From Bdellovibrionota bacterium (GTDB taxonomy: Bacteria; Bdellovibrionota_C; UBA2361; JBIKWN01), in assembly GCA_044356295.1 (NCBI GenBank), contig JBIKWN010000001.1:61434-125433 (forward strand): a stretch of 64,000 bases of DNA, read 5' to 3'. Numbering within the stretch: position 1 is the first letter of the stretch; the number at the start of each line of letters is the position of its first letter. The translations under genes and the position numbers were made by a program. Under the pieces are notes generated by a model, which saw nothing but the letters and a program-made list of their open reading frames with translations, did no database searches and was not told where the DNA came from. This document shows positions 1-64,000 of the stretch, one piece after another.

Positions 1-303
1 TCAAACGCTCAGTCTATTTTTACTTCCGTGATGAGCCCCTACTGTCCAGGAAAACTTTTATCAGATTGTCCAAGTGCTAAAGCAAGTGAATTAAAAAAAA
101 CAATTCGCGAGGAATTATCTAAGGGACTTAGTAAAGAAGAAGTTATCACCAAATTAAATGATGATTATGGTGAAGAAACCCTTAAAGCAGTTCCAGATAG
201 TTCTGGATTTGGAATGCTTGCTTGGTTGGTGCCGATATTATTTTTGATTAGCGGACTAGGTCTTGGTATAAAATTCCTGACTAAACTTACCAAGAAAAAA
301 TAG
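1..303 (+). CDS. Cytochrome c-type biogenesis protein, CcmH/NrfF-like. The 5' end is probably cut by the window edge.
   Basis: ORF 28..303 matches CcmH in the segment 'EEVITKLNDDYGEETLKAVP' followed by a C-terminal transmembrane helix. The reading frame stays open back to position 1, so the gene probably starts upstream of the window. The Cys motif is C-x8-C rather than the canonical CxxC, so the assignment is tentative. Confidence 0.4.
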   Translation, partial: SNAQSIFTSVMSPYCPGKLLSDCPSAKASELKKTIREELSKGLSKEEVITKLNDDYGEETLKAVPDSSGFGMLAWLVPILFLISGLGLGIKFLTKLTKKK

Positions 304-326
304 TTAACCTCACCAGCGAGCTATCT

Positions 327-644
327 ATGAAGCCAACAGATATAACTTTTAAAGCAACGAGTATGGCAAAGCCGCTCATTGAATCGATTGCACACCTCCC
401 AGAGTTCGATCAATTCATGAAAAGTTATTTTTTATTCTGGAAAAATCCTCGTATGCATTATGCACCTGGTGGAAAATCAGAAGGCATTCATGAGGAATTA
501 GGCTTTGCGGCAATTATGAAAACACTTCAAGACAGAAGTCAGATAGTTGAATTCTATCATATATCGGAAGTAGAAAAAGTTGGTACCTCAGTTGAGCCAC
601 GCGTAGAAGCAACTTTATCCGTATCTTTAGGAAAACTTCAGTAA
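327..644 (+). CDS. Hypothetical protein, 105 aa
   Basis: Complete ORF lying between the CcmH-like gene and ctaB. No motif was recognised. Confidence 0.35.
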   Translation: MKPTDITFKATSMAKPLIESIAHLPEFDQFMKSYFLFWKNPRMHYAPGGKSEGIHEELGFAAIMKTLQDRSQIVEFYHISEVEKVGTSVEPRVEATLSVSLGKLQ

Positions 645-659
645 GAAACCGTACTTCTA

Positions 660-1529
660 TCAATATATTCCTAGCCCTACATCTAGAGCTAAGAGAATAA
701 ACAAAAGCGGTAAGTATAAAATTGAATATCTAAAAACTGTCTTAGCGGCGGCGTTTTGATGGGTTCTGCTACTTTGCTCACAGTAATAGATCATTATAAA
801 GCCAAGAATGGTCGAGCCAATCGCATAAACAACCCCTGCAGCCCCTATACAATAAAGAGCCAATGTGGAAAGAAGCATTAAGTATGAAAACCATCTAATT
901 TGTCGAAAGGTACTGATGCCATCTGGCTCAATACAAGGGAGCATTTTAAAACCTCCACGGGCGTAATCTTCTCGAAGCATCCATGCAATCGCATAGAAAT
1001 GTGGATGCTGCCAAGTAAACATTATGGCAAACAAAATCCATGCTTCAATAGATATATGATTTGTAGCAGCAACCCATCCTCCCATAATAGGTAGTGCTCC
1101 CGGGATAGCTCCAATAGCGGTATTTAACCATGTTTGTCTTTTTAAAGGAGTATAAACAAGTGCGTAAAGAAATGTGGTCATTAATGCAAGAAATCCTGAA
1201 AGCAGATTTACTTGCCAAGCAAGGAGTGTGCACCCAAAGATTGTGCACAAAATTCCATAAGCAAAAGCTTCTTGTGCCGAGACTCTTCCACTTGGAATCG
1301 GACGGTTTTTTGTACGATTCATTTTTGTATCAACATCACGCTCTAAGAAGTGATTGAGAGCGCCAGCTCCAGCAGCACAAACTGTTGTGCCAACTAACGT
1401 AATAAAAAGAATATAAAAATTTGTTGCAGCACGCTCAGCAAGAACAAAACCAAGAGCAGTTGATACAAGAACAAGAATTAAAATTCCTGGCTTTGATAAT
1501 TCAATATAGTCTTTAATCTTTTGACGCAT
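660..1529 (-). CDS. ctaB: Protoheme IX farnesyltransferase (heme O synthase, UbiA family)
   Basis: 289-aa polytopic membrane protein with UbiA prenyltransferase motifs ('NHFLERDVD', Asp-rich loops) and the typical CyoE/CtaB length. Confidence 0.8.
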   Translation of the reverse strand: MRQKIKDYIELSKPGILILVLVSTALGFVLAERAATNFYILFITLVGTTVCAAGAGALNHFLERDVDTKMNRTKNRPIPSGRVSAQEAFAYGILCTIFGCTLLAWQVNLLSGFLALMTTFLYALVYTPLKRQTWLNTAIGAIPGALPIMGGWVAATNHISIEAWILFAIMFTWQHPHFYAIAWMLREDYARGGFKMLPCIEPDGISTFRQIRWFSYLMLLSTLALYCIGAAGVVYAIGSTILGFIMIYYCEQSSRTHQNAAAKTVFRYSILYLPLLFILLALDVGLGIY

Positions 1530-1547
1530 GTAGTTCCGAAAGTATAC

Positions 1548-2543
1548 CTATTCTTCTCCAGCTGGACGAGACATAAGAAGTCCTACCATCTCTTCAGGTT
1601 GGATGGCGCCGTGTAATACGCGATGAAGCGCCTCTGTTATAGGCATTGAAATTCCATGTTTCTTAGCAATTCTATCAACAACTGGAGTTGAAAATACACC
1701 TTCAGCCGTAGAACCTACTTCATCTGCTGCTTTTTCTGCTGTAAGACCTTCTCCAATCTTATAACCAAAAGAATAATTTCTGCTGGTTATTGAAGAAGTG
1801 GTAAGAATCAGGTCTCCAAGCCCAGAGAGACCAGATAACGTTTGAGGTTTACCTCCGAAGTACAGTGAAAACCGTGTCATCTCTGCAAGACCTCTAGTAA
1901 TGAGGGCAGCTTTCGTAGAATCACCAAGTTTTAAACCTGCACAAATTCCACTCGCGACAGCTATAATATTTTTTAAAGCACCACCAAGCTCAACTCCAAT
2001 AACATCGTCTGAAGGATAAACTCTCATTGAGGAGGACTGAAAAAGTTCAGAGATCAGTTGGGCATCCTGTTTTTGAGCAGAAGCAATACTTACCGCAACA
2101 GGAGTCTTAGTCATAACATCAATTGCAAAACTTGGTCCAGAAAGACTACAGAGCTTTGCCTTTGAACCTTGCTCTTTATAATAAGCACAAGGAGTAAGGT
2201 TCGTCAGTGGCTCAAACCCTTTCATAACACTGACAAGGTACTGTTTGTCATCAAGCCTTGAGGCAAAGTCATACTCACTAATTACGCGAGTTGGAAGAGC
2301 TACTAAAATTATTTCACTTTTTGAAATTATGCTCAGTTCAGTTGTTGCACTAAATAAAAGAGCAAACTGTGAAAAACAGTATGGATGCTTTTTAGTTTGT
2401 GTAATAGATCGAACTATCTCTTCTTCGCGAGACCATCCAGTAACAGTATGACCAAGTCGAGCAAGATAGTGTGCTAGCGCAGTACCCCAGTGTCCGAGAC
2501 CAACTACCCCAATACTGCGCTTTTGCATGCCATTTTTTGCCAC
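1548..2543 (-). CDS. gpsA: NAD(P)H-dependent glycerol-3-phosphate dehydrogenase
   Basis: N-terminal Rossmann motif 'IGVVGLGHWGTALA', 331 aa, GpsA-like throughout. Confidence 0.85.
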   Translation of the reverse strand: MAKNGMQKRSIGVVGLGHWGTALAHYLARLGHTVTGWSREEEIVRSITQTKKHPYCFSQFALLFSATTELSIISKSEIILVALPTRVISEYDFASRLDDKQYLVSVMKGFEPLTNLTPCAYYKEQGSKAKLCSLSGPSFAIDVMTKTPVAVSIASAQKQDAQLISELFQSSSMRVYPSDDVIGVELGGALKNIIAVASGICAGLKLGDSTKAALITRGLAEMTRFSLYFGGKPQTLSGLSGLGDLILTTSSITSRNYSFGYKIGEGLTAEKAADEVGSTAEGVFSTPVVDRIAKKHGISMPITEALHRVLHGAIQPEEMVGLLMSRPAGEE

Positions 2544-2549
2544 AAAAGA

Positions 2550-5006
2550 TTACTCAGCTTCCCCATCAAAGAGATGGCAAACAGCAACTACTTTTTCACC
2601 CTCTTCTAGATCAATAAGCCTTACACCCATTGTATTTCTGCCTATAACAGAAATACCTTTGCATTCTATTTTAATAATTTTTCCTGAAGAAGTAACAAGC
2701 ATTCCAGAAGATTCATCATCTACGATAAACGCTCCAACAACATTACCATTACGCCCCTCTGTTTGAATATCAATGACTCCTTTTCCAGCTCTCCCTTGAG
2801 TTCGGTAGTCATCAATTTTTGTTCTCTTTCCAAAACCATTTTCGCATACAGTCATAAGAGTTTTTGGACTTGCATTTGTTTCATCGGCAGCAGAAACAAC
2901 AGTCATACTGACTACTAAATCATTATCATCAAGATTAATTCCAGTTACGCCTCGTGCTGTTCTTCCAACTGCACGAACATCAGTGCTTGCAAAACGTATC
3001 GACATTCCTGTTTGAGTAGCTAAAACGACCTCGTCTTTCTCTGAAGCAATCGAAACTCCAACAAGTGAATCACCTTCACCTAATGTGCATGCAACAATCC
3101 CCGTCTTTCGTGAACGACTAAATTCCATCAATTCAATTTTCTTAATGTAACCAGATTTAGTTGCCATTAAGACATACTGATCAGGGGTATAACTCTTCAC
3201 AGGAAGAATTGTTGAGATAGCTTCATCTGCTTTAAGATTTAAAAGATTGACGAGAGCACGACCTTTTGCAGTTCTTCCGGACTCTGGAATTTCATACACT
3301 TTAAGCCAATAAAGTCTTCCAAGAGTGGTAAACACTAATAATTCATCTTTCGTTGATGCAACAAATAAATGTTCTGTGAAATCTTCATCTTTGCTCGATG
3401 CTCCAGTAACGCCTTTTCCACCACGACGCTGAGCTCGGTATGCATTTGTAGCAATTCGTTTAGCGTAGCCAGTATGACTTACGGTTACGACCATCTCTTC
3501 ATCTTCAATAAGGTCTTCAACGTTGATCTCTGCACCATCGTCAACAATCTCTGTTCTTCGCTTATCGCCGTATTTCTCAACTATCGCTTGTAGCTCTCCG
3601 ACAATAATAGTGTCGACTTTTTTGCTGTCTCTAAGGATTGAAAGCAGCTCTTCAATTTCTTTAGCAAGCTCTGCATATTCTTGCTCAATTGCAAGACGCT
3701 CCATTCCTGTAAGTTTTTGTAGTCGAAGATCGAGGATTGCTTGGGCTTGTATCTCGCTCGTCTTGTAGTGAGTACAAAGATTATCTTTTGCTTCTTTTGG
3801 TGAATCACTCTCTTTAATAAGTTTAATCACTGCATCTATATTAATAAGGGCAATTCTAAATCCTTCTAATAAATGCATTCGCTCATTTGCTTTTCTGAGC
3901 TGGTACTGAGTGCGTCTTGTTACCACGTCACGTCGGTGATCGATGAAATGATTAAGCATTGGAATAAGCCCAAGAACGACAGGCTTACCTTCTACAATCG
4001 CAAGATTGATAATTCCAAAACTTACTTGGAGTGGTGTTGTTTTATAAAGCTGATTGAGAACAACTTCAGGAGTAGCATCTCGTTTCAACTCAATAACAAT
4101 TCTCATACCAGATCGATCTGATTCATCACGGAGCTTTGAGATTCCTTCAATTGTTTTATCGTTTACAAGCTCTGCAATTTTTTCGAGTAATCGTGATTTA
4201 TTCACTTGGTATGGGATCTCATGAACGATAAGAGCTTGGACATCTCTATTCTTCCCCTCAAGTGCTTCTATGGATGTTTTTGCACGAAGCTGAATAATTC
4301 CTTTTCCAGTTGAATACGCTGATACAAGTGCTCCGCGCCCATAAATAGTTCCCCCTGTAGGAAAATCTGGACCAGGGATATGTTCCATAAGCTGCATGAA
4401 GTTCATATCAGGATTTTGAATCAATGCCATAGTGCCATTGATGACTTCACGAAGATTATGGGGAGGGATATGTGTTGCCATTCCAACTGCAATTCCATCA
4501 CTTCCATTCACCAAAAGATTTGGAATCATGTTTGGAAGAACAACTGGTTCTTGCCTTGATTCATCAAAATTTGGAATAAAATCAACTGTGTCACTTTCAA
4601 TATCAGCAAGAAGTTGTTCGGACACCGAGGTCATTCGACACTCTGTATATCTATATGCCGCAGCAGGATCACCATCTATAGAGCCAAAGTTACCCTGACC
4701 ATCAACGAGTGGATAACGTAAGTTCCAAGGCTGTGCTAAACGAACAAGAGCTTCATATACTGAAGAGTCACCGTGTGGGTGATACTTACCAAGTACTTCA
4801 CCTACAACGTTTGCACATTTTAAATGTTTACGATTCGATAAAAGGCCGCTGTCGTACATCGCATAAAGCACTCGACGTTGCACTGGTTTTAAACCATCAC
4901 GAACATCTGGAAGCGCTCTTCCAACAATAACGCTCATTGCATAGTCCATATAGGACTGACGCATTTCTTCTTCAATATTTACTAGTGATACTTGTCCGTT
5001 TTCCAT
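2550..5006 (-). CDS. gyrA: DNA gyrase subunit A
   Basis: N-terminus '[29 protein letters not shown]' with the active-site Tyr region, 818 aa, GyrA-box-type C-terminal repeats. Confidence 0.95.
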
Positions 5007-5009
5007 ATT

Positions 5010-6542
5010 TTACCGTTGATTTAAAATCATTCTTGTTAAAGTTCTTACAGCAAAACCAACTCCGCCTTGCTTTATATATCCACTGCTCCTATCTGAATCA
5101 GATGGTCCTGCAATATCGAGGTGAGCCCATCTGGTGTCAGTGACAAACTCTTTTAAAAACAGAGCAGCAATCGTAGCGCCCGCCCATCGGTTCCCTGAAA
5201 TATTTTTCAGATCTGCAACGGGACTTTTGATTGATGCTGCATATTCTGGAGCAAGTGGAAGTTGCCAAAAACGTTCCCCTGCAATTGAACCTTGATCGAT
5301 TATCTCTTTAGAAAGCTTTTCATCATCTGAAAAAAGACCAGCATACTGCATACCAAGAGCTACCATACATGCTCCAGTCAATGTTGCTATATCAATAACA
5401 ATATTCGCTTTATCTTTACATGCAAGGGTCAGTGCATCTGCTAAGATTAATCTTCCTTCAGCATCTGTATTTAATATTTCAATAGTTTTACCGTTCATTG
5501 CTTTAACGATATCCCCAACACGTGTTGCTTCACCGTTAATCATATTTTCGGTTGTTGGGATATAACCACGAACTTCAATATTTGGCTTTAAGGTCGAAAC
5601 TGCTTGCATAACACCAAGCACACACGCAGCACCTGCCATGTCCCCTTTCATCCCAATCATTGAATCGCCAGGTTTTAAAGAATATCCACCGGTATCATAC
5701 GTAATGCCCTTTCCTACGAGAGAGACTACCTTTGTTTTCGAATTCTTTTTTATGGGCTGATAGGTAAGCTTAATTAAAAATGGAGGTAATGACGTACCTT
5801 TTGAAACTGAAAGGAATGAATGCGCTCCCATTTTTTCAAGTTGCGCTCTTTCAAATATTTGAATTTTAAGTTTTCCCTTACTCGCAATTGTTTTTGCAAC
5901 AGAAACTAAATATGGCGGAGTGCAATCATTAGGTGGCATGTTGATGAGGTCTCTTGCAAACGAAGTTGACTCACTCAATGTTATTGCTCTCTGCAGAATA
6001 CGTTCGTCAATTTTTTTATGATTAACAAAAATAATCTCTTCTAATTTTAAGGGGTCAGCTTTTTTTGATTTATATTGTGAGTACTCATAACCACCAAGTG
6101 AAATACCTTCAATCATCGCGCAAAATGAAGATTCTTTTTCTAAAGATAGGTGTGAAGTTAAAATTGAAGTAGACTTAACATGAAGTTCTCTAGCTGTTGA
6201 AGATATCAAAGCACCGATAAAGCGAAGTGTTTCATGTTTTGAAAAAACATCCTGGTTCTGAGTATCAAAACCTATAACTAAAATATTAGGAAAGTCCTCT
6301 GAGAGCCCTGAAATCAGTACGGATTCTCCAGATTGAGCTTTAAATGATCTTTTAGAGAGAAGATCTCGAAGCTTTCCACCTACTAAAAGATTCAAGGATA
6401 GGAAGGTAAAAGTTCCATAACTACCTGTATTTGTAGGCTTTTTTCCAGTTTGTGCTTTAGAAATTTCGGTTTCGTTTACAGTAACGACAATGAGCTCTGA
6501 AGTGAACTTAGTAGGAATTGAGGGCAGGGATGTGAACTTCAT
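5010..6542 (-). CDS. pepA: Leucyl aminopeptidase (M17 family)
   Basis: M17 signature 'NTDAEGRLILADALTLA', 510 aa. Confidence 0.85.
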   Translation of the reverse strand: MKFTSLPSIPTKFTSELIVVTVNETEISKAQTGKKPTNTGSYGTFTFLSLNLLVGGKLRDLLSKRSFKAQSGESVLISGLSEDFPNILVIGFDTQNQDVFSKHETLRFIGALISSTARELHVKSTSILTSHLSLEKESSFCAMIEGISLGGYEYSQYKSKKADPLKLEEIIFVNHKKIDERILQRAITLSESTSFARDLINMPPNDCTPPYLVSVAKTIASKGKLKIQIFERAQLEKMGAHSFLSVSKGTSLPPFLIKLTYQPIKKNSKTKVVSLVGKGITYDTGGYSLKPGDSMIGMKGDMAGAACVLGVMQAVSTLKPNIEVRGYIPTTENMINGEATRVGDIVKAMNGKTIEILNTDAEGRLILADALTLACKDKANIVIDIATLTGACMVALGMQYAGLFSDDEKLSKEIIDQGSIAGERFWQLPLAPEYAASIKSPVADLKNISGNRWAGATIAALFLKEFVTDTRWAHLDIAGPSDSDRSSGYIKQGGVGFAVRTLTRMILNQR

Positions 6543-6768
6543 AATTTATTCAAAAAAATCAAACAGTTATAGTCTATTTTTGCCTTCTAAGGGAGCCGAA
6601 ATTATACACTTTTTCAGACTATCTTCACAGCTCTAAACCGTAGTAATACTGAGAAAAATTAGTAGTAATTCCTCTGTATTTTTGGGCTTTTGCAAGAGTG
6701 GGAATCTCTTTAAGGTCTGACTACTCAAGAAAGATTGCTGTAGCGGCGAACTAAATCAGTAAGAAAAT

Positions 6769-8172
6769 ATGAACCGTCAATTATTTATAATTCAAAAATC
6801 TCAGAATCTACCTGAAGGGCTGCGTCAGGCTCTGAAAACAAAAGGATTCCCTTCAACAATTATTGAAAGTGTTAGTGAAATAGAGGCAGCAGTTGGAAGT
6901 ATTAATGACTTTATTACGCTCGTCTACTGCGATGAGAACACGGATAAACAAACACTACTCGGTGAACTGGTAGAGCTAAAGCTACTTCATCAAAATCCAA
7001 TCGTTTTAATCGGAAATAATTTAGATTCTTCCGAATCATTCCTCAATAGACATTTTATTTTAGCAACAACTCTTACATCTCCTTGTTCAAACAACGATGT
7101 CGTATCTGCTGTTACGTATGTTATCAAATATGTAGATAGGATTCGAAAGCAGAGAAAGCCATCTGAAGCTACCGAGCAAGAATCATCGCGTGCATTTTAT
7201 AAAGAGTTTAAACTTGTACCCCATGGTATCTTTAAAAAGTTAGATGAACTTGGGCTGTTTGAAAAAATCCTAGGTGGGGCAGAGTATGCCACAACGTTTC
7301 GCCCACAAAACTTAAAAGAAAAATATTTCTATCCACAAGATGAATATCGCCGAGAATGTGTTGAAGAGATAACTGACAGTCTCGACGAATCACAATTAAG
7401 TCGATTTACAAGAATAGCATTACTGAGCCATAAAATTTTAACTGCTGTAGGGCTTTCAGAGAATATCTTTCAAGATGCACTGACTGCCGCAAATCTATAT
7501 TCATACGGATTTTTTCTAAACTCGAAAACTTCGGCAAGTTCTGAATATTTTTCTGAATCTAAAATAGCCATGCGTAAAGAAGTCTGTAGCTTGGTAAAAG
7601 ATGCTCTCATTTCGATACCAGCCCTTAGTCAGTTTGGTGAAACAAAAGAGATTATTAAACGAGTCGGTAAATTTATAGGAGAGGAAGATACCCCTGACGA
7701 AAGTTCTCTTTCTATCGCTGCCTCTGCGATTGCAACTGCTGATGCAGTAGACCGAGTTGTATTTAATAGAAATGTTTTTCAACCAGTAGCTGCTTATTGT
7801 CTTCTTTCTAAGTTCAAAAGAGAGCAGATTCCATTTATGCATCCTCTTGTCCTAGGGATAGTTGTCAAGATTCTTGCCGAAGCTGCAACGTCAAATGCAT
7901 CTGGAATCGCTATTACTAAAAAGATGAAAGATGTTGCTCGTCTTACGCAAGCAGCTTCTCTTATTGAAAACCAAATTATCAAACAAGATGAAGTCGCCAT
8001 TTCAATTAGCCAACTGGCACCTGGTATGAAACTAACTCAGGGTGTCATTACCTATGATGGAAAATCTGTTCTTGATGAACCAGTTATACTCGATCAGGAT
8101 CTGATCTGGAGACTGTGGCAGTTATCTTCAATTCGCCCACTACAAGAAAAAGTAGTGGTAGAAAAAGAGTAG
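6769..8172 (+). CDS. Hypothetical signalling-type protein. It may have an N-terminal receiver-like fold and an HDOD-like segment.
   Basis: 467 aa. The N-terminal roughly 120 aa has an alternating hydrophobic/loop pattern resembling CheY-like receivers. The central region ('LSRFTRIALLSHKILTAVGL...AANLYSYGFFL') resembles the degenerate HD (HDOD) pattern. These domain assignments are speculative. Confidence 0.3.
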   Translation: MNRQLFIIQKSQNLPEGLRQALKTKGFPSTIIESVSEIEAAVGSINDFITLVYCDENTDKQTLLGELVELKLLHQNPIVLIGNNLDSSESFLNRHFILATTLTSPCSNNDVVSAVTYVIKYVDRIRKQRKPSEATEQESSRAFYKEFKLVPHGIFKKLDELGLFEKILGGAEYATTFRPQNLKEKYFYPQDEYRRECVEEITDSLDESQLSRFTRIALLSHKILTAVGLSENIFQDALTAANLYSYGFFLNSKTSASSEYFSESKIAMRKEVCSLVKDALISIPALSQFGETKEIIKRVGKFIGEEDTPDESSLSIAASAIATADAVDRVVFNRNVFQPVAAYCLLSKFKREQIPFMHPLVLGIVVKILAEAATSNASGIAITKKMKDVARLTQAASLIENQIIKQDEVAISISQLAPGMKLTQGVITYDGKSVLDEPVILDQDLIWRLWQLSSIRPLQEKVVVEKE

Positions 8173-8207
8173 GGAGCACAAAGGAGCACTCCCCAAAAAA
8201 GCATACG

Positions 8208-8465
8208 TTAGAATAATTCAACAAATAGCTTTTGAGCTATCTTTTCAGAATCAACCTTATACGTACCTTTTTCATATTGCTCTCGGATACTACTAACTTT
8301 CTCTGAGCTATTAGGTTTATCAACTCCACCAGTATTCGAAGCAAAAGAAACTTTTGCTGCGTCATCTGTTGTTGATAGGGTTTTGCTTCTTTCCGTTTGT
8401 GCTGATGCACGTTCTGGTAAGCGCACGACATTCGATACCGCTGAGTTCAGCGACTTTATTTCCAT
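8208..8465 (-). CDS. flgM: Anti-sigma-28 factor FlgM
   Basis: 85 aa with a Ser/Thr-rich N-terminus. The C-terminus 'IREQYEKGTYKVDSEKIAQKLF' matches the conserved FlgM sigma-28-binding helix region. Confidence 0.5.
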   Translation of the reverse strand: MEIKSLNSAVSNVVRLPERASAQTERSKTLSTTDDAAKVSFASNTGGVDKPNSSEKVSSIREQYEKGTYKVDSEKIAQKLFVELF

Positions 8466-8633
8466 GTTACACCTCGTCCTTGACGAATAGGGCTTCTTTC
8501 TGCAAAAGCACTATCCTCTTAATCCGTTTCAGCCATCCTTAGCCAATGACGAGAATCCTTTCTACAATTAATTATTTCGACTTGTAACAAAATTGTCTTA
8601 AGCTCAATCTTTCAGAAGGGCATACGAAAAATC

Positions 8634-9044
8634 ATGAAATTTAAGATCATCACTGAATCCGTTGTAAAACAGAAATTCGTTCTATCAGGAGAAGAAGAAT
8701 ATAAAATTAGATTACAATCGAGCGCTCCTATTGAAATGAGCGTAGGAGGTATCGAAAAAATACCAGACAGAAGTTTTGTAATCGCTCTTGATGAAAATGG
8801 GAAAGAGCACTCCTCGGAAGATTTTGCCGAGTTCCTCCGTAAAAAAACAGTTTCAGGAACGAGTCATTTTACATTTCTTATAGGTGGGGCTTCGGGACTG
8901 ACCGATGCAATGCGGAAAAGAGCGAACGCAACCATTGCGCTTTCAAAGTTAACCTTTACCTATCAGATGACACGACTTATTCTTGTTGAACAATTGTACC
9001 GCGCGGTCACTATAATTCAGGGCAAGCCCTACCATAAGGAATAA
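8634..9044 (+). CDS. rlmH: 23S rRNA (pseudouridine1915-N3)-methyltransferase
   Basis: SPOUT-family motifs 'FLIGGASGL' and 'LILVEQLYRAVTIIQGKPYH', 136 aa. Confidence 0.85.
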   Translation: MKFKIITESVVKQKFVLSGEEEYKIRLQSSAPIEMSVGGIEKIPDRSFVIALDENGKEHSSEDFAEFLRKKTVSGTSHFTFLIGGASGLTDAMRKRANATIALSKLTFTYQMTRLILVEQLYRAVTIIQGKPYHKE

Positions 9045-9532
9045 TGTATATGGGAAAAATTAAAAAATTTGCAGCACTTAATATTAAAAAAATTGTTGGT
9101 GGACGTGATCCGTTAAGAGTGGTTGAAGAGTTCCTTTTAAAGTTAAATGTCGATCCGGATAAAGTTTTAAAAGATAAATCACTTGATGCTGCTCGGTGGC
9201 TTGTGCCTCTCAACGAAGAAAATGAATTAGAAGTTTTGATTGAGAATGCTCGCTCTGCGCAAGAGACTACTTTTTATCTTGGGGTTAATATTATTACGGT
9301 TCCTCTAAGAGGTTCTGCTGATTTTATAGCAGCTGCACTTGAAATTGCAGATGGACTCGTTGGTATCAAACTAAGCCTTGTTGGATATTATTTAGTACTG
9401 AGCGCGACTCTTGGAGGTGCTGATATAACTGTTGATGATCTTGAGTATCACTACCGGCTTATTACTGCGCAACGACGGTGGTTTCTTGATGCTTTAAGTG
9501 ATGAGCTCTCTCCACTTGAGGAAGGAGAGTAA
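9044..9532 (+). CDS. Hypothetical protein, possibly YbjN-like
   Basis: 162 aa, acidic. Its start overlaps the rlmH stop (TAATG). An alternative start is the ATG at 9050. The family assignment is weak. Confidence 0.35.
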   Translation: MYMGKIKKFAALNIKKIVGGRDPLRVVEEFLLKLNVDPDKVLKDKSLDAARWLVPLNEENELEVLIENARSAQETTFYLGVNIITVPLRGSADFIAAALEIADGLVGIKLSLVGYYLVLSATLGGADITVDDLEYHYRLITAQRRWFLDALSDELSPLEEGE

Positions 9533-9539
9533 TTTCTAA

Positions 9540-10656
9540 TTATACTTTAACCCCATCAACAAGATACGCTTCGATAAACCCATCGATATCACCATCCATA
9601 ACTTTATCAATGGATGATGTTTCAAAATTAGTTCGAAGATCTTTCACCATTTGATACGGCTGAAACACGTAGGATCGAATCTGACTGCCAAAATCAATCT
9701 TCATGCGCGCACCCTTTATTGCGTCCATCTTCTCTGCGTTAATCTGCTGCTCTCTCTCATACAGTTTTGCTTTTAACATCTTCATGGCTCGCTCTTTATT
9801 TTTATGTTGAGAACGATCAATTTGGCATGCGACCACAAGTCCGGTAGGAAGGTGTGTTAATCGAACAGCCGAATCTGTTTTATTCACGTGCTGTCCTCCT
9901 GCACCTGATGAACGATAGGTATCAATTCGAAGGTCTTTCTCATCGATGACTATTTCTACGTCTTCTTCAATTTCAGGAGTAACAGAAACAGATGCAAAAC
10001 TTGTATGCCTTCTTGCATTCGAATCAAATGGAGAAATTCTAACTAAACGGTGTACTCCTTGCTCTGATCGTAGAAGCCCATAGGCAAAATCACCTTGGAT
10101 AGAAATAGTGGCAGACTTAAGTCCTGCAACTTCGCCAGGAAGATAATCAACTATCTCAGTTTTAAATCCTTTTTTCTCTGACCACCTAATGTACATTCGA
10201 AGAAGCATCTCAGCCCAATCCTGCGCTTCGGTGCCACCGGATCCTCCATTTACTTCTAAAAGGACATCGGCACGGTCGTGTTCTCCATTCATTTTTAGGA
10301 GAAATTCTTGTTTTGATAATATAACTTCAAGGGAGTCCATTGAAGCCTTTGCTTCTAATAAAAAATCATCTTCTCCGGCTTCAACTGCAAGCTGCAGAGC
10401 CGTTTCTGCATCTGAGAATTTATCAGTAAGTGTTTTTGAAAGTTGAATTATCTCTTGGCATTGAGATCTCTCTTTTAAGAGATTTTTCGCAACTTCTGCA
10501 TCATTCCAGAAATCTGGTGCTTGGGTTTGAACTTCAAGCTCTCCTAATTTTCTTTCTTTTGTTTCAACGTCAAAGAAACCCCCTAAGAGCTTCAGTGCGC
10601 TCTTTTAACTTTGTAAGGTTTGATTTAATAGTGGTGGCATCAAGGTGCTCTGACAT
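9540..10656 (-). CDS. prfB: Peptide chain release factor 2, with a +1 programmed ribosomal frameshift
   Basis: The downstream frame (266-aa ORF) carries 'SGAGGQHVNKTDSAVRLTHLPTG'. The upstream 28-codon frame 'MSEHLDATTIKSNLTKLKERTEALRGFL' ends at the CUU UGA C motif (plus-strand coordinates 10575-10569), preceded by an internal SD 'AGGGGG'. Joining the frames gives a protein of about 372 aa. Confidence 0.9.
10568..10590 (-). promoter_or_regulatory. prfB: prfB +1 frameshift site: internal Shine-Dalgarno 'AGGGGG', then 'CUU UGA C'
   Basis: Read directly on the minus strand: 'AGGGGGTTTCTTTGAC'. Confidence 0.85.
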
Positions 10657-10717
10657 ATGAAGGGTATCATGCCAAATATCGATAAAGTTTTCTACGAATC
10701 TTACCGATATTCTTACT

Positions 10718-12115
10718 GTGGAGTACCGATTAAACAATTGGCATCATATACCCCTCGATAAGAGGCGATTGAGTCGTGCTGTGGAGCACGTCAATACTTT
10801 CTGGCTTCCTATTGAAACCTCAACTCATTATCAAGTACTTCGATTATTGGATGAACCAGAATCGTCTGAAATCTCTGTTAGAGACGAGGTCAAAAAAGAC
10901 CCCTATCTTTATCTGTATATTTTACGTGAATTATCAGCAAAAAAAATTTGTTTTCATCGAGCTTCTAAAACCCAATTAAACGTAATACTGGAAAAAAATA
11001 TTTCTCAAATTTCTACACATAATGGGGAACGGGGAGCACATTTTCAAATAATTCTAAGAAAACAACTGCAACTTGAACTGGCAACACTAACAACTCTTTC
11101 TGAGGCAGCATTGATTGACTCAAATACTTCTTATGAAGCAGGCGCTCTTAATCAGCTTGGAATAAATTTAATTTGCTGGAACTATCCACAAATGTATCAA
11201 GAAGCAATTTCGGAAGCACGTCCTTCTTTTTCAATCGAAAAAATACTCACAAGAAAATTAGGCTTTTCACCACTCGAGCTGGCAAAGGCAGTTGTAGATG
11301 AATGGGAAATTGGTGATTTTTCTCGAGCGCTTATAAACCCTCATTATCTTCCTCTTAAGATCACTGAAGAATTCGAAGTATTCACTGAAACAGTAAAAAA
11401 TCTTAAAAAGATATGCGACATTAGTACTGCATTTTCAAGGGCGCATCATCCAGAGATGTATGCATCTGCAAAAAGAGATTTTAGAAATTCATACCAAGAA
11501 ATCTATAGATCGCTCGGTTCCGAAGGAATCGACAAAATTCAGAAACAATACTACTCGCTCATTGGTGAAGTTGCGCCAATTCTTAGTAGTGATTCGCTGT
11601 ACAGTCAACATCCACAGATCGCATCTTTTGAACCACCACGGAAGGTCTATCAATTAAATAGAGAGCTTAAGACAAAGTTTTTTGAATTTTACGAAGAGAT
11701 AAATCATGTTTCTGTACATTCATCACTAAAAAAAATTACAAAAGACATTCTTTCATCATCTCAGTTTGACGGATTAGAACTCTTAACGTTTGATCCTGTT
11801 ACTAGAGCTCTTTCTTCTCAATTTTCAACAGGTGAGCTTTTTTATAGAGAACAAGAATTATATGATTCTGAAAACTCCAAACCTCTTCAAGCATTCCTTA
11901 ATCCTGATCAAATAGTTCTTACAGCAGTTACCCCAGAGGAATTTGGACTCATAGAGCGGACTGCATTGTTTACTTGCTTAATAATCAATGACCGAACGAT
12001 AGGCGTTCTTCATGTAGAAGGACCTTTCTTAATTCATGATATTCTCTCTGGTCAGCATAGGGATGAACTCGTCTCTGTAAAATTAGCATTAGAGGATGCT
12101 CTTCACTTAGCCTAA
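10718..12115 (+). CDS. HDOD-domain signalling protein with a possible C-terminal GAF-like domain
   Basis: The N-terminus 'LPIETSTHYQVLRLLDEPESSEISVRDEVKKDPYLYLYILR' fits the HDOD consensus (LP..P..ll..l.d......l...i..DP.L...lL). 465 aa. It lies directly upstream of the RND pump genes with a 63-bp gap. Confidence 0.45.
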   Translation: MEYRLNNWHHIPLDKRRLSRAVEHVNTFWLPIETSTHYQVLRLLDEPESSEISVRDEVKKDPYLYLYILRELSAKKICFHRASKTQLNVILEKNISQISTHNGERGAHFQIILRKQLQLELATLTTLSEAALIDSNTSYEAGALNQLGINLICWNYPQMYQEAISEARPSFSIEKILTRKLGFSPLELAKAVVDEWEIGDFSRALINPHYLPLKITEEFEVFTETVKNLKKICDISTAFSRAHHPEMYASAKRDFRNSYQEIYRSLGSEGIDKIQKQYYSLIGEVAPILSSDSLYSQHPQIASFEPPRKVYQLNRELKTKFFEFYEEINHVSVHSSLKKITKDILSSSQFDGLELLTFDPVTRALSSQFSTGELFYREQELYDSENSKPLQAFLNPDQIVLTAVTPEEFGLIERTALFTCLIINDRTIGVLHVEGPFLIHDILSGQHRDELVSVKLALEDALHLA

Positions 12116-12178
12116 ACTATTGAAATTACTAGGTTTAATTTGAAATTTGTTGGTCTAACAGGCGTTTGATACACTTGT

Positions 12179-13300
12179 TTGATTATGTCAAAAGCTCAGG
12201 TAAAAGTTCTCATCGGTTTTATAGTTATTGTAATTTTATTTGGAGGCATAAAAGGCTGCCAAATATACAAAGCAATGCAAGCTGGCATGTTTACTCCTCC
12301 ACCAGAAGCTGTAACCACTGCAACTGCACAAGATGCAGATTGGAATACGACATTTGAAGCAGTAGGTAATGTGGCTGCGGTAAGTGGAGCAACCCTTAGT
12401 TCTCAACTCGCAGGAACGGTAACTAAAGTAAATTTTGAATCAGGATCAACTGTAGAAGAAGGTGCGACTCTTCTTGAACTTGATAACAGCGTTGAAATTG
12501 CACAATTAAAAGGAGCTCTTGCTCTTCAAGCTCGCATGAAAAAAGGTTTTGACCGTGCAGTATCACTTCGTCAAAAAAATGCTATTTCAATTGATGAATA
12601 TGACAATACATCGGCTCTCTATGATCAAGCTATCAGTGCTGTTGATGCTCTCAAAGCAACTATTGCAAGGAAAAAAATCATTGCTCCTTTTTCAGGCAAA
12701 GCTGGAATTCGCATGGTAAATATCGGTGACTATGTTAAAGAAGGACAAGAGATAGTTCCGCTGTATAACTTATCATCTATACACGTTAACTTCTCTGTTC
12801 CTCAAAACTTTATCTCTAAAGTAACAGCTGGAAGTTTAGTGACTGTCTCAGTTGATGAAAAAGCAACTGCTTCTTTTACCGGAAAAGTCACAGCGGTCAA
12901 TCCAAATGTAATGGAATCAACTCGTAACGTCAGTGTTCAAGCTACTATTGTAAATTCAGCTGATGAACTCCTACGTCCGGGAATGTTTGCACATGTCTCG
13001 CTCTCTTTAAATGAATCAGTAAAAGGTCTAGTGATACCAATTACAAGTATTAACTATGCTCCTTACGGTGATTCTGTCTATGTTACTGAGAAAGGTGAGG
13101 GGGATACTAAAAAAGTAAGGCAACAATTTGTGAAAGTCGGTGCTAAGAAAGGAGATCAAATTCAGATTCTTAGCGGAATTGCTGCAGGCGATGAAATAGT
13201 TACAAGTGGACTTTTTAAGTTGCGCCCTGGTGTTTCTATCTCAATTAATAACAATTTAGCCCCTGCCTCTTCTGATAACCCACAACCAAAAGACACATAA
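12179..13300 (+). CDS. RND efflux periplasmic adaptor (membrane fusion protein, HlyD/AcrA family)
   Basis: N-terminal transmembrane anchor, then beta-barrel/lipoyl motifs typical of MFPs. 373 aa. It immediately precedes the RND permease. Confidence 0.85.
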   Translation: MIMSKAQVKVLIGFIVIVILFGGIKGCQIYKAMQAGMFTPPPEAVTTATAQDADWNTTFEAVGNVAAVSGATLSSQLAGTVTKVNFESGSTVEEGATLLELDNSVEIAQLKGALALQARMKKGFDRAVSLRQKNAISIDEYDNTSALYDQAISAVDALKATIARKKIIAPFSGKAGIRMVNIGDYVKEGQEIVPLYNLSSIHVNFSVPQNFISKVTAGSLVTVSVDEKATASFTGKVTAVNPNVMESTRNVSVQATIVNSADELLRPGMFAHVSLSLNESVKGLVIPITSINYAPYGDSVYVTEKGEGDTKKVRQQFVKVGAKKGDQIQILSGIAAGDEIVTSGLFKLRPGVSISINNNLAPASSDNPQPKDT

Positions 13301-13321
13301 TTATTCTAAAAAATAAAAACC

Positions 13322-16300
13322 ATGAGCAGTTTTACTGATATATTTATTCGACGTCCTGTTCTTGCAACCTGTATTAACTTAATGTTGCTTATTGTTGGGA
13401 TACAAGCATATTACGCACTTAATGTCCGCCAGTATCCAAAAACAGATCTTGCTATCGTAAAAGTTACCACTGCATATATAGGAGCAAATGCAGATCTTGT
13501 ACGAGGCTTTCTAACTACTCCATTAGAGCGTGTTATAGCATCAGCAGATGGCATTGATTACATGGAGTCAGAGAGTAGGCAGGGTGTTAGTACGATAACT
13601 GCACATTTGCGTCTAAACTTTGATACAAATGCAGCTCTAACCCAAATTCAAGCAAAAGTTGCGCAAGTAAGAAACGAACTTCCTCGAGAAGCAGAAGCTC
13701 CTATTATTGATGTTGAAACAAGCGATAATAGATTTGCTTCGATGTATCTTGGTTTTTCATCTCCTGATTTGGCGCAAAATGAAATTACTGACTACTTAAC
13801 CAGAGTTGTGCAACCTCAATTATCTGCAGTTGCAGGAGTTCAAAAAGCAGACATTTTAGGGGCAAGAACTTTTGCAATGCGTATTTGGCTAAAACCAGAA
13901 AAACTTGCCGCTTATAATCTATCACCTTCTGCAGTCCAAGCAGCTCTTGAGAATAATAACTTTCTCTCTGCAATCGGATCTACAAAAGGCAATATGATTA
14001 CAGTAAATCTTGTTGCTAATACTGACCTAAAATCAAAAGAAGAATTTGGAAATCTGGTTGTAAAAGAAAAAAGTTCGACACTTGTTCGGCTTTCAGATAT
14101 TGCAGATATACAATTAGGTGCAGAAAATTACGATGAAGATGTTCGGTTTAGTGGTCAAACTGCCACATTTATGGGCATCTGGGTTCTTCCAAATGCCAAT
14201 AGTTTAGAAGTAATAAAAAGAGTTCGAAAAATTCTTCCTAATATTCAAGAGAAACTGCCATCAGGTATGAAAGTTGGTATTCCTTATGACTCAACGGCAT
14301 ATATTGAAGATGCAATCAGTGAAGTTATTCAAACACTTCTTGAAACTATTGCTATTGTAATTGTTGTTATCTATTTATTTATTGGTTCACTTCGCTCAGT
14401 CATTGTTCCAGTTGTCGCAATTCCACTTTCACTACTTGGAGCATTACCGTTAATGCTGGCACTTGGCTTTACGATTAACCTCTTAACGCTGCTTGCAATT
14501 GTTTTAGCAGTGGGGCTCGTCGTTGATGATGCAATAGTGATGCTTGAAAACGTTGAGCGTCATGTTGAAGATGGGATGACTCCATTTGATGCTTCCATAA
14601 AAGCAGCAAGGGAGCTTGTTGGTCCTATCATCGCTATGACTATTACATTAGCTGCTGTGTATGCACCAATTGGAATTCAGGGTGGTTTAACTGGTACGTT
14701 ATTTAAAGAGTTTGCATTTACATTATCAGGTGCTGTCTTTATCTCTGGATTTGTTGCTTTGACTCTTTCTCCGATGATGTCTTCAAAACTTGTAAAAGCA
14801 AATCAAAATCCAAATGCCTTAAAGAGAAAGCTTGATTCATTTTTTTACTCTCTGAAAACTACATACGAAAACAGCTTGATAAAAAGTCTTCAGTATCGAT
14901 CTTCTGTCGTACTTTTGATTGGACTAATAGTACTGTTGATTGTTCCGTTCTATATGTTTTCAACAAAAGAGCTTGCCCCACGAGAAGATCAAGGAATTGT
15001 ATTTTCTATTATTCAAGCACAACCAAATTCCTCTATTGAGCAAACACTAACGTATACAAAAGAAACTCAGAAAGTTTTTGAGACCTATCCTGAATATTCT
15101 CAAAGTTTTCAACTGATAAGCGCAAATTTTGGATTCTCTGGAATGCTTACTAAGCCGTGGGCACAAAGAAAACGAACTACTCAAAATTTAGAAGAGTTGA
15201 TGTGGGGCCAGATGTCAGTAATTCCAGGCATTAGGGTTATCGTCACTACACCGGCTCCACTTCCTGGTGGATCGGACTTTCCAATTGAAATGGTGATCTC
15301 TTCAACTGATGAGCCAAGAAGAATATTTGAGTATACCCAGCAGATTGTTGGTGCAGCATTTGAATCTGGGCAATATATGTTTGCTGATTCTGATTTAAAG
15401 TTCGATCTTCCTCAAAGTGAAGTTGTTTTTAATCATGATAAAGTGGCAAGTCTTGGAATTAATCTTTCACAGGTCGGAAAAGATTTAGCTGTCTTACTCG
15501 GTGGAAATTATGTTAATCGATTTAATATCCAAGGAAGAAGTTATAAAGTTATTCCTCAAGCAAAAAGAGTTGATAGATTAAATCCTGAGCAATTAAACTC
15601 ATACTATGTCTCTGGTCCGAATGATTCTTTAGTTCCACTGTCTACTTTTGCATCGATCCGAACGACAACCGAGGCTCGTTCTTTAAATCGATTTCAACAG
15701 TTAAACTCAGCTAAAATTCAAGGTGCTATTATTCCAGGTGTTTCGATTGATCAAGGTCTTAAAGTCCTAGAAGACGCTGCAGCTAAAGTGCTTCCATCGA
15801 ATTACATAATTGATTACGCAGGTGAATCAAGACAGCTTCGTAATGAATCGAATGCATTATTAACTACATTAATTTTAGCACTCATATTAATCTTTCTTGT
15901 TCTTGCTGCTCAATTTGAAAGCTTTCGAGACCCTTTTGTTATTCTTGTTGGTTCTGTTCCTTTAGCGCTCTCAGGTGCATTGATGTTTGTATTTTTTGAT
16001 TTTACTTCTTTAAATATCTATTCACAGGTTGGTTTAGTGACGCTTGTAGGATTAATCTCTAAAAACGGTATTTTGATTGTTGAATTCGCAAACGTCCTTC
16101 AGGAAAATGGTAAAAATAAATTTGAAGCTGTTATTGAAGCTGCATCAACACGACTTCGTCCAATCTTGATGACAAGTGTTGCAACGGTAGCAGGGCACTT
16201 TCCACTCATCCTTGCTTCCGGGGCAGGGGCGGGGGCAAGAAACAGTATTGGCTGGGTGCTTGTTACTGGTATGATAATTGGAACATTCTTTACACTCTAT

Positions 16301-16393
16301 ATGGTTCCATCTCTTTATACCTATATTGCGGGGGATCACTCTCGAAGAGAGAATGAAGAAGAGTACAAAGAAAAATTACATCATGCCGCATAA
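13322..16393 (+). CDS. RND family efflux transporter permease (AcrB/MdtB-like)
   Basis: 1023 aa with 12 predicted transmembrane helices and two large periplasmic loops. Typical AcrB-family segments are present ('AIVLAVGLVVDDAIV', 'RLRPILMTS'). Confidence 0.9.
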   Translation: MSSFTDIFIRRPVLATCINLMLLIVGIQAYYALNVRQYPKTDLAIVKVTTAYIGANADLVRGFLTTPLERVIASADGIDYMESESRQGVSTITAHLRLNFDTNAALTQIQAKVAQVRNELPREAEAPIIDVETSDNRFASMYLGFSSPDLAQNEITDYLTRVVQPQLSAVAGVQKADILGARTFAMRIWLKPEKLAAYNLSPSAVQAALENNNFLSAIGSTKGNMITVNLVANTDLKSKEEFGNLVVKEKSSTLVRLSDIADIQLGAENYDEDVRFSGQTATFMGIWVLPNANSLEVIKRVRKILPNIQEKLPSGMKVGIPYDSTAYIEDAISEVIQTLLETIAIVIVVIYLFIGSLRSVIVPVVAIPLSLLGALPLMLALGFTINLLTLLAIVLAVGLVVDDAIVMLENVERHVEDGMTPFDASIKAARELVGPIIAMTITLAAVYAPIGIQGGLTGTLFKEFAFTLSGAVFISGFVALTLSPMMSSKLVKANQNPNALKRKLDSFFYSLKTTYENSLIKSLQYRSSVVLLIGLIVLLIVPFYMFSTKELAPREDQGIVFSIIQAQPNSSIEQTLTYTKETQKVFETYPEYSQSFQLISANFGFSGMLTKPWAQRKRTTQNLEELMWGQMSVIPGIRVIVTTPAPLPGGSDFPIEMVISSTDEPRRIFEYTQQIVGAAFESGQYMFADSDLKFDLPQSEVVFNHDKVASLGINLSQVGKDLAVLLGGNYVNRFNIQGRSYKVIPQAKRVDRLNPEQLNSYYVSGPNDSLVPLSTFASIRTTTEARSLNRFQQLNSAKIQGAIIPGVSIDQGLKVLEDAAAKVLPSNYIIDYAGESRQLRNESNALLTTLILALILIFLVLAAQFESFRDPFVILVGSVPLALSGALMFVFFDFTSLNIYSQVGLVTLVGLISKNGILIVEFANVLQENGKNKFEAVIEAASTRLRPILMTSVATVAGHFPLILASGAGAGARNSIGWVLVTGMIIGTFFTLYMVPSLYTYIAGDHSRRENEEEYKEKLHHAA

Positions 16394-17780
16394 TTTAGTC
16401 TCTGATGAAGAGGCGCTCTTATTAATAAAGGAAGCATCCCAAGGGATTTTTACTGAAGATCTGACATCCCAGTGGTTAAAGATCTTCGCTGCTCGTCCTC
16501 AACTAAAAAACTTTGTTAGGCAAAACGCATCCATGACTCTTGCAGAGTATGGAAAATCGCTCTTTTCTACCGAATCAAAAATTAGCAATACGTTGAAGGA
16601 GATTGTTACAAAAAAAACATCTTCTCTTTTTGGCACAGAGGCATCAGAAAAAGCTTCTAAAAGCTTAGATCTGCTTGGAAATATTGATACTTCTTCACAT
16701 GGAGGAATTTTTTCAGAGGATACTCTTGTACAGAGCCATCTTGTCATAGCCTCTGGAGCTTCAAGTCATCAGTCGTCATCACTTGTGTCACTAGCATGCG
16801 GTGTTGTGCCGATGAATAATGCGACATGGCCTCGAGGTTTTTTTCGTTTAGGTAATCGTGAGTCTCTATTCCCTAAGTCTTTTGACCGTATTGCAGTGCA
16901 TGAATGTAGTACCTTTACTAAGGAACACATTGATAAAAGACTAGATGATGCTTCCATTGACTCATGCACCAAAGAGATTTACGAATCAATAAAAAGTATT
17001 CCTCAAATTTTTGAGCATCGTTATTTTTTTGATCAGATGACAGTTATTAATCACGAGCTTTGGAAAAGGTCTTGTTCAATTTCTGGTGTTTCTCAATTTT
17101 ACCATCTTCTTCTTGAAGATATCACTGCAGAGCTTGTAATAAAGAGCATTGAATCTAAAGACGCACTATCAAAGCTCATATTCTGTGCTGACCAAAGAGC
17201 GCACTTTATGGAACTTTTTTCGAATCTGCCTGGCACATGGAGCCTCGATAAGAAAAAAGGTACTTTCCTTTTCTGGGCATCAACAGGTGATTTTAGAGCA
17301 GCTAGTGTTTGGCCTTCAGAAAATGGCGCATCATTGGTAACCGCACAACGAACAATTCCATTTACTGAAGAAGAAATTAAAATTGCTCTAGAAAAGCGAG
17401 AACTTGTCCCTTCAGTGTTTCTCTCTCTCGTAACATTACTCCTTAATGGAGTTCGACCATCTGGTGGATACCATCAAATTGCTTATCTTCCAGAGTACGC
17501 AAAACGTCTCGAAGCTTTTTCTGCTCACCTCGAAGAGGTTCGGTGTCCTTTATTTCTTGGGCAAATGCAAACTGCAGATCTTTTTCAGCTTGGTTACGGA
17601 TTTACTTTTATCAAAGATGCAGCTTCTTCTACTGGATTTGCAGGCATTGATACTCTTATCTGTAATCCAATTTCAAAAGAAGACTTTACCGCGAAGCTTG
17701 AATCCACTTCAGTGGCAGCTTCATTACTTGGAAACTCTTCAAGACTTTTTTCAGAAATAGTCCCCAAAAATCAGCAGTAA
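16383..17780 (+). CDS. Hypothetical soluble protein, about 465 aa, translationally coupled to the RND permease
   Basis: The ATG at 16383 overlaps the permease stop (ATGCCGCATAA). The ORF is long and uninterrupted, with no transmembrane segment and no recognised motif. The 5' extension given in the ORF track would overlap the pump gene and is rejected. Confidence 0.5.
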   Translation: MPHNLVSDEEALLLIKEASQGIFTEDLTSQWLKIFAARPQLKNFVRQNASMTLAEYGKSLFSTESKISNTLKEIVTKKTSSLFGTEASEKASKSLDLLGNIDTSSHGGIFSEDTLVQSHLVIASGASSHQSSSLVSLACGVVPMNNATWPRGFFRLGNRESLFPKSFDRIAVHECSTFTKEHIDKRLDDASIDSCTKEIYESIKSIPQIFEHRYFFDQMTVINHELWKRSCSISGVSQFYHLLLEDITAELVIKSIESKDALSKLIFCADQRAHFMELFSNLPGTWSLDKKKGTFLFWASTGDFRAASVWPSENGASLVTAQRTIPFTEEEIKIALEKRELVPSVFLSLVTLLLNGVRPSGGYHQIAYLPEYAKRLEAFSAHLEEVRCPLFLGQMQTADLFQLGYGFTFIKDAASSTGFAGIDTLICNPISKEDFTAKLESTSVAASLLGNSSRLFSEIVPKNQQ

Positions 17781-18274
17781 CCTTCTTTTTGTAGGATACG
17801 AAGGATTCTTTTTTCGCTTCTCCTCATCTGTGCTGCTTTTGTTGCTGAAACTTTTTCATGATCAAAACCAAGAAGATGGTGGATTCCGTGAACTATCAGT
17901 CTGGTAAGTTCCTCATTGAATGTGACTTCAAATTCTTTTACTTGTTTTTTTAAAGTATCAACAGAGATAACGAGTTCACCAAGGGCTACCTCCCAGGGCT
18001 GTAAACGTATGCCTTCAATTTGAGAAAATGAGAGCACATCAGTCGGTTTATTTTTCAACCGATATTTTTTATTAAGTGTTTGAATCTCTTTATCATCACA
18101 AAAAAGAATTGAAACTTCACAAATTTGCTTGGGGACAATATTAGATACCGAGTCTTTTAAGATCCTCTGTACTAGTTTTTTTATCTTCAATGGACGGATC
18201 TCGATCCATGTTTTTCTTGTGATGACCGTCACTGTCCAGGTCTTTAACTTTTTCTGCAGGTTCCGCATATGCAA
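17771..18274 (-). CDS. ybeY: rRNA maturation endoribonuclease YbeY
   Basis: Zinc-binding motif 'HGIHHLLGFDH' and 'DKPTDVLSF'. The annotated ATG start would overlap pgpH by about 130 nt. The true start is probably an internal or non-ATG codon near 18150. Confidence 0.75.
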   Translation of the reverse strand: MHMRNLQKKLKTWTVTVITRKTWIEIRPLKIKKLVQRILKDSVSNIVPKQICEVSILFCDDKEIQTLNKKYRLKNKPTDVLSFSQIEGIRLQPWEVALGELVISVDTLKKQVKEFEVTFNEELTRLIVHGIHHLLGFDHEKVSATKAAQMRRSEKRILRILQKEGYC

Positions 18275-19724
18275 CTCTTTGATGATATATCCCTGTTAGT
18301 ACTCTCGTAAAGGATTTAGCAATACGGTGAAGCTCTTGAAGAGTTAACTGACATTCATTGAGTTGGCCTGAAGAAAATATCTTATTAATAAGCTTTTGAA
18401 CCATTCCCTGTATTCTATCAGCCGTTGGGTCGCTTAAAGTACGAGCAGCTGCTTCTATAGAATCAGCTAACATAAGAATTCCTGCTTCTTTCGTTTGAGG
18501 TCTTGGCCCAGGATAGGTGTATAAACTTTTATCGACTGAATCTATCTCTTGATTATGTTCTTTCGCCTCTTTGATTGCCTTATCATAAAAATATTCAATC
18601 ACTGAAGTTCCATGATGCTGAGGAATCATATCTTGAATCACTAAAGGCAGATGATGCTTCTTTGCCATTTCAAGGCCATCTTTTACATGAGCTCTAATAA
18701 TCAAAGCCGACATAGAAGGCGAAAGTTTATCATGACGATTGTCTTCACCACCCTGATTTTCTGCAAAATAGAGCGGTTTTTTAACTTTTCCAATATCATG
18801 AAAATACGCACCAACTCTTGCGACTACTGAATTCGCACCAACTGCTTCAGCGGCACTCTCTGCCATCATTCCCATAACCATTGAATGATTCCAAGTTCCA
18901 GGTGCTTGAACACTTAATTCTTTTAAAAGAGGATGATCAAGGGTAGCAAGTTCAATCAGCCTCATATCAGTGACATACTCACCGAAATATTCAAACAGTG
19001 GCGTTATACCAGCAGCAAGAAACGCAGCAATTATGCCTCCAGAAAAACCTGCAATAATTCTAATTGGAATCTCTGCGTTAGAAATATCAGGGGTTAATAA
19101 AAAAGAGGTAATGGTTAACGGCATTGCAATAATACCGACATAAAATCCTGCTCTAATATAACAGGAGCGCGAACGAAATTTTACAAGACTAAGCGCTGCA
19201 ACGAGTGTTGTACAAAATACATAGGGAACAAGCATTGCATCCTGTTCAAAATAAATACCTGCATAAAGAGCCGTAATGACTGAGGCAATAAATGCATACT
19301 CTATTCCGATTATCGCTTGAAGAATTAAGACACCAGTGCTCCAAGGTATCGCAAAAAGAATAGTTTCAGGTGTAATTTGAGAGATGAGATGTGATTGCTT
19401 GCTATATGTAGAGATTCCAATAGCAATAATTCTTCCAAACCAAATAATAATGACGGTACCAAATAAAATAATACCTAGAGTGAATAAGTTTTTTCTTGTT
19501 CCTAATCGAAATGAGGGCAGGGCTCGTAGTGCAAAACGGTGAAAGATAAAACAGGTGACAATGATTGAAGATACACGTGCCAAGCTGGTTGGAATATCAA
19601 TCCAACCAAATGAAGTTCCGAGAACAAGCTCAGTTAGAACGCTTAAGATAATGCTGAATAACAGACCACTAAAAATATGAAGAGACTCTTTTTTAGTATA
19701 GTTAGGAGTTATCTCGGAGCTCAT
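18141..19724 (-). CDS. pgpH: 7TM-receptor-linked HD phosphohydrolase (PgpH/YqfF family, c-di-AMP phosphodiesterase-like)
   Basis: N-terminal multi-transmembrane domain plus a C-terminal HD domain ('YFHDIGK', 'HH'). This is the classical phoH-pgpH-ybeY arrangement. Confidence 0.75.
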   Translation of the reverse strand: MSSEITPNYTKKESLHIFSGLLFSIILSVLTELVLGTSFGWIDIPTSLARVSSIIVTCFIFHRFALRALPSFRLGTRKNLFTLGIILFGTVIIIWFGRIIAIGISTYSKQSHLISQITPETILFAIPWSTGVLILQAIIGIEYAFIASVITALYAGIYFEQDAMLVPYVFCTTLVAALSLVKFRSRSCYIRAGFYVGIIAMPLTITSFLLTPDISNAEIPIRIIAGFSGGIIAAFLAAGITPLFEYFGEYVTDMRLIELATLDHPLLKELSVQAPGTWNHSMVMGMMAESAAEAVGANSVVARVGAYFHDIGKVKKPLYFAENQGGEDNRHDKLSPSMSALIIRAHVKDGLEMAKKHHLPLVIQDMIPQHHGTSVIEYFYDKAIKEAKEHNQEIDSVDKSLYTYPGPRPQTKEAGILMLADSIEAAARTLSDPTADRIQGMVQKLINKIFSSGQLNECQLTLQELHRIAKSFTRVLTGIYHQRVAYAEPAEKVKDLDSDGHHKKNMDRDPSIEDKKTSTEDLKRLGI

Positions 19725-20688
19725 ACGCTTTCACGATTTCAGAAACAAGTGGGTGTCTTACAACATCTTCATCAGTAAAATCTACAACTGATACCGCATT
19801 GATTCTTTTAACAATATGAAGCGCATCACTTAACCCGGAAGGAATTCCGCGTGGAAGATCTATCTGCGTAGGATCTCCGGTTACGACACACTTCGACCCA
19901 AATCCAAGCCTTGTTAAGAACATCTTCATCTGAACAGGGGTGGTATTTTGAGCCTCATCTAAGATGACAAAAGCATTTGAAAGTGTTCGACCCCTCATAA
20001 ATGCAAGTGGGGCTACTTCAATCTGTCCTTTTTCTACCATCTCTTTTGCTCGCTCAGGTTCAACCATATCGTGCATAGCATCATAGAGAGGTCGCAAATA
20101 CGGGTTTACTTTCTCTGCCATATCTCCAGGAAGAAACCCAAGTTTTTCTCCTGCTTCAACAGCTGGGCGACAAAGGACAACTCTTTTCACTTCTTTTTTC
20201 AAAAGTGCAGAAACTGCCGCAGCCATTGCAAGATAGGTTTTTCCAGTTCCGGCAGGACCTACACCAAAAATAATATCGTGCGTCTTCATTGATTCAAGAT
20301 ACAATTTTTGTCGAAATGTTTTAGGAACGATTGAGAATTTTCGACCTGCAATCTTTACCTGATCGCGAAAGAGATCTTCGAGGCGGAGTTTGCGATTTCC
20401 TGAAAGCATTCTTAGTGCGCGCTGAATATCAGTTTCCCAAATATTTTCACCTTTTTCAGCAAGTTCTTTCAGTTGGGTAAATAAGTCCTGAGCAAGTTCT
20501 ACATCCGAATCAACACCGATGAATCGAAGTGTTTGTCCATCATGAGATATTTTTATATCCAGCTCTTTTTCAACAAACTTTCCATGCTTATCAAGATCGC
20601 CCAAAAGGCTTCTCATGACATTAGGATCTGCAAAGAATAGGGTTAACTCTTTTTGTTCTGCTCTTAATTGTCCGTTTTTTGCTCCCAA
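19702..20688 (-). CDS. phoH: PhoH-family ATPase
   Basis: Walker A 'GPAGTGKTYLAMA', 328 aa. It is the first gene of a conserved phoH-pgpH-ybeY operon. Confidence 0.9.
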   Translation of the reverse strand: MGAKNGQLRAEQKELTLFFADPNVMRSLLGDLDKHGKFVEKELDIKISHDGQTLRFIGVDSDVELAQDLFTQLKELAEKGENIWETDIQRALRMLSGNRKLRLEDLFRDQVKIAGRKFSIVPKTFRQKLYLESMKTHDIIFGVGPAGTGKTYLAMAAAVSALLKKEVKRVVLCRPAVEAGEKLGFLPGDMAEKVNPYLRPLYDAMHDMVEPERAKEMVEKGQIEVAPLAFMRGRTLSNAFVILDEAQNTTPVQMKMFLTRLGFGSKCVVTGDPTQIDLPRGIPSGLSDALHIVKRINAVSVVDFTDEDVVRHPLVSEIVKAYELRDNS

Positions 20689-20792
20689 AGAATTTCCTTA
20701 AAAAATATAAATTTTGCTCTTAACTACTATTCTAACTCCAACTGAGCGTTCGTGCGAATACTAATTATATTGATATAAAATAACTCTAATTA

Positions 20793-23438
20793 CTACTGAA
20801 CTAACTCTAAAAACCGCTTCAGTCCTGCTTCAATCCCAGATAATTGAAGTCCACCTGCTTGTGCAAAATCAGCACGCCCTCCACCCTTTCCACCAGCAGC
20901 CATGGCAGCTTCTTTGATAAGGTTTCCTGCATGAACAGTTTTTACAAGATCCGAAGTGACTCCTGCAACAAGGATGGCTGAATCACCACTTTTTGCAGCA
21001 AGAGCTACAATGCCCGATCCAAGCTTTAATCGAAGTCTATCAACAAGCGTTTTTAAAGTTTCTATGTCTGTTTCTGGAACCATTTCAACAATTACTTTAA
21101 ATCCTTTGGAGGAAGTAATTGCATTGGTAGTTAGATCGCCAACGCTTGCTTGAGCTGCTTTTGTTTTTGAGCTTTCAAGCTCTTTCTCTAACAATTTAGT
21201 TCTTGCGATAAGTTTTTCAACACGGTCTTCGATAAGTCGCTCATCAGCTTTTAATGCCGCTGATAGTTTTCCTAGAATTGCTCTTCTGTCATTAAAGAAA
21301 TCAAGCGCTGCGCTCCCTGCAACACACTCAATTCTTCTTGTACCAGCAGAAATACCACTTTCAGAAAGAATAGAGATTAAACCAATATTTCCAGAATTAC
21401 CGACATGCGTTCCTCCGCAAAACTCAAGCGACCGATCTCCGATCTGTACAACGCGAACGGTAGAGCCATACTTTTCACCGAATAAAGCAGTTGCTCCAGT
21501 TTTCTTTGCCTCTTCTATATTCATAACTTTTGTTTCGACTGGAAAGGAATTTCTGAGATATTCATTTGCAAATGATTCTATCTCTGAAAGTGTTGCCGAT
21601 GTGACAGCTTCATAATGTGAATAATCAAAACGAAGACTTGATTCTGAAACTCGAGAGCCCGCTTGTTTTACGTGGTCTCCTAAATACTTTTTAAGAGCAG
21701 TGTGTATAACGTGTGTTGCTGAATGGTGAGCTCGGATTCGGCTTCTTCGGTCACTATCGACTGAAAGCGCTGCAACTTTTCCAATATAGCCACTTGAAAA
21801 GTGACCTTCTTTTATCTCTGCAGTATGAACTATAAATCCATCTTGGATTTTTTGAGTATCAATCACTTCTAGACGAAGATCTGAGAATACTATTTCACCA
21901 GTATCCCCAACTTGACCACCAGATTCAGCATAAAAAGGAGTTTCTTTAAAGCAGAGCTGAATAAGTGAGCCAACTCCTCCAGTACCTTCTGCTATCTCAG
22001 CAAACGTGAGTACAGATTCAGCAAAAAGATTTTCATATCCAATAAAGATAGATTTTTCACCTGATATTGTAGAGCCAGTATATTGAATTCCTTTTGATTT
22101 CCTATCCTCTCTTGAGCGAGTTTTTTGCTCATTCATTGCCTTGGTAAAAGCAGCACCATTAACTTTAAACCCATCAACTTTTAGTGCGTCCTCTGTTAAA
22201 TCAAGTGGAAATCCAAATGTATCATGTAATAAAAATGCAGTTTCTCCAGGAAAAAGGTCACCTTTTTTGAGTTTTTCAACTTCCTTTCGAAGCACTTCTA
22301 ATCCACCGCCAAGTGTTTCATGAAATTTTTTCTCTTCGCTTTCGACAACTTTTTTTATGAGCGATTCTCTTTCACGAAGTTCTGGATACGTATCGCCCAT
22401 GAGGCTAATAACTTCTGTGCATACAGAGGCTAGAAATGATTCTTTCAGATCTAAGCTTTGAGCATGACGAACAGCACGCCTTAGAATTCTGCGAAGAACA
22501 TATCCACGACCATCGCTACCTGGATTGACTCCATCTGCAATCAAAAAAGAAATTGTTCTACAGTGATCTGCAATGACACGCATTGCAACATCTCTTGCAT
22601 ATGGTTTATCTGTTTTTAGATCACGCACTTCATATGATGAGCCATCATAGGTAAAGCCTGAAAGTGATTCGACTTTTGAAATTAAAGAACGAAGTAAATC
22701 AGAATCATAATTTGATTTCTTACCTTGCATTACCGATGCAATTCTTTCTAGCCCCATTCCCGTATCAACAGAAGGTTTAGGAAGTGGTACAAGGGTTCCA
22801 TCGACAGAGCGATTAAACTGCATGAAGACAAGGTTCCAAATTTCAAGGTAGGAACCATCGTCTTTTAAAAACCCTTCTTTGCTTTGACTGGAAAGATCTT
22901 CCCCTAAGAAGTAATGAATCTCTGTGCATGGTCCACATGGTCCGGTGTCACCCATCGCCCAAAAATTATCTTTCGCACCTAGTTTTAAAATTCTTCCATC
23001 AAGGACTGATGTTTCTTTTTTCCAAAGCTCTCCGGCTTCGTCATCATCTTCAAAGATTGTTACCCAAAGTCTTTCCTTAGGAAGCTTTAAGTTTTCAGTT
23101 AAAAATTCCCAAGCAAAACGAATAGCTTCTTTTTTAAAATAATCACCAAAAGAGAAATTACCGAGCATTTCAAAAAATGTATGATGCCTTGCTGTAACTC
23201 CAATATTTTCTAAGTCATTGTGCTTACCAGAAACACGCATACACTTTTGACAGGTTGTGGCTCGAACATACTCTCTTTTTTCACCACCAAGAAAACAGTC
23301 CTTAAACTGATTCATCCCCGCATTAGAAAATAACAGAGTAGGATCGTTTGAGGGGACAAGTGATGAACTCCCTACAACCGTATGCTGTTTGGACTTAAAA
23401 AACTCAAGAAAACTCTTTCTAACTTCGCTGCCTTTCAT
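20793..23438 (-). CDS. alaS: Alanine--tRNA ligase
   Basis: Start 'MKGSEVRKSFLEFF' (the ORF track extends 72 codons upstream of this; that extension is rejected). Class II motifs and a C-terminal DHHA1 domain are present. 881 aa. Confidence 0.95.
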   Translation of the reverse strand: MKGSEVRKSFLEFFKSKQHTVVGSSSLVPSNDPTLLFSNAGMNQFKDCFLGGEKREYVRATTCQKCMRVSGKHNDLENIGVTARHHTFFEMLGNFSFGDYFKKEAIRFAWEFLTENLKLPKERLWVTIFEDDDEAGELWKKETSVLDGRILKLGAKDNFWAMGDTGPCGPCTEIHYFLGEDLSSQSKEGFLKDDGSYLEIWNLVFMQFNRSVDGTLVPLPKPSVDTGMGLERIASVMQGKKSNYDSDLLRSLISKVESLSGFTYDGSSYEVRDLKTDKPYARDVAMRVIADHCRTISFLIADGVNPGSDGRGYVLRRILRRAVRHAQSLDLKESFLASVCTEVISLMGDTYPELRERESLIKKVVESEEKKFHETLGGGLEVLRKEVEKLKKGDLFPGETAFLLHDTFGFPLDLTEDALKVDGFKVNGAAFTKAMNEQKTRSREDRKSKGIQYTGSTISGEKSIFIGYENLFAESVLTFAEIAEGTGGVGSLIQLCFKETPFYAESGGQVGDTGEIVFSDLRLEVIDTQKIQDGFIVHTAEIKEGHFSSGYIGKVAALSVDSDRRSRIRAHHSATHVIHTALKKYLGDHVKQAGSRVSESSLRFDYSHYEAVTSATLSEIESFANEYLRNSFPVETKVMNIEEAKKTGATALFGEKYGSTVRVVQIGDRSLEFCGGTHVGNSGNIGLISILSESGISAGTRRIECVAGSAALDFFNDRRAILGKLSAALKADERLIEDRVEKLIARTKLLEKELESSKTKAAQASVGDLTTNAITSSKGFKVIVEMVPETDIETLKTLVDRLRLKLGSGIVALAAKSGDSAILVAGVTSDLVKTVHAGNLIKEAAMAAGGKGGGRADFAQAGGLQLSGIEAGLKRFLELVQ

Positions 23439-23488
23439 AAACAGCCCATTATGCCCAGCTATTGTGATAGCTACAATTAAACAGTATA

Positions 23489-23508
23489 ATTCAAACGCCC
23501 GTTTGAAT
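23489..23508. promoter_or_regulatory. 20-bp palindrome 'ATTCAAACGCCCGTTTGAAT', a candidate TetR operator, overlapping a TATAAT -10 element at 23485-23490
   Basis: Read directly. It lies 13 bp upstream of the TetR-family gene start, in the alaS/TetR divergent intergenic region. Confidence 0.4.
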
Positions 23509-23520
23509 CGCTTGTTTAAT

Positions 23521-24153
23521 ATGAATGATGATATAAAAGATACCAGACTAAAGCTTTTAGAGATTGCGGGTGAAGTCTTTGCTGAAGAGGGATTTAGGCT
23601 CGCAACCGTTCGAGAAATCTGTAAACGTGCAAATACTAATATCGCTGCTATCAACTATCACTTCGGGGATAAAGAGAAGCTTTATGAGGAAGTTTTTCGA
23701 TATATTCATGCCTTTGAGTGTAGTTCACCTGAGCCAGAAAAAGAGCTCATCGATATCAATAAAGATCCCAAAGGTGCTCTTAATCAGTTTATAGACGAGA
23801 TGCTTTGTCGAATGCTCAATCCTGGAAAGTTTTCTTGGAAAGGAACACTTATGGCGAGAGAGATGGTTGAGCCGTCCCCAGCGCTAGACGTTATCATTGA
23901 GCTTTGGATTAATCCTTGTTGGAATCGACTAAAAGAAATCACTTCTTCAATTATTAATAAACCAATAACTTCTCATGAAAATCATATCGCTGCATCCTCT
24001 GTCATGGCTCAGTGTTTTTTTCATAAACATGCAACTGCAGTGCTTACAAAAGTAAATTCAGAGTTTGTATACAATCCTGAGCAGATCGATCTGCTTTCAA
24101 AATATCTTTCCGCTTTTGCTTTCGGGGGCCTCGAAGCCGTTAAAAACCTATGA
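23521..24153 (+). CDS. TetR/AcrR-family transcriptional regulator
   Basis: N-terminal HTH 'RLATVREICKRANTNIAAINYHFGDKEKLY'. Start taken at 'MNDDIKD' (23521). 210 aa. It precedes the efflux genes. Confidence 0.8.
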   Translation: MNDDIKDTRLKLLEIAGEVFAEEGFRLATVREICKRANTNIAAINYHFGDKEKLYEEVFRYIHAFECSSPEPEKELIDINKDPKGALNQFIDEMLCRMLNPGKFSWKGTLMAREMVEPSPALDVIIELWINPCWNRLKEITSSIINKPITSHENHIAASSVMAQCFFHKHATAVLTKVNSEFVYNPEQIDLLSKYLSAFAFGGLEAVKNL

Positions 24154-25313
24154 TGCATATTGCAATCAAAATGCTCGTAGGGAACCGAGGAAAGTACTTC
24201 GGCATGGTCTTTGGTGTATTCCTCTCTGCAATGATTATTACCCAGCAATCATCAATCTTCACAGGACTTATGTCTCGAACCTTTGGGTTTTTAGTAGATA
24301 CAAAATATCCAGATATCTGGGTGATGGATCCAATGGCTCAGTATGTAGATGATTTCAAGCCTATGACTGATACAAAACTGCTTCAGGTTCGAGGAATTGA
24401 AGGTGTTGCGTGGGCAGTACCACTCTATAAAGGATTATTAAGAGCAAGACTAGAGGATGGAAGTTTTCAACAAACAAATGTTATTGGTCTCGATGATGCT
24501 TCATTAACAGGAGCACCACCTATCATGCTTCAAGGTAATGTTTCAGATCTTAGAAGATCAGATGGAATCATTATTGATGAAGCAGGTAATCAAAAAAGAT
24601 TTGCAAAAAAAAACCCAATACCAGGTGGCCCTAAAATCCCACTAAAGATTGGCGATACTTTAGAAATCAACGATAAACGTGGAGTCGTTGTTGGTATCAC
24701 AAAAGTCCAAAGGACGTTTCAAACTAATCCTGTCATTTATACTACCTACACGCGTGCTTTGAGCTTTGCTCCGAAAGAAAGAAAGTCATTAACTTATATT
24801 TTGGTTAAGGTAAAAAAAGGACAAGACCTAAACGAAGTAGCAAACAGAATAACAAAACTTACCAAACTTAAAGCTGTTACAAACGACGTATTTGCTGATT
24901 CAACAGTACAATATTTTTTAAAAAATACTGGGATTCCAATTAACTTCGGCATTGCAGTTATTCTTGGGCTTATTATCGGCACTGCAATCTGCGGGCAAAC
25001 ATTTTATAGCTTTACCCTAGATAATGTTCGCTATTTTGGAGCCCTCAAAGCGATGGGTGCTTCGAATTTCGTTTTACTAAAAATGATTTTTCTTCAAGCA
25101 ATCATTGTTGGATGTATTGGATACGGCGCAGGAACAGGAGTTGCATCACTTTTTTATTATCTCTCAAAGAATAGCGAACTTGCATTTAGATTAACCTGGC
25201 AAATACTCGCTATCACTGGATGTGCCGTAACGTTTACCTGTCTTGTTGCAGCTCTTCTTTCGATGCTCAAAGTATTTTTTCTTGAACCGGCTATCGTGTT
25301 TAAGGGGGAATAA
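24150..25313 (+). CDS. ABC transporter permease, DevC/FtsX-like (MacB-type fold)
   Basis: 387 aa with an N-terminal transmembrane helix, a large periplasmic domain and a C-terminal 3-TM FtsX domain. It is followed by a cognate ATPase and a HlyD-family adaptor. Confidence 0.7.
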   Translation: MMHIAIKMLVGNRGKYFGMVFGVFLSAMIITQQSSIFTGLMSRTFGFLVDTKYPDIWVMDPMAQYVDDFKPMTDTKLLQVRGIEGVAWAVPLYKGLLRARLEDGSFQQTNVIGLDDASLTGAPPIMLQGNVSDLRRSDGIIIDEAGNQKRFAKKNPIPGGPKIPLKIGDTLEINDKRGVVVGITKVQRTFQTNPVIYTTYTRALSFAPKERKSLTYILVKVKKGQDLNEVANRITKLTKLKAVTNDVFADSTVQYFLKNTGIPINFGIAVILGLIIGTAICGQTFYSFTLDNVRYFGALKAMGASNFVLLKMIFLQAIIVGCIGYGAGTGVASLFYYLSKNSELAFRLTWQILAITGCAVTFTCLVAALLSMLKVFFLEPAIVFKGE

Positions 25314-25314
25314 C

Positions 25315-26013
25315 ATGGCGGCAATTTCATGCAGGAATATCGTAAAAAATTATGTATCAGGACAAACGATAACTCCTGCACTCCAGGGAATAGATCTTGA
25401 TATCAATGCAGGTGAGCTTTTCATGTTAGTTGGTCCTTCCGGATGTGGAAAAACAACACTGATATCAGTTATTGCAGGAATTTTAATGCAAGATTCCGGC
25501 GAATGTATGGTGCTTGGAAAAAATTTTAAAGAGATGAAAGACAGTGCAAGAACACACTTCCGTGGCGCTTCAATCGGATTTGTTTTTCAATCATTTAATC
25601 TTATCCCAACCCTTAATGCCCTTGAAAATGTATCAATCCCGCTTCTTTTATTAGGGGCAAGCAGAAAAACAGCAGAAGAAGCGGCTGCTAATATTCTTTC
25701 AAGAGTTGGGCTCTCTGGTCGAGAACGCTCACGACCTTCGCAGTTATCAGGTGGGCAACAGCAGCGTGTGGCAATTGCAAGAGCACTTGTTCATGATCCA
25801 AAAGTTATCGTCTGTGATGAGCCTACAAGCGCACTCGATAAAGATTCAGGTCACAGAATTATGGAACTTTTTAGAGATGTTGCACTAAAAGACAACAGAA
25901 CTCTTGTTATTGTTACACATGACAACAGAATTTTTTCATTTGCAGATCGCATTGCGTCTATGAGTGATGGAAAAATAGAACAGGTTACATCTGAGGTAAA
26001 TAATCTCCATTAA
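25315..26013 (+). CDS. ABC transporter ATP-binding protein (DevA/LolD-like)
   Basis: Walker A 'GPSGCGKTT', signature 'LSGGQQQRVAIARAL', Walker B 'VIVCDEPTSALD'. RBS 'AAGGGGGAATAACATG'. Confidence 0.85.
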   Translation: MAAISCRNIVKNYVSGQTITPALQGIDLDINAGELFMLVGPSGCGKTTLISVIAGILMQDSGECMVLGKNFKEMKDSARTHFRGASIGFVFQSFNLIPTLNALENVSIPLLLLGASRKTAEEAAANILSRVGLSGRERSRPSQLSGGQQQRVAIARALVHDPKVIVCDEPTSALDKDSGHRIMELFRDVALKDNRTLVIVTHDNRIFSFADRIASMSDGKIEQVTSEVNNLH

Positions 26014-26022
26014 TAAAAATTT

Positions 26023-26970
26023 ATGAATACTATTCCAATGACAATTATATCGTTCTTAAAAAAAGGGGCTCAACTTCTAGGAACCTACCTCATTCCAGTT
26101 ATTGCTGTGATTGGTTTCCTTACAGCACTTTCAGTAGTTCGTGCAGGAAATCAACCACCTCCAACGTCTGCTCCAGTTATTGAACCTGCAATTGCTCCCT
26201 TTGAATATTACGTTGCCGGTGCAGGGCTTGTTGAATCGAGTGGAGAAAATATTGCAATTTCGGCACAGGTTCCAGGTGTTATAGAAAATATTTTTGTATC
26301 AGTTGGACAAAAAGTAATAAAAGATGAGCCTCTTTTTCAGATCGATACCAAAGCAGCAAAAGCGCTTGTTGAAACACGTTTAGCATCTGTAGAAGTTTCA
26401 AAAGCCCAGAGTACTGACGCGAAGAATCAGCTTGATTTCATCACATCACTTTCCGATAAAAGAGCCGTTAGCGTTGAAGAACTTACAAAAAGAAAAAACG
26501 CTTTTTTCATATCGCAAGCAAAACTTCAGTTAGCAGAAAAAGAGCTCGAAGCTGCAAAGACCGATCTTGAAAGACTAATAGTTCGCGCCCCAAGAGACGG
26601 AACAGCGCTTCGAATCAATACTAGACCGGGTGAATTTGCTGCTGCACAAAATATGGCAGCCCCGTTATTAATATTTGGAAATATCGAACAACTCTGGGTG
26701 CGTGTTGATATCGATGAAAACGATGCATGGCGTGTAAAGGAAAATGCAAAAGCAGTGGGAAGCCTCCGCGGCAATGCTTCCATGAAAACGAATCTTGAGT
26801 TTGTCCGATTTGAACCCTATGTCATTCCCAAAAAATCACTTACCGGTGATAATTCAGAGCGCGTTGATACAAGGGTCCTTCAGGTGATCTATTCTTTTAA
26901 CCCAAAGACATTACCTGTGTTTGTCGGACAACTTATGGATATTTATATTGAAGGTGAAAGAAATGGTTAA
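26023..26970 (+). CDS. HlyD/DevB-family periplasmic adaptor
   Basis: N-terminal transmembrane anchor and a coiled-coil region. 315 aa. It sits between the ABC ATPase and the outer-membrane factor. Confidence 0.7.
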   Translation: MNTIPMTIISFLKKGAQLLGTYLIPVIAVIGFLTALSVVRAGNQPPPTSAPVIEPAIAPFEYYVAGAGLVESSGENIAISAQVPGVIENIFVSVGQKVIKDEPLFQIDTKAAKALVETRLASVEVSKAQSTDAKNQLDFITSLSDKRAVSVEELTKRKNAFFISQAKLQLAEKELEAAKTDLERLIVRAPRDGTALRINTRPGEFAAAQNMAAPLLIFGNIEQLWVRVDIDENDAWRVKENAKAVGSLRGNASMKTNLEFVRFEPYVIPKKSLTGDNSERVDTRVLQVIYSFNPKTLPVFVGQLMDIYIEGERNG

Positions 26971-28444
26971 TTTTCAAAATTCAACAAAAAAACTCTCAAG
27001 CATTGTATTAATCGCAATATTTAGTGGATGTAGTCTTATTCCTTCAGTAGGTCCTGACTATGAGCGTCCAGCTGATCCAACAGTTGCAGGCTGGATTCTA
27101 GATGAAAATGGTCAGAAGCTTTTTTCCACAAGCATGGACAGCAGAGCAGCGTGGTGGAAAAAATTTAACGATCCTGTACTTGATGACATTGTTAAAAAAG
27201 CAATTGATAAAAATCTTAATTTACAAATTGCTCAATCAAGACTTCAGCAAGCGCGTGCTGGCGAGTACGGTGCTCTGTCAGCTTTTCTTCCGACAGTTGA
27301 TGGAATATACGGTATGAATCGCCAGATTCAATCTCAAAGAACCCCCTTTGGACAGTTTATTCCTAATATTATTAACCAATATCAATTAGGTGGAGACGCT
27401 GCATGGGAGATCGATATATTTGGTGGAAACCGCAGAGGTCTTGAAGCAGCAGAAAGCATTACTGAAGCTGCCGAAGCAGGTCTTGACGATACTGGTGTCA
27501 CCATTGCATCAGAAGTTGCAAAAAACTATTTAGAGTACCGCGCATTTTCAAGAAGAGTCTTGATTGCCGAGAGCAATAAAAGAACACAGCTTAGCTCGTT
27601 AGATCTTGTTCAAGCTAAATTTGATGCAGGAGTTGTCAGTGAGCTAGACCTTCAACAACAAAAATCACAGCTTGAAACTACGTCATCATTTATTCCTGCT
27701 CTTGTCGCCGCTCGTGAACAACGTCTGTATAGAGTCGCTGTTTTGCTAGGAGAAATTCCTCAAAGTTTCTCTATCACTGATGATGCCAAAAAGAATGATC
27801 CATTTACTTTTAGAGATGTTGTATCAGTATCTCTTCCAGCTGAGTACCTTCGGGTACGCCCTGATGTTCGAGTTGCTGAACGTCAACTTGCAGCTCAAAC
27901 AGCAGAAATTGGTGTTGCGATTGCCGACATATTTCCTAAGGTAAATATTCTAGCAGGGATAGGTGTACAATCTATCGATTCAAGTAAACTAACAGAAAGA
28001 GCAAGTAAGTATTGGTCGTTTAATCCAAGCGTTTCTATTCCAATTTTTCAACCAGGAAGAATCTTTGGTGCTATTAAAAATGCCAGAGCTAAAGCTGAAG
28101 AAGCATTAAAGAATTACGAAGTAACTGTATTAACTGCACTTGAAGACGGTCAAAACTCACTCAACGGTTATAAATATGGACTTGATAGAATTAGTAATCT
28201 TGAAGGTGCATACAATGCTAGTAAACGAGCCCTAGAAATTTCGCAAGATTTGTATGCTCAGGGGCTTATTGATTTTCAACGAATTCTCGAATCACAAAGA
28301 CAGGTATTTAGTGCAGAAGATAGCCTACTTCAAGGGCAGCTCGACACCTATCTTTCGGCAATTGCTGTTTACAAAGCTTTTGCAGGCGGACTTCCAAATG
28401 AAGAAGCAGTAGATTCTGAAAAAAAACCTAACGAAAGTGTTTAA
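26963..28444 (+). CDS. Outer-membrane efflux lipoprotein (TolC/NodT family outer-membrane factor)
   Basis: Start at 'MVNFQN...IFSGCS' (lipobox). It contains the duplicated TolC-type repeat pattern. 493 aa. Confidence 0.8.
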   Translation: MVNFQNSTKKLSSIVLIAIFSGCSLIPSVGPDYERPADPTVAGWILDENGQKLFSTSMDSRAAWWKKFNDPVLDDIVKKAIDKNLNLQIAQSRLQQARAGEYGALSAFLPTVDGIYGMNRQIQSQRTPFGQFIPNIINQYQLGGDAAWEIDIFGGNRRGLEAAESITEAAEAGLDDTGVTIASEVAKNYLEYRAFSRRVLIAESNKRTQLSSLDLVQAKFDAGVVSELDLQQQKSQLETTSSFIPALVAAREQRLYRVAVLLGEIPQSFSITDDAKKNDPFTFRDVVSVSLPAEYLRVRPDVRVAERQLAAQTAEIGVAIADIFPKVNILAGIGVQSIDSSKLTERASKYWSFNPSVSIPIFQPGRIFGAIKNARAKAEEALKNYEVTVLTALEDGQNSLNGYKYGLDRISNLEGAYNASKRALEISQDLYAQGLIDFQRILESQRQVFSAEDSLLQGQLDTYLSAIAVYKAFAGGLPNEEAVDSEKKPNESV

Positions 28445-28461
28445 TTAGTAGTTTTTACATT

Positions 28462-29457
28462 ATGAAAAAACCAACACTTAAAGTTCAAATTCTTTTTTTA
28501 TTAGTCTCTATAGCAGTAACTGGCTGCACAAAGAGTGCGCCAGTTCTTACAAAGAAAGCAGAGAGAAAAAGTATTGAAGAAGTCATTACAGGTGTAAATT
28601 CTGGAACAGTCCTAGCAGAGCAAGACACAGAACTTGCATTTGGGTCAGTCGGCAGAGTATCTGCACTTCATATTTCTTTAGGAGATACAGTTAAAAAAGG
28701 GGATGTGTTAGCTGAACTTGAAAATGACGACCTTAAAACAACTCTTTCAGTCGCATTAAAAGAAGAATCAAGACAAAACAGCTTAAAAGATATTAAAGCT
28801 GTAAGCTCATCAGAGATAGATAAAGCCAGACAAGTAAGAAGCCTTGCAACGGTGGCACTTGAAAAAACTTTTATACGAGCTCCCTTTGACGGATTTATTG
28901 CAGAGCTTAATTTAGAAGTAGGTCAGTTAGCCCAAATTACAGCCGTACTTCCAAAGCCCCCTATTCGATTAGTTGATACAACAACTCGGTACATAAAAGT
29001 TCAATTCGATGAGATAGACCTTGTAAAAATAAAAGAGGGGACTCGTGCACGAATTAAACTTCTGGCTTCTCGAAGCGAACCTTTTGAAGGTGTTGTTCGA
29101 AGGGTTATCCCCTATATTAGCTCCATAAAAGAGCAAGATAGGACTGCTGAAATAGAGGTTACAATCAATGCATCAACGCTTCTTCCCGTTGGGGCTTCTG
29201 CTGATGTAGAGCTTATTCTTAACAAAAAAGAGGGTGCATTAGTTGTTCCAACAAAATCAGTGCTTGGTAATTCAACAGGACGGTTCCTCTATCTTTTTAA
29301 AGATAATAAGGCAATCAAAACGAGTATTAAAGCCGGCATTACAAACTTTGATCAAATTGAAGTTCTAGAAGGAATAGGCGAGCAAGATCTTGTGATTGTA
29401 CCTGATGACAAGAATGCGATTAAAGATGGGCAATCTGTCACGATAAGAGAATCGTAA
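28462..29457 (+). CDS. Efflux adaptor lipoprotein (MacA-like membrane fusion protein)
   Basis: Lipoprotein signal 'LVSIAVTGCTKS' plus MFP beta-barrel motifs. 331 aa. Confidence 0.75.
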   Translation: MKKPTLKVQILFLLVSIAVTGCTKSAPVLTKKAERKSIEEVITGVNSGTVLAEQDTELAFGSVGRVSALHISLGDTVKKGDVLAELENDDLKTTLSVALKEESRQNSLKDIKAVSSSEIDKARQVRSLATVALEKTFIRAPFDGFIAELNLEVGQLAQITAVLPKPPIRLVDTTTRYIKVQFDEIDLVKIKEGTRARIKLLASRSEPFEGVVRRVIPYISSIKEQDRTAEIEVTINASTLLPVGASADVELILNKKEGALVVPTKSVLGNSTGRFLYLFKDNKAIKTSIKAGITNFDQIEVLEGIGEQDLVIVPDDKNAIKDGQSVTIRES

Positions 29458-30134
29458 TGACAACGGTTCTTTCTTTATCAAATATTTCAAAAGTATTTAA
29501 AAGAGGAGATGAGGAAGTACGTGCTCTCTCTGATATTTCTTTTTTAGTAGAAAACAAAGAATTTATTTCAATTACTGGCTCTTCAGGAAGTGGTAAATCG
29601 ACTCTACTTTATTTGCTTGGGCTTCTCGATTCACCAACAAGCGGAAATTACTTACTCGACGGCATCAATGTTTCAACCCTTGATGATAAAGCTCGAACAA
29701 TTGTAAGAAATAAGAAGATAGGCTTTATTTTTCAAAGTTTTTTTCTGCTTCCAAGATATTCAGCCATAGAGAATGTCGCCCTTCCACTCCAGTATTCTAC
29801 TGATGCTCTTTCAAAAAAAGAGATATTTGAAAGAGCAAAAGAAAAACTCGTTGAAGTAGGGCTTGAAAATAGAATGTATCACCTACCTAATCAGCTCTCA
29901 GGTGGTCAAAGACAACGTGTCGCAATTGCAAGAGCACTTATCAATGAACCGACAATTCTTTTAGCAGATGAGCCCACTGGAAATCTTGATTCAAAAACTG
30001 GGGAAGATATTTTAAATCTATTTTTTGAGCTCAATTCGCATGGCTCAACAATTATGTTAGTTACACATGATACAGCGATTGCCAACCGTACTGGTCGTAT
30101 CATCCAATTAAGAGATGGAAGGATTCAGGTATGA
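29457..30134 (+). CDS. ABC transporter ATP-binding protein (MacB/LolD-type)
   Basis: Walker A 'GSSGSGKST', signature 'LSGGQRQRVAIARAL', Walker B 'ILLADEPTGNLD'. Confidence 0.85.
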   Translation: MTTVLSLSNISKVFKRGDEEVRALSDISFLVENKEFISITGSSGSGKSTLLYLLGLLDSPTSGNYLLDGINVSTLDDKARTIVRNKKIGFIFQSFFLLPRYSAIENVALPLQYSTDALSKKEIFERAKEKLVEVGLENRMYHLPNQLSGGQRQRVAIARALINEPTILLADEPTGNLDSKTGEDILNLFFELNSHGSTIMLVTHDTAIANRTGRIIQLRDGRIQV

Positions 30135-31339
30135 AGCTTTCCGATGTTTTCAATAATTGCTACCGATCGCTTTCTGCCCACAAACTGAGAACAATCCTTA
30201 CTATCTTAGGAATGGTTATCGGTGTTTTTGCAGTCGTAACACTGGTATCAGTCGGACAGGGTGCGAAACGATTTGTTCTTTCTACATTTGAATCATTAGG
30301 AACAAACGTCATTATCATTCAACCAGGAAAATCAGATACAAGAAGCAAACTAGGCCCCCCAGTTGGATCAGCAAAAAGAAAGATGACCCTTGCAGATGTT
30401 ACAGCGCTGCAGAAAAAAACTTTTCACCTTGATGCAGTCAGTGGACTTCTTTTAGGCTCTGCTTCAATTTCACAAGAAGAGTATCAAGCCAATATTAGTG
30501 TTTTTGGGTGCGCGGAATCCTTTATTAATATTATCAACATTCAAATTGATGACGGACGTTTTTTTACAAAAGAAGAAGACGAATCAGGCAGGCGCTTTGT
30601 TATATTAGGAGCAATTATAAAAGAAAAACTTTTTGGAAAAGATCCTGCTCTTGGAAAATCAATAAAATTAAATCAAACAGAATTTAAAGTTATAGGTGTT
30701 GCAAAATCAGCAGGTGATAAACTTGGATTTAACATTGATGAGTTTGCTTTTATTCCAACCTCTACTTCGATGCGGCTTTTTAATGACGATAAATTATTCG
30801 GTATTCGTGCAAAATCTTCTTCGCGAGTTTCGATTGATACTGCTGTTGATGAGATAAAAGAAGTACTCAAAGAGCGCAGAAACGGTGAAGAAGATTTCAC
30901 TGTTGTTACCCAAGTTGCAATTATGGATTCTCTTGAAGGCATTTTAGGAATGCTTAGTTATGTTCTAGGAGCTATTGCTTCAATTTCAATGCTTGTAGGA
31001 GGGATTGGAATCATGAATATTACACTAGTCAGTGTTTCTGAACGTACACAAGAAATTGGAATAAGAAGGGCTCTTGGGGCAAGTCAAAAAAATATCCTTT
31101 TTCAATTTCTTTTAGAGAGCTTACTGTTAAGTGTGCTTAGTGGAATTATAGGAATATTAGCGTCTCTTGTATTGAGTAGTGGGTTATACCTATTTTTTCC
31201 TTCATTTGATATGAGCCCTCCTTCCTGGATTTATCTTCCAGCATTTTCACTCTCTGTAATTATTGGAGGGTTGTTTGGTGTTCTGCCTGCGGTGAAAGCT
31301 TCTCGTATTGAGATTCTTGATGCGCTTCGGCATGAGTAG
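30131..31339 (+). CDS. ABC transporter permease (FtsX/MacB-type)
   Basis: 402 aa with MacB periplasmic-domain architecture and a C-terminal FtsX 4-TM bundle. Its start overlaps the ATPase stop. Confidence 0.85.
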   Translation: MKLSDVFNNCYRSLSAHKLRTILTILGMVIGVFAVVTLVSVGQGAKRFVLSTFESLGTNVIIIQPGKSDTRSKLGPPVGSAKRKMTLADVTALQKKTFHLDAVSGLLLGSASISQEEYQANISVFGCAESFINIINIQIDDGRFFTKEEDESGRRFVILGAIIKEKLFGKDPALGKSIKLNQTEFKVIGVAKSAGDKLGFNIDEFAFIPTSTSMRLFNDDKLFGIRAKSSSRVSIDTAVDEIKEVLKERRNGEEDFTVVTQVAIMDSLEGILGMLSYVLGAIASISMLVGGIGIMNITLVSVSERTQEIGIRRALGASQKNILFQFLLESLLLSVLSGIIGILASLVLSSGLYLFFPSFDMSPPSWIYLPAFSLSVIIGGLFGVLPAVKASRIEILDALRHE

Positions 31340-31350
31340 ATGTATGCACC

Positions 31351-32307
31351 TTAAATCCGGCCAAGATAATCCGCAACCGAATCCTCAAGACTCGTAAACT
31401 CCTTCTTATACCCTGCACGCCGAAGCTTAGTCATATCAGCCTCTGTATAATCTTGATACTGACCAACAAGGCTCTGATGCATATCGATATACTGAATCGA
31501 TACCGGTTTATTTAAAACTTTAAAAGCAGCAGCAGCAAGATCGTTCCACGTTCTTGCTTTTCCAGAACCAAGATTAAAGATTCCATTTACTTTTGGTTTA
31601 TCAAGAAGCCAAAGCATGACATCAACGCAGTCTCTCACATAAATAAAATCTCGCATCTGTCCACCGTCTTGAAACTTTGGATTATTAGATTTGAAAAGTT
31701 TTATTTGTCCTGTGCCAAGGATCTGCTCATAGGCTTTTATAACCATTGAGCGCATATTTTCTTTATGAAATTCTTTTGGCCCAAAAACATTAAAAAACTT
31801 GAGCCCTACAATTTTACTTAGATGCTTATGCTTTAACGCCCATTGGTCAAAGAGGTGTTTTGAGTATCCATACATATTAAGGGGTCGCAGCGTATCAAGC
31901 TCTTTGTGCTCGTCAAGGTAGCCTTGCTCTCCCAATCCATAGGTTGCAGCACTACTTGCATAAATAAATCTTACATTAGATTTTATTGCAGCTTCGGCAA
32001 GTGAAATAGAATAGTGCACATTATTTTGCATCAAATAATCAGCATCAAGTTCAGTTGTTGCAGAGCAGGCGCCTAAGTGAAAAATTGCACCAACATCTTT
32101 TAGATAGTTTCGTTGACTGACCTTAGATAAAAAATCATTTTTATGGATAAAGTCTTCGAATGTTAAGCCTACAAGATTTTTCCATTTGGGTCCTGAACGA
32201 AGCGCATCAACAATAGTAATATTAGTAAAACCTTTTTGATTTAACCCCTCAACAAGGTTTGCACCAATAAAACCAGCTCCTCCTGTGACGATAATTCTTT
32301 TTTTCAT
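31351..32307 (-). CDS. hldD: ADP-L-glycero-D-manno-heptose-6-epimerase
   Basis: Near-collinear match to RfaD/HldD: 'IIVTGGAGFIGANLV', 'YASSAATYG', 'NVFGPKEFHK', 'NLGSGKARTW'. Confidence 0.85.
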   Translation of the reverse strand: MKKRIIVTGGAGFIGANLVEGLNQKGFTNITIVDALRSGPKWKNLVGLTFEDFIHKNDFLSKVSQRNYLKDVGAIFHLGACSATTELDADYLMQNNVHYSISLAEAAIKSNVRFIYASSAATYGLGEQGYLDEHKELDTLRPLNMYGYSKHLFDQWALKHKHLSKIVGLKFFNVFGPKEFHKENMRSMVIKAYEQILGTGQIKLFKSNNPKFQDGGQMRDFIYVRDCVDVMLWLLDKPKVNGIFNLGSGKARTWNDLAAAAFKVLNKPVSIQYIDMHQSLVGQYQDYTEADMTKLRRAGYKKEFTSLEDSVADYLGRI

Positions 32308-34289
32308 TGAGAAAGTACCCTTATCGATTTAATTGCCACTCCTAATCTTCGCTGGTCCGTAGAAAGTCCTTCACTTTCAGGACTTGAAAGTTTTGGAAGA
32401 GTAAGGAAAAAACCTTTTTCATCTTTTAGCTCTTGATACGGAAGTTTAACGACAATTTTTTCAAATTTATTAACTTCTTTTAAAGGTGGAAGGGCAACAT
32501 CGGCTAAAAAGTCTCTAAAAGAGGCAAAAAGCGGCAGATTCTCTTTCCAGGGGGTCATAAGTTCAATCTCAATAGTTGAGAATCCATTAATTCCTCCAAA
32601 GAAATGGTCATGAATAATATCTGGAATTGAGACTTTTGAAATTCTTGTTTGTAGCCAGCAATAAGGCTCACTTGCAGTTGAACATACAAATAAATCATCT
32701 TTCGCAGACAAGGGAACCTCTGAAATATCCTTACTTTCAGCCATAGCTCTTTTTTGATCGCTTGTTAAAAGATCTTTTGAGAGAGATACAACAAATAGCT
32801 TTGGATCGTGGACGATTCGAGCTCCTTTTTCTTGTGAGCCAAGAGTGAAAGAAACAGGATAATTCTTGGTAGCATCAGCAGTAGCAGTAATTAAATAATC
32901 AAATCCACGAAGCCTTGCAGCAGAAGCATCGGTAAGTGAAGGAACTTCTTCAAGCTTATTTTCAATCATACTAATCTTTGCAATTTGTAAGTCCTGTGAA
33001 ACTGCAATATTAGAAAGATGCTCTGATTTAATTTTTTCTATAACTTCAATTCTGCTCTCTGTTGAGGCATCTGCAGGACTTAAAACCCCTGAAACATACG
33101 GTGGAATAATAAATCCAATGCCAAGAATTCCAAGAAACAAGAATAAAATTTTTGAACGCTCTTGAGCCCAATGAAGTGTTATTCCAAAGAGGATGCTTAA
33201 ATAGGGAATCATCACGAGCATATTTCTAGTAAAATTTGCTTTCTGACTCGACATGAAAATCAAATAGATAATTGGAAAAACAAGAATGGTGGCTGCTGCT
33301 TTTTTATGCATTTTAAAAGAGCAAAGCACTCCGAGGGCTGCAAGTATTACGACACCCCATCCAAGCGCATTTTTAACAAACCAGTTGATAAAGAATAAGA
33401 ATTGGGAAAAGCCAGGGGTTCCTGAATTACCTTCATGTCCTGCAATTTTGTAGTGCCATATTTCGTATGCAAACTGATCAAGAAACAGAGGGAGATGTTT
33501 GAAAATAAAAGGAGACCCAATGAAGAAACTTATAATGCTCACAACGAAAGCAACTACGGCTCCGCCGATACCGATGGTGCTCGTTGAAAGAGCTGCAACG
33601 ATAGGAACTAAAATTATTGGAAGAGCATTATACTTTGTTGAAACAGTTAATCCTGCAACTATTGCTGCAATCAATAATCCTTTTGCTCCGTCTCTTGATT
33701 GAACACTAACAACGGAAAGAAGCGTCGTAAGAATCGCCAAAAATACAACAACAACATCAACACCAATGACGGCTGATTCGCTTACTAAAGCAGGAGACAG
33801 TGCACATGCAGCGCCTACAAAAAAACTAACGATAGGTGAAAGCTCTAAGGTGCGAGCAAGGATAAAGGTCAAAAGCACTGTAAGAACACTTAACAATACA
33901 GAGAAAGCCCTGTTCCATTTAACAATGCCAGGGTGGGACGCACTAAATGCATATTTCCCGACGCCATTTTCGCTTGTCGTAATAATTTCTTTTGTAGATC
34001 TTATTCTTCCCTTACTGACTTCGAATAAAAATGAAGTCGCAACAACCGGCATGCGAAGATAAAAATGGAGGGATGGTTTATGAAAGTACTCTGGGTCAAA
34101 GCTTCCGGATTTGACCATGTTTACTACTCGGTTGAAGTGGTGGGCTTCGTCCTCGTTATAAAAATAGGGGAGATCTTTTGAGATATATGGGGATCGTACC
34201 CAGGCTGCGACAAGGAGAAGTAGGAGTAGTGATATGGCTCTCATAATGTGGGTGAATAATACCGATCTCTCTCGAGCAAATATAGTCAC
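32304..34289 (-). CDS. Polytopic membrane glycosyltransferase, GT-C fold (ArnT/PMT-like, GT39/83)
   Basis: 661 aa. It has more than 10 transmembrane helices in the N-terminal half and a soluble C-terminal domain. Its start overlaps the hldD stop, so the two are probably co-transcribed. The family assignment is from architecture only. Confidence 0.5.
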   Translation of the reverse strand: MTIFARERSVLFTHIMRAISLLLLLLVAAWVRSPYISKDLPYFYNEDEAHHFNRVVNMVKSGSFDPEYFHKPSLHFYLRMPVVATSFLFEVSKGRIRSTKEIITTSENGVGKYAFSASHPGIVKWNRAFSVLLSVLTVLLTFILARTLELSPIVSFFVGAACALSPALVSESAVIGVDVVVVFLAILTTLLSVVSVQSRDGAKGLLIAAIVAGLTVSTKYNALPIILVPIVAALSTSTIGIGGAVVAFVVSIISFFIGSPFIFKHLPLFLDQFAYEIWHYKIAGHEGNSGTPGFSQFLFFINWFVKNALGWGVVILAALGVLCSFKMHKKAAATILVFPIIYLIFMSSQKANFTRNMLVMIPYLSILFGITLHWAQERSKILFLFLGILGIGFIIPPYVSGVLSPADASTESRIEVIEKIKSEHLSNIAVSQDLQIAKISMIENKLEEVPSLTDASAARLRGFDYLITATADATKNYPVSFTLGSQEKGARIVHDPKLFVVSLSKDLLTSDQKRAMAESKDISEVPLSAKDDLFVCSTASEPYCWLQTRISKVSIPDIIHDHFFGGINGFSTIEIELMTPWKENLPLFASFRDFLADVALPPLKEVNKFEKIVVKLPYQELKDEKGFFLTLPKLSSPESEGLSTDQRRLGVAIKSIRVLSQ

Positions 34290-34331
34290 AACTCAATGGG
34301 GTTAGTTTTAGCGATTTGTTTTATCCCGTGA

Positions 34332-34411
34332 ACGTGACCATGAGCGTAGGCGTGAGCGAAGATGCTTGGTCACGCTCACGCCTACGGTCAAGGTCACGGG
34401 ATAGTAATGGC
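34332..34411. repeat. GC-rich imperfect inverted repeat (long hairpin of about 80 nt)
   Basis: 'ATCCCGTGAACGTGACCATGAGCGTAGGCGTGAGCG' ... loop ... 'CGCTCACGCCTACGGTCAAGGTCACGGGAT'. There is a 14-bp perfect inner stem plus outer stems. It is strongly GC-rich relative to its surroundings and has no adjacent U-tract. Confidence 0.6.
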
Positions 34412-34432
34412 GGAGGAAAACTTAACCAGACT

Positions 34433-34666
34433 TTAAGCCAGGATATCTAACACGCTTTGGATCATCTCCTGACCTACCTGTAACACTTTTTGATTTGCCT
34501 TGACCTGTCGAAGATCCGATGAAAGCCCAACAATATCGACGATTACTGCATCATCCGAGGTTTCAGAATTAAAAAAAGACCCCGTTGAAATGCGAGAAGC
34601 CCTCTCAGAGGCGTTCTGCATGGCCTGATAGATCCCCCGAGCAGCAATTTCAGTCACTGATGACAT
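34433..34666 (-). CDS. Small hypothetical protein of 77 aa, possibly a YjfB-like putative motility protein
   Basis: The C-terminal 'LSSDLRQVKANQKVLQVGQEMIQSVLDIL' resembles the Q/V/L-rich YjfB family pattern. This is a weak assignment. Confidence 0.3.
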   Translation of the reverse strand: MSSVTEIAARGIYQAMQNASERASRISTGSFFNSETSDDAVIVDIVGLSSDLRQVKANQKVLQVGQEMIQSVLDILA

Positions 34667-34701
34667 GGATGAACCATCGTCTTTTAGTGTAGAATCCTTT
34701 T

Positions 34702-35328
34702 GTGGGTGTACCTCTTTTTTCTATAGTCGCAGCAATAATCCTAATTTCAGCGGGGGGCTCCCTCATAATTTTTCTTATAAAAAGTCTTTTTCAGGCTATT
34801 GGCGTCACTATTCCCAAGATGGCTCTGCCTAATATTAAGGAGCGACGACTTGAATCAATTCTTCAGAAAAGAATTAATGCTATTGAAGAACTGAGATCCT
34901 CAAAGGACTTCCTTATTCTTCCTGCTGATAAAATATTTAAGCCCTTTGATTTTATCGAGATCCAAACTCACCTTGAAGCTATTCCTCTACTTCTTAAAGT
35001 TCACCTTCTCTATTTCGAAACAGCCCTTGCCTATATTGAAGGAGGACATATCCACTGTGAACGACTTGGTGTTCTTGAAGCGCTTTTTAATGAAAAACAA
35101 TCACTGCTTGAAGCCATAATTGAAATTCTTCGCACAGAGAAAAAACTTCGCAATGCAAAGAACAGAGACCCCAATAACTGGGCGATGAAAGAAATTGAAA
35201 GACAAAAAAAAGAGCTTGAAGAATCACTGTTAAGTAATACAAAAGAGTTAAAAGATGAACTTCAGCTCTTCGTTCGAACTATTGAAGAAGTGATTAGAAA
35301 AAGTCACTCAGAAAAAGCAATTCATTAA
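34702..35328 (+). CDS. Hypothetical membrane-anchored coiled-coil protein
   Basis: 208 aa with an N-terminal transmembrane helix and a K/E-rich coiled-coil C-terminus. Its stop abuts the start of the following RluA-family gene (TAAATG). Confidence 0.45.
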   Translation: MGVPLFSIVAAIILISAGGSLIIFLIKSLFQAIGVTIPKMALPNIKERRLESILQKRINAIEELRSSKDFLILPADKIFKPFDFIEIQTHLEAIPLLLKVHLLYFETALAYIEGGHIHCERLGVLEALFNEKQSLLEAIIEILRTEKKLRNAKNRDPNNWAMKEIERQKKELEESLLSNTKELKDELQLFVRTIEEVIRKSHSEKAIH

Positions 35329-36039
35329 ATGGATACGCAAGAGTCAGTTTGTGTAATCAGCGAATCAAACGATTATCTATTTTTATATAAGCCAACTGGT
35401 GTTCACTCTATTGAGGGAAAAAATTCAGAAAGTGTTGCATCGTGGCTAAAAGAGCATTTTCCTCAATACGCTACTTTTGGAAGATCCGAGGGGGACTGTG
35501 GATTAGTACAAAGGCTTGATTTTGAAACTGCAGGAATCATCACGGCTGCAAAAAATAATTCTGCTCGAGAAAAATTTATTGAAGTAACAGAAAAAGATTT
35601 ATTAGAGAAAAAATATTTATTTTTATCACATTTCTTACGCCGTGAAAGCTGGGAATGCCACGAAGCTATCGGGCAACAATCACGAGGATCTAAGAGAGTA
35701 AAAACAACCTCTCAACATAATGATTTAAGAGGTATCCAAGAGGCATCGACAAAATTTAGGCTCCTTGGCGCTAAAAAAATTGCACTCTATGAAGCAAGGA
35801 TTACTGCTGGAAGAAGGCATCAAATAAGAGTTCATGCTGAAGCATCAGGAACACCACTCATTAACGATACTCTCTATGGAGGGGCGCTCAATGAAACAAT
35901 CTCTAAAAATTTCTTTCTTTTTTCATATCAATTAACTTCAAAAACTTTAGGAATTAACCTGCTCTATTTGCCCCCAATAACCTCTGCATTCTTCCTTATG
36001 CTGAGTCAGAATGACTTGAGCTCATCTCTTCCAGATTGA
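35329..36039 (+). CDS. RluA-family pseudouridine synthase
   Basis: Catalytic motif 'LVQRLDFETAGII' (the HRLD-type motif with the Asp) and 'RRHQIRVH'. Confidence 0.75.
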   Translation: MDTQESVCVISESNDYLFLYKPTGVHSIEGKNSESVASWLKEHFPQYATFGRSEGDCGLVQRLDFETAGIITAAKNNSAREKFIEVTEKDLLEKKYLFLSHFLRRESWECHEAIGQQSRGSKRVKTTSQHNDLRGIQEASTKFRLLGAKKIALYEARITAGRRHQIRVHAEASGTPLINDTLYGGALNETISKNFFLFSYQLTSKTLGINLLYLPPITSAFFLMLSQNDLSSSLPD

Positions 36040-36169
36040 GTTGAGTACTCATTCTAGAAATTTCGATTTTAGTGGATCCTCACTCTCGAAGTGCTACAAA
36101 TAGGCTTTGAAGCGTCTTTGTAGTTTAGAAGTTTTTTTAATATTTCTTTTTAACTAAGGAACAAACATT

Positions 36170-36640
36170 ATGAGCATTAACACTTCAGTCAGAAGTATGC
36201 TTTCACAGAAAACAGTTCAAGGGATTAAAACAATCTCTTCTGGAGCCTCAGTATTCGAAGCTATTTCGCTTATGACACGACATAATATCGGAGCACTATT
36301 TGTCGTCGAAGAATCTAAGCTTTTAGGAGTAATCTCCGAACGAGACTACACACGAAAGGTTATCTTAAAACAAAGATCTTCACAGACTACTAAAGTCGTT
36401 GAAATAATGGAAAAGAAGATTCTCATTGTTCATCCAACAGATAATGCAGACACGTGCTTAAGCATCATGACTGAAAACCGCATACGACACCTGCCAGTCG
36501 TTGAACATGGAAAGATTCTCGGTGTAGTTTCAATGGGTGATATTGTAAAAGCTATTATAGAAGACCAAACTTTTATGATTGAAGAGCTTACCCGTTACGT
36601 TACAGGTACTAACTACTCAGAATTTCCTACTTCTTTGTAG
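36170..36640 (+). CDS. CBS-domain pair protein
   Basis: Two CBS repeats are evident ('NIGALFVVEESKLLGVISERD', 'RHLPVVEHGKILGVVSMGDI'). 156 aa. Confidence 0.8.
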   Translation: MSINTSVRSMLSQKTVQGIKTISSGASVFEAISLMTRHNIGALFVVEESKLLGVISERDYTRKVILKQRSSQTTKVVEIMEKKILIVHPTDNADTCLSIMTENRIRHLPVVEHGKILGVVSMGDIVKAIIEDQTFMIEELTRYVTGTNYSEFPTSL

Positions 36641-38259
36641 CCTATAGCGTCGAGCACTGCAGTAATCGCTGTTGAAGCGTTACGTGATTTAGTCACAAAG
36701 GATCTCTTTTTTTCGTTACCCTTAGCTGCGTTAGAAAGATAAAACTCACCAATTTTCTTTGTGGTAATAGTATATGTACCCTTTGTCGTTTGTACTATTT
36801 TTTCTAAGGATATTTCTTGAAGATCATATGTCTCAACAAGAACTTTAGGAAAGGTTTCTTCAAATCTCTCGACAAGACTATCGATAGTTTGAATGGATAG
36901 AGTCCCATCTCTAAATCCTTTATGTTTCATTAATGATTGCAAAAAAGATATGTTAGTCTCTATGCCAGATATTTTTACTAATGAAAGGTAAGAAACTGCC
37001 ATATCAAGAGTTTCTAATCTATTTTTTCCAGTAAAAATAATTTTTCCAATCATTGCATCGTAGTACGGCGAAACTGAATCACCTTCTTTAAATCCAAAAT
37101 CGATTCGGACATTTTTTTGTTTAGGTAAAAAAAGTTCTTTAATATCTCCTAAGCTTGGTATAAATCCAGGAAGGCTTTCAGCATAAATCCTACACTCTAC
37201 TGCATAGGCAGAGGGGGCTTTCTTTAAAAAAGCTTTCGGTATTTTTTCACCATTAGCAACTTTCAATTGCAAGTCCACAAGATCCACACTATATGCAATC
37301 TCTGTTACTGGATGTTCTACCTGTATCCTTGTATTGATCTCTAAAAAGAAAAACTCATCTCCTTTTACAATAAATTCAGCAGTGCCTGCGTTTTTATATT
37401 TTGCACTCTTTGCAATGGTAACAGCTGCTTTTTCAATTCGGCGCCTTAAAGAACTTGATAAAAACGGAGCTGGTGCTTCTTCTATAATTTTTTGATATCT
37501 GCGTTGTGCTGAGCAGTCTCTTGTTCCGAAATGAATAACGTTTCCAAAGCTATCTCCAAAAAGCTGTACTTCTACATGTCTTGGCTTTTCAATATATCTT
37601 TCGATAAATACATCAGGATTTGAAAAAAACTTTTGAGCTTCCGCTCTCGTTCTAGCTAGCTCAGCCGGAAGGCTTTGTAAGTCTTTGACAATCCTCATTC
37701 CTCTTCCACCACCGCCAGCTGTAGCTTTTATAAGAATTGGAAACTTCATCTTTTTAGCTTCTCGGGTAAGCTCTTCATTACTGAGAGCCCCCTTAGTGCC
37801 TGGTACAATCGGTACTCTACATTTTTTAGCAAGTGCTCTGGCATTTGTTTTAGAGCCAAGCATTTCTATTACCTTAGAATCTGGTCCAATCCAGACTAAT
37901 CCTGCATCAACAACTGCTTTAGCAAACTCTGCGTTTTCAGAGAGAAATCCATATCCAGGATGGATTGCATCACACTCCTTTGATTTAGCAGCGGCTATCA
38001 ATTTTTCAATTGATAGATAGGTATCTGAGGCTTTTTGCCCTTCCAAAAGGACAGATTCTTCAAAAGCCCTCGAAAAACTCTGGTCTTGATCAGCTTCAGA
38101 GCAAACCCCAACAGCTTTAATGCCTTGTTTCTCACATGCCCTCTTTATTCTAAGAGCTATTTCCCCTCTGTTTGCGATGAGTAGTTTAGTTATTTTATGA
38201 TGGGTGGGTATCTTTTTGTTACTGGCAATACGCCCTTTATTTTTTTTCATATGGCTCAA
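36613..38259 (-). CDS. Biotin carboxylase-type ATP-grasp enzyme (AccC-like) with a C-terminal extension of about 100 aa
   Basis: 'KLLIANRGEIALRIKRACEKQGIKAVGV' plus ATP-grasp motifs. The annotated start overlaps the divergent trxB start, so the true start is probably internal (for example near 'ITKLLIANRGE'). Confidence 0.75.
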   Translation of the reverse strand: MSHMKKNKGRIASNKKIPTHHKITKLLIANRGEIALRIKRACEKQGIKAVGVCSEADQDQSFSRAFEESVLLEGQKASDTYLSIEKLIAAAKSKECDAIHPGYGFLSENAEFAKAVVDAGLVWIGPDSKVIEMLGSKTNARALAKKCRVPIVPGTKGALSNEELTREAKKMKFPILIKATAGGGGRGMRIVKDLQSLPAELARTRAEAQKFFSNPDVFIERYIEKPRHVEVQLFGDSFGNVIHFGTRDCSAQRRYQKIIEEAPAPFLSSSLRRRIEKAAVTIAKSAKYKNAGTAEFIVKGDEFFFLEINTRIQVEHPVTEIAYSVDLVDLQLKVANGEKIPKAFLKKAPSAYAVECRIYAESLPGFIPSLGDIKELFLPKQKNVRIDFGFKEGDSVSPYYDAMIGKIIFTGKNRLETLDMAVSYLSLVKISGIETNISFLQSLMKHKGFRDGTLSIQTIDSLVERFEETFPKVLVETYDLQEISLEKIVQTTKGTYTITTKKIGEFYLSNAAKGNEKKRSFVTKSRNASTAITAVLDAIGYKEVGNSE

Positions 38260-39195
38260 TCAACAGAACACCACAAAGTAATTATTTTAGGTTCAGGCCC
38301 TGCAGGACTTACTGCAGCAATTTATACAGCAAGAGCTGCATTAAGCCCAATGCTAATTCATGGCCCACTGCCTGGAGGGCAGCTTACCACGACTACGGAA
38401 GTTGAAAACTTTCCTGGTTTCCCTGAAGGTATTATGGGTCCTGAGCTCATGGAGTTATTTGAAAAACAAGCTGCTCGTTTTGGAACAAAAATTGAAGTAG
38501 GCATGGTTGAGTCAGTTGATTTATCAAACAGACCTTTTACATTAAAAACTTCTTCAAAATCTTTTACCTGTGATGCTTTGATTATTGCAACTGGTGCAAC
38601 TCCTAAATGGTTAGGACTTCCAAATGAGAAAGAACTCACTGGTTTTGGAGTTTCTAGCTGTGCAACATGTGATGGTGCTTTTTTTAGAAATCAACCAATG
38701 GCTGTAATTGGAGGAGGAGACTCTGCATGTGAAGAAGCGCTTTTTCTTTCTAGGTTTGGAAGTAAAATTTATCTTGTGCATAGAAGAGACCAACTTCGTG
38801 CATCAAAAATTATGCAGGAACGCGTCTTAAATCATGAAAAAATTACTGTGATTTGGGATAGTGGAGTTTCGGAAATTCACGGAACAAAGGAATCTGGTGT
38901 TACAGGGCTTTCTTTGCAGAATTTAAAAACAAATGAAATATCTAAAATTGATTGTGCTGCAATGTTTGTAGCAATTGGACATATTCCTAATGCAACACTC
39001 TTTAAGGGAATTCTAGACGCTGATGAGAACGGTTATTTAAAACCTAAGCCAAACTCAACTTCTATGAATATCCCAGGTGTTTTTGCTTGCGGAGATGTGC
39101 AGGATTCAACGTATCGCCAAGCAATTACTGCCGCAGGGTCTGGATGTATGGCAGCTATTGAATCTGAAAGATGGCTTGAAGCTCAGCATAAGTAA
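38251..39195 (+). CDS. trxB: Thioredoxin-disulfide reductase
   Basis: 'VIILGSGPAGLTAAIY', the redox-active 'CATCDG' motif, and a second NAD(P)-binding 'GGGDSA' motif. Start taken at 'MAQSTEHHKV'. Confidence 0.9.
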   Translation: MAQSTEHHKVIILGSGPAGLTAAIYTARAALSPMLIHGPLPGGQLTTTTEVENFPGFPEGIMGPELMELFEKQAARFGTKIEVGMVESVDLSNRPFTLKTSSKSFTCDALIIATGATPKWLGLPNEKELTGFGVSSCATCDGAFFRNQPMAVIGGGDSACEEALFLSRFGSKIYLVHRRDQLRASKIMQERVLNHEKITVIWDSGVSEIHGTKESGVTGLSLQNLKTNEISKIDCAAMFVAIGHIPNATLFKGILDADENGYLKPKPNSTSMNIPGVFACGDVQDSTYRQAITAAGSGCMAAIESERWLEAQHK

Positions 39196-39204
39196 ATAAA
39201 CTTT

Positions 39205-39576
39205 ATGCCGCACATAGTTTTAGAAGTCTCAAAAAACACCTCTATTGAATCGTCTGCCAAAGAGCTTCTTGTTTCCGTTCATAATACGCTCGTAGCAACT
39301 GGCGCTTTTAAATCGAAAGATATTAAAAGCAGATTGTATGTAAGCGAACATTGCCTCGTTGGAGATGGATCTGACCAGATTGGTTTTGCACATATGTCAG
39401 TTTCAATACTTCCAGGAAGAGAGCTTACACTTATCAAAGACACTTCTGAAAAGCTTTTATCTCTGCTTAAAACTACAATAGAGAAGCTTCATCCAGAAAA
39501 ATTAGAACAATTTGCTCTCTCAGTTGAGTTTAGAGAGCTTCACAAAGAAACTTACTCAAAAATTGTGAAACAGTAA
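39205..39576 (+). CDS. 5-carboxymethyl-2-hydroxymuconate isomerase (HpcD/CHMI) family protein
   Basis: 'MPHIVLEVSKN...' is collinear with the E. coli HpcD pattern 'MPHFIVECSDN...AHMSV/VHMTL...LHP'. 123 aa. Confidence 0.7.
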   Translation: MPHIVLEVSKNTSIESSAKELLVSVHNTLVATGAFKSKDIKSRLYVSEHCLVGDGSDQIGFAHMSVSILPGRELTLIKDTSEKLLSLLKTTIEKLHPEKLEQFALSVEFRELHKETYSKIVKQ

Positions 39577-39616
39577 CGGCTTCTTTAAGAGCTCTTTAGT
39601 TGCTATCCTAAACAGG

Positions 39617-40081
39617 ATGAATGCACTTCCTCTTCTCAATAGAATTGCGGCTCTTTTTTTCAAATATAAATTTGAAGCTGTCATGATAGGAAACGCAGGT
39701 GCTGCACTTCACGGAGCACCTGTTACCACCCTTGATATTGATTTCATGTTTAGAGCAACGCCTGCAAATCTTTTGAAATTAAAAAAAATAGCAAAAGACC
39801 TAGATGCTGTAATATTTCGACCTTACTACCCAGCCTCTCAGCTTTTTAGATTAGAAGGGGGGCCATTAAATGTACAACTTGATTTTATGCCCATTATTCA
39901 TGGAGTTAAAAGTTTTGCTGGGCTTCGTTCGCGAGCAATAGAGATGAAAATAGGAACTCAAGTTTTATTAATTGCAGACCTTAAAGATATTATTAAGAGT
40001 AAAAAGTCTGCAAATCGCCCTCAAGATAAAGTTTCTTTACCAATTCTTGAAAAGGTACTACGTGAAAAAGAAAGAAAGTAA
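39617..40081 (+). CDS. Minimal nucleotidyltransferase-fold protein (AbiEii/MNT-like motif)
   Basis: 'IGNAGAALHGAPVTTLDIDFMF' fits the Pol-beta-type nucleotidyltransferase motif G[GS]x(9-13)D[ILV]D. 154 aa. No partner gene was identified. Confidence 0.35.
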   Translation: MNALPLLNRIAALFFKYKFEAVMIGNAGAALHGAPVTTLDIDFMFRATPANLLKLKKIAKDLDAVIFRPYYPASQLFRLEGGPLNVQLDFMPIIHGVKSFAGLRSRAIEMKIGTQVLLIADLKDIIKSKKSANRPQDKVSLPILEKVLREKERK

Positions 40082-40248
40082 GGGAAAAGCTCTTAAAAGA
40101 AAAAAAGAGCTTCAAGCATTAAAGAATGGAACAGAAGAACTTTTGCTCAGACAAATTCGCTACCTCTTATCCCTTCCAATGAATAAAAGAACTCATTTTC
40201 TACGCGTAAGGCACCCTAATCGCGGCAGCCATCTTTAAAAATAAAAAA

Positions 40249-40275
40249 ACCACCTCTTTCAAGGTGGTTTAAAAT
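40249..40275. terminator. Bidirectional rho-independent terminator (mainly for atpE, minus strand)
   Basis: Stem 'ACCACCT'/'AGGTGGT' with loop 'CTTTCA'. It is flanked by A7 upstream (which is U7 for the minus-strand transcript) and by 'TTTAAAATT' downstream. Confidence 0.6.
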
Positions 40276-40309
40276 TCTAGAAAGAAAAACTTCTTCTTTC
40301 TTCGAAAAA

Positions 40310-40624
40310 TTACATTTTACCAACAAGGCTGAATGCAATAACGAACGCTAAAATTACAAGCGACTCGATAAATGCAAGACCAAGAAGCATTGGAGTAAAA
40401 AGATTTCCTGAAGCTGTTGGGTTTCTTCCGATTGCTTCTAGTGCTGACGAAAGAGCTTTACCTTGTCCAAGAGTACCACCAAGTGCTGCAAGTCCGATTG
40501 CTGCTGCTGCTCCGATTGGAAGTAGGTAGCTACCTGCTTCTGTGCCTTCTGCAAATGCAAACGCAGGTGTACATGCAACTGCTAAAAGAGCGATAAGCTT
40601 AAGGGTTTTGTTTAATCGATTCAT
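40310..40624 (-). CDS. atpE: F0F1 ATP synthase subunit c
   Basis: Hairpin of two transmembrane helices with 'GLAALGGTLGQGK...AFIESLVILAFV' and the conserved carboxylate (E) in helix 2. Confidence 0.85.
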   Translation of the reverse strand: MNRLNKTLKLIALLAVACTPAFAFAEGTEAGSYLLPIGAAAAIGLAALGGTLGQGKALSSALEAIGRNPTASGNLFTPMLLGLAFIESLVILAFVIAFSLVGKM

Positions 40625-40672
40625 GAATGTATCTCCAATATATAAAATCTAACTAATGGTTAAAATCACCAC

Positions 40673-41377
40673 TTAATGCTCTTCTGCTCCGTGGTCAACG
40701 GCGAGAAAGATATAGACCATGGTGAGTGTTGTAAAGACAAACGCCTGCATAAAACAAACAAAAGTCCCCAATCCGTAAAAAATGACTGGAACAACGTACT
40801 TCGTAAGCTCTGTAAAAACACCTAATACAATGTGATCAGCTGTAATATTCCAGTACAAACGAAGATTTAGTGTTAGTACTCTTAACACAGCTGAGAGTAC
40901 TTCAAGTGGGAACAAAAGGGGAGCAAGCCACCAAACAGGTCCTGCAAAGTGCTTCAAGTAGTTAACAAGCCCTTGTTCACGGATTCCGTAGAAATTAAAC
41001 GAGATAAATACAATCAGCGCTATCGCAACGTTAATTGAAACCGTTGTCGTAGGAGAGACCATACCAGGTATCAACCCGATAAGATTCATTAAAAGAATTG
41101 TAAAAAATACTGAAACACTTAAAGAAACATATTTCCTATTTTGAGGACCAGCAACACTGTCATGGAACTTAATAAAGATCTCAAGGACATAATCAAACAC
41201 AGTCGTTAATGATGCTTTTTTTGGAGTGATAAATTCTTTTCTTTTCTCAGCAGAATTAATCTTTGAAGCAGCTACAACACCTGCACCAGCAATCAATAAC
41301 ATGATCGATCCAGCAACAAGATGCTTTTGCGTCTCAGTATCAGTCGTTATGGCTTGTAAAAATGTATATCCTGACAC
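40673..41377 (-). CDS. atpB: F0F1 ATP synthase subunit a
   Basis: Polytopic, with the 'LRVLTLNLRLYWNITADHIV' region carrying the conserved Arg of subunit a. 234 aa. It is directly upstream of atpE. Confidence 0.75.
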   Translation of the reverse strand: MSGYTFLQAITTDTETQKHLVAGSIMLLIAGAGVVAASKINSAEKRKEFITPKKASLTTVFDYVLEIFIKFHDSVAGPQNRKYVSLSVSVFFTILLMNLIGLIPGMVSPTTTVSINVAIALIVFISFNFYGIREQGLVNYLKHFAGPVWWLAPLLFPLEVLSAVLRVLTLNLRLYWNITADHIVLGVFTELTKYVVPVIFYGLGTFVCFMQAFVFTTLTMVYIFLAVDHGAEEH

Positions 41378-41564
41378 GTAAATTGTCCTTCAGCTTTTAG
41401 CTTTCGGGTTGTAAATTACCTAATTTCTGCAATTCGATCAAATAAGGGTAATCTTTTTTACTTTCAACCACTTAAAGTAAAAAAGAAATAGTGGTTTTGA
41501 TTCTTAGATTTAACAAAGATTTTTTTTTAATTTGTTCTTTTCATCAAAAAGTTCTTGAAAATAT

Positions 41565-41592
41565 TTTTTCTAAAGTTATACAGTAGCACCTT
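41565..41592 (+). promoter_or_regulatory. Candidate sigma-70 promoter for dnaA (TTGAAA, 16 nt spacer, TATACA)
   Basis: Hexamers read directly, 16 bp upstream of the dnaA ORF. Not validated. Confidence 0.25.
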
Positions 41593-41607
41593 CGCACTTT
41601 TTGGTAC

Positions 41608-43071
41608 TTGCATTATCGTATGACTTCTACTTTTTTCCCAGAATCACTAAATCCTTCTGCAGAAGTCCTCCATACTGATATTACTACTCAAAATACTTAC
41701 TCTGCTTGGAATAAAGCTCTCTCTGAGCTTAAGGTCTCTGTTAGTGGTCCTGTCTTTGATGCGTATCTTGGTGCTTTAAAGTTTGGATCTTTTGATCCGA
41801 ATAACTCAACGATAACAGTTGCAGCACCTTCTTTGCTTGTTAAAACACAGGTAGAGGAAAAATACAGAGAAGCACTTGAATCTCAGCTCCGCCAAATCAC
41901 TGAAATTACAACTCTTAGGCTCTCTCTAGAGATAGATGCAAACCCAGAAGTTATTAAGCCTCAGCCTTTTATAATTATTAAGCGTCCCGAGGAGTCTCAA
42001 AATAAATCTGGTGTAACCAACCAGCAAGCTCTTGCTTCACTTGAGCCAAACAATATTAATCCAAAATATACATTTGAAAGTTTCGTAGTAGGAAATAGCA
42101 ATCAGTTTTGCCACGCTGCTGCACTTCAAGTAGCTGAAAAGCCGGGTGTTTCATATAATCCGCTTTTTATTTACGGAGGTGTAGGACTAGGAAAAACGCA
42201 CCTTTTACACGCAATTGGAAACAAAATTTTATCTGAGCGTCCTTCTGCTAAAGTTTTGTATCTTTCAAGTGAAGCTTTCACCAATGAGCTAATCCTTGCT
42301 CTTCGTCACTCAAAAATGGACGAGTTTAAAACTAAGATGCGCGCAATTGAGGTTCTTCTGATTGATGACATTCAATTCATGGTTGGAAAAGAGCGTACCC
42401 AAGAAGAGTTCTTTCATACTTTTAATGCTCTCTACAGTGCCAGACATCAGATTGTAATCTCATCAGATAAAATTCCATCGGATATTCCTCAAATCGAAGA
42501 GCGTCTCTACACTAGATTTTCCTGGGGACTTATAGCCGACATTCAATCTCCTGATTTTGAAACAAGGGTTGCTATACTTAATAGAAAAGCCCACAACGAA
42601 AATTTTGAACTTCCTCAAGGTGTTGCTCACCTTATCGCTGATAAGGTTTCTAGTAATGTTCGTGAGCTAGAAGGAGCTCTTACAAGACTTCATGCAGTTA
42701 GCTCTCTTCAAAAAATCGAGATCTCAGAAGATCTTGCTGTTAATTGTTTGAAACATCTTTTTGCTCCAAAAAAAGTAAATATATCTGTTGATGATATTAA
42801 AAAAGCTGTTGGAGTTCATTTCTCTCTGAAAGTCTCTGAGATCATCTCAAAGCGTCGTACAAAAAATCTTTCTTTCCCCAGGCATATTGCAATGTATCTT
42901 TGCAGGAAACATACTACGTGCTCTTATCCTGAGATTGGTTCTCACTTTGGAGGGCGTGATCATTCCAGTGTGATTCATGCAGCAAGTGTTGTAAGTGCTA
43001 AACTGAAAAGTGACCCAGAGGTAAGAAAACAGGTTGGTGAGATTGAGAAAGCTCTTTTAAATACAAATTAA
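41608..43071 (+). CDS. dnaA: Chromosomal replication initiator protein DnaA
   Basis: AAA+ Walker A 'GGVGLGKTHLLHAIG', 'LLIDDIQF', and the C-terminal DNA-binding domain 'HSSVIHA'. It is followed by dnaN, recF and gyrB. Confidence 0.95.
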   Translation: MHYRMTSTFFPESLNPSAEVLHTDITTQNTYSAWNKALSELKVSVSGPVFDAYLGALKFGSFDPNNSTITVAAPSLLVKTQVEEKYREALESQLRQITEITTLRLSLEIDANPEVIKPQPFIIIKRPEESQNKSGVTNQQALASLEPNNINPKYTFESFVVGNSNQFCHAAALQVAEKPGVSYNPLFIYGGVGLGKTHLLHAIGNKILSERPSAKVLYLSSEAFTNELILALRHSKMDEFKTKMRAIEVLLIDDIQFMVGKERTQEEFFHTFNALYSARHQIVISSDKIPSDIPQIEERLYTRFSWGLIADIQSPDFETRVAILNRKAHNENFELPQGVAHLIADKVSSNVRELEGALTRLHAVSSLQKIEISEDLAVNCLKHLFAPKKVNISVDDIKKAVGVHFSLKVSEIISKRRTKNLSFPRHIAMYLCRKHTTCSYPEIGSHFGGRDHSSVIHAASVVSAKLKSDPEVRKQVGEIEKALLNTN

Positions 43072-43445
43072 GAGTTATCAACACCCTTAGTAAAAGTGAC
43101 ATAACTAGTTAAATTTACTATTTAAAATCCGGTAAATACTGTTGATAAGCTCTTGGAGTTTTCAACAATTGCTCTCACTTTCCGGTAATTATCTCTGTAC
43201 CGACAAAACTTTCGAAATTACATAGTATTGTTCACACAGGTTTTCAACACTATAAGATTAGTAATTTCAAGTGGTTATCAGACTTATAAACATTAATTCC
43301 TTTGCCTATTACTACTACTAGTATTTATATATAAAGATCTTAGTACATTAGGACTTTATTTTTTTCTTAAAAGTTTTCTTTAATAGTTTTTCTTTCTTTC
43401 AAAAGTTTTGCTTTAATAGCCTTAAAATAAAATCATTACATACCT
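43072..43445. promoter_or_regulatory. Candidate oriC: an AT-rich dnaA-dnaN intergenic region with DnaA-box-like 9-mers and direct repeats
   Basis: TTATCAACA at 43075-43083 and, as its reverse complement, at 43141-43149. Degenerate TTTTCAACA/TTGTTCACA copies lie between them. An AT-rich tract at 43300-43440 contains a direct repeat 'AAAGTTTT(C/G)(C/T)TTTAATAG' occurring twice, about 30 bp apart. Confidence 0.5.
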
Positions 43446-44609
43446 ATGAAGTTCACTCTCAGTAACACTGATCTTTTCAAAGCATTAAATCTAATCGGAA
43501 ATATTGTTGAAAAAAAAGCAACAATGCCTATTTTGGCAAACGTTTTAATTTCTGCAGAAGAAGGCAAAGTTTTCTTTTCAGGATCAGAGCTTGATATCAC
43601 TGCGCAAACTCAAGTTCCTGCAAAAGTAAAACAAAGAGGAAGTACAACAGTAAACGCAAAGATGTTCTTAGAGGTCGTACGTGAGCTTCCAGAAGGAGAT
43701 GTTGAGCTTACCCTAACACCAGGTGAGAGATTAGAAATAAAAGCAAGGAATTCGAATTTGACGCTCGTAGGGGTAAGTGCACAAGAGTACCCAAGTCTTG
43801 CAGGATTAAGTTTAACTCCGAAGGATTCAATATCATCATCTGTTCTACTAGAAATGATTGAATCAACCCTCTATGCAGTTTCAACAGATGAGACAAGATT
43901 TAACTTAGGAGGAGTTTGTTTTGAATCAGTTCAAACAGGAGACACAGTTTCAGGTCCAAAAATTGTTAGAGGAAAAAAAGATTCTAAAACAAGTACGCTC
44001 CGACTTGTTTCAACTGATGGCCACCGACTTGCATTAATTACTCGAGAAGTAGAGGGACTATCTTTTTCAGGAAGAGTAATAGCACCAAGAAAAGGACTAC
44101 AAGAACTTAAAAAAGTTCTCGAGGATAACAAAGATACAAATATTCTATTCGGAATATCAGAAGGATTTCTTGTTGTAGAATCTCCAACATCAAAACTTAC
44201 CATGCGCCTCATTGACGGAGAATTTCCAGATTACACTCGAGCACTTCCAGAAAAAGAAGGAACAAGAATTACTGTTGATTCTAAAGAACTATCGTCAGCT
44301 TTAAGAAGAGTTGCCCTCTTAGTTTCAGATAAACAAAAATGTGTAAAATTTGATATTCAAAAAGATATGCTTCACATGTCTAGCTCTTCACCTGAGTTAG
44401 GAGAAGCGTTTGTATCACTTCCAATAGAACATAAAGGAAACCCTTTTGTCGTCGGTTTTGATTCAAGATTTATCCGTGATATTAGCGATAATATTGGGGA
44501 ATCTAAGGGTTTTGTTATGGAACTAAATGGAGAAACAGGCCCTGGAAAATTCTATGTGCAAGGTGATGAATCTTCTTTTGGCGTTGTAATGCCAATGAGA
44601 ATTGTTTAG
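43446..44609 (+). CDS. dnaN: DNA polymerase III beta sliding clamp
   Basis: 'MKFTLSNTDLFKALNLIGNIVEKKATMPILANVLI', 387 aa. Confidence 0.95.
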   Translation: MKFTLSNTDLFKALNLIGNIVEKKATMPILANVLISAEEGKVFFSGSELDITAQTQVPAKVKQRGSTTVNAKMFLEVVRELPEGDVELTLTPGERLEIKARNSNLTLVGVSAQEYPSLAGLSLTPKDSISSSVLLEMIESTLYAVSTDETRFNLGGVCFESVQTGDTVSGPKIVRGKKDSKTSTLRLVSTDGHRLALITREVEGLSFSGRVIAPRKGLQELKKVLEDNKDTNILFGISEGFLVVESPTSKLTMRLIDGEFPDYTRALPEKEGTRITVDSKELSSALRRVALLVSDKQKCVKFDIQKDMLHMSSSSPELGEAFVSLPIEHKGNPFVVGFDSRFIRDISDNIGESKGFVMELNGETGPGKFYVQGDESSFGVVMPMRIV

Positions 44610-44626
44610 AAAAAAATAGCACGAGA

Positions 44627-45712
44627 GTGATTCTTTCAGAAATTTCACTTTTTCAATTTAGAAACTCTTGTGACTCCTCTGTTCAATTTTCACCGAAGCT
44701 AAATATCGTTGTTGGAAAAAACGGACAGGGAAAAACAAACCTTGTTGAAGCAATTCACCTTCTATCTACTTCAAAATCGTTTCGCACTTCTCGAACAAGA
44801 GAATTAATTGCGTGGGGACAAAAAGAAGCATCTGTTTTTGGAAACCTCATTACGAGAGCAGGAGATATTCGACTTGGAGTCATACTTTCTTCCGCTTCTA
44901 AAATGTTAATGATTAATGGCACAGCTGAAAAAGCAACTCAATTCATTAGTACTTTTGTAAGCATTACATTTAGCCCTGCAGATATTGAAATCATTAAAGG
45001 TGAAGCAGCAGTTAGAAGACAGTTTTTAGATAAACATTTAGCAGATATTTTTCCTCAATCAATACCGAACCTTTTAAACTATGTAAGAGCTCAAAAAAAT
45101 AAAGTGGCGCTTCTTAAAAGCGGAGCAACTCCCGAAAGTATTCGTCCATGGAACGAGATAATGGCTGTTCATGGATTTGAGATAGATAACTATCGCCGGA
45201 AAGTAATCAGTGAACTTTCAAACAGAGCAGCAATTCATCACCAAAAATTTGCTCATGCAGATGGAGAACTCACCTTAACATTAGAAAGAAAAAGTGATGG
45301 ACTGTTCGAAAAGGTTGACGATTTTAGAGAGCTTTTTGAAAAAAATATTGAAAAAGAAATTTCCAGCGAGCGCTCCTTAGTGGGACCTCACCGTGATGAT
45401 ATTGAATTTTTATATAATGGAATCTCTGCAAGAAAATTTGGCTCCCAAGGACAATCAAAATCAATAGCGATTGCGCTTAAACTTGGACTTATCGATTTAA
45501 TAAATGAACATCGAAAAGAACCACCGGTGGTCATTCTTGATGATGTTGACTCTGAGCTTGATGAGAATCGGCTTGAAAAACTCTATCAACTTCTCTTAAG
45601 CGGAGAGTATCAAGTTTTTATTACTGGAACCTCTGAAAATAGGGCTTTGGAGGCTGCCCCAGAGAGCTGCAAACGATTTCAGATTGATCAAGGAAAAATT
45701 ACTGAAAAATAG
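44627..45712 (+). CDS. recF: DNA replication/repair protein RecF
   Basis: Walker A 'GKNGQGKTNLVEAI', SMC-like signature, 361 aa. Confidence 0.9.
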   Translation: MILSEISLFQFRNSCDSSVQFSPKLNIVVGKNGQGKTNLVEAIHLLSTSKSFRTSRTRELIAWGQKEASVFGNLITRAGDIRLGVILSSASKMLMINGTAEKATQFISTFVSITFSPADIEIIKGEAAVRRQFLDKHLADIFPQSIPNLLNYVRAQKNKVALLKSGATPESIRPWNEIMAVHGFEIDNYRRKVISELSNRAAIHHQKFAHADGELTLTLERKSDGLFEKVDDFRELFEKNIEKEISSERSLVGPHRDDIEFLYNGISARKFGSQGQSKSIAIALKLGLIDLINEHRKEPPVVILDDVDSELDENRLEKLYQLLLSGEYQVFITGTSENRALEAAPESCKRFQIDQGKITEK

Positions 45713-45801
45713 TAATCAACTTATTGAAAAGACAAGATTTTCAGAAAGAAAGACGCTTTTTTAAAAGAGCAAAAAAAGCTATAATCGGTCGATTTATTTA
45801 A

Positions 45802-48270
<2,469 letters not shown>

Positions 48271-48612
48271 CAGTTTTGATTAAATTATTAACAACTTCAG
48301 GCAGTTTGGAGTGTTTTAATTCAGCATAAAGTTATAGTTTCTGTGACCCATTTAATTTTTTTATCATCTGTGGCAATATTGGGCTTATGGCATCACTAGC
48401 GAAAAAGACAAAAAAGAAAAGACAACTTAGAGACGATAAAATTCTTAAAAATCGTTTAAAGAATAGTAATAAGAAAAATCAAAGTAAGAAGTAATTCTTT
48501 ACTTAACTTTGAATATAAGTAACTAAGTCGTAGCACTGAGCGCAATGTTTGGGGTGGTACTCCCTTATGAACGTTTTAAAAAGCGTTGCGTTAGGGTGTA
48601 TTTAAATTGAAA

Positions 48613-50034
48613 TTATCCCTTCTTTGCAGCACCTCTTTTTTTTGTAGTCCAACCTTTTATCTCTTTTTGTTCAGCGCGAGTTACTGCAAGGGATCCTTCG
48701 CTTACATCTTTTGTGATAACAGAGCCTGCGCCAATGGTTGTATCTGATTCAATCGTAACAGGGGCTACCAGGCTTGAATTACTTCCGATAAAAACTCTTT
48801 CACCTATAATTGTTTTTGATTTTTTAATACCATCATAATTACAGGTAATCGTTCCAGCGCCTACGTTAGTATCCTTGCCAATAGTTGTGTCACCGATATA
48901 GCTTAAATGATTTACCTTTACCCCTGTTTCAAGAATTGATTTTTTTGTTTCAACGAAATTACCAATTCGCACATCTTTCCGAAGCACAGTTTCAGGACGA
49001 ATGTTAGCAAAAGGTCCAACACTTACTGATTCTTCAAGAATACTTCCTTCAATCCTACTTCCTAGTTTTAGCGTGCAGTTATCACCAATGATACTGTCGA
49101 TAATTAATGCAGTCCCTTCAATAGTGACGTTTGAACCAATTTTCGTGTTTCCTTTAATTTGAATATTTGAACCAAGCTTTGACCTGGTTCCAACGGTAAC
49201 TGATGGTTCTATATAAACTGAAGAGGGATCTAAGCAGGTTACACCTTCAGCGATAAGTTTTTTCAGATGTTCATTCATAATTATTCTGTTTACGATTTGT
49301 AGATCTAAAAGATTATTAACTCCCATAACGTGATCAAACGTTGGAGCTATATACCCAAAAATAGTTTGATGAGCTGCTGATGCAAGCTCAACCAAGTCGG
49401 TTAGATAGTATTCATTCTGAGAGTTATTGCTGCCTATCTTGTAGATCAGATCATTTAAAAGATTTTTTGAAATAAGATAAATTCCAGAGTTAACCTCTTG
49501 GATTTTCTTCTCAAGATCCGAGCAATCTTTTACTTCAACAATTTTACTAATATTTGATGTACTGTCTCTTACGATTCGGCCAAATGAGTTTTCCTTTGGT
49601 TCATTGACTGTAATCAAAGAAAGCGAAGCATTTTGAGACTTGTGAGAGATTAAAAAGTTCTTAAGGAGTGAAGCTTCAAGAAGTGGCGTATCACCGTATA
49701 AGATTAAAACATCTGAATTTTGGGGAATTGATTGAAATGATGCTTCATCAGCCACTACTTTCACAGCATGACCTGTACCGAGCTGTTCTGATTGATGAAC
49801 AAAATGAAGTTTTTTTAGATGAGGCTCAAATACTGTTTTTACGTGCTTTTCTACAAACTCTTTTTTGTAACCTGTAACAATAAATATGCTGTCAGGGTTA
49901 AGATCTAATGCGTGTCGAAGAACGACATCTATCATAGCCCCTGCAACAGTTTCACAAAGGACTTTCGGAAGCTCGGTCTTCATCCGAGTGCCTTTTCCGG
50001 CAGCTAAAATGATAATAGCAAGATTAGAACACAT
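48613..50034 (-). CDS. glmU: Bifunctional UDP-N-acetylglucosamine pyrophosphorylase / GlcN-1-P acetyltransferase
   Basis: N-terminal 'LAIIILAAGKGTRMKTELPKVL' and C-terminal left-handed beta-helix hexapeptide repeats. 473 aa. Confidence 0.9.
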   Translation of the reverse strand: MCSNLAIIILAAGKGTRMKTELPKVLCETVAGAMIDVVLRHALDLNPDSIFIVTGYKKEFVEKHVKTVFEPHLKKLHFVHQSEQLGTGHAVKVVADEASFQSIPQNSDVLILYGDTPLLEASLLKNFLISHKSQNASLSLITVNEPKENSFGRIVRDSTSNISKIVEVKDCSDLEKKIQEVNSGIYLISKNLLNDLIYKIGSNNSQNEYYLTDLVELASAAHQTIFGYIAPTFDHVMGVNNLLDLQIVNRIIMNEHLKKLIAEGVTCLDPSSVYIEPSVTVGTRSKLGSNIQIKGNTKIGSNVTIEGTALIIDSIIGDNCTLKLGSRIEGSILEESVSVGPFANIRPETVLRKDVRIGNFVETKKSILETGVKVNHLSYIGDTTIGKDTNVGAGTITCNYDGIKKSKTIIGERVFIGSNSSLVAPVTIESDTTIGAGSVITKDVSEGSLAVTRAEQKEIKGWTTKKRGAAKKG

Positions 50035-50243
50035 ATCTGAAATATAATAATCTTACTTATGCATTTTCGCTACGTTATCTGAAGTATTTCAAAACAAATA
50101 AATAAGCAATTTAGGCATCGAATTTGTCAGGCACTTACAGCCGACGTTAACTACAAAAAACAATGCACAATTGTTACAGGTGCTCATCGATACTGAGATC
50201 AATTAGAGCAATTAGCTTCCTTAATAGCACTTGCAATGACATT

Positions 50244-51203
50244 CTAGCCTCTAAGAGCTTCATAGCCAATATGTAGTGCAGTATATGTCGTATTAAGTGC
50301 AGGAGTTGAAATTCCCATGCGAGCTGCAATTTTTACAATTGTGCCATGAAGTGCTTCCAATTCAGTCGGGTTACCTCTATCGATATCGACTGCCATTGAT
50401 GATTTTGAATTTACCCCAACTGTTTTGTATGCAATTGCTTTATCCATTGCCGCTTTTTTTTCTGAGTCGCCTAGTGGTATTTTCATTGCGTTTGCAACGG
50501 CAATTGTTTCATCTAAAAGGTCTTCAAAACATTGTATTCCAATAGGATCGTTAACAATTTCACCGACCGGGCGTCTTGTTAATGCTGTAACTCCGGCAAA
50601 CGCTAAAATCCATGCGTATTTTGTCCAAAGATCTTTCTCAATTGTATCACTTAGGAAGGTATCAAGGCCTGCATCTTTCATTACCAGGACAAGGGGGCTA
50701 AGAAGTTCCGCCTCTCTTGAATCACGCGTTCCAACGATAAATTTTCTTGGGCCGGCTGTTTGAGTAATAAATCCGCCTTCATTTTTAGCTGTAATGATAT
50801 ACGCAATTCCTGGAAAAACATCGGCATTAGGAAACTTGTTTTTTATACGAAGATCATTATCGATCCCATTTTGAAATGTAACGACCTTTGCCGTACTCAT
50901 CAGAGATGAAGGCAAACGCTCTGCAAAACCGACGATGTCGTATGCTTTTGTTGTGACCAGAATGTAATCAACATCAGCTAACTCTGAAACCGAAGAAACT
51001 GCCTTTACCTTTGGAAGGATTATTTTTCTTTCGACTGTCTGAACAACTAGACCTGATGTCCTCAATGTTTCAAAATTACTACGTGCAACAAACGTAATAT
51101 CAAGTCCCGCCTCTGCAAGATGTGCCCCTAGAAATCCACCAACTCCACCAACCCCAACCACTGCAAATCGAAGATTATTTTTCTCAATTTTGGTTTGAAC
51201 CAT
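50244..51203 (-). CDS. panE: 2-dehydropantoate 2-reductase
   Basis: 'FAVVGVGGVGGFLGAHLAEAGLDITFVAR' Rossmann motif, 319 aa, ApbA/PanE family. Confidence 0.7.
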   Translation of the reverse strand: MVQTKIEKNNLRFAVVGVGGVGGFLGAHLAEAGLDITFVARSNFETLRTSGLVVQTVERKIILPKVKAVSSVSELADVDYILVTTKAYDIVGFAERLPSSLMSTAKVVTFQNGIDNDLRIKNKFPNADVFPGIAYIITAKNEGGFITQTAGPRKFIVGTRDSREAELLSPLVLVMKDAGLDTFLSDTIEKDLWTKYAWILAFAGVTALTRRPVGEIVNDPIGIQCFEDLLDETIAVANAMKIPLGDSEKKAAMDKAIAYKTVGVNSKSSMAVDIDRGNPTELEALHGTIVKIAARMGISTPALNTTYTALHIGYEALRG

Positions 51204-51295
51204 ATAGGGACTATATTTAGTTTAAAACTCCTAATCAAAGAATATTGTTAACTTTGGAAGGGAGGTGTGTATCAAACCTGGAAGATTACCAGTAT

Positions 51296-51483
51296 TCATC
51301 GATTAAATGTTTTTTTTACAAGCTCTTCAACAAGATCGTTTTTATAACCGGTAACAATAAAAAAAGGGTACTGTTAGGACTGAGCCCTAAAGCGTGTCCA
51401 ATAAGGACATCTATCATAGCCCCTGCAACAGTTTCACAAAGGACGTTAGGCAGCTAAAATAATAATAGAAAGGTTGGAACCCA
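51296..51483 (-). pseudogene. Degenerate partial copy of the glmU 5' end with its upstream leader (a non-coding remnant)
   Basis: A stretch of about 190 bp is colinear with 49845-50034, including a perfect 37-bp match ('CATCTATCATAGCCCCTGCAACAGTTTCACAAAGGAC'; 49927-49963 equals 51408-51444). Its flanks are roughly 75% identical. The leader motif 'TTTTCGCTACGT' is also duplicated (50063 and 51515). The remnant reading frame 'MGSNLSIIILAA*' is stopped by an internal deletion. Confidence 0.55.
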
Positions 51484-51542
51484 TGGGTAACTCATGATAA
51501 ACATAGTCTCGCTTTTTCGCTACGTAAACTAAGGTAATTTCT

Positions 51543-52772
51543 ATGGCAAAAATTAAGGTAAAAACTCCAGTTGTTGAACTAGATGGAGATGAGATGACAC
51601 GAGTCATCTGGGCTAAGATTAAAAATGAGCTGATTCTTCCTTACCTTGATATTGATCTGAAGTATTTTGACCTCTCAATTCAGCACCGCGATGAAACTTC
51701 AGATAAGGTAACTGTGGAATCAGCAGAAGCGATAAAAAAATACGGAGTTGGGATAAAATGTGCCACGATTACTCCGGATGAAGACCGGGTTAAAGAATTT
51801 TCACTTAAAAAAATGTGGAAATCACCAAATGGAACTATCAGAAATATTATTGGTGGAACTGTTTTTCGTGAACCAATTATCTGTCAAAACGTACCAAGAC
51901 TTGTTTCTGGTTGGAAAGAGCCAGTAGTAATTGGGCGTCACGCATTCGGTGATCAATACCGTGCAACTGATTTCTTAGTTCCTGGAAAGGGTAAGCTTAC
52001 TATGAAGTTTACTCCAGCTGATGGATCTGCTCCTATTGAACACGAAATATATTCTTTTGAAGAATCTGGTATGGCAATGGGGATGTTTAATGTTGATTCC
52101 TCAATTATTGGTTTTGCACGAAGCTGTTTAAATTATGGTTTACTCAAAAAATGGCCAGTATACCTTTCAACTAAGAATACAATTCTTAAAGCATACGATG
52201 GTCGGTTTAAGGATCTGTTCCAGAAAGTTTACGAAGAAGAATTTAAGGCAAAGTTTGATGCTGCAGGAATCTGGTATCAGCACCGTTTAATTGATGACAT
52301 GGTTGCATACTGCATGAAGAGTAGTGGTGGTTTTGTTTGGGCATGTAAAAATTATGATGGTGATGTTCAATCTGATTCGGTGGCACAAGGATACGGATCT
52401 CTTGGTTTGATGACATCTGTTCTTCTTACAGAAGACGGAAATACTGTAGAAACTGAGGCAGCACACGGAACAGTAACAAGGCATTTTAGACAGCATCAGC
52501 AAGGAAAAGAGACTTCTACGAATCCTATTGCTTCAATATTTGCTTGGACAAAGGGGCTTGAATACCGAGCTCGATTTGATAATACTCCGGATGTTGCAGA
52601 GTTTGCAGCTGCGCTTGAAAAGGCGTGTATTGCAACTGTTGAAAGTGGAACTATGACTAAGGATCTAGCGCTTTGTGTCCATGGGGAAAGTGTTGATAGA
52701 TCTCAGTATGTGACTACGGACTGGTTTATGAGTGCTATAGGTCAGAATCTTAGTAGTATTCTAAAAAAATAA
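51543..52772 (+). CDS. icd: NADP-dependent isocitrate dehydrogenase (homodimeric subfamily II, eukaryote-like type)
   Basis: '[23 protein letters not shown]', about 409 aa, matching IDH1/IDH2-type enzymes rather than the E. coli-type. Confidence 0.85.
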
Positions 52773-52809
52773 ATAATAATCTCACTTGGAAGTTCAACAG
52801 GATTTAAAT

Positions 52810-54960
52810 TTAATAAATACTTTTACAATCGGTCAGGATGTTGTCTTCACTTGAAGAAGATTTAAGTTTAATAGTAACAAATGGAACTGTCTTCAAAGCT
52901 TTAGGAAGGGTGAATAGCACACCGTTATCTTTAACTACTGTTGGTATATTTTCTAAGGTATGAGCCAGTATTGCACTTATTGAAGAATCTGGTTGAAGTG
53001 GGCTAGCAAAATTACAAGTCACCATTTTTACATTTGATTGCACAATGAGTGAGCTTAATTCAGAGTTGGAAATCTTTATACGAGGATGAAAGCTAAATTG
53101 AAAACTTCCATCCTCAAGCTCGACTTTATTAGTTAGAAAATCTTTGTAGAGATTAAGATTATCAGTTGAAAAAAGTTTGGAGTTCGATGAATAACTTGAG
53201 GTTACTAGGATGGTGTTAAGATCAATTATCTCAGAAAGAGTCCTTAAGGACTTTTCGTCAGGAAAGCTTGAAAGCTTTTGAGGCAGCTCTTTTACAAGAC
53301 GAGTTTTTATTCCTGTAAACCCATTTATACTTTTTAAGTTATTTTCAACAGACCAAAGTAAGAATTGATTCTGCATTGTCGCAAAATTAAAGAAGCTTTT
53401 AATTCCACCATCTTCTGATTGAGTGTCTCCATATGGAATTAATACTCCAAGAGCACTACTTTTGGATTGATTGGAAGAGATATTTCTTGCCGAGAGAATA
53501 TTTGAGCTCGGCTCAAATGGAAAAACGGCTGAAATATTTTCTAAAAAAATAAAACAACAACAAAGGCAGCAGATTAAAATTTTCTCTCTCTTAGCTTGGA
53601 AAATTGCAAGCCAATAAAATGCAATAAGTGAAAAGAGGTATATAGAAACAATACCAGCTCTGCTAATCGCTCTAAATCCCGAAAAACCAGGTATAAAATT
53701 ATATAAGAAATAGTATGGTGAATAAGAAGCAATATCAGGACGGCTGATAGGTCCAAATGAAATAGCCATAAAAATAAAGGCGAGGGAAGAAAATAATAAA
53801 ATAAGTTCTTGATTTGAAATAATAGTTATTTGGTCAGTTTTTTTTACTATTTTAACTACTACCAATCCCAATAAAATAAGCGAAATCAACGTTAGCCAGG
53901 AAAGAGTAGAATTAAGAATCCAATAAAAATCAGGAATCAGTGTACTTGCTATAAAGAGCGATAGAAAAACAGTAAAAATATATTTGTATTTAATAATTTT
54001 TTTGTGAGTTGCAGAGCAGTAAAAAGAAATCAGCGCTAGTAAAGGAATGAAAATTCCAGTGCCAAGACTTGCCTCAGAGTGTGAAAGATTAAATATTTTT
54101 GAGTAGAGAAAATTAAAAGATCCAAAAGATAAAAAAGATGCAATTGTTGCTTGAAAAGCGTGAGGTTCCCAATACCCGCGGTCTCCAAATGCTTTCAGTA
54201 CATCTAGATAAGGTAATAAAAACGGAAGGGAAGGGGATAGTCCAAAAAGAAAAGTTACTACAAATCGAGAAATGAAAATTACCTTATTATCTGAATGAAA
54301 TCGGACTGCCCACCAAAGAGACATCAGAACAAAAAGTATCCCTGAAAAAAATGTAAGGTAGATTGAACATAAAAAACTACAAAATAGAGATATCCCAATT
54401 AGAAATGGATAAAGAAGTCGTTCTTCCGACACCCACTTTAAAAATAGATAGATAACCAGCGGAACAATCCAAACATGGAGCATTTGAGGATGTCCAAAAT
54501 GAGCCTGTATTGGAGCAAGTTGTGGTGTAAGAATTCCAAAAAAAATACTTAAATAAAAATTTTCAGTAAGACTGTAGAGCAGTAAAAAAGAAAAAAAACC
54601 AAGTAGCAGAAGAGCCACAATAAAAATAATATTCCAACAAAGAATTTTCCCTATTCCTATATTTTTTAAAAGAAAAAATGCAAAAGATGGAAGTATCCAA
54701 TTATCTGAGAAGGCAAGACTTTGGGAGTATGGAAAGAATCCATTTGTTTCAAACCAAGTGCTTGGCGTAACTTGGTATGGAAACAGATTACAAAGCCAAA
54801 TATAAATAGATGTATCTCCACCACTGCCTCCAAGATAATGAGTGGAACTTTGAATAATAATAGACGGGCTAAGTATTAGAAAGGCAACGAGAATACAGAA
54901 GAGAGCTACAGATTTCTGTCTAACTGTTAGTTGAGCAAGGGTGAGAACTGAAGCTTTCAT
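52810..54960 (-). CDS. Large polytopic membrane protein with a soluble C-terminal domain (YfhO/GT-C-like architecture)
   Basis: 716 aa. It has more than 12 hydrophobic helices across its first 470 residues or so, followed by a domain of about 240 aa. Its start overlaps the 3' end of the double-UvrA gene by 41 nt. Confidence 0.45.
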   Translation of the reverse strand: MKASVLTLAQLTVRQKSVALFCILVAFLILSPSIIIQSSTHYLGGSGGDTSIYIWLCNLFPYQVTPSTWFETNGFFPYSQSLAFSDNWILPSFAFFLLKNIGIGKILCWNIIFIVALLLLGFFSFLLLYSLTENFYLSIFFGILTPQLAPIQAHFGHPQMLHVWIVPLVIYLFLKWVSEERLLYPFLIGISLFCSFLCSIYLTFFSGILFVLMSLWWAVRFHSDNKVIFISRFVVTFLFGLSPSLPFLLPYLDVLKAFGDRGYWEPHAFQATIASFLSFGSFNFLYSKIFNLSHSEASLGTGIFIPLLALISFYCSATHKKIIKYKYIFTVFLSLFIASTLIPDFYWILNSTLSWLTLISLILLGLVVVKIVKKTDQITIISNQELILLFSSLAFIFMAISFGPISRPDIASYSPYYFLYNFIPGFSGFRAISRAGIVSIYLFSLIAFYWLAIFQAKREKILICCLCCCFIFLENISAVFPFEPSSNILSARNISSNQSKSSALGVLIPYGDTQSEDGGIKSFFNFATMQNQFLLWSVENNLKSINGFTGIKTRLVKELPQKLSSFPDEKSLRTLSEIIDLNTILVTSSYSSNSKLFSTDNLNLYKDFLTNKVELEDGSFQFSFHPRIKISNSELSSLIVQSNVKMVTCNFASPLQPDSSISAILAHTLENIPTVVKDNGVLFTLPKALKTVPFVTIKLKSSSSEDNILTDCKSIY

Positions 54961-57900
54961 TGCCCTCTGAGTGTAGAGTCTTTGCGTTTTTCAGCAAAGA
55001 GCCCCAAGGGGTTTTGCCTTGAGCTGTTTTAAAAGGTGTTCCAGCAGAGATTACGTTTCCACCGTTTTGCCCAGCTCCGGGACCCATTTCTAGGAAAAAA
55101 TCAGCTGCAGCAATCATATCCATGTCATGTTCTATTACAAAGACTGACGATCCTCTTTCAACAAGTGCTCTTAGAGAATTAATCAATCTAAAAACGTCAC
55201 TTCGGTGAAGTCCAAGAGTCGGTTCATCAAGAATATAGAGAACATGACCTCGAGGATTGCCACTGAGTTCTGAAACAATTTTTAGTCTCTGGGCTTCTCC
55301 TCCAGAGAGCGTCACGGAAGATTGTCCAAGAGTAAGATAGCCAAGTCCTAAGTCGCATGCGATTTTTAAACTCTGATGTATTTTTTTATGATTTGAAAAC
55401 TTACTTTTTGCTTCTTCAAAGGTAAGGCTTAGTACTTCACTAATCGTAAGACCGCCGTATCTAACGATTTGAATATCACTTCCATACCTTGTTCCGCTGC
55501 AGCTTTCGCATTCAACTTTTGCATCAGCAAGAAAATTCATTTCAAGTGTAATAACACCCGCACCTTTACATTCAGAGCATCGTCCTTTTCCAGCATTATA
55601 AGAGAAATGACCCTGATTCCACCCTTGGGCTCTTGCTTCAAGCGTGCTTGCAAACACTTTTCGTATTTCATCCCATACACCTAGATATGAAGCTGGAGTT
55701 GAGCGAGAAGTTGAGCCAATTGGTTTTTGATCAAGATAAACAATTTTATCGATATTTTCATCAAATGTTATCTCTCCACGTTCCGAAGATATCGTATTTT
55801 TTTTATTTTTCCCTTCTCGAAGAGTGTAGTTAATAATTTCATGTATGAGGGTACTTTTTCCTGAGCCCGAAACTCCACCAATCGTTACAAGCTGCTTTAG
55901 GGGAAGTGTCGTAGAAAGATTTTTAATTGTATGACAGTTAGCATTTTTTACCTTTAACTCAGGCGTTTTTTTCTTTACAACTTCGGCAATTTGCAGTGGG
56001 AGTGCTAAGGCAGCACCAGTTGGCGTTGTCCTATCAGTGTATGAAGTGACAGGCCCTTGAAAAACAATTTCACCTCCGTGAATTCCAGCCATGGGACCAA
56101 TATCAATTATATGATCTGCTGACTTAATTGATTCGATGTCATGCTCAATTAAAATAACAGCATTATTGTTGTAGTTAAGAGTCCTTAATTTTTTTAGAAC
56201 CAATCTGTTATCAAGTGGATGTAGTCCAGCACTCGGCTCGTCAAAAATATACATTACTCCTGAAAGAGGAGATCCCATTGCGGTTGCTAATCGAAGGCGT
56301 TGTAATTCCCCACCAGAAAGTGTTCTGCAACTTCTAGAGAGCGAAATATAATCTAAACCTAGCTCACACAGAGACAATAACTTTGAGCGGAGTTCAATTA
56401 TTACTGGTTCAGCAAGGGCTTGGTTCATTTTAGTAAGCGTCTGTGAGATCTTATCTAAAAATACAAGAAGTTCTCGAGGAGTTAAGCTTGAGCTCTCAAA
56501 GATATTTTTTCCGAATATACGTATATTTCTTCCAATAGCTTGTATGCGGGCTCCCTGACAACTTGTACATACAACTTGTTTTTCATCATGACCAAATCCG
56601 TCACATTCAGCACACCGGCCTCGCTTGGAATTAAATGAAAGATCTTCTGGGTCTACTTTAAAAAATCCAGTTTCACAGACGGGACATGCTCTTTTTGAAC
56701 TTAATATCTCTTCTTTGCCAGAATCAGAGAGAATAATAATGGAACCACCACCTAAGGTTAAAGCTGTTTCTATAGTTTCAACGAGAACTTCTTTGTTAAT
56801 AGTTTTTGGATTAAATTTTGCAATGACAAAATCAATAGAATGAACTTTTGATTTTGTTAGTCCTTCTGCAAAATGAGATGTCTTTCCAAGCACTGAATCA
56901 ACACGTACTTCAAGAATCTCTGATTCGATAGCTCGAATAAATACCGCTTGATGACTTCCTTTTTTCTTAATGATGACAGGGGATAGAAGTCGAATCGTTG
57001 CATCTTTTCGATTCATAATTTTTGTTGCAATTTCTTGAGCAGAAAGAGGTGCTATCTCTTGATCCGGATGGTCGGGACAGTACTGTGTTCCAGTTTTTGC
57101 ATAAAGAAGTCTTAAGAAGTTATATACTTCTGACATCGTTGCCACGGTAGATAGAGCAGATGGTTGAAACGTATGCTGATAGACACAAATAGTAGGTCGT
57201 ACATTACGAATTGAATCAATATCAGGTTTTTTAAGCTCTTTAATAAATTGTCTTGCGTATGGAGACAAACAATCAAGGTACCTGCGTTGTCCTTCAGCAA
57301 AGATTATATCTTTTGCTAACGTTGATTTTCCAGAACCGGATACTCCTGTGATGGCTACAACTTTATCGACCGGAATAGAGACTGATATATTTTTAAGATT
57401 ATGCTCCCTGGCTCCTTTGATCTCTAGCTCAGATGTTTTTGTTACATCAGTAGTTTTCTGAGGATTTTTAGCTTTTGCACGAATTGTGTTTCCACAAGAA
57501 GAGATATAGGTGGAAAGGTGGTTTGCTGTTTCGTTTTTCTTTTCTTTTAGAAGCTCGGGGAGTGTTCCTTGAAAAAGCAGATGTCCCCCTTCTTCTCCTC
57601 CTTCAGGACCTAGATCAATAATCCAATCGGCATTTTGAATGACTGAAAGATTGTGTTCAATACACAGCACTGAGTTTCCACGAGAAATAAGTTCTCTGAG
57701 TAGTCGAATAAAATTTTCAACATCATGGACATGAAGCCCAGAGGTGGGTTCGTCAAAAATAAATAGATAATGTTTTGATGAGTTCTCGGATAGATATGGA
57801 ACAAGTTTTAAACGCTGGGCTTCGCCTCCACTTAATTCACTAAGAGGATGTCCTAAACGACACGCACCTAATCCAAGTTTTTGCAGAACTAAAAGTGTCG

Positions 57901-60268
57901 CTGATACTGATTTATTATTAAGTTGTGTGAAAAAAGTATATGCATCATCGACAGACATCGAAAGATATTCGTCAACGTTTTTTCCTTTATAAAAAATGTT
58001 AAGAACTGAAGGTTGGAATCTCTTTCCGAGGCATGATTCACAAGGAACATAGACATCACTTAAAAACTGCATGTCCTCTCTAATAAAGCCGGCTCCTTCA
58101 CAGCTGGTACACCGTCCAGCGTTAACATTAAAGCTAAAACTAGATTTGCTAAATCCTAGTGCCTGGGCTTCTTCGGTGCTTGCAAGGAGGTCTCGAATGA
58201 CGTCCCAAATTTTTGTGTATGTAGCAATATTGGCACGAGGCGTTTTTGCAAGTGGACTTTGATCCACAAAGATAAGCTCATCAATTTTTGAAAATCCTGC
58301 ACTCTTTTCGAAACCAAAAGCTGAGTCAATGATACCTTTATGGAGCTTCCATGCATTTAAGATTACTTCATGAGCAAGGGTGCTTTTCCCGGAACCACTA
58401 ACTCCCGTTAAGCAGGTGAGGGTCTTTAGAGGGATTTGAACATTACATGATTTTAAGTTTCGGGCCGAAGCTTTAAAAATAGAGATTGAATCATTTAGAT
58501 TAACTTTTTCAGTAGCGTTGATTCGTTTTGCTATCTGAACACCTTTCCATTTGGAAGCAGGGCCATTAAAAATAACATCACCACCAAATGTTCCAGCCTT
58601 TGGACCAATCTCAATAATATGATCAGCTTCAGTAATCACATCCGGATCATGCTCTACGACTAAAAGAGAATTTCCCTTTTGAGTCAGATTTTTCATGGCT
58701 CTTGTCAATCTTTCAGAATCTCTTGCATGAAGCCCAATTGAAGGTTCATCAAGTACAAATTGAGTTGAAGTAAGCTCACTTCCAAGGGCAGTTGCTAAGT
58801 TAACACGTTGGGTTTCTCCACCAGAAAGGGTTTTTGCTTGTCTGTCCAACGTAAGATACGGCAGACCAAGGTTTTCAAGATACTGAAGCCTGCCAACGAG
58901 ATTTTCAAAAGGACTTTGTAAAGCTTGATAAAGTGCTTTATTTTTTTTTGCTTCAATTTGAAGCTCTTTAATCCAAGATAGAAGTCTTCCAATCGGAAGG
59001 GACCAGATTTCGCCGATATGTTTATTATTCACTCGAAATGCCAAAGCCTGAGCTTTTAGTCTTGAGCCACTGCAAGATGAGCAAACTTTTTGCTCTCGGT
59101 ACCGAGATAAGAAAACTCGTACATGCATCTTATAAGTTTTTTTCTCAAGCCATTGGAACCAATGATCTACCCCCCAAAAGTCTTTCTCTTTGGTTTCAAA
59201 AATTTTTCTTTTTTGAATGTCGGATAAGTTTTTCCACGGAATATCTGTGGCAATCCCTTCACGTTTAGCAAAAGTAAGTAGGCTTTTAAATTCCCATTCA
59301 GCTGATGGTCCTGACCAACAAGCTATAGCATGTTCTTCGAGTGTTTTTGAAACATCAGGAACTACTTTTGATTCAGAGATTGATAGAGTAAATCCAAATC
59401 CTTTACAAAGTTCGCATGCACCAATTGGATGGTTAAAAGAAAAAAGTGCTGTTTTAGGTACTTCAGCAGTGAAGTCATGTTTCTCGCACCGAAATGATTT
59501 CGAGAATATTTTTTTTATAAAAGGCTTATCCTTTTCTGATTGTAAAAGAAGTGTTACTTCGTTTGGGTTTAATGAAAAACCCGCATCAAGAGATGTCTTT
59601 AACCGTGAAATTTGAACAGCGCCTGAAATGCGATCAAGGATAACTGTTATAGTGCTGATATTCTTAAAATCTTTTTTACTAATCTCGCTAAGCTGTATAA
59701 CAAGGCCTGTATGAGGGTGAAGTATTCGGGAATATCCTAATGTTTTTAATCTATCTATTTCAAAATCAATAAATTTTTTGTTGCAGTGAACTTCAGCTGC
59801 GATAAGTATAGAAAAATTATCTTTAATAAGATCTTGGATTTGTGCTGCTATAGTAGCGCTATTCCAACGCACTAACCCTTCATCACAAACAGGGCAATGA
59901 GGAATAGCAAGAGATCCCCAAATTACTTTCAAATAATCATTACTATTAGTAAGTGAACCAACAGTTGATCTGGCGCTGGTAATTCTCGTTCTTTGCTGAA
60001 TAGAAATCGCAGGGCGAACATTTTCTAACTTTTCAACAAGTGGCTTTTTTACCTTATCAAAAAATTGTCGTGTATACGGTGAAAAAGTTTCAATATATCT
60101 GCGTTGACCTTCAGCATAGACCGTATCAAAGGCGAGTGATGATTTACCGGATCCAGACAGACCAGTAATCACTGTTAATTCGTCATGAGGAATCTCAAGA
60201 GAGATGTTCTTTAAGTTATTCTCTTGAGCACCAATAATTTTTAGAGATTCTTTGTGCTTACCATTCAT
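54920..60268 (-). CDS. Tandem-fused double UvrA-like protein (two complete UvrA modules, four ABC ATPase domains)
   Basis: 1782 aa, uninterrupted. Each half contains a UvrA N-terminal NBD ('GLSGSGKSSLAFDTVYAEGQRRY' and 'GVSGSGKSTLAKDIIFAEGQRRY'), Zn-finger Cys pairs, a UvrB-binding/insertion-like segment, and a second NBD with LSGGE signature and Walker B (four 'DEP(S/T)xGLH' motifs in total). The halves are clearly divergent, so this is not an assembly duplication. Confidence 0.85.
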   Translation of the reverse strand: MNGKHKESLKIIGAQENNLKNISLEIPHDELTVITGLSGSGKSSLAFDTVYAEGQRRYIETFSPYTRQFFDKVKKPLVEKLENVRPAISIQQRTRITSARSTVGSLTNSNDYLKVIWGSLAIPHCPVCDEGLVRWNSATIAAQIQDLIKDNFSILIAAEVHCNKKFIDFEIDRLKTLGYSRILHPHTGLVIQLSEISKKDFKNISTITVILDRISGAVQISRLKTSLDAGFSLNPNEVTLLLQSEKDKPFIKKIFSKSFRCEKHDFTAEVPKTALFSFNHPIGACELCKGFGFTLSISESKVVPDVSKTLEEHAIACWSGPSAEWEFKSLLTFAKREGIATDIPWKNLSDIQKRKIFETKEKDFWGVDHWFQWLEKKTYKMHVRVFLSRYREQKVCSSCSGSRLKAQALAFRVNNKHIGEIWSLPIGRLLSWIKELQIEAKKNKALYQALQSPFENLVGRLQYLENLGLPYLTLDRQAKTLSGGETQRVNLATALGSELTSTQFVLDEPSIGLHARDSERLTRAMKNLTQKGNSLLVVEHDPDVITEADHIIEIGPKAGTFGGDVIFNGPASKWKGVQIAKRINATEKVNLNDSISIFKASARNLKSCNVQIPLKTLTCLTGVSGSGKSTLAHEVILNAWKLHKGIIDSAFGFEKSAGFSKIDELIFVDQSPLAKTPRANIATYTKIWDVIRDLLASTEEAQALGFSKSSFSFNVNAGRCTSCEGAGFIREDMQFLSDVYVPCESCLGKRFQPSVLNIFYKGKNVDEYLSMSVDDAYTFFTQLNNKSVSATLLVLQKLGLGACRLGHPLSELSGGEAQRLKLVPYLSENSSKHYLFIFDEPTSGLHVHDVENFIRLLRELISRGNSVLCIEHNLSVIQNADWIIDLGPEGGEEGGHLLFQGTLPELLKEKKNETANHLSTYISSCGNTIRAKAKNPQKTTDVTKTSELEIKGAREHNLKNISVSIPVDKVVAITGVSGSGKSTLAKDIIFAEGQRRYLDCLSPYARQFIKELKKPDIDSIRNVRPTICVYQHTFQPSALSTVATMSEVYNFLRLLYAKTGTQYCPDHPDQEIAPLSAQEIATKIMNRKDATIRLLSPVIIKKKGSHQAVFIRAIESEILEVRVDSVLGKTSHFAEGLTKSKVHSIDFVIAKFNPKTINKEVLVETIETALTLGGGSIIILSDSGKEEILSSKRACPVCETGFFKVDPEDLSFNSKRGRCAECDGFGHDEKQVVCTSCQGARIQAIGRNIRIFGKNIFESSSLTPRELLVFLDKISQTLTKMNQALAEPVIIELRSKLLSLCELGLDYISLSRSCRTLSGGELQRLRLATAMGSPLSGVMYIFDEPSAGLHPLDNRLVLKKLRTLNYNNNAVILIEHDIESIKSADHIIDIGPMAGIHGGEIVFQGPVTSYTDRTTPTGAALALPLQIAEVVKKKTPELKVKNANCHTIKNLSTTLPLKQLVTIGGVSGSGKSTLIHEIINYTLREGKNKKNTISSERGEITFDENIDKIVYLDQKPIGSTSRSTPASYLGVWDEIRKVFASTLEARAQGWNQGHFSYNAGKGRCSECKGAGVITLEMNFLADAKVECESCSGTRYGSDIQIVRYGGLTISEVLSLTFEEAKSKFSNHKKIHQSLKIACDLGLGYLTLGQSSVTLSGGEAQRLKIVSELSGNPRGHVLYILDEPTLGLHRSDVFRLINSLRALVERGSSVFVIEHDMDMIAAADFFLEMGPGAGQNGGNVISAGTPFKTAQGKTPWGSLLKNAKTLHSEGNESFSSHPCSTNS

Positions 60269-61657
60269 TTATTTGCCCATCATACCACGGAATGCTGATT
60301 CTAGCGTGGGAGATGTAAATGCAAAATTAGATTCAAGAAGTTTTTTTGGAATTATTCTTTGAGAAGAAAGAATTGTTTCATCAGCCATTTGACCAAAGAC
60401 AAGCCTTAGAAACAAAGGTGGAACAGGGAAAAGGCAAGGACGCCTCAGTACCGTTGAGAGAGTTCTGCTGAACTCTAAATTGGTTGTTGCTTTTGGCAAA
60501 CAGAAATTGAAAGCACCACTTACTTCTTGGCTAGCAGCTAAATGATACAGTCCATAGATGACATCATCTTTTGAAATACAGCTCATGAAGCGTTGCCCTT
60601 TTCCGATTGGGCCACCAATACCTAATTGGAAGGGAAGAAGAAGTTTTTTTAAAGCACCACCATCAGGCGAAAGAATTATTCCAAATCTTGCATGGCAAAC
60701 CCGAATACCGATTTTATTAAGGGGCGTTGAAGCCTCTTCCCATTGTCTTACTACGTCGGCCAGAAAACCTTCTCCTTGCGGAGAGCTCTCATCAACTTCA
60801 ATTTTTGTGTCAGTTCCATAAAAACCAGAACCAGACGCCGAAATAAAAGTTTTAGGTTTGTTTTTTAACTTCGAAATGCATTCCACTAAAAAAGAAGTTG
60901 TTTCAACTCGAGAACGTAGGATCGTATCTTTCACTAAAGTACTCCACCGTTTTGCAACAGATTCTCCAGAAAGATGGATAATATGATCAAAGCCCTCTAA
61001 CGAATCAGGACTTATGATTTTTTTATAAGGATTCCATGGAATTCTTTTAACAGCATCGGGGATACCTTCATCATTTCCTCGAGAAAGGATAGAGACCGAA
61101 TGTCCAGCAGTTAACAGAAATGCAACAAGACTCTTGCCGAGAAACCCACTTGCACCTGATATCAGAAAATTTTGTTGCGTTTGAAAACTTCCCTTGTATT
61201 TTTCAATAACAGAAAGATCTTGTAGGGTTATGTGGTGTCGGTATTTAAAAAGCCTTTCTAATTTTTTTCTAAAAATCCAACCAAACAATGGTTCTGACAA
61301 TATTGGAAATGGCAGTGAAAACGATAACTCATCTTTAAGAATAGAAGTATGTGAGCTTACTCCTTCAAAGACATGTTGATGCTTCCAAGATTTAAAAGGA
61401 CCGTTAACTTGATGGTCTTCGAATTTTTTATTTTCTATATATCCTTTATGGGTAAGATTCCAACGAATTCCGATTTTTCCGAAAACTGGAACCTTAATGA
61501 CGACTGTTGCTCCGTCTCGAATGCCCCCTGAGTGAGAAACTAATTCAACTGGCTCAAAAGGGGGATTTAGTCTGAGAAACGCACCAGGACGCTCATGCCA
61601 AGCAAAAAGATCTTCAACTGGAATAGGAAATTCTTTTTGAAAGGTAAGTGTAATCAA
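60269..61657 (-). CDS. SRPBCC-domain and TIGR01777/YfcH-type NAD-dependent epimerase (SDR39U1) fusion protein
   Basis: An N-terminal START/SRPBCC-like domain of about 145 aa, then a Rossmann 'ISGASGFLGKSLV' domain and a C-terminal DUF1731-like 'ILSSQRIIPKKLLESNFAF'. Its stop directly abuts the double-UvrA start codon. Confidence 0.65.
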   Translation of the reverse strand: MITLTFQKEFPIPVEDLFAWHERPGAFLRLNPPFEPVELVSHSGGIRDGATVVIKVPVFGKIGIRWNLTHKGYIENKKFEDHQVNGPFKSWKHQHVFEGVSSHTSILKDELSFSLPFPILSEPLFGWIFRKKLERLFKYRHHITLQDLSVIEKYKGSFQTQQNFLISGASGFLGKSLVAFLLTAGHSVSILSRGNDEGIPDAVKRIPWNPYKKIISPDSLEGFDHIIHLSGESVAKRWSTLVKDTILRSRVETTSFLVECISKLKNKPKTFISASGSGFYGTDTKIEVDESSPQGEGFLADVVRQWEEASTPLNKIGIRVCHARFGIILSPDGGALKKLLLPFQLGIGGPIGKGQRFMSCISKDDVIYGLYHLAASQEVSGAFNFCLPKATTNLEFSRTLSTVLRRPCLFPVPPLFLRLVFGQMADETILSSQRIIPKKLLESNFAFTSPTLESAFRGMMGK

Positions 61658-62085
61658 CCAAAGACCTCTTTGGCGACAGTAGCTGCAAGCTTTCCATCAT
61701 ACTGACCATTATGTGAATCTTTTAAGCTCTTCATAGCTCCACCTTGATTGATAGTAGCGTCATTTGCTTTCAGTGAAGCAAAGAAAGAGCTTAACTCTTC
61801 TTTTGTCATTTGTTTTGGAAGAAACGATTCAAGAACAGAGATCTCAATAAGAAGTTTTTCTAAAAGTTCTGGTCTGTTTCCCTTCTCTGCAAATTCAATC
61901 TCTTCCTTTCTTTTTTTTAGCTCTCGTTGAAGAATTGCCATAACATCAGTAATGCTTGCATCGGATATTCCTTTTTGCATTTCATCATACTGAATTTCAC
62001 TTAAGACCCCTCGAATTGTTGAAAGCTTAACAGCATCCTTTGCTTTCATTGCTTCTTTCATTTCGGTTTTTAATCTTTCTTTCAT
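61654..62085 (-). CDS. yqeY: GatB/YqeY-domain protein
   Basis: 'MKERLKTEMKEAMKAKDAVKLSTIRGVLSEIQ' is the typical YqeY N-terminus. 143 aa. It overlaps the downstream gene by 4 nt. Confidence 0.7.
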   Translation of the reverse strand: MKERLKTEMKEAMKAKDAVKLSTIRGVLSEIQYDEMQKGISDASITDVMAILQRELKKRKEEIEFAEKGNRPELLEKLLIEISVLESFLPKQMTKEELSSFFASLKANDATINQGGAMKSLKDSHNGQYDGKLAATVAKEVFG

Positions 62086-62090
62086 ACGAC

Positions 62091-62498
62091 CTATATTTTT
62101 TTGAATTCTTTTAAAAATTTTTCTAATTTAGCAGTGGTTTCGGCGCTTACAAGATGTTCAATCTTACATGCATCAATCTCGGCTTGACCTGGGCTCACAC
62201 GAAGTACCTTTTCAAAAAATTCTTTTACTAACTCGTTTCTGACCACAATTGCTTTTGCAAGCCGCTCGCCTTCGGATGATAAGATCAGAAATTTATTATC
62301 ATCTTCAACAATAAATCCTTTTTGTTTCAAACTTTTGAGGTTTGTAGAAGCACTACCAGTTGTGATGTTTAACTCTTTAGCAACGTCAGTAACTCGGGCA
62401 TAGCCACGCTTTGCACGAAGATCCATTATGGCTAATAGATGATGAGCAGCACTGTGTGTGATGTCGTTTTCTTCAAATTGCTTCCAAACGTCTTCCAT
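62091..62498 (-). CDS. DtxR/MntR-family metal-dependent transcriptional regulator
   Basis: Winged-helix region 'GYARVTDVAKELNITTGSASTNLKSLKQKGFIVED' with a dimerisation helix. 135 aa. It is the first gene of the five-gene same-strand cluster. Confidence 0.6.
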   Translation of the reverse strand: MEDVWKQFEENDITHSAAHHLLAIMDLRAKRGYARVTDVAKELNITTGSASTNLKSLKQKGFIVEDDNKFLILSSEGERLAKAIVVRNELVKEFFEKVLRVSPGQAEIDACKIEHLVSAETTAKLEKFLKEFKKI

Positions 62499-62634
62499 AA
62501 TTTATGCTATCTAACTAAAAGCATATTGTAGATGCAAAGAATTGATATATCAAGCAAATGCTCTGCTGCTATTTTTGGCAATGTAAAATAAGCTGTGATA
62601 GGCTACTTGGTGTCATTTTTATCGATTTTAAACT

Positions 62635-63477
62635 GTGAATAACTTACAGATAAGCCCCAAAAAACTTAATATTATCATTAAGTTAGTCTTATTTTTGGTC
62701 TGTCTATTACCTGTTGGCTACACGAAATTTGCATTTTCTGAAGTAGATCCAGCCGAAGCCATTAAAAATAAAGAGATAGGCTTTGAAACAGCTCTAGGTA
62801 CCAAGCTAGATACTCAGATACCTTTTACAGATGAAGATGGAAATCAGACATCTTTATCCTCTTTATTGAAACCAGCACAGCCAACTCTTTTTGTACCTAT
62901 GTACTTTAGCTGCCCAAGGCTTTGTGGGCTTCTTATGAATGGCTTCATAGAGCTTATTAGGAAACTTGACCTTAAGCAGGGCTCTGAATACAACGTTGTT
63001 ACTTTAAGTTTTGACCCAACTGAAGACTCAAAGTTAGCTAAAGATAAGCAACAAACAGTTCTAAAAGAAATTGATAGGTCAGACATTACTCCTAAAAGTT
63101 GGAGGTTTTTGACTGGTAAAGAGGAAAATATCAAGAAACTCCTTGATCAAGCAGGCTATAAATATAAGTTTGCAGAAGGGGAATACCTTCATTCCTCTGG
63201 TTTCTTTATATTGACCTCTGAGGGAGAAATCTCACAATATTTCACCGGAATAGATTTTTCTGCTTGGGATGTAAGACTTGCTATGGTTGAAGCATCTAAG
63301 GGTGGGATAGGAAGTGCTGTTGATCATATTTTGTTGTATTGCTACGACTTTGATCCTTCAAAGGGTAAATATACATTAACTGCATTTAATGTTCTGCGTT
63401 TCGGGACTCTTTTTGCTGTTATTCTTTTCTTCATTGTTGCCGTTAAGCTGTCAAGAAGGGTCGTCAAAAACAATTGA
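62635..63477 (+). CDS. SCO1/SenC-family copper chaperone (thioredoxin fold)
   Basis: CxxxC 'CPRLC' and a downstream conserved His ('YLHSSGFFILTSEGEI'). It sits immediately upstream of coxB. At 280 aa it is longer than typical Sco proteins because of an N-terminal extension. Confidence 0.55.
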   Translation: MNNLQISPKKLNIIIKLVLFLVCLLPVGYTKFAFSEVDPAEAIKNKEIGFETALGTKLDTQIPFTDEDGNQTSLSSLLKPAQPTLFVPMYFSCPRLCGLLMNGFIELIRKLDLKQGSEYNVVTLSFDPTEDSKLAKDKQQTVLKEIDRSDITPKSWRFLTGKEENIKKLLDQAGYKYKFAEGEYLHSSGFFILTSEGEISQYFTGIDFSAWDVRLAMVEASKGGIGSAVDHILLYCYDFDPSKGKYTLTAFNVLRFGTLFAVILFFIVAVKLSRRVVKNN

Positions 63478-63523
63478 TACATCTATAATAGTCGCTAAAT
63501 AAACTCAAAGGATTACTAAGTAA

Positions 63524-64000
63524 ACATGTTTCGTTTTTTACCTGAACAAGCCTCAAGTGTCGCCAGCGAAGTTGATTGGTTGCATAACATCATTACAGAC
63601 CTCTCGGTGTTCTTTACCGTGGCAATCGTCGGCACGATGCTCTACTTTGCATTTAAGTATCGCGCTAAAAATGGAGTTGATCACGCAACACCTAGAATCG
63701 AAGGTAGCCATTTTCTAGAGCTTGTTTGGACAATCGTTCCAACTCTTATATGTGTATTTGTTGGTACTTATGGAATTCTCATATTTAAAGACATGCGAAC
63801 TGTTGGAGAAAATCCAGTTGTTATTAACGTTACCGGAAAAAAATGGAACTGGACGTTCCAATATGAAAATGGAAAACAAATTGTTAGTGAAGCTGTAATC
63901 CCTGTAAACAGACCAGTTAAGTTTGTACTCACATCGAAAGATGTTTTGCATAGCTTCTTTGTTCCTGCAATGAGAGTGAAGAGTGATGCCATACCTCATC
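63524..64000 (+). CDS. coxB: Cytochrome c oxidase subunit II (3' end beyond the window)
   Basis: Translation 'MFRF...LELVWTIVP...WNWTFQY...DVLHSFFVPAMRVKSDAIP' carries COX2 signature segments. It runs off the window end. The gene is absent from the ORF track because it has no stop codon inside the window. Confidence 0.8.

Follow-up and report, generated by a model that had tools for sequence, protein, structure and literature searches.

Why the gene of a soluble protein should begin inside the permease gene of an efflux pump, and what that protein does, are the questions raised by the operon at positions 10718-17780 of the 64-kb stretch of DNA from an uncultured Bdellovibrionota analysed here (64,000 nucleotides, hereafter the window). 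Four + strand open reading frames encode, in order, an HDOD and GAF domain protein, an RND adaptor, an HAE1-like RND permease and the soluble protein, here called X (Table 1). An earlier note on this DNA had proposed this gene order, and all four reading frames were confirmed. The interest of the locus is the last gene, X, and not the pump, which is an ordinary proton-driven one.

Table 1. Features of the pump operon and its surroundings, in window coordinates
Feature	Positions	Strand	Basis or remark
prfB (release factor 2)	9540..10656	-	TIGR00020, 443 bits; left boundary of the slot, conserved
Divergent intergenic region, 61 bp	10657..10717	.	Separates the prfB start (10656, minus strand) from the HDOD-GAF start
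Soluble signalling protein with HDOD and GAF domains, 465 aa, GTG start	10718..12115	+	HDOD Pfam score and fold search
RND periplasmic adaptor (MFP)	12179..13300	+	TIGR01730 RND_mfp, 228.9 bits (cut-off 94.9); HlyD_D23, 86 bits
HAE1-like RND permease, 1023 aa, full length	13322..16393	+	ACR_tran (PF00873), 836 bits, model positions 2-1020 of 1021
11-nt overlap ATGCCGCATAA	16383..16393	+	Contains the X ATG start and the permease TAA stop
Protein X, 465 aa, soluble	16383..17780	+	Predicted BshC / class I aminoacyl-tRNA-synthetase-like Rossmann fold
T103-S-S-H106-G-G codons (X family T-x-x-H-x-G signature)	16689..16706	+	Lies after the first predicted strand of the Rossmann fold and before its first helix
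ybeY	17771..18274	-	YbeY Pfam, 117.5 bits; convergent with X; right boundary of the slot, conserved
TolC-like outer-membrane factor	26921..28444	+	Pfam OEP, 135.5 bits; in a separate TetR-MacB-ABC-MFP-OEP operon

The adaptor, whose true start is probably the ATG at 12185 (the public gene call is 371 aa), has an N-terminal membrane anchor (Kyte-Doolittle maximum 2.41 at residue 6), and 21 nt separate its gene from the start of the permease gene. The permease reached 1090 bits against NF033617, under the cut-off of 1250 for that subfamily. Its translation contains the proton-relay motifs VVDDAIV, ISKNGIL and RLRPILMTS, which we take, by motif and without a structural alignment, to be the equivalents of AcrB D407/D408/K940/R971 in TM4, TM10 and TM11. 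In its adaptor, 12-TM permease, full-length ACR_tran match and proton-relay motifs, the pump resembles those of the AcrAB/MexAB type. The operon itself has no gene for an outer-membrane factor, one of the partners that the earlier note had named as normal for RND pumps. The absence is ordinary, the factor presumably being encoded elsewhere as with acrAB and tolC in E. coli, and the OEP of the MacB-type operon is a candidate channel shared with the RND pump. Unlike AcrAB/MexAB-type systems, where a TetR/MarR-type regulator is usual, the locus encodes an HDOD-GAF protein devoid of a DNA-binding domain, and its permease gene is overlapped by the gene of a soluble, enzyme-like protein.

The product of the first gene scored 22.8 bits against a gathering cut-off of 22.9 for HDOD, a cut-off that two of its homologs passed. 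The fold search returned HDOD plus GAF, with the GAF fold in the C-terminal ~150 residues, so that the HDOD(-GAF) assignment guessed earlier, with a Pfam scan proposed as the check, holds. The protein has neither a DNA-binding nor an enzymatic output domain. It would most likely bind a small ligand and provide regulatory input through protein contacts. Its distant homologs are solitary. Both this protein and X are 465 aa long; a comparison showed that they are not paralogs. Nor is the ~400-aa N-domain of certain MFS fusion proteins homologous to the HDOD-GAF protein, and the window holds no second copy of it or of X.

The overlap between the start of X and the permease stop was found as claimed before and measures 11 nt. 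An 11-nt overlap is also present in relatives L004 (ATGCCGGCTGA) and L007 (ATGCCGCTTAG), and in L002 the two genes abut (TAA/ATG, gap 0 nt), so this junction is conserved and not a chance feature of one genome. No Shine-Dalgarno-like purine run was found in the 20 nt before the X start. This geometry suggests translational coupling of X to the permease, and X may be made in step with the permease through termination-reinitiation at the overlap.

The operon occupies a conserved chromosomal slot. On its left, prfB carries a programmed +1 frameshift (AGGGGGTTTCTTTGAC was read in the sequence) and adjoins the slot likewise in L002, L004 and L010. On its right, the 3′ end of ybeY overlaps that of X by 10 nt, and the order ybeY - 7TM-HD - phoH - alaS is kept in relatives. 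The divergent intergenic region is, from its position, the presumed operon promoter region; a consensus scan of the region for promoters and terminators gave matches no commoner than expected from shuffling. No Rfam family was found in the window and no repeats flank the pump genes, and the GC content is flat across the region, without a compositional break.

An RND permease gene lies directly upstream of X in four Bdellovibrionota genomes, with the 11-nt overlap or the 0-nt gap, and this arrangement is confined to closer relatives, in which X identity is at least 51%. One of them, L007, has MFP-RND-X without the HDOD-GAF gene. The pump-less relatives L005 and L010 are outgroups, with X identities of 39-40%. 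Within the same prfB...ybeY slot, L005 has the HDOD-GAF gene followed directly by X after a gap of 49 nt, and L010 has X alone. The answer to whether X homologs always sit 3′ of RND permeases, a check proposed earlier, is thus no. The presence of X in this slot in genomes lacking the pump indicates that X is older than the pump link and so cannot be an obligate pump subunit.

X was described earlier as soluble, and this was upheld: the maximum Kyte-Doolittle 19-residue mean is 1.5, with no segment of transmembrane grade. X is also no known RND component. Neither Pfam nor NCBIfam gave a match for X or for 40 plus 3 other members of its family, searches of PDB sequences with X alone and with the family profile gave nothing meaningful, and the cluster look-up for X returned "hypothetical protein" only. 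A word-indexed homolog search with the broad family alignment added no further named proteins. The predicted model of X is confident (pLDDT 82, pTM 0.87), and the fold matches rest on it. It has a Rossmann core with connective peptides, as in BshC (PDB 4wbd), to which the predicted core of X is closest; in structure, full-size BshC and LysRS matched it best. A Foldseek search of X against the PDB gave no match with an E value below 3.6. Homology of X to BshC or to any aminoacyl-tRNA synthetase (aaRS) was undetectable in profile searches, and aligning the family profile with a verified BshC sequence in hhalign gave nothing significant, either locally (probability 0.6%) or globally.

The earlier view that the last protein lacks any motif has to be revised, since the X family combines this predicted fold with near-invariant, enzyme-like residues. 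Among 162 family representatives (160-162 counted, depending on the position), H106 is present in 160/160, T103 in 154/160 and G108 in 134/160. The other near-invariant residues are Q218 (161/161), Q365 (160/162), E245 (154/161), N146 (153/160) and R151 (147/160), and a conserved loop, GGY(H)QxxYLP, follows the last predicted strand. The T-x-x-H-x-G signature may be equivalent to the HIGH / (T/H)xxH nucleotide-binding motif; it sits where that motif is expected in the predicted fold and is not a canonical HIGH. Compared with MshC and the class I synthetases (LysRS-I, CysRS, GluRS), X is without HIGH proper, KMSKS, an anticodon-binding domain and a Pfam tRNA-synt_1 match. No KMSKS-like motif or conserved K/R-rich loop was found in it, and Pfam and NCBIfam gave no tRNA-synthetase match of any kind.

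The X family comprises at least 943 clusters at 50% identity, from Bdellovibrionota, Patescibacteria, Thermodesulfobacteriota, Actinomycetota and Alphaproteobacteria, and includes DVU_RS16645 on pDV1 of Desulfovibrio vulgaris Hildenborough as well as proteins of Streptomyces sp. NBC strains and Agrobacterium tumefaciens. It is undescribed, having no Pfam or NCBIfam model and no name, and we found nothing on it in the literature on BshC-like proteins, on clusters of aaRS paralogs, racemases and MFS proteins, or on the pDV1 genes of D. vulgaris. In 15 metagenome loci, an MFS gene lies upstream of X on the same strand, mostly at gaps of -8 to +25 nt; the sixteenth locus, L032, encodes the two MFS halves in separate genes, the second and the third downstream of X. 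The gene order on pDV1 is SBP-MFS-X, and in Streptomyces sp. NBC_01423 the end of the MFS gene and the start of X share 16 nt. The idea that X is the partner of an exporter fared unevenly: the RND-X linkage is not general, but MFS genes recur just 5′ of X in other phyla, which revives a functional link to exporters in a broader form. That two unrelated exporter superfamilies, RND and MFS, occupy the same position points to function rather than accident.

The family is also linked to amino-acid chemistry. P0078, P0154 and P0159 are fusions of X with a cyanophycin-synthetase-like ATP-grasp domain, and P0039 is a fusion with a CntK/DapF-like racemase. In L032 and L034 the start of X is overlapped by a bona fide alr gene, and DapF is present in six X-family loci. 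The co-directional cluster of NBC_01423 encodes a cupin hydroxylase, a methyltransferase, a PLP decarboxylase, an SDR, an amidinotransferase and a Zn dehydrogenase, together with an L-amino-acid ligase, an MFS_3 exporter, X and a FemAB-like protein. In the known operons for bacilysin (bacABCDE, with an L-amino-acid ligase and an MFS exporter) and staphylopine (cntKLM plus cntE, with the racemase CntK), a ligase or racemase gene is likewise co-transcribed with a dedicated exporter; X-family loci hold an L-amino-acid ligase, CntK-like, DapF and Alr racemases, MFS exporters and a solute-binding protein. Those systems differ in that they are not known to contain an X-type protein, and here the exporter is an RND pump and the operon has no other biosynthetic gene.

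We favor, with confidence a little short of an even chance, a reading in which X is a biosynthetic enzyme that ligates amino acids and the exporter linked to it carries its product out. X would activate an amino acid with ATP (or possibly as aminoacyl-tRNA) and ligate it to an acceptor to give an amino-acid-derived small molecule or amphiphile, its T-x-x-H motif presumably lying where enzymes of such a fold bind ATP. In the pump-bearing clade, the product would be handed to the RND pump and exported via an outer-membrane channel encoded elsewhere, the pump link being a lineage-specific acquisition onto an older HDOD-GAF/X locus. Against this, HAE1 RND pumps take up their substrates chiefly from the periplasm or the outer leaflet, so a product made by X in the cytoplasm would need to partition into the membrane or to take another inner-membrane route. 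Some observations also run against this ligase-export reading, namely that L005 and L010 keep X in the slot without any pump, that the 64-kb window has no gene for a racemase or an ATP-grasp protein close to X, and that X has neither KMSKS nor detectable sequence homology to BshC or aaRS proteins.

The main rival, which we think possible but rather doubtful, is a neutral insertion: one Bdellovibrionota subclade would have gained an MFP-RND cassette between HDOD-GAF and X, or the others would have lost it, X belonging to an unrelated cytoplasmic pathway and the overlap reflecting compaction of a common transcript. The HDOD-GAF-X pair of L005 and the lone X of L010, both in the prfB...7TM-HD-phoH-alaS slot, speak for it, as do the split between closer, pump-carrying relatives and pump-less outgroups, the solitary distant HDOD-GAF homologs, and the GT4, subtilase, TrpRS and DHFR genes that are the non-transporter neighbors of some other family members. 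A neutral origin fits less well with an RND-to-X junction kept tight in four genomes, down to 51% X identity, or with an MFS exporter-to-X adjacency that arose independently in at least two or three other lineages, and the lack of flanking repeats and of a compositional break argues against a recent insertion. Position speaks for X as a non-enzymatic cytoplasmic accessory or regulator docking on the transporter: it comes right after transporters of two superfamilies, with stop and start codons overlapping, which suggests stoichiometric co-production. This role is nonetheless very unlikely: X persists without a transporter neighbor, RND and MFS transporters share, to our knowledge, no common cytoplasmic surface, and the predicted model groups the invariant polar residues (H, Q, N, R, E) on a nucleotide-binding fold, which would indicate catalysis.

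If X is an enzyme, its chemistry could differ from ATP-dependent ligation. Like cyclodipeptide synthases, it might use aminoacyl-tRNA and not ATP, passing the amino acid to a small molecule, lipid or cell-wall precursor. This is improbable given the near-invariant T-x-x-H, typical of ATP-binding members of the superfamily, and given that X is best matched in structure by full-size BshC and LysRS and not by the compact cyclodipeptide synthases. The predicted fold puts the X family next to BshC, which adds cysteine in the synthesis of bacillithiol, and MshC, both of them amino-acid-adding enzymes of low-molecular-weight thiol synthesis. Another rival takes X for a true orthologue of BshC that makes bacillithiol or some related thiol based on glucosamine. 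We regard orthology as extremely unlikely. Neither the Pfam nor the NCBIfam BshC model (PF10079, TIGR03998) matches X or three distant family members; TIGR03998 gave a BshC control 671.9 bits and gave X, P0018, P0029 and P0097 nothing. BshC has GGQQAG where X has T-x-x-H-x-G, and X is shorter (465 versus 539 aa), lacking the C-terminal coiled-coil dimerisation domain: its predicted helices after residue 380 span 5-10 residues, and none in the model exceeds ~16. The contexts differ too, with bshA, bshB and panE around BshC and exporters, racemases and ATP-grasp ligases around X. No bshA/bshB-type gene lies next to X within the 64-kb window, and the GT4 protein beside P0018 in L011 does not match the BshA model.

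Returning to X as an amino-acid ligase linked to an exporter, the contexts of the family (racemases, ATP-grasp ligases, exporters and the Streptomyces cluster) point to an unexplored small-molecule biosynthesis. A bolder proposal, which as a whole we consider unlikely, is that the family forms a new class of adenylate-forming amino-acid ligases that work with exporters to make a secreted D-amino-acid-containing or other amino-acid-derived metabolite, for example a metallophore, a signal or an aminoacylated amphiphile. Keeping the gene directly 3′ of the exporter gene would serve joint production, perhaps in a synthesis-export complex, and the RND pump and HDOD-GAF sensor would have been recruited in Bdellovibrionota. 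The reaction of BshC itself has never been reconstituted (PMC5790435), and the structural analogue is therefore little chemical guide for X. Conversely, X keeps a T-x-x-H that is missing from BshC and may help to explain why BshC chemistry has resisted reconstitution. As members of the family occur in tractable organisms, their function is directly testable.

Translation and ORF listing of the window bore out the four-gene order, all in one direction, that the earlier note had described: an HDOD-GAF protein, an RND periplasmic adaptor (MFP), an HAE1-like RND permease and a soluble 465-aa protein, here called X (table below). The reported overlap of the X start with the permease stop was likewise found. 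This 11-nt overlap occurs in the window and in the related loci L004 and L007, with exact abutment of the two genes in L002; the permease-X junction is conserved. No Shine-Dalgarno-like sequence was seen before the X ATG when this junction was checked.

Coordinates of features in the window
Feature	Position	Strand	Remarks
ORF	6769-8172		467 aa, upstream of prfB, without Pfam match
ORF	9044-9532		162 aa, upstream of prfB, without Pfam match
prfB	9540-10656	-	left flank, housekeeping, programmed +1 frameshift
prfB frameshift site	10569-10584	-	Shine-Dalgarno-like AGGGGG, then CTT TGA C; classical +1 type
HDOD-GAF gene	10718-12115	+	465 aa, GTG start
Adaptor (MFP) gene	12179-13300	+	ATG at 12185 fits public gene call, 371 aa
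RND permease gene	13322-16393	+	1023 aa
Permease/X overlap	16383-16393		ATGCCGCATAA, holding the permease stop and the X start
X gene	16383-17780	+	465 aa
ybeY ORF	17771-18274	-	167 aa from first start codon; public annotation only 88 aa
ybeY, 7TM-HD, phoH, alaS	right flank	-	housekeeping genes
Efflux system 1	23389-28444		TetR/CecR regulator, MacB-type permease, ABC ATPase, MFP, TolC-like OEP
Outer-membrane factor (OEP)	26921-28444		only one seen near the RND pump
Efflux system 2	28462-31339		MFP, ABC ATPase, MacB-type permease; back to back with system 1

In profile scans, the adaptor matched TIGR01730 (229 bits) and the permease matched ACR_tran over the whole model (836 bits); both identities are unambiguous. 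The adaptor has an N-terminal membrane anchor by hydrophobicity, and the permease translation contains VVDDAIV, ISKNGIL and RLRPILMTS, the proton-relay motifs of the AcrB type. As a pump of the HAE1 type it is ordinary.

The guess that the first gene encodes an HDOD protein, perhaps with a GAF domain, was upheld. In a Pfam scan the HDOD match was borderline (22.8 bits; cut-off 22.9), and the cut-off was passed by homologs at 50% and 23% identity. In the AlphaFold model (seven sequences, pLDDT 80.5), the N-terminal half is all-alpha and the C-terminal domain alpha/beta. The protein has neither a DNA-binding or catalytic output domain nor a hydrophobic segment of transmembrane grade, and its distant homologs have neither pump nor X nearby. 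It is a new combination of known domains.

X is indeed soluble, with no transmembrane-grade hydrophobic segment, and had no sequence match in Pfam, NCBIfam or the PDB. A word-indexed search found only 14 close relatives (40-100% identity), none of them named. A profile built from 13 of these and scored against 1.84 billion cluster representatives matched 943 proteins at E <1e-3 (704 at <1e-10), and 40 diverse members shared no consistent Pfam match. The family is large and simply undescribed: no paper or Pfam/NCBIfam model describing it was found. A member from Patescibacteria is annotated as "hypothetical protein"; the 90% identity cluster of the Patescibacteria protein P0029 (518 aa) also includes 34-49 aa E. 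coli fragments labeled "recombinase family protein, partial", which looks like a database clustering artefact rather than biology.

Conservation, counted over 162 representatives, was strongest at H106 (160/160), Q218 (161/161), Q365 (160/162), G361 and G362 (159/162 each) and F297 (159/162), followed by W298 (156/162), T103 (154/160), E245 (154/161), N146 (153/160) and R151 (147/160). The predicted structure is very probably built on a Rossmann core of the class I aaRS type, nearest to that of BshC, the cysteine-adding enzyme of bacillithiol synthesis. In it, T103-x-x-H106 follows the first strand and precedes the first helix. HIGH or (T/H)xxH occupies this place in class I synthetases and in nucleotidyltransferases related to them, and we infer that the motifs are equivalent. 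Neither a KMSKS-like motif nor an anticodon-binding domain is present in X.

The idea that X homologs always lie 3' of an RND permease did not hold. The source is a relative of the Bdellovibrionota; a MAG of that name, to which L006 and L007 belong, has a permease 85% identical to that of the window. The complete operon is found in the window (L001), L002 and L004; in L007, adaptor, permease and X come after genes for an FGE-sulfatase and GT2. In L005 (X 39% identical) the HDOD-GAF gene is followed by X after 49 nt with no pump, and in L010 (40%) X stands alone beside prfB. All lie in the same prfB...ybeY/7TM-HD/phoH/alaS neighborhood. Genomes with the pump are more closely related to the window (X identity at least 51%), and gain of the pump within an older locus is the simplest history.

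A metagenome scan gave 39 distant X loci (21-28% identity), none with an RND gene. Neighbor clustering placed a large protein whose C-terminal domain is MFS_1 near X in 16 loci, upstream on the same strand in 15 of them (gaps mostly -8 to +25 nt), a PF04392 solute-binding protein on the other side of X in 15, and a DapF gene nearby in six. The start of X shares 14 nt with a bona fide alanine racemase gene (TIGR00492, 292 bits) in L032 and L034. X is also fused to a cyanophycin-synthetase-like ATP-grasp in P0078, P0154 and P0159 (845-860 aa; TIGR02068, 157-178 bits, model positions 211-468) and to a CntK/DapF-like racemase domain in P0039 (846 aa; NF033599, 87 bits). Annotated plasmids of cultured D. 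vulgaris, Streptomyces and Agrobacterium carry homologs (family-profile E 4e-63, 5e-63 and 3e-24). On pDV1 of the model sulfate reducer D. vulgaris Hildenborough an operon has the order solute-binding protein, 1012-aa MFS protein, X (DVU_RS16635, 16640, 16645; L055, record 192334-198416) and adjoins type III secretion genes; literature mentioning the neighboring DVUA014x genes gave no functional information. Near the end of the Streptomyces sp. NBC_01423 linear plasmid (L056 66-11765), a co-directional biosynthetic cluster encodes a cupin/JmjC hydroxylase, methyltransferase, PLP decarboxylase, SDR, amidinotransferase, Zn dehydrogenase, L-amino-acid ligase, MFS_3 exporter, X and a FemAB-like protein; the start of X and the end of the MFS gene have 16 nt in common. 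Six Streptomyces NBC plasmids share this apparently uncharacterised cluster. Agrobacterium pAt has AHL synthase, methyltransferase, X and GNAT genes. In these metagenome, fusion and plasmid contexts, the X family thus accompanies exporters, racemases of amino acids and ligases that form peptide bonds. X genes tend to come directly after the gene for an exporter, a pattern seen with two exporter superfamilies and in no fewer than three lineages.

Distant X loci also conserve an uncharacterised module (L016 3002-8185; L017 4961-12661; L020, L026, L031, L037, L041, L044): a DapF-like epimerase, an MFS transporter fused to an unknown N-domain of ~400 aa (which at times includes a zinc ribbon), in some loci an unknown 250-300 aa protein, then X, and the PF04392 protein, encoded on the other strand. 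Close to the module are a sigma-54 response regulator and a dCache histidine kinase. In L032, separate genes encode the N-domain and the MFS part; they are the second and third genes downstream of X.

We rate the locus as a proposed biosynthesis-plus-export operon around an undescribed enzyme family. X is probably an enzyme; that it is a non-catalytic accessory, with the near-invariant residues listed, is very improbable. It has about an even chance of being an amino-acid ligase of the BshC/MshC/class I aaRS fold class, most plausibly working as MshC or BshC does, and given the T-x-x-H motif it would probably be adenylate-forming; aminoacyl-tRNA-dependent transfer is improbable. Judged by their sequence models, motifs or accessory domains, X belongs to neither the BshC nor the aaRS family. 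With TIGR03998, B. subtilis BshC as a control (one mismatch to 4wbd_A) scored 671.9 bits and X-family members gave no score; hhalign of the family profile with BshC was not significant, its sole local alignment setting VSTADHHG of the family on VVGGQQAG of BshC. A true BshC orthologue is the least probable identity for X.

The product of X would be a secreted amino-acid-derived metabolite or amphiphile, exported in the pump-bearing clade by the RND pump via an outer-membrane factor encoded elsewhere (candidate, the OEP of the table), with HDOD-GAF giving ligand-dependent control. This whole reading falls a little short of an even chance, and a functional link of X to the pump, taken by itself, is somewhat more doubtful. 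Against ligation and export stand the pump-less relatives L005 and L010, the lack of companion biosynthetic genes in the operon, and the substrate side, as HAE1 pumps usually take substrates from the periplasm or outer leaflet. The chemistry of BshC itself, not yet worked out (PMC5790435), also counts against it. Neutral insertion of the pump into the older locus is the main rival, less probable than this reading. The interest of the ligase-export operon is moderate and comes mainly from the X family: it is widespread and has no name, model organisms allow it to be tested, and by structure it is a neighbor of BshC, whose reaction is unsolved.

At the flanks, the zero-frame product of prfB ends after 28 residues. 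The 5' end of the ybeY ORF shares 134 nt with the 7TM-HD gene, and its 3' end shares 10 nt with X; its YbeY Pfam match covers residues 29-159, against the 88-aa public call, which leaves the real start uncertain. L002 and L004 lack a counterpart of the 467-aa ORF and have in its place an unrelated 344-aa ORF or a gene for an aminotransferase. Between ybeY and 7TM-HD, L010 encodes a 618-aa flagellin (7513-9369) with FG-GAP repeats between Flagellin_N and Flagellin_C.

Follow-up and report, generated by a model that had tools for sequence, protein, structure and literature searches.

The stretch of Bdellovibrionota DNA analysed here (64,000 nucleotides, in the following called the window) encodes a UvrA protein where two UvrA modules are found in one chain, with a basic linker of 27 amino acids between them. 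The first module is complete, while the second has lost its insertion domain. Judged by sequence comparison the tandem UvrA is a genuine member of a large and old protein family. Most likely it is a damage sensor of nucleotide excision repair (NER), in which the two modules of the single chain would pair with each other as an intramolecular, asymmetric pseudo-dimer. The gene and its main parts are:

54920..60268, minus strand: the tandem (double) uvrA open reading frame, 1782 amino acids and a stop codon, without internal stop codons
57503..60268, minus strand: module A, residues 1-922, a complete unit of the class I UvrA type
57422..57502, minus strand: inter-module linker, residues 923-949, rich in K, R, S, A, P, and T and free of Met
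54923..57421, minus strand: module B, residues 950-1782, UvrB-binding domain kept and insertion domain gone

The first-pass annotation of this DNA, which was made from the nucleotide sequence alone, described a single reading frame of 1782 amino acids, and this description stands. The whole protein scores 1715 bits with the NCBIfam model TIGR00630 and 1754 bits, in three stretches, with PRK00349. Each half matches solved UvrA structures with E-values around 1e-200, which is far beyond chance. Module A is composed of NBD-I, where the UvrB-binding and insertion domains are both located, followed by NBD-II with zinc module 3. It can be aligned end to end with residues 5-912 of Thermotoga maritima UvrA (3PIH), and likewise with the Geobacillus stearothermophilus enzyme (2R6F). 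Module B aligns with 2R6F over residues 25-302 and then 423-945, using the numbering of the tagged protein. The single halves pass the TIGR00630 cutoff of 729.8 bits (870.5 bits for module A and 848.7 for module B), but both are below the 1147 bits set for PRK00349/NF001503 (902 and 855 bits, respectively), indicating that both modules have diverged. The whole-protein score of 1754 bits is reached only as the sum of the two units. The halves are 33-38% identical to each other according to BLASTP and 39% identical over the core columns, while canonical UvrAs are about 37-42% identical to the tandem protein. With such a low identity between the halves the gene is not a collapsed assembly repeat, and the first-pass annotation had likewise excluded this.

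Canonical UvrA is a head-to-head dimer of two chains and has four ATPase sites. In the 1782-amino acid protein, Walker A motifs are found at residues 36, 622, 975, and 1465 (with the lysines K42, K628, K981, and K1471), and LSGGE signatures at residues 481, 812, 1317, and 1654. The Walker B DEP motif and the H-loop are likewise present four times each. Across 121 sequences of the family, each of the four sets (Walker A, signature, Walker B, H-loop) shows 96-100% conservation, a few individual motif positions excepted. The four Walker A, LSGGE, and Walker B sets proposed earlier are thus intact and nearly invariant, and neither half displays degenerate ATPase motifs. A class I unit requires two ABC ATPase domains with intact motifs, and these are present in both modules. 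The ligands of zinc modules 1, 2, and 3 were also located in both halves, which agrees with the Zn-finger Cys pairs previously suggested for each of them. The core domains of modules A and B are about equally conserved, with mean column conservations of 0.65-0.86, which indicates that both modules are under constraint.

The UvrB-binding domains, the insertion domain, and the site where the second insertion domain has been lost are located as follows:

59477..59896, minus strand: UvrB-binding domain of module A, with the zinc module 1 ligands C125, C128, C261, and H264
56675..57079, minus strand: UvrB-binding domain of module B, with the zinc module 1 ligands C1064, H1067, C1195, and C1198
59084..59404, minus strand: insertion domain of module A, residues 289-395, the sole insertion domain of the protein
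56558..56614, minus strand: insertion-domain deletion site of module B, with C1219/C1222 and C1234/C1237 and 11 residues between the pairs

A UvrB-binding domain with zinc module 1 is expected of a class I unit and is found in both modules. No other domain of the protein has diverged as much as the one in module A. In the Pfam scan that the first-pass annotation had proposed it obtained 21.4 bits with UvrA_inter, which is under the cutoff of 23.3, while the corresponding domain of module B obtained 51.5 bits. A generic HMM for the UvrB-binding domain gave 51 bits for module A. Across the family the module A domain varies in length between 126 and 212 amino acids and has a mean column conservation of 0.45. 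The module B domain has an hmmalign occupancy of 124 residues and a conservation of 0.63, and all four ligands of its zinc module 1 are invariant in the 121 sequences. The family medians with the generic HMM are 53 bits for module A versus 74 bits for module B, and the UvrB-binding domain of module A is the weaker one in 147 out of 165 cases.

Pfam UvrA_DNA-bind recognises the insertion domain of module A (47 bits), while no match was obtained in half B. The domain of module A is flanked by the Cys pairs of zinc module 2, C285/C288 and C396/C399. In the 121 sequences it is 108-110 amino acids long with a conservation of 0.65, and the flanking Cys residues are invariant. In module B the corresponding Cys pairs are separated by 12-21 amino acids in every one of the 121 family members, and the hmmalign occupancy of the region is 11 residues, compared to 107 in module A. 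An insertion domain also belongs to a class I unit, and as these approximately 110 amino acids are gone from module B, this module alone is not a complete unit of that class. The protein had initially been described as two complete UvrA modules, each keeping a segment of the UvrB-binding/insertion type. This is correct for module A. For module B it is correct with respect to the UvrB-binding domain, while the insertion domain is absent in all of the 121 members. The loss, and how common this architecture is in the databases, were overlooked at that stage.

Homologues with 1726-1924 amino acids form at least 120 protein clusters, each covering 97-100% of the tandem UvrA. About 45 species-level genomes, the majority of them Bdellovibrionota MAGs, encode the full-length uninterrupted form. 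Residues 583-1782 were used as the query when searching representatives. Domain architectures were assigned from hmmalign occupancy relative to a canonical model; narrow domain HMMs made from the family only were too insensitive. The architecture described here, with a second unit lacking the insertion domain (UI-Ui), was found in 120 close clusters and in 44 more distant 50%-identity representatives, and the named proteins belong to four phyla, Bdellovibrionota, Myxococcota, Planctomycetota, and Fibrobacterota. Tandem UvrAs are common and diverse, with at least five architectures among the top 150 representatives. Both units are complete in 42 representatives (UI-UI), the first unit lacks the insertion domain in five (Ui-UI, of which P0186 and P0195 are named as Planctomycetota), and 23 representatives consist of class II units (uI-uI). 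Like the UI-Ui proteins, the UI-UI and Ui-UI types combine two units of the class I type. The closest relatives of module A are first modules without exception; for module B they are second modules, save for a few truncated database entries. In a neighbour-joining tree, which is rough beyond the nearest clades, the first modules of the UI-UI proteins share a clade with module A of the UI-Ui family. The group-mean identities between the module classes were uninformative, all being 0.35-0.49. As far as the sequences tell, the differing domain losses among the tandem types suggest that domains were lost repeatedly and independently after fusion.

The class I UvrAs, such as those of E. coli, G. 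stearothermophilus, T. maritima, and M. tuberculosis (3ZQJ), are homodimeric NER damage sensors of about 940 amino acids per chain. Like these, both modules of the tandem protein have a core of two ABC ATPases, three zinc modules, and a UvrB-binding domain, and module A in addition has the insertion domain. Unlike in class I, the units are fused by a linker of 18-46 amino acids and share only about 39% identity, and since the second unit is without an insertion domain, the particle would be obligately asymmetric. A double-length excinuclease ABC subunit A is represented by the equivalog model NF001885/PRK00635 (1809 positions), which embodies the same idea of two units in about 1800 amino acids and which we take to be the Chlamydia-type UvrA of about 1786 amino acids. 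The tandem protein obtains 1039.8 bits with this model, compared to a cutoff of 3054, and falls outside the equivalog. Module A is collinear with positions 7-935 of the model. Module B alone also has its best match in the first half, at positions 396-913, and there is thus no clear half-for-half orthology. The double-UvrA design is already widespread and is routinely annotated in databases. A full-text literature search found no description of a double-length UvrA, and the tandem family appears not to have been studied experimentally.

The tandem uvrA is situated about 12 kb from dnaA among the housekeeping genes gyrB, glmU, icd, and panE, and the synteny is conserved. Upstream of it are:

62091-62498, minus strand: MntR-like regulator
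61654-62085, minus strand: YqeY-like gene
60269-61657, minus strand: YfcH-like epimerase-family protein with an N-terminal polyketide-cyclase-like segment

The TAA stop codon of the YfcH-like gene directly abuts the ATG of uvrA, and the three genes (60269..62498, minus strand) are probably co-transcribed with the tandem uvrA. An identical upstream gene order precedes the double uvrA in 14-18 related loci, which were compared over about 17 kb each. The best promoter-like site is found at 62553-62525, in a scan that overall was not enriched over shuffled sequences. The Bdellovibrio-type LexA box, TTACN3GTAA, has two matches in the window, which is not above chance. Neither is near the operon, where no LexA-box-like motif was found, and thus nothing was seen that would connect the gene to the damage response. 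The scanned open reading frames of the window, including all of at least 600 amino acids, contained no uvrB, uvrC, or second uvrA. A 953-amino acid frame considered as a second uvrA or uvrB turned out to be alaS, and one of 661 amino acids, considered for the same reason, matches no family. The downstream frame of 716 amino acids was considered as a partner and rejected, being a polytopic membrane protein without a family match.

From the anatomy, the conservation, and the genomic context we infer that the two modules pair within the chain, and that the protein acts in NER and interacts with UvrB. Modules that pass the UvrA cutoff of TIGR00630, conserved ATPase sites, two UvrB-binding domains, a flexible linker, and housekeeping surroundings all point in this direction. 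Modules A and B would fold back on each other by means of the flexible basic linker, and the folded chain would then be a head-to-head 'dimer' in which a single DNA groove is combined with four ATPase sites. Such a particle would be the damage sensor for nucleotide excision repair in the cell and would pass lesions on to UvrB. Module A would provide the sole insertion domain as the damage-specific DNA contact, while module B would provide the better conserved UvrB-docking domain. None of the four ATPase sites has been lost, and neither has either of the C-terminal zinc fingers. A covalently linked pseudo-dimer had been put forward in the first-pass annotation; it fits everything found, and that interpretation is partly supported. 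Points that weigh against it are the failure of Ecm16 to bind DNA once its insertion domain is deleted (PMC10192343), the lack of a LexA-box-like motif near the operon, the lack of uvrB among the scanned frames of the window, and the divergence of both modules.

The same annotation also considered a resistance function of the DrrC or UvrA2 kind. Here a canonical uvrA of about 940 amino acids would take care of general NER, while the tandem protein would be an accessory paralogue dealing with special lesions or a DNA-binding toxin, like UvrA2, DrrC, and Ecm16. The class II proteins (D. radiodurans UvrA2, 2VF7; DrrC; Ecm16, 7SH1) share the ABC ATPase core and zinc modules 2 and 3 with the tandem protein, and tandem class II forms resemble it in being fusions of two units. 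One of these, a Delongbacteria protein of 1537 amino acids (L052), has two UvrA_DNA-bind domains and no UvrA_inter, which is the opposite domain pattern. The tandem class II form was reportedly termed 'class III' by Goosen and Moolenaar in 2008. The existence of such tandems, including the 23 uI-uI representatives, speaks for a paralogue, as does the divergence of modules A and B, each scoring under the PRK00349 cutoff. It has further been reported that many bacteria have extra UvrA paralogues of unclear role (PMC9328131). However, in resistance-type class II UvrAs, which are UvrB-independent, both the UvrB-binding domain and zinc module 1 are missing (PMC9328131, PMC10192343), and these features set the NER UvrAs apart from them (PMC9328131, PMC10192343, PMC5128194). 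The present protein has both features in both modules. Nor was any biosynthetic or resistance cluster, such as one for a DNA-binding drug, found close to the gene, the neighbours being icd, panE, glmU, gyrB, and the YfcH-like, YqeY, and MntR-like genes. Moreover, the gene and its synteny are kept across many species-level genomes of the clade, as would be predicted for a core function. A role as an accessory paralogue is therefore considered unlikely, although it deserves to be taken seriously, and the domain content and the housekeeping context near dnaA favour the NER pseudo-dimer.

Two chains could also associate with each other, as A:A' and B:B' or in a swapped manner, instead of the modules pairing within one chain. 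This would give a larger assembly having eight ATPase sites, or two linked sensors that could bridge two segments of DNA. The isologous interface used for dimerisation in canonical UvrA may still exist in each module, and a linker of 18-46 amino acids is long enough for the modules to behave independently. Symmetric pairing would, however, poorly explain the complementary losses, with the insertion domain missing from module B in 121 of 121 sequences and the UvrB-binding domain weaker in module A in 147 of 165. A B:B' dimer would be devoid of insertion domains, and in the homodimeric relative Ecm16 this state, obtained by deleting the insertion domain, abolishes DNA binding (PMC10192343). The high local concentration in a fused chain should likewise favour intramolecular pairing, and association of two chains seems improbable.

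The linker is poorly conserved (0.22) and varies between 18 and 46 amino acids in the 121 sequences, with a median of 29. Met is absent from the region in 110 of these, and there is no conserved internal start codon. An unconserved basic linker without a conserved Met means that module B cannot be made separately. The concern that two neighbouring uvrA genes had been merged by a missed stop codon or a frameshift at approximately 57.42-57.50 kb was an a priori possibility for which no support was found, and such an artefact is refuted and for practical purposes excluded, since the same unbroken fusion is conserved in over 160 independent proteins of the databases. These comprise at least 120 close clusters and another 44 representatives, taken from NCBI, JGI, ENA, and Logan assemblies, and the fusion is likewise present in about 45 species-level genomes. 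The frame is always kept, without a start codon for module B, even though the linker varies in sequence and length.

The NER pseudo-dimer may be taken one step further. Tentatively, and with considerable doubt, the tandem protein could be the only UvrA of these bacteria, and thereby an obligately asymmetric sensor, where a single insertion domain is combined with one main module for docking UvrB. One insertion domain would in that case be enough for a UvrA particle, which might perhaps load a single UvrB. The protomers of canonical UvrA are identical, and genetics can thus not tell apart the roles of its two insertion domains, its two UvrB docks, or its proximal and distal ATP sites (two of each). 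The tandem protein would then be a natural scaffold for mutating the four ATPase sites, and likewise the two 'protomers', one at a time, which is impossible in a homodimer. This would bear directly on two questions of long standing, the stoichiometry of UvrA and UvrB and the division of labour between the ATP sites. In the fused, diverged pair a part of this separation experiment has been carried out by evolution, as four ATPase sites and both UvrB-binding domains were kept and one insertion domain was dropped. The pattern of loss is consistent in 121 close relatives and 44 more distant representatives. As a model for damage recognition in NER the family is thus useful and, apparently, has not yet been exploited. 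For genome annotation the significance is smaller. No curated model covers the UI-Ui architecture, but the annotation "excinuclease ABC subunit A" is correct for the gene.

The ORF at 54920-60268 on the reverse strand encodes 1782 residues without internal stops and is the longest ORF of its part of the window. The first-pass annotation described four Walker A, LSGGE and Walker B sets in this protein, and a motif scan bears this out, with Walker A motifs at residues 36, 622, 975, and 1465, signatures at residues 481, 812, 1317, and 1654, four Walker B DEP motifs, and four H-loops. The whole protein matches the NCBIfam UvrA equivalogs TIGR00630 (1715 bits) and PRK00349 (1754 bits), each in several stretches. 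When it is cut at residue 946/947, the first and second halves score 870.5 and 848.7 bits against TIGR00630, both above the cutoff of 729.8 bits, and each matches solved class I UvrA structures (E ~1e-200). The halves are only 33-38% identical by BLASTP and 39% over core columns; they are thus old, diverged copies, and the earlier conclusion that no assembly repeat has been collapsed is confirmed.

The gene and its domain anatomy are certain. A linker (residues 923-949) joins two modules:

Residues 1-922: module A, collinear throughout with Thermotoga maritima UvrA (3PIH, 5-912) and Geobacillus stearothermophilus UvrA (2R6F)
Residues 950-1782: module B, aligning to 2R6F (tagged numbering) 25-302 and restarting at 423

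The alignment of module A takes in both the UvrB-binding domain and the insertion domain (ID). In zinc module 2 of module B the Cys pairs, C1219xxC1222 and C1234xxC1237, are only 11 residues apart, compared to 107 in module A. Pfam UvrA_DNA-bind is found in module A only (47 bits), and UvrA_inter is weak in module A (21.4 bits, slightly below the cutoff of 23.3) and strong in module B (51.5 bits). Judged from the sequence, the ID is cleanly excised from module B, and the layout is UvrB-binding domain plus ID, linker, and UvrB-binding domain without ID. The description of two complete modules therefore holds for the UvrB-binding domain, present in both, but not for the ID, which module B lacks by structure alignment, Cys spacing, and Pfam.

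Searched against about 5.8 billion protein clusters, the tandem UvrA gave at least 120 homologous clusters (1726-1924 aa) with 50-77% identity across 97-100% of its length, and those that are named carry the label excinuclease ABC subunit A. With one genome scanned per species, about 45 encode the full-length protein; almost all are MAGs named as Bdellovibrionota, 'Deltaproteobacteria' or Oligoflexia, and the top match (77% identity) comes from a Lake Mendota Bdellovibrionota MAG. In an alignment of the tandem UvrA and 120 close homologues (n = 121), all sets of Walker A, signature, Walker B, and H-loop are essentially invariant. Zinc modules 2 and 3 show no variation in either module, nor does zinc module 1 in module B (C1064, H1067, C1195, C1198). 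In module A, three Cys of zinc module 1 are retained, the fourth ligand being variable across the family and His in the 1782-aa protein. In every one of the 121 sequences the ID measures 108-110 aa in module A and is missing from module B, where 12-21 aa remain. The linker (18-46 aa, median 29) is poorly conserved (0.22) and enriched in K/R/S/A/P/T; it contains no Met in 110 of the 121 sequences, so a separate start codon for module B is not conserved. This family-wide conservation of the fusion, the ATPase and zinc sites, the ID pattern, and the linker, uninterrupted in the clusters and genomes alike, rules out the missed stop or frameshift at the half-junction that had been considered.

Conservation of the core domains is roughly equal in the two modules (0.65-0.86), indicating that both are under constraint. 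The least conserved folded region is the UvrB-binding domain of module A (0.45, length 126-212 aa), while that of module B has a conservation of 0.63 and a fixed length. A generic HMM of this domain, made from single UvrAs and tandem proteins with two complete units, gave medians of 53 bits for module A and 74 bits for module B segments, and module B scored higher in 147 of 165 proteins. Both docking domains thus survive, that of module B being nearer the consensus. Only module A keeps the ID, which participates in damage-specific DNA binding; its deletion from the homodimeric relative Ecm16 abolished DNA binding (PMC10192343).

The window covers a chromosomal origin region, with dnaA, gyrB, gyrA, and alaS present. 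The tandem uvrA is surrounded by glmU, panE, icd, a gene for a 716-aa membrane protein, and three same-strand upstream genes encoding YfcH-like and YqeY-like proteins and an MntR-like regulator.

2550-5006: gyrA
13322-16393: RND permease, 1023 aa
26921-28444: NodT-family outer-membrane factor
41608-43071: dnaA
45814-48270: gyrB
52810-54960, reverse strand: 716-aa ORF, overlapping the tandem uvrA 3' end by 41 nt
60269-61657, reverse strand: YfcH-like epimerase-family protein (TIGR01777, DUF1731)

The TAA stop of the YfcH-like gene directly adjoins the uvrA ATG, and 14-18 related loci share this arrangement of upstream genes. The YfcH-like protein has an additional N-terminal segment of ~160 aa with a weak polyketide-cyclase/SRPBCC match. 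The 716-aa protein, polytopic by eye and without matches in Pfam or NCBIfam, is probably unrelated to repair; a homologue (23-49% identity) is found at the equivalent downstream site in as many as 18 related loci. Neither a second uvrA nor any uvrB was found among the window ORFs scanned, the neighbouring genes include no biosynthetic cluster, and the operon has no LexA-box-like site nearby. ORFs 43446-44609 and 44627-45712, between dnaA and gyrB, are candidates for dnaN and recF by their position. RND multidrug-efflux components are encoded at 12179-17780 and 26921-28444. Three ORFs had no NCBIfam match at E<=1e-20: 32304-34289 (reverse strand, 661 aa), 6769-8172 (forward, 467 aa), and 10718-12115 (forward, 465 aa).

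The best-supported reading is that the tandem UvrA is probably a single-chain sensor of damage in nucleotide-excision repair. The head-to-head UvrA dimer has four nucleotide-binding domains and a single DNA groove (PMC5128194), and modules A and B, pairing within one chain, would reproduce both in an obligately asymmetric pseudo-dimer. This pairing, the partnership with UvrB, and the status as sole UvrA are what we infer. The main rival, that the protein is an accessory paralogue beside a canonical uvrA elsewhere in the genome, appears unlikely; that both UvrB-binding domains are kept and that the surrounding genes are housekeeping ones speaks against it. Assembly between chains is less likely still, because a B:B' pair would carry no ID whatever. 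That the gene is an artefact can be excluded. As to the single-chain sensor, it is a tentative possibility that it acts as the sole, obligately asymmetric UvrA, in which the two 'protomers' and the four ATP sites could be told apart by role.

Double-length UvrAs are mentioned in reviews and known from Chlamydia genomes. They are numerous in public databases, where they are routinely annotated as UvrA and have one NCBIfam model, and no paper analysing them was found in the open-access literature. The tandem UvrA belongs to a known but uncharacterised kind of protein, and the consistent loss of one ID appears to be undescribed so far. The NCBI-curated 'excinuclease ABC subunit A' equivalog NF001885 / PRK00635 spans 1809 positions; the tandem UvrA scores only 1040 of the 3054 bits set as its cutoff, and the best alignment of module B by itself is to the first half of the model. 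The protein represents a different lineage built on the same overall plan.

When residues 583-1782 were searched exhaustively with HMMER against 1.84 billion 50%-identity representatives, the best 150 matches were almost all proteins of 1200-2343 aa. These were split into units and typed by occupancy of the UvrB-binding domain and ID columns of a canonical UvrA model.

Tandem architectures (U/u, UvrB-binding domain present/absent; I/i, ID present/absent)
UI-Ui, the type of the 1782-aa protein: 120 close homologues and 44 representatives
UI-UI: 42 representatives
uI-uI, two class-II-like units: 23 representatives
UI-uI: 6 representatives
Ui-UI: 5 representatives
uI-UI: 5 representatives
Rarer forms: a few

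Class II proteins are those without the UvrB-binding domain and zinc module 1 (PMC9328131, PMC5128194). Those UI-Ui representatives that carry a taxon name belong to Planctomycetota, Fibrobacterales, and Polyangiaceae/Myxococcales, and also to Bdellovibrionota; two of the Ui-UI type are named as Planctomycetota. Differences between lineages in which module lost which domain suggest repeated subfunctionalisation after fusion. Ranked by identity, module A has only first modules as its nearest relatives and module B only second modules, truncated database entries apart, which indicates that the fusion is older than the family. In a neighbour-joining tree, rough and too poor for counting fusion or domain-loss events, module A falls within a clade of 58 first modules from UI-Ui, UI-UI, and UI-ui proteins. 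At least five tandem architectures recur among database representatives P0121-P0270 (UI-Ui, UI-UI, uI-uI, Ui-UI, and UI-uI/uI-UI), and some proteins, P0126 and P0142, reach 2334-2343 aa. A Delongbacteria protein of 1537 aa (locus L052) has two IDs and no UvrB-binding domain. A Bellilinea MAG (Chloroflexota, locus L055) carries two separate uvrA genes in the same orientation: one of class I at 6139-9042 (967 aa) and, at 10792-13323, a class-II-like one whose 843-aa product has no UvrB-binding domain. One opposite-strand gene lies between them, and the pair resembles the mixed tandem forms in an unfused state.

Follow-up and report, generated by a model that had tools for sequence, protein, structure and literature searches.

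A tightly packed, origin-proximal five-gene run in an uncultured Bdellovibrionota genome: probable compaction of an older syntenic block

Results

Five abutting genes and their surroundings

The window analysed here, a stretch of 64,000 nucleotides, comes from an uncultured Bdellovibrionota genome and contains at 52810-62498 five minus-strand ORFs with products of 135, 143, 462, 1,782 and 716 aa (Table 1). Read from dtxR to the GT-C gene, the ORF list gives junction spacings of +5, -4, 0 and -41 nt, exactly the gaps that an earlier note on this DNA had claimed. The genes dnaA, dnaN, recF and gyrB occupy 41.6-48.3 kb of the window, about 10 kb from the cluster, which places it near the replication origin.

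Table 1. Features of the five-gene cluster and its flanks, with positions in the window
Feature	Position	Strand	Remarks
Isocitrate/isopropylmalate dehydrogenase gene (IsoDH)	51543..52772	+	convergent; 37 nt between it and the GT-C stop; bounds the cluster on the 3' side
716-aa polytopic membrane protein (GT-C gene)	52810..54960	-	predicted GT-C glycosyltransferase fold, C-terminal periplasmic beta-rich domain
Tandem UvrA, 1,782 aa	54920-60268	-	two full UvrA copies, four NBDs
Tandem UvrA, first half, residues 1-940	57449..60268	-	two intact NBDs, insertion (DNA-binding) domain, degenerate UvrB-binding domain
Tandem UvrA, second half, residues 941-1782	54920..57448	-	two intact NBDs, good UvrB-binding domain
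SRPBCC-YfcH fusion (sdr), 462 aa	60269..61657	-	TTG start; TIGR01777 and DUF1731
SRPBCC/START-like N-domain, residues 1 to ~160	61178-61657	-	PF03364
Weak internal promoter-like site	60298..60325	-	TTTGCA-16-TAGAAT, 9/12; 3' end of sdr, ~30 nt upstream of the uvrA ATG
YqeY (GatB/YqeY-domain), 143 aa	61654..62085	-	PF09424, 4e-29
DtxR/MntR-family regulator (dtxR), 135 aa	62091..62498	-	winged HTH and dimerisation/metal domain, without SH3 domain
Candidate sigma70-like promoter	62525..62553	-	TTGATA-17-TACAAT, 10/12 consensus matches, ~26 nt upstream of the dtxR ATG
Perfect 12-bp palindrome	62542..62553		overlaps the -35 hexamer; candidate DtxR-like operator
SCO1/SenC copper-chaperone gene (sco1)	62635..63477	+	divergent from dtxR
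coxB (cytochrome oxidase subunit II)	from 63526, runs off the window		after sco1

At the yqeY/SDR junction the letters TTGA contain both the SDR start codon (TTG) and the yqeY stop codon (TGA), preceded 7 nt upstream by AGAGG, and at the SDR/uvrA junction a TAA stands directly before the uvrA ATG. The GT-C ATG (54960) lies inside the 3' end of uvrA, with GAGGG at 54967-54963, so that SD-like motifs are found at the two overlapping junctions of the cluster. No convincing terminator was detected between the cluster genes, as the terminator-like hairpins were weak; one of them, at 55023-55003 ahead of the GT-C start, was rejected because its fold z-score of -1.18 is not significant. Tandem repeats were absent from 52-64 kb, and a search against Rfam at the gathering threshold led to no RNA family anywhere in the window.

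The spacing itself has to be judged against the rest of the window, which is ~93% coding. According to naive longest-ORF calls, 56% of its same-strand junctions are no wider than 10 nt and 72% no wider than 30 nt, and it holds five runs of at least three tightly packed genes, one of them comprising seven genes. As tight spacing is thus the norm of the window, the packing of the cluster does not go beyond the genome default. Nevertheless, the genes abut, and their co-transcription, which the earlier note had deduced from the gaps, is therefore plausible; one upstream sigma70-like site, the SD-like motifs at two junctions and the lack of a convincing terminator agree with it. In this organism, one regulated transcript may cover all five genes.

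A DtxR-type regulator and a candidate operator

The 135-aa regulator matched PF02742 (Fe_dep_repr_C) with 52.6 bits (cutoff 27; 4.6e-14) and was borderline for PF01325 (25.8 bits, cutoff 26), with MntR and DtxR as the best sequence matches in the PDB. It shares with DtxR/IdeR the winged HTH, the dimerisation/metal domain and a C-x-x-E-H triad equivalent to DtxR C102/E105/H106, whereas its score for the DtxR equivalog is far below the cutoff; its size and two-domain layout are similar to those of MntR. For a comparison of the metal ligands, the residue offset between the regulator and DtxR was derived from the equal-length phmmer alignment to 1fwz, and we take the DtxR ligands to be M10, C102, E105 and H106 at the primary site and H79, E83 and H98 at the ancillary site. 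With this numbering, H19, C111, E114 and H115 of the regulator align with the primary site, His replacing Met10, and the ancillary-site ligands are absent, as is the C-terminal SH3 domain. The binuclear ligands of MntR were found to be replaced in 10/10 orthologues at D8 (by H), E11 (by L), H77 (by N or K) and E99 (by C), with only E102 and H103 kept, and the NCBIfam MntR equivalog models gave 71.6 and 64.4 bits (cutoffs 153 and 138). By its ligands and by these scores, the protein does not qualify as the Mn sensor MntR.

The search for an operator palindrome between dtxR and sco1 (62499-62634) that the earlier note had proposed was successful in so far as a candidate by sequence, TTGATATATCAA, is present in this interval. 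An inverted-repeat search upstream of dtxR had missed it, its arms being only 6 nt long, and the palindrome was seen by reading the sequence. A DNA motif search revealed it as the sole perfect match in the window, and related motifs of the form TTGAyATAyCAA occur upstream of the dtxR orthologues in five loci of relatives (L003, L004, L016, L014 and L007). A conserved candidate operator was confined to the dtxR/sco1 intergenic region, with none ahead of uvrA or the GT-C gene. In 9 loci sco1 and dtxR are arranged divergently, accompanied by cox genes where the flank reaches far enough. The palindrome TTGATATATCAA is a candidate site for autoregulation of the DtxR-like regulator and/or control of the divergent sco1-coxB, to which the protein would bind.

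The promoter assignments call for some care, as 29 promoter-like sites were observed in the region and 37 were expected, which is no enrichment, and several 9/12 sites lie inside the cluster genes. The weak site before uvrA lies in coding sequence; L004 and L031 share a TAGAAT at a similar distance ahead of uvrA, whereas L003 does not. A LexA site was also looked for: the Bdellovibrio-type LexA box, which we take to be TTACN3GTAA, has 2 matches in the 64 kb, a count compatible with chance, and none at the promoter side of the cluster.

YqeY and the SRPBCC-YfcH protein

YqeY matched PF09424 over residues 2-140 with 101.9 bits (cutoff 27), and its gene is located directly downstream of dtxR in every locus with dtxR. 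The 462-aa protein combines the START-like N-domain with a YfcH-type atypical SDR part (residues ~161-462) and exceeded the TIGR01777/YfcH cutoff of 207.35 with 288.1 bits, together with a match to DUF1731 (PF08338; 8.5e-16). Its SRPBCC assignment is marginal, since Polyketide_cyc (PF03364) scored 21.0 bits with the whole protein (below 23.4) and 23.9 bits with residues 1-160 alone; relatives of the protein carry PF03364/PF10604. With this reservation, the four identities proposed before from the sequence, DtxR family, YqeY, SRPBCC-SDR fusion and double UvrA, were all borne out by profile matches. The fusion of a START-like domain to a YfcH-type epimerase occurs in many phyla: hundreds of proteins of the same architecture and length (~455-480 aa) are annotated as 'TIGR01777 family oxidoreductase', and it was found in Verrucomicrobiota, Planctomycetota, Gemmatimonadota, Bacteroidota, Myxococcota and others. 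E. coli YfcH and human SDR39U1 are named relatives, and no notable difference from the known fusion proteins was apparent. Orthologues of ~297-321 aa in four of the related loci (L004, L018, L027 and L030) are without the SRPBCC domain.

A widespread tandem UvrA with unequal halves

The 1,782-aa protein displays four GxSGSGKS, four LSGGE and four DEP(S/T) motifs as well as the zinc modules, and scored 1,754 bits with the canonical UvrA equivalog NF001503 (cutoff 1,147). Canonical (class I) features are present, each accessory domain being well preserved in one half only. The first half matched PF17755 (1.7e-11) and remained below the 23.3-bit cutoff of PF17760 with 20.4 bits. The second half gave 52.6 bits with PF17760 and no match to PF17755, and its insertion domain is deleted (CAECDGFG and CTSCQGAR separated by 7 residues). 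This asymmetry between the halves is kept in all 120 nearest homologues.

Class II UvrA proteins are single-length and are not known to have a UvrB-binding domain. The clear UvrB-binding domain in the second half and the match to the canonical equivalog set the present protein apart from them. According to a preprint, class II (UvrA2, DrrC, Ecm16) is a UvrA paralogue type that is sometimes tied to drug or xenobiotic resistance (bioRxiv 10.1101/2022.02.02.478902). A closer formal parallel is the chlamydial double UvrA (NF001885/PRK00635), likewise two complete units head to tail with ~1,780 aa, four NBDs and the plain annotation UvrABC system protein A, for which C. trachomatis ct333 measures 5,361 bp and 1,786 aa (PMC6686042). 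As the window protein scored 1,039.8 bits with NF001885, far under the cutoff of 3,054, it is not a chlamydial orthologue by this model; it belongs instead to a very large environmental family, mostly from Bdellovibrionota or 'Deltaproteobacteria'. A literature search for a formal class name of tandem UvrA returned only the ct333 size and the class II background. Tandem UvrAs of ~1,750-1,900 aa exist in thousands, forming at least 8,000 clusters and all annotated simply as UvrA, and the four-NBD UvrA is therefore not the unusual protein it had been taken for.

A membrane protein with a predicted GT-C fold

The features that define the GT-C superfamily were recognised in the 716-aa protein, namely a predicted polytopic fold and a long first extracytoplasmic loop with conserved acidic residues; the invariant D49 (GGxxGD) and D86 (SDN) are both predicted to lie in this loop. 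Neither this protein nor 10 relatives matched any Pfam or NCBIfam model, YfhO (PF09586) and PMT_2 included, even at E <= 0.1. From the description 'GT-C/YfhO-like' given before, the GT-C part is hence retained as a predicted fold, whereas no sequence match to YfhO was obtained. Sequence similarity to the GT-C structures of AftD, STT3/PglB, Pmt1/2/4, AftA and ArnT was likewise not detectable. The family amounts to 473 to 4,016 representatives, and the 26 genome loci in which it was located belong to Bdellovibrionota, 'Deltaproteobacteria' or 'Dadabacteria' MAGs. A DUF6311 label attached to the distant match P0011 was discarded: it was not reproduced by hmmscan, and the context of P0011 is without uvrA.

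Gene order in relatives

Gene order was compared across ~35 related loci, a sample anchored on the GT-C gene in which the loci are not phylogenetically independent. A syntenic block emerged that consists of cox/sco1 (divergent), dtxR-yqeY-sdr, an opposite-strand metallopeptidase-like gene, uvrA, the GT-C gene, convergent icd and glmU, with an aldo-keto reductase gene often following the GT-C gene. The relative order thus recurs across Bdellovibrionota, but the five-gene unit is intact only in the window and in its closest relative, L003 (gaps of 2, -4, 0 and -38 nt), that is, in 2 of the 12 contexts showing both dtxR and the GT-C gene. Elsewhere the parts are separated by opposite-strand genes, by insertions of 2-16 kb, by inversion, or through loss of sdr/uvrA. 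An opposite-strand DUF8575/DUF6782-like gene separates sdr from uvrA in L004, L027, L029, L031 and on the P0005 contig; ~16 kb (helicase, Rrf2, a cbb3 oxidase cluster and others) separate uvrA from the GT-C gene in L029/L001; dtxR-yqeY directly adjoin the GT-C gene in L007 and L021, sdr and uvrA not lying between; and L028 has uvrA and the GT-C gene in convergent orientation.

The position of uvrA relative to the GT-C gene could be read in 30 informative contexts: uvrA immediately precedes the GT-C gene in 10 of them, precedes it at a distance of 2-5 kb in 5 and is convergent with it in 1, while the other 14 are without uvrA. The gaps in the 10 contexts with direct same-strand adjacency, where GT-C identity goes down to ~26-30%, include -41, -38, 9, 11, 30, 45 and 55 nt, with overlaps of 41 nt in L002 and 38 nt in L003. 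In a rough NJ tree of the GT-C proteins, direct uvrA adjacency appears in two clades and eroded states elsewhere. IsoDH, a recurrent GT-C neighbour that was used as synteny control, lies immediately next to the GT-C gene or no more than 10 kb away in ~11 contexts, about as often as UvrA. The unrelated IsoDH is thus similarly persistent by the GT-C gene, and adjacency is therefore attributed to shared descent.

Discussion

From the broken gene order in relatives, the dense packing of the whole window and the persistence of the unrelated IsoDH, the region most likely derives from an old syntenic block of Bdellovibrionota, located near the origin and composed of unrelated housekeeping and envelope genes, that was compacted specifically in this lineage; to this reading we assign a probability of roughly three in four. 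The ancestral order would roughly have been cox and sco1 (opposite strand), the dtxR-like gene, yqeY, the yfcH-type SDR gene, the oppositely oriented DUF8575/DUF6782 metallopeptidase-like gene, and then tandem uvrA with the GT-C gene, followed often by the aldo-keto reductase gene, then by icd and glmU and further on by gyrB-recF-dnaN-dnaA. In the lineage of the window, the opposite-strand gene and the reductase gene would have been lost or moved, which would have left two formerly separate same-strand units, dtxR-yqeY-sdr and uvrA-GT-C, abutting each other. Most transcription of the joined units now probably starts at the promoter ahead of dtxR, to which a leftover internal promoter in front of uvrA may add, and co-transcription that arose by such compaction is plausible in this genome. 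The five products most likely act independently. The regulator would be a DtxR-type one-site metal sensor that probably binds TTGATATATCAA at its own -35 hexamer, in the intergenic region that its gene shares with sco1-coxB. The motifs of the tandem UvrA point to a damage sensor of nucleotide excision repair that may work as a single-chain pseudo-dimer, and the fold of the 716-aa protein suggests a polyprenyl-phosphate-sugar-dependent envelope glycosyltransferase.

An observation that speaks against compaction alone is the adjacency of uvrA and the GT-C gene, which is more persistent than for most other pairs; selection for co-expression could be the reason. The pair alone might then be a translationally coupled functional unit, joining for instance envelope glycan modification and excision repair, with the three upstream genes as bystanders. 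The direct same-strand adjacency in a third of the informative contexts and in two clades of the tree is in line with this, as are the GT-C start within the 3' end of uvrA behind GAGGG, the overlaps in L002 and L003 and a junction that is free of significant structure or a terminator. Still, we consider such a unit unlikely, as uvrA is not nearby in nearly half of these contexts and convergent or 2-5 kb away in others, and the unrelated IsoDH is a similarly persistent neighbour. Moreover, tandem UvrAs vastly outnumber the GT-C family, and most of them therefore cannot depend on a GT-C protein. We know of no biochemical link between UvrA and GT-C enzymes. A precedent for the linkage of uvrA to genes of membrane or envelope proteins has been described as the uvrA1-dCSP-1-dsbA-dsbB arrangement of Deinococcus, a proposed operon (PMC5867870), but the genes next to uvrA1 there are unrelated to those of the cluster, with no GT-C, DtxR or YqeY among them, it stems from another phylum, and the proposal was derived from gene order only. 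If the pair were a selected, translationally coupled unit of Bdellovibrionota, and if in the lineage of the window a DtxR-type metal sensor that also serves sco1-cox had taken control of it, one regulon would link excision repair to envelope glycan modification and to metal or respiratory status; this extended version appears very unlikely.

The combination of genes is not a recognised operon, as had been pointed out before, and the earlier note had suggested a dedicated module possibly related to xenobiotics or DNA damage. In such a module the DtxR-like regulator would control an SRPBCC-SDR, a tandem UvrA and a membrane protein that share a substrate or stress. The abutting and overlapping genes behind a single promoter-like site and palindrome would suit this idea, as would the similar packing in L003 and the relative gene order recurring in many Bdellovibrionota. 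However, the unit is interrupted or incomplete in all but the closest relative, which goes against it by the refuting condition on gene order that the earlier note had set, the operator-like motif is missing ahead of uvrA and the GT-C gene, the UvrA has the full canonical features of nucleotide excision repair and scores as the UvrA equivalog, every part is widespread on its own, and PADLOC gave no defence matches beyond UvrA-fold homology. A dedicated functional module is thus not supported, and we regard it as hardly credible. Finally, a MADS-type anti-phage ATPase (mad3/mad8-like) with its neighbours as accessory genes can practically be dismissed, since the PADLOC matches of the 1,782-aa protein to mad3 (4e-138, 459 bits) and mad8 (2e-57) arise from UvrA homology, whereas the same protein lies above the cutoff of the canonical UvrA equivalog with its 1,754 bits and has zinc modules, UvrB-binding domain and insertion domain, the other four genes show no PADLOC model match beyond a weak HTH, and methyltransferase or nuclease partners are not found nearby.

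The compaction reading carries a caution for similar clusters, as same-strand genes abut by default where a genome is 93% coding. Only the comparison with relatives exposed the apparent 'operon' as a probable recent fusion of neighbouring units of an origin-proximal block. For annotation, the regulator can be used as a likely DtxR-type one-site sensor paired with sco1-cox and the tandem UvrA as a widespread form, and the 716-aa protein belongs to a sizeable family of predicted GT-C fold without a Pfam model. The tandem UvrA chain combines one insertion domain with one good UvrB-binding domain, and this asymmetric protein could serve as a naturally occurring means to approach the long-standing question of the number of UvrB molecules that a UvrA dimer must have for loading.

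Layout of the cluster

The ORF scan returned exactly the five genes and coordinates of the earlier note, with junctions of +5, -4, 0 and -41 nt (see table). The called start codons are consistent with the junction sequences: the TTG start of the SRPBCC-YfcH gene (sdr) overlaps the yqeY TGA and is preceded by AGAGG 7 nt 5' of it, the uvrA ATG follows immediately after the TAA at the sdr/uvrA junction, and GAGGG at 54967-54963, within the uvrA 3' end, lies directly 5' of the membrane-protein ATG. Upstream, dtxR shares a region of 136 nt with the divergent SCO1/SenC gene (sco1), and a convergent isocitrate/isopropylmalate dehydrogenase gene (icd, IsoDH), 37 nt off, bounds the cluster downstream. 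By naive ORF calls the window has a coding fraction of ~93%, 56% of its same-strand junctions are ≤10 nt and five runs of ≥3 tightly packed genes occur, the longest with seven genes; the tight packing of the cluster is thus not exceptional for this sequence. The region as a whole is close to the origin: dnaA, dnaN, recF and gyrB are found 5-10 kb away, which puts the cluster ~10 kb from the origin region. The dnaA-dnaN gap measures 374 nt.

Features of the cluster and its surroundings (window coordinates)
Feature	Position	Strand	Basis	Remark
dtxR-family regulator, 135 aa	62498-62091	-	ORF scan	
yqeY, 143 aa	62085-61654	-	ORF scan	
sdr, 462 aa	61657-60269	-	ORF scan	TTG start
uvrA, 1,782 aa	60268-54920	-	ORF scan	
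GT-C membrane-protein gene, 716 aa	54960-52810	-	ORF scan	
sco1 (SCO1/SenC)	62635-63477	+		divergent, upstream bound
coxB	from 63526	+		next after sco1
dnaA	41608-43071	+		with dnaN, recF, gyrB within 41608-48270 (+)
Promoter-like site TTGATA-17-TACAAT	62553-62525	-	consensus match	best in region
Perfect 12-bp palindrome TTGATATATCAA	62542-62553		sequence read and search	includes -35 element of the promoter-like site
Weak promoter-like site TTTGCA-16-TAGAAT	30 nt before uvrA			resembles uvrA-preceding sequence of loci L004 and L031; not retained in L003

Gene order in related genomes

A genome scan with the membrane-protein profile led to 26 loci (L numbers), labelled almost all as Bdellovibrionota or Bdellovibrionales MAGs. 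The window genes were mapped on all fetched loci by tblastn and ORF clustering, and Pfam-labelled contexts from exact look-ups were added. The common block opens with opposite-strand cox genes and sco1, followed by dtxR, yqeY and sdr, continues with a DUF8575/DUF6782 metallopeptidase-like gene, also on the opposite strand, between sdr and uvrA, and ends with uvrA, the GT-C gene (often then an aldo-keto reductase), icd, glmU and gyrB/recF/dnaN. Conservation of the intact neighbourhood, proposed as a check on the five-gene module, was found outside the window in L003 only, the nearest relative among the loci compared (identities of 94% for DtxR, 77% for UvrA and 49% for the GT-C protein; gaps of 2, -4, 0 and -38). 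Elsewhere, the opposite-strand metallopeptidase-like gene separates sdr from uvrA (L004, L027, L029, L031 and the contig carrying GT-C homologue P0005), and on the single 497-kb contig of L029/L001 uvrA and the GT-C gene stand ~16 kb apart, with a DEAD helicase, Rrf2, a cbb3 oxidase cluster, a desaturase and a radical-SAM gene in the inserted stretch. The GT-C gene directly follows dtxR-yqeY in L007 and L021, the block lacks uvrA in L016 and L018, and uvrA and the GT-C gene are convergent in L028. Of 30 informative contexts, 10 have uvrA immediately upstream of the GT-C gene and 5 have it 2-5 kb upstream; in 1 it is convergent, and in the other 14 it is missing from the vicinity. When the GT-C proteins were placed on a rough NJ tree, direct adjacency fell into two clades and the rest of the tree showed eroded states, a pattern that fits an ancestral neighbourhood decaying through insertion and rearrangement.

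The earlier note had seen a co-transcribed, dedicated module, possibly related to xenobiotics or DNA damage. Co-transcription of the five genes in the window lineage is probable, but a dedicated module is not borne out, the intact form being limited to the window and L003. Rather, the cluster is probably a syntenic block of genes unrelated in function that became compacted in this lineage. Because neither the metallopeptidase-like gene nor the aldo-keto reductase has a homologue anywhere in the 64-kb window, the apparent operon is most simply explained by loss or relocation of both.

ALTERNATIVES

Alternatively, uvrA and the GT-C gene may form a two-gene functional pair, since within the block only dtxR and yqeY stay together more persistently. 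Against this, tandem UvrAs outnumber the GT-C family by orders of magnitude, and uvrA keeps its place beside the GT-C gene much as a control neighbour does, the unrelated IsoDH gene, which is directly adjacent to the GT-C gene or ≤10 kb away in ~11 contexts, including L033, where it is flipped and now co-directional with and upstream of the GT-C gene. That such a pair is a selected unit tied to the metal sensor is improbable. A role of UvrA in a defence system (MADS) was rejected: its PADLOC matches to mad3 (459 bits) and mad8 (193 bits) are expected from shared ancestry, the score on canonical UvrA is ~4x higher, and no other cluster gene matched a PADLOC defence model beyond weak HTH matches. 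The mad3 and mad8 models are probably triggered by any canonical UvrA and could produce false positives when genomes are scanned for defence systems.

The DtxR-like regulator and its putative operator

Assignment of the first gene to the DtxR/MntR family was upheld by Fe_dep_repr_C (52.6 bits) and by MntR and DtxR as best PDB sequence matches; its scores are far under the cutoffs of the MntR and DtxR equivalog models. Aligned to MntR of B. subtilis, 10 orthologues have H, L, N/K and C in place of the Mn ligands D8, E11, H77 and E99, and retain E102 and H103. In an equal-length alignment, C111, E114 and H115 matched the primary-site residues C102, E105 and H106 of DtxR, and H19 matched Met10; neither the ancillary site nor the SH3 domain of DtxR is present. 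Two orthologues (L014 1099-1623 and L016 6497-7042) end in an additional, Cys/His-rich C-terminal stretch of ~40 residues, e.g. CKVCGDHCLLADC, which hints at a further metal site.

The suggested search for an operator palindrome in 62499-62634 yielded TTGATATATCAA as a candidate. TTGAyATAyCAA-type sequences also occur 5' of the dtxR start in L003, L004, L016, L014 and L007. Across 490 kb of loci only 11 sites lie within one mismatch, four of them upstream of dtxR, ~30-60 nt from the start; neither uvrA nor the GT-C gene is preceded by one. In 9 of 12 contexts having dtxR, sco1 is divergent from it, usually with cox genes alongside. The arrangement with sco1 and then cytochrome-oxidase genes is thus almost constant (window, L003, L004, L005, L014, L016, L021 and L029), and a conserved TTGAyATAyCAA palindrome occupies the shared intergenic region, which would point to a regulator that depends on metal and acts on the assembly of the respiratory oxidase. 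Autoregulation, control of sco1-cox or both, via the candidate palindrome, would be the simplest inference.

Promoter-like sites were not enriched overall in the region, terminator-like hairpins were weak and located within genes, and no significant structure was detected at the uvrA to GT-C junction. The cluster has no LexA-type box, and no Rfam family was found in the window. Between sco1 and coxB, TTACTAAGTAA at 63513-63523 (+) fits the LexA-type pattern TTACN3GTAA, with a window count compatible with chance.

Encoded proteins

The fourth gene indeed encodes a double UvrA of two complete units in tandem, 38% identical in their best local segment, with intact Walker A, signature and Walker B motifs in all four instances. 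In half 1 the insertion (DNA-binding) domain is retained but the UvrB-binding domain is degenerate; in half 2 the UvrB-binding domain is good and just 7 residues of the insertion domain are left, flanked by two CxxC motifs. This asymmetry is present in 120/120 nearest homologues. With a single good site for docking UvrB, a pseudo-dimer built as one chain is relevant to the stoichiometry of UvrA and UvrB. UvrAs of ~1,750-1,900 aa are abundant (at least 8,000 candidates, all scored ones with E < 1e-100), and the top 120 are all double length and annotated plainly as excinuclease ABC subunit A. Double-length UvrA has long been known in Chlamydia (ct333, with 5,361 bp and 1,786 aa; PMC6686042); the window protein shares this architecture, but scores under the chlamydial equivalog cutoff.

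The second gene matched the YqeY domain model, and the third encodes a TIGR01777/YfcH atypical SDR with DUF1731, whose N-terminal SRPBCC domain is barely over the Pfam threshold when scanned on its own. Of its 1,211 homologues (E ≤ 1e-20), the best 120 are nearly all 444-500 aa long with 96-100% query coverage, come from Verrucomicrobiota, Planctomycetota, Gemmatimonadota, Anaerolineae, Bacteroidota, Myxococcota and others, and are named 'TIGR01777 family oxidoreductase'. Hence this fusion, like the double UvrA that the earlier note called unusual, is widespread and has an existing annotation.

No Pfam or NCBIfam match was obtained for the fifth protein. An AlphaFold2 model built on 10 homologues was confident (pLDDT 79.5, pTM 0.82), and the loop joining transmembrane helices 1 and 2, where GT-C enzymes carry their catalytic acidic residues, has D49 (GGxxGD) and D86 (SDN) as invariant residues. 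From the model and these residues the protein is predicted to be GT-C-like at the fold level, and the other half of its former label, YfhO-like, is unsupported given the missing Pfam and NCBIfam matches. By its modelled fold it is a member of an undescribed family within the well-known GT-C superfamily. A profile search retrieved 473 representatives with E < 1e-30, rising to 4,016 with E < 1e-10, and Pfam domains were absent from all 10 relatives tested; neither Pfam nor NCBIfam has a model covering the family (P0002-P0273). Between the window and L003 the GT-C protein is merely 49% identical, compared with 69-94% for its neighbours, and its gene is the lowest-GC part of the region (0.32-0.35). 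In distant relatives, its commonest same-strand downstream neighbour is the aldo-keto reductase (PF00248, 1.6e-71; L005, L007, L008, L011, L015, L021, L023 and L024), replaced in L013 and L014 by a second, PMT_2-like GT-C protein, and in L002 a nucleotide-sugar gene set lies downstream.
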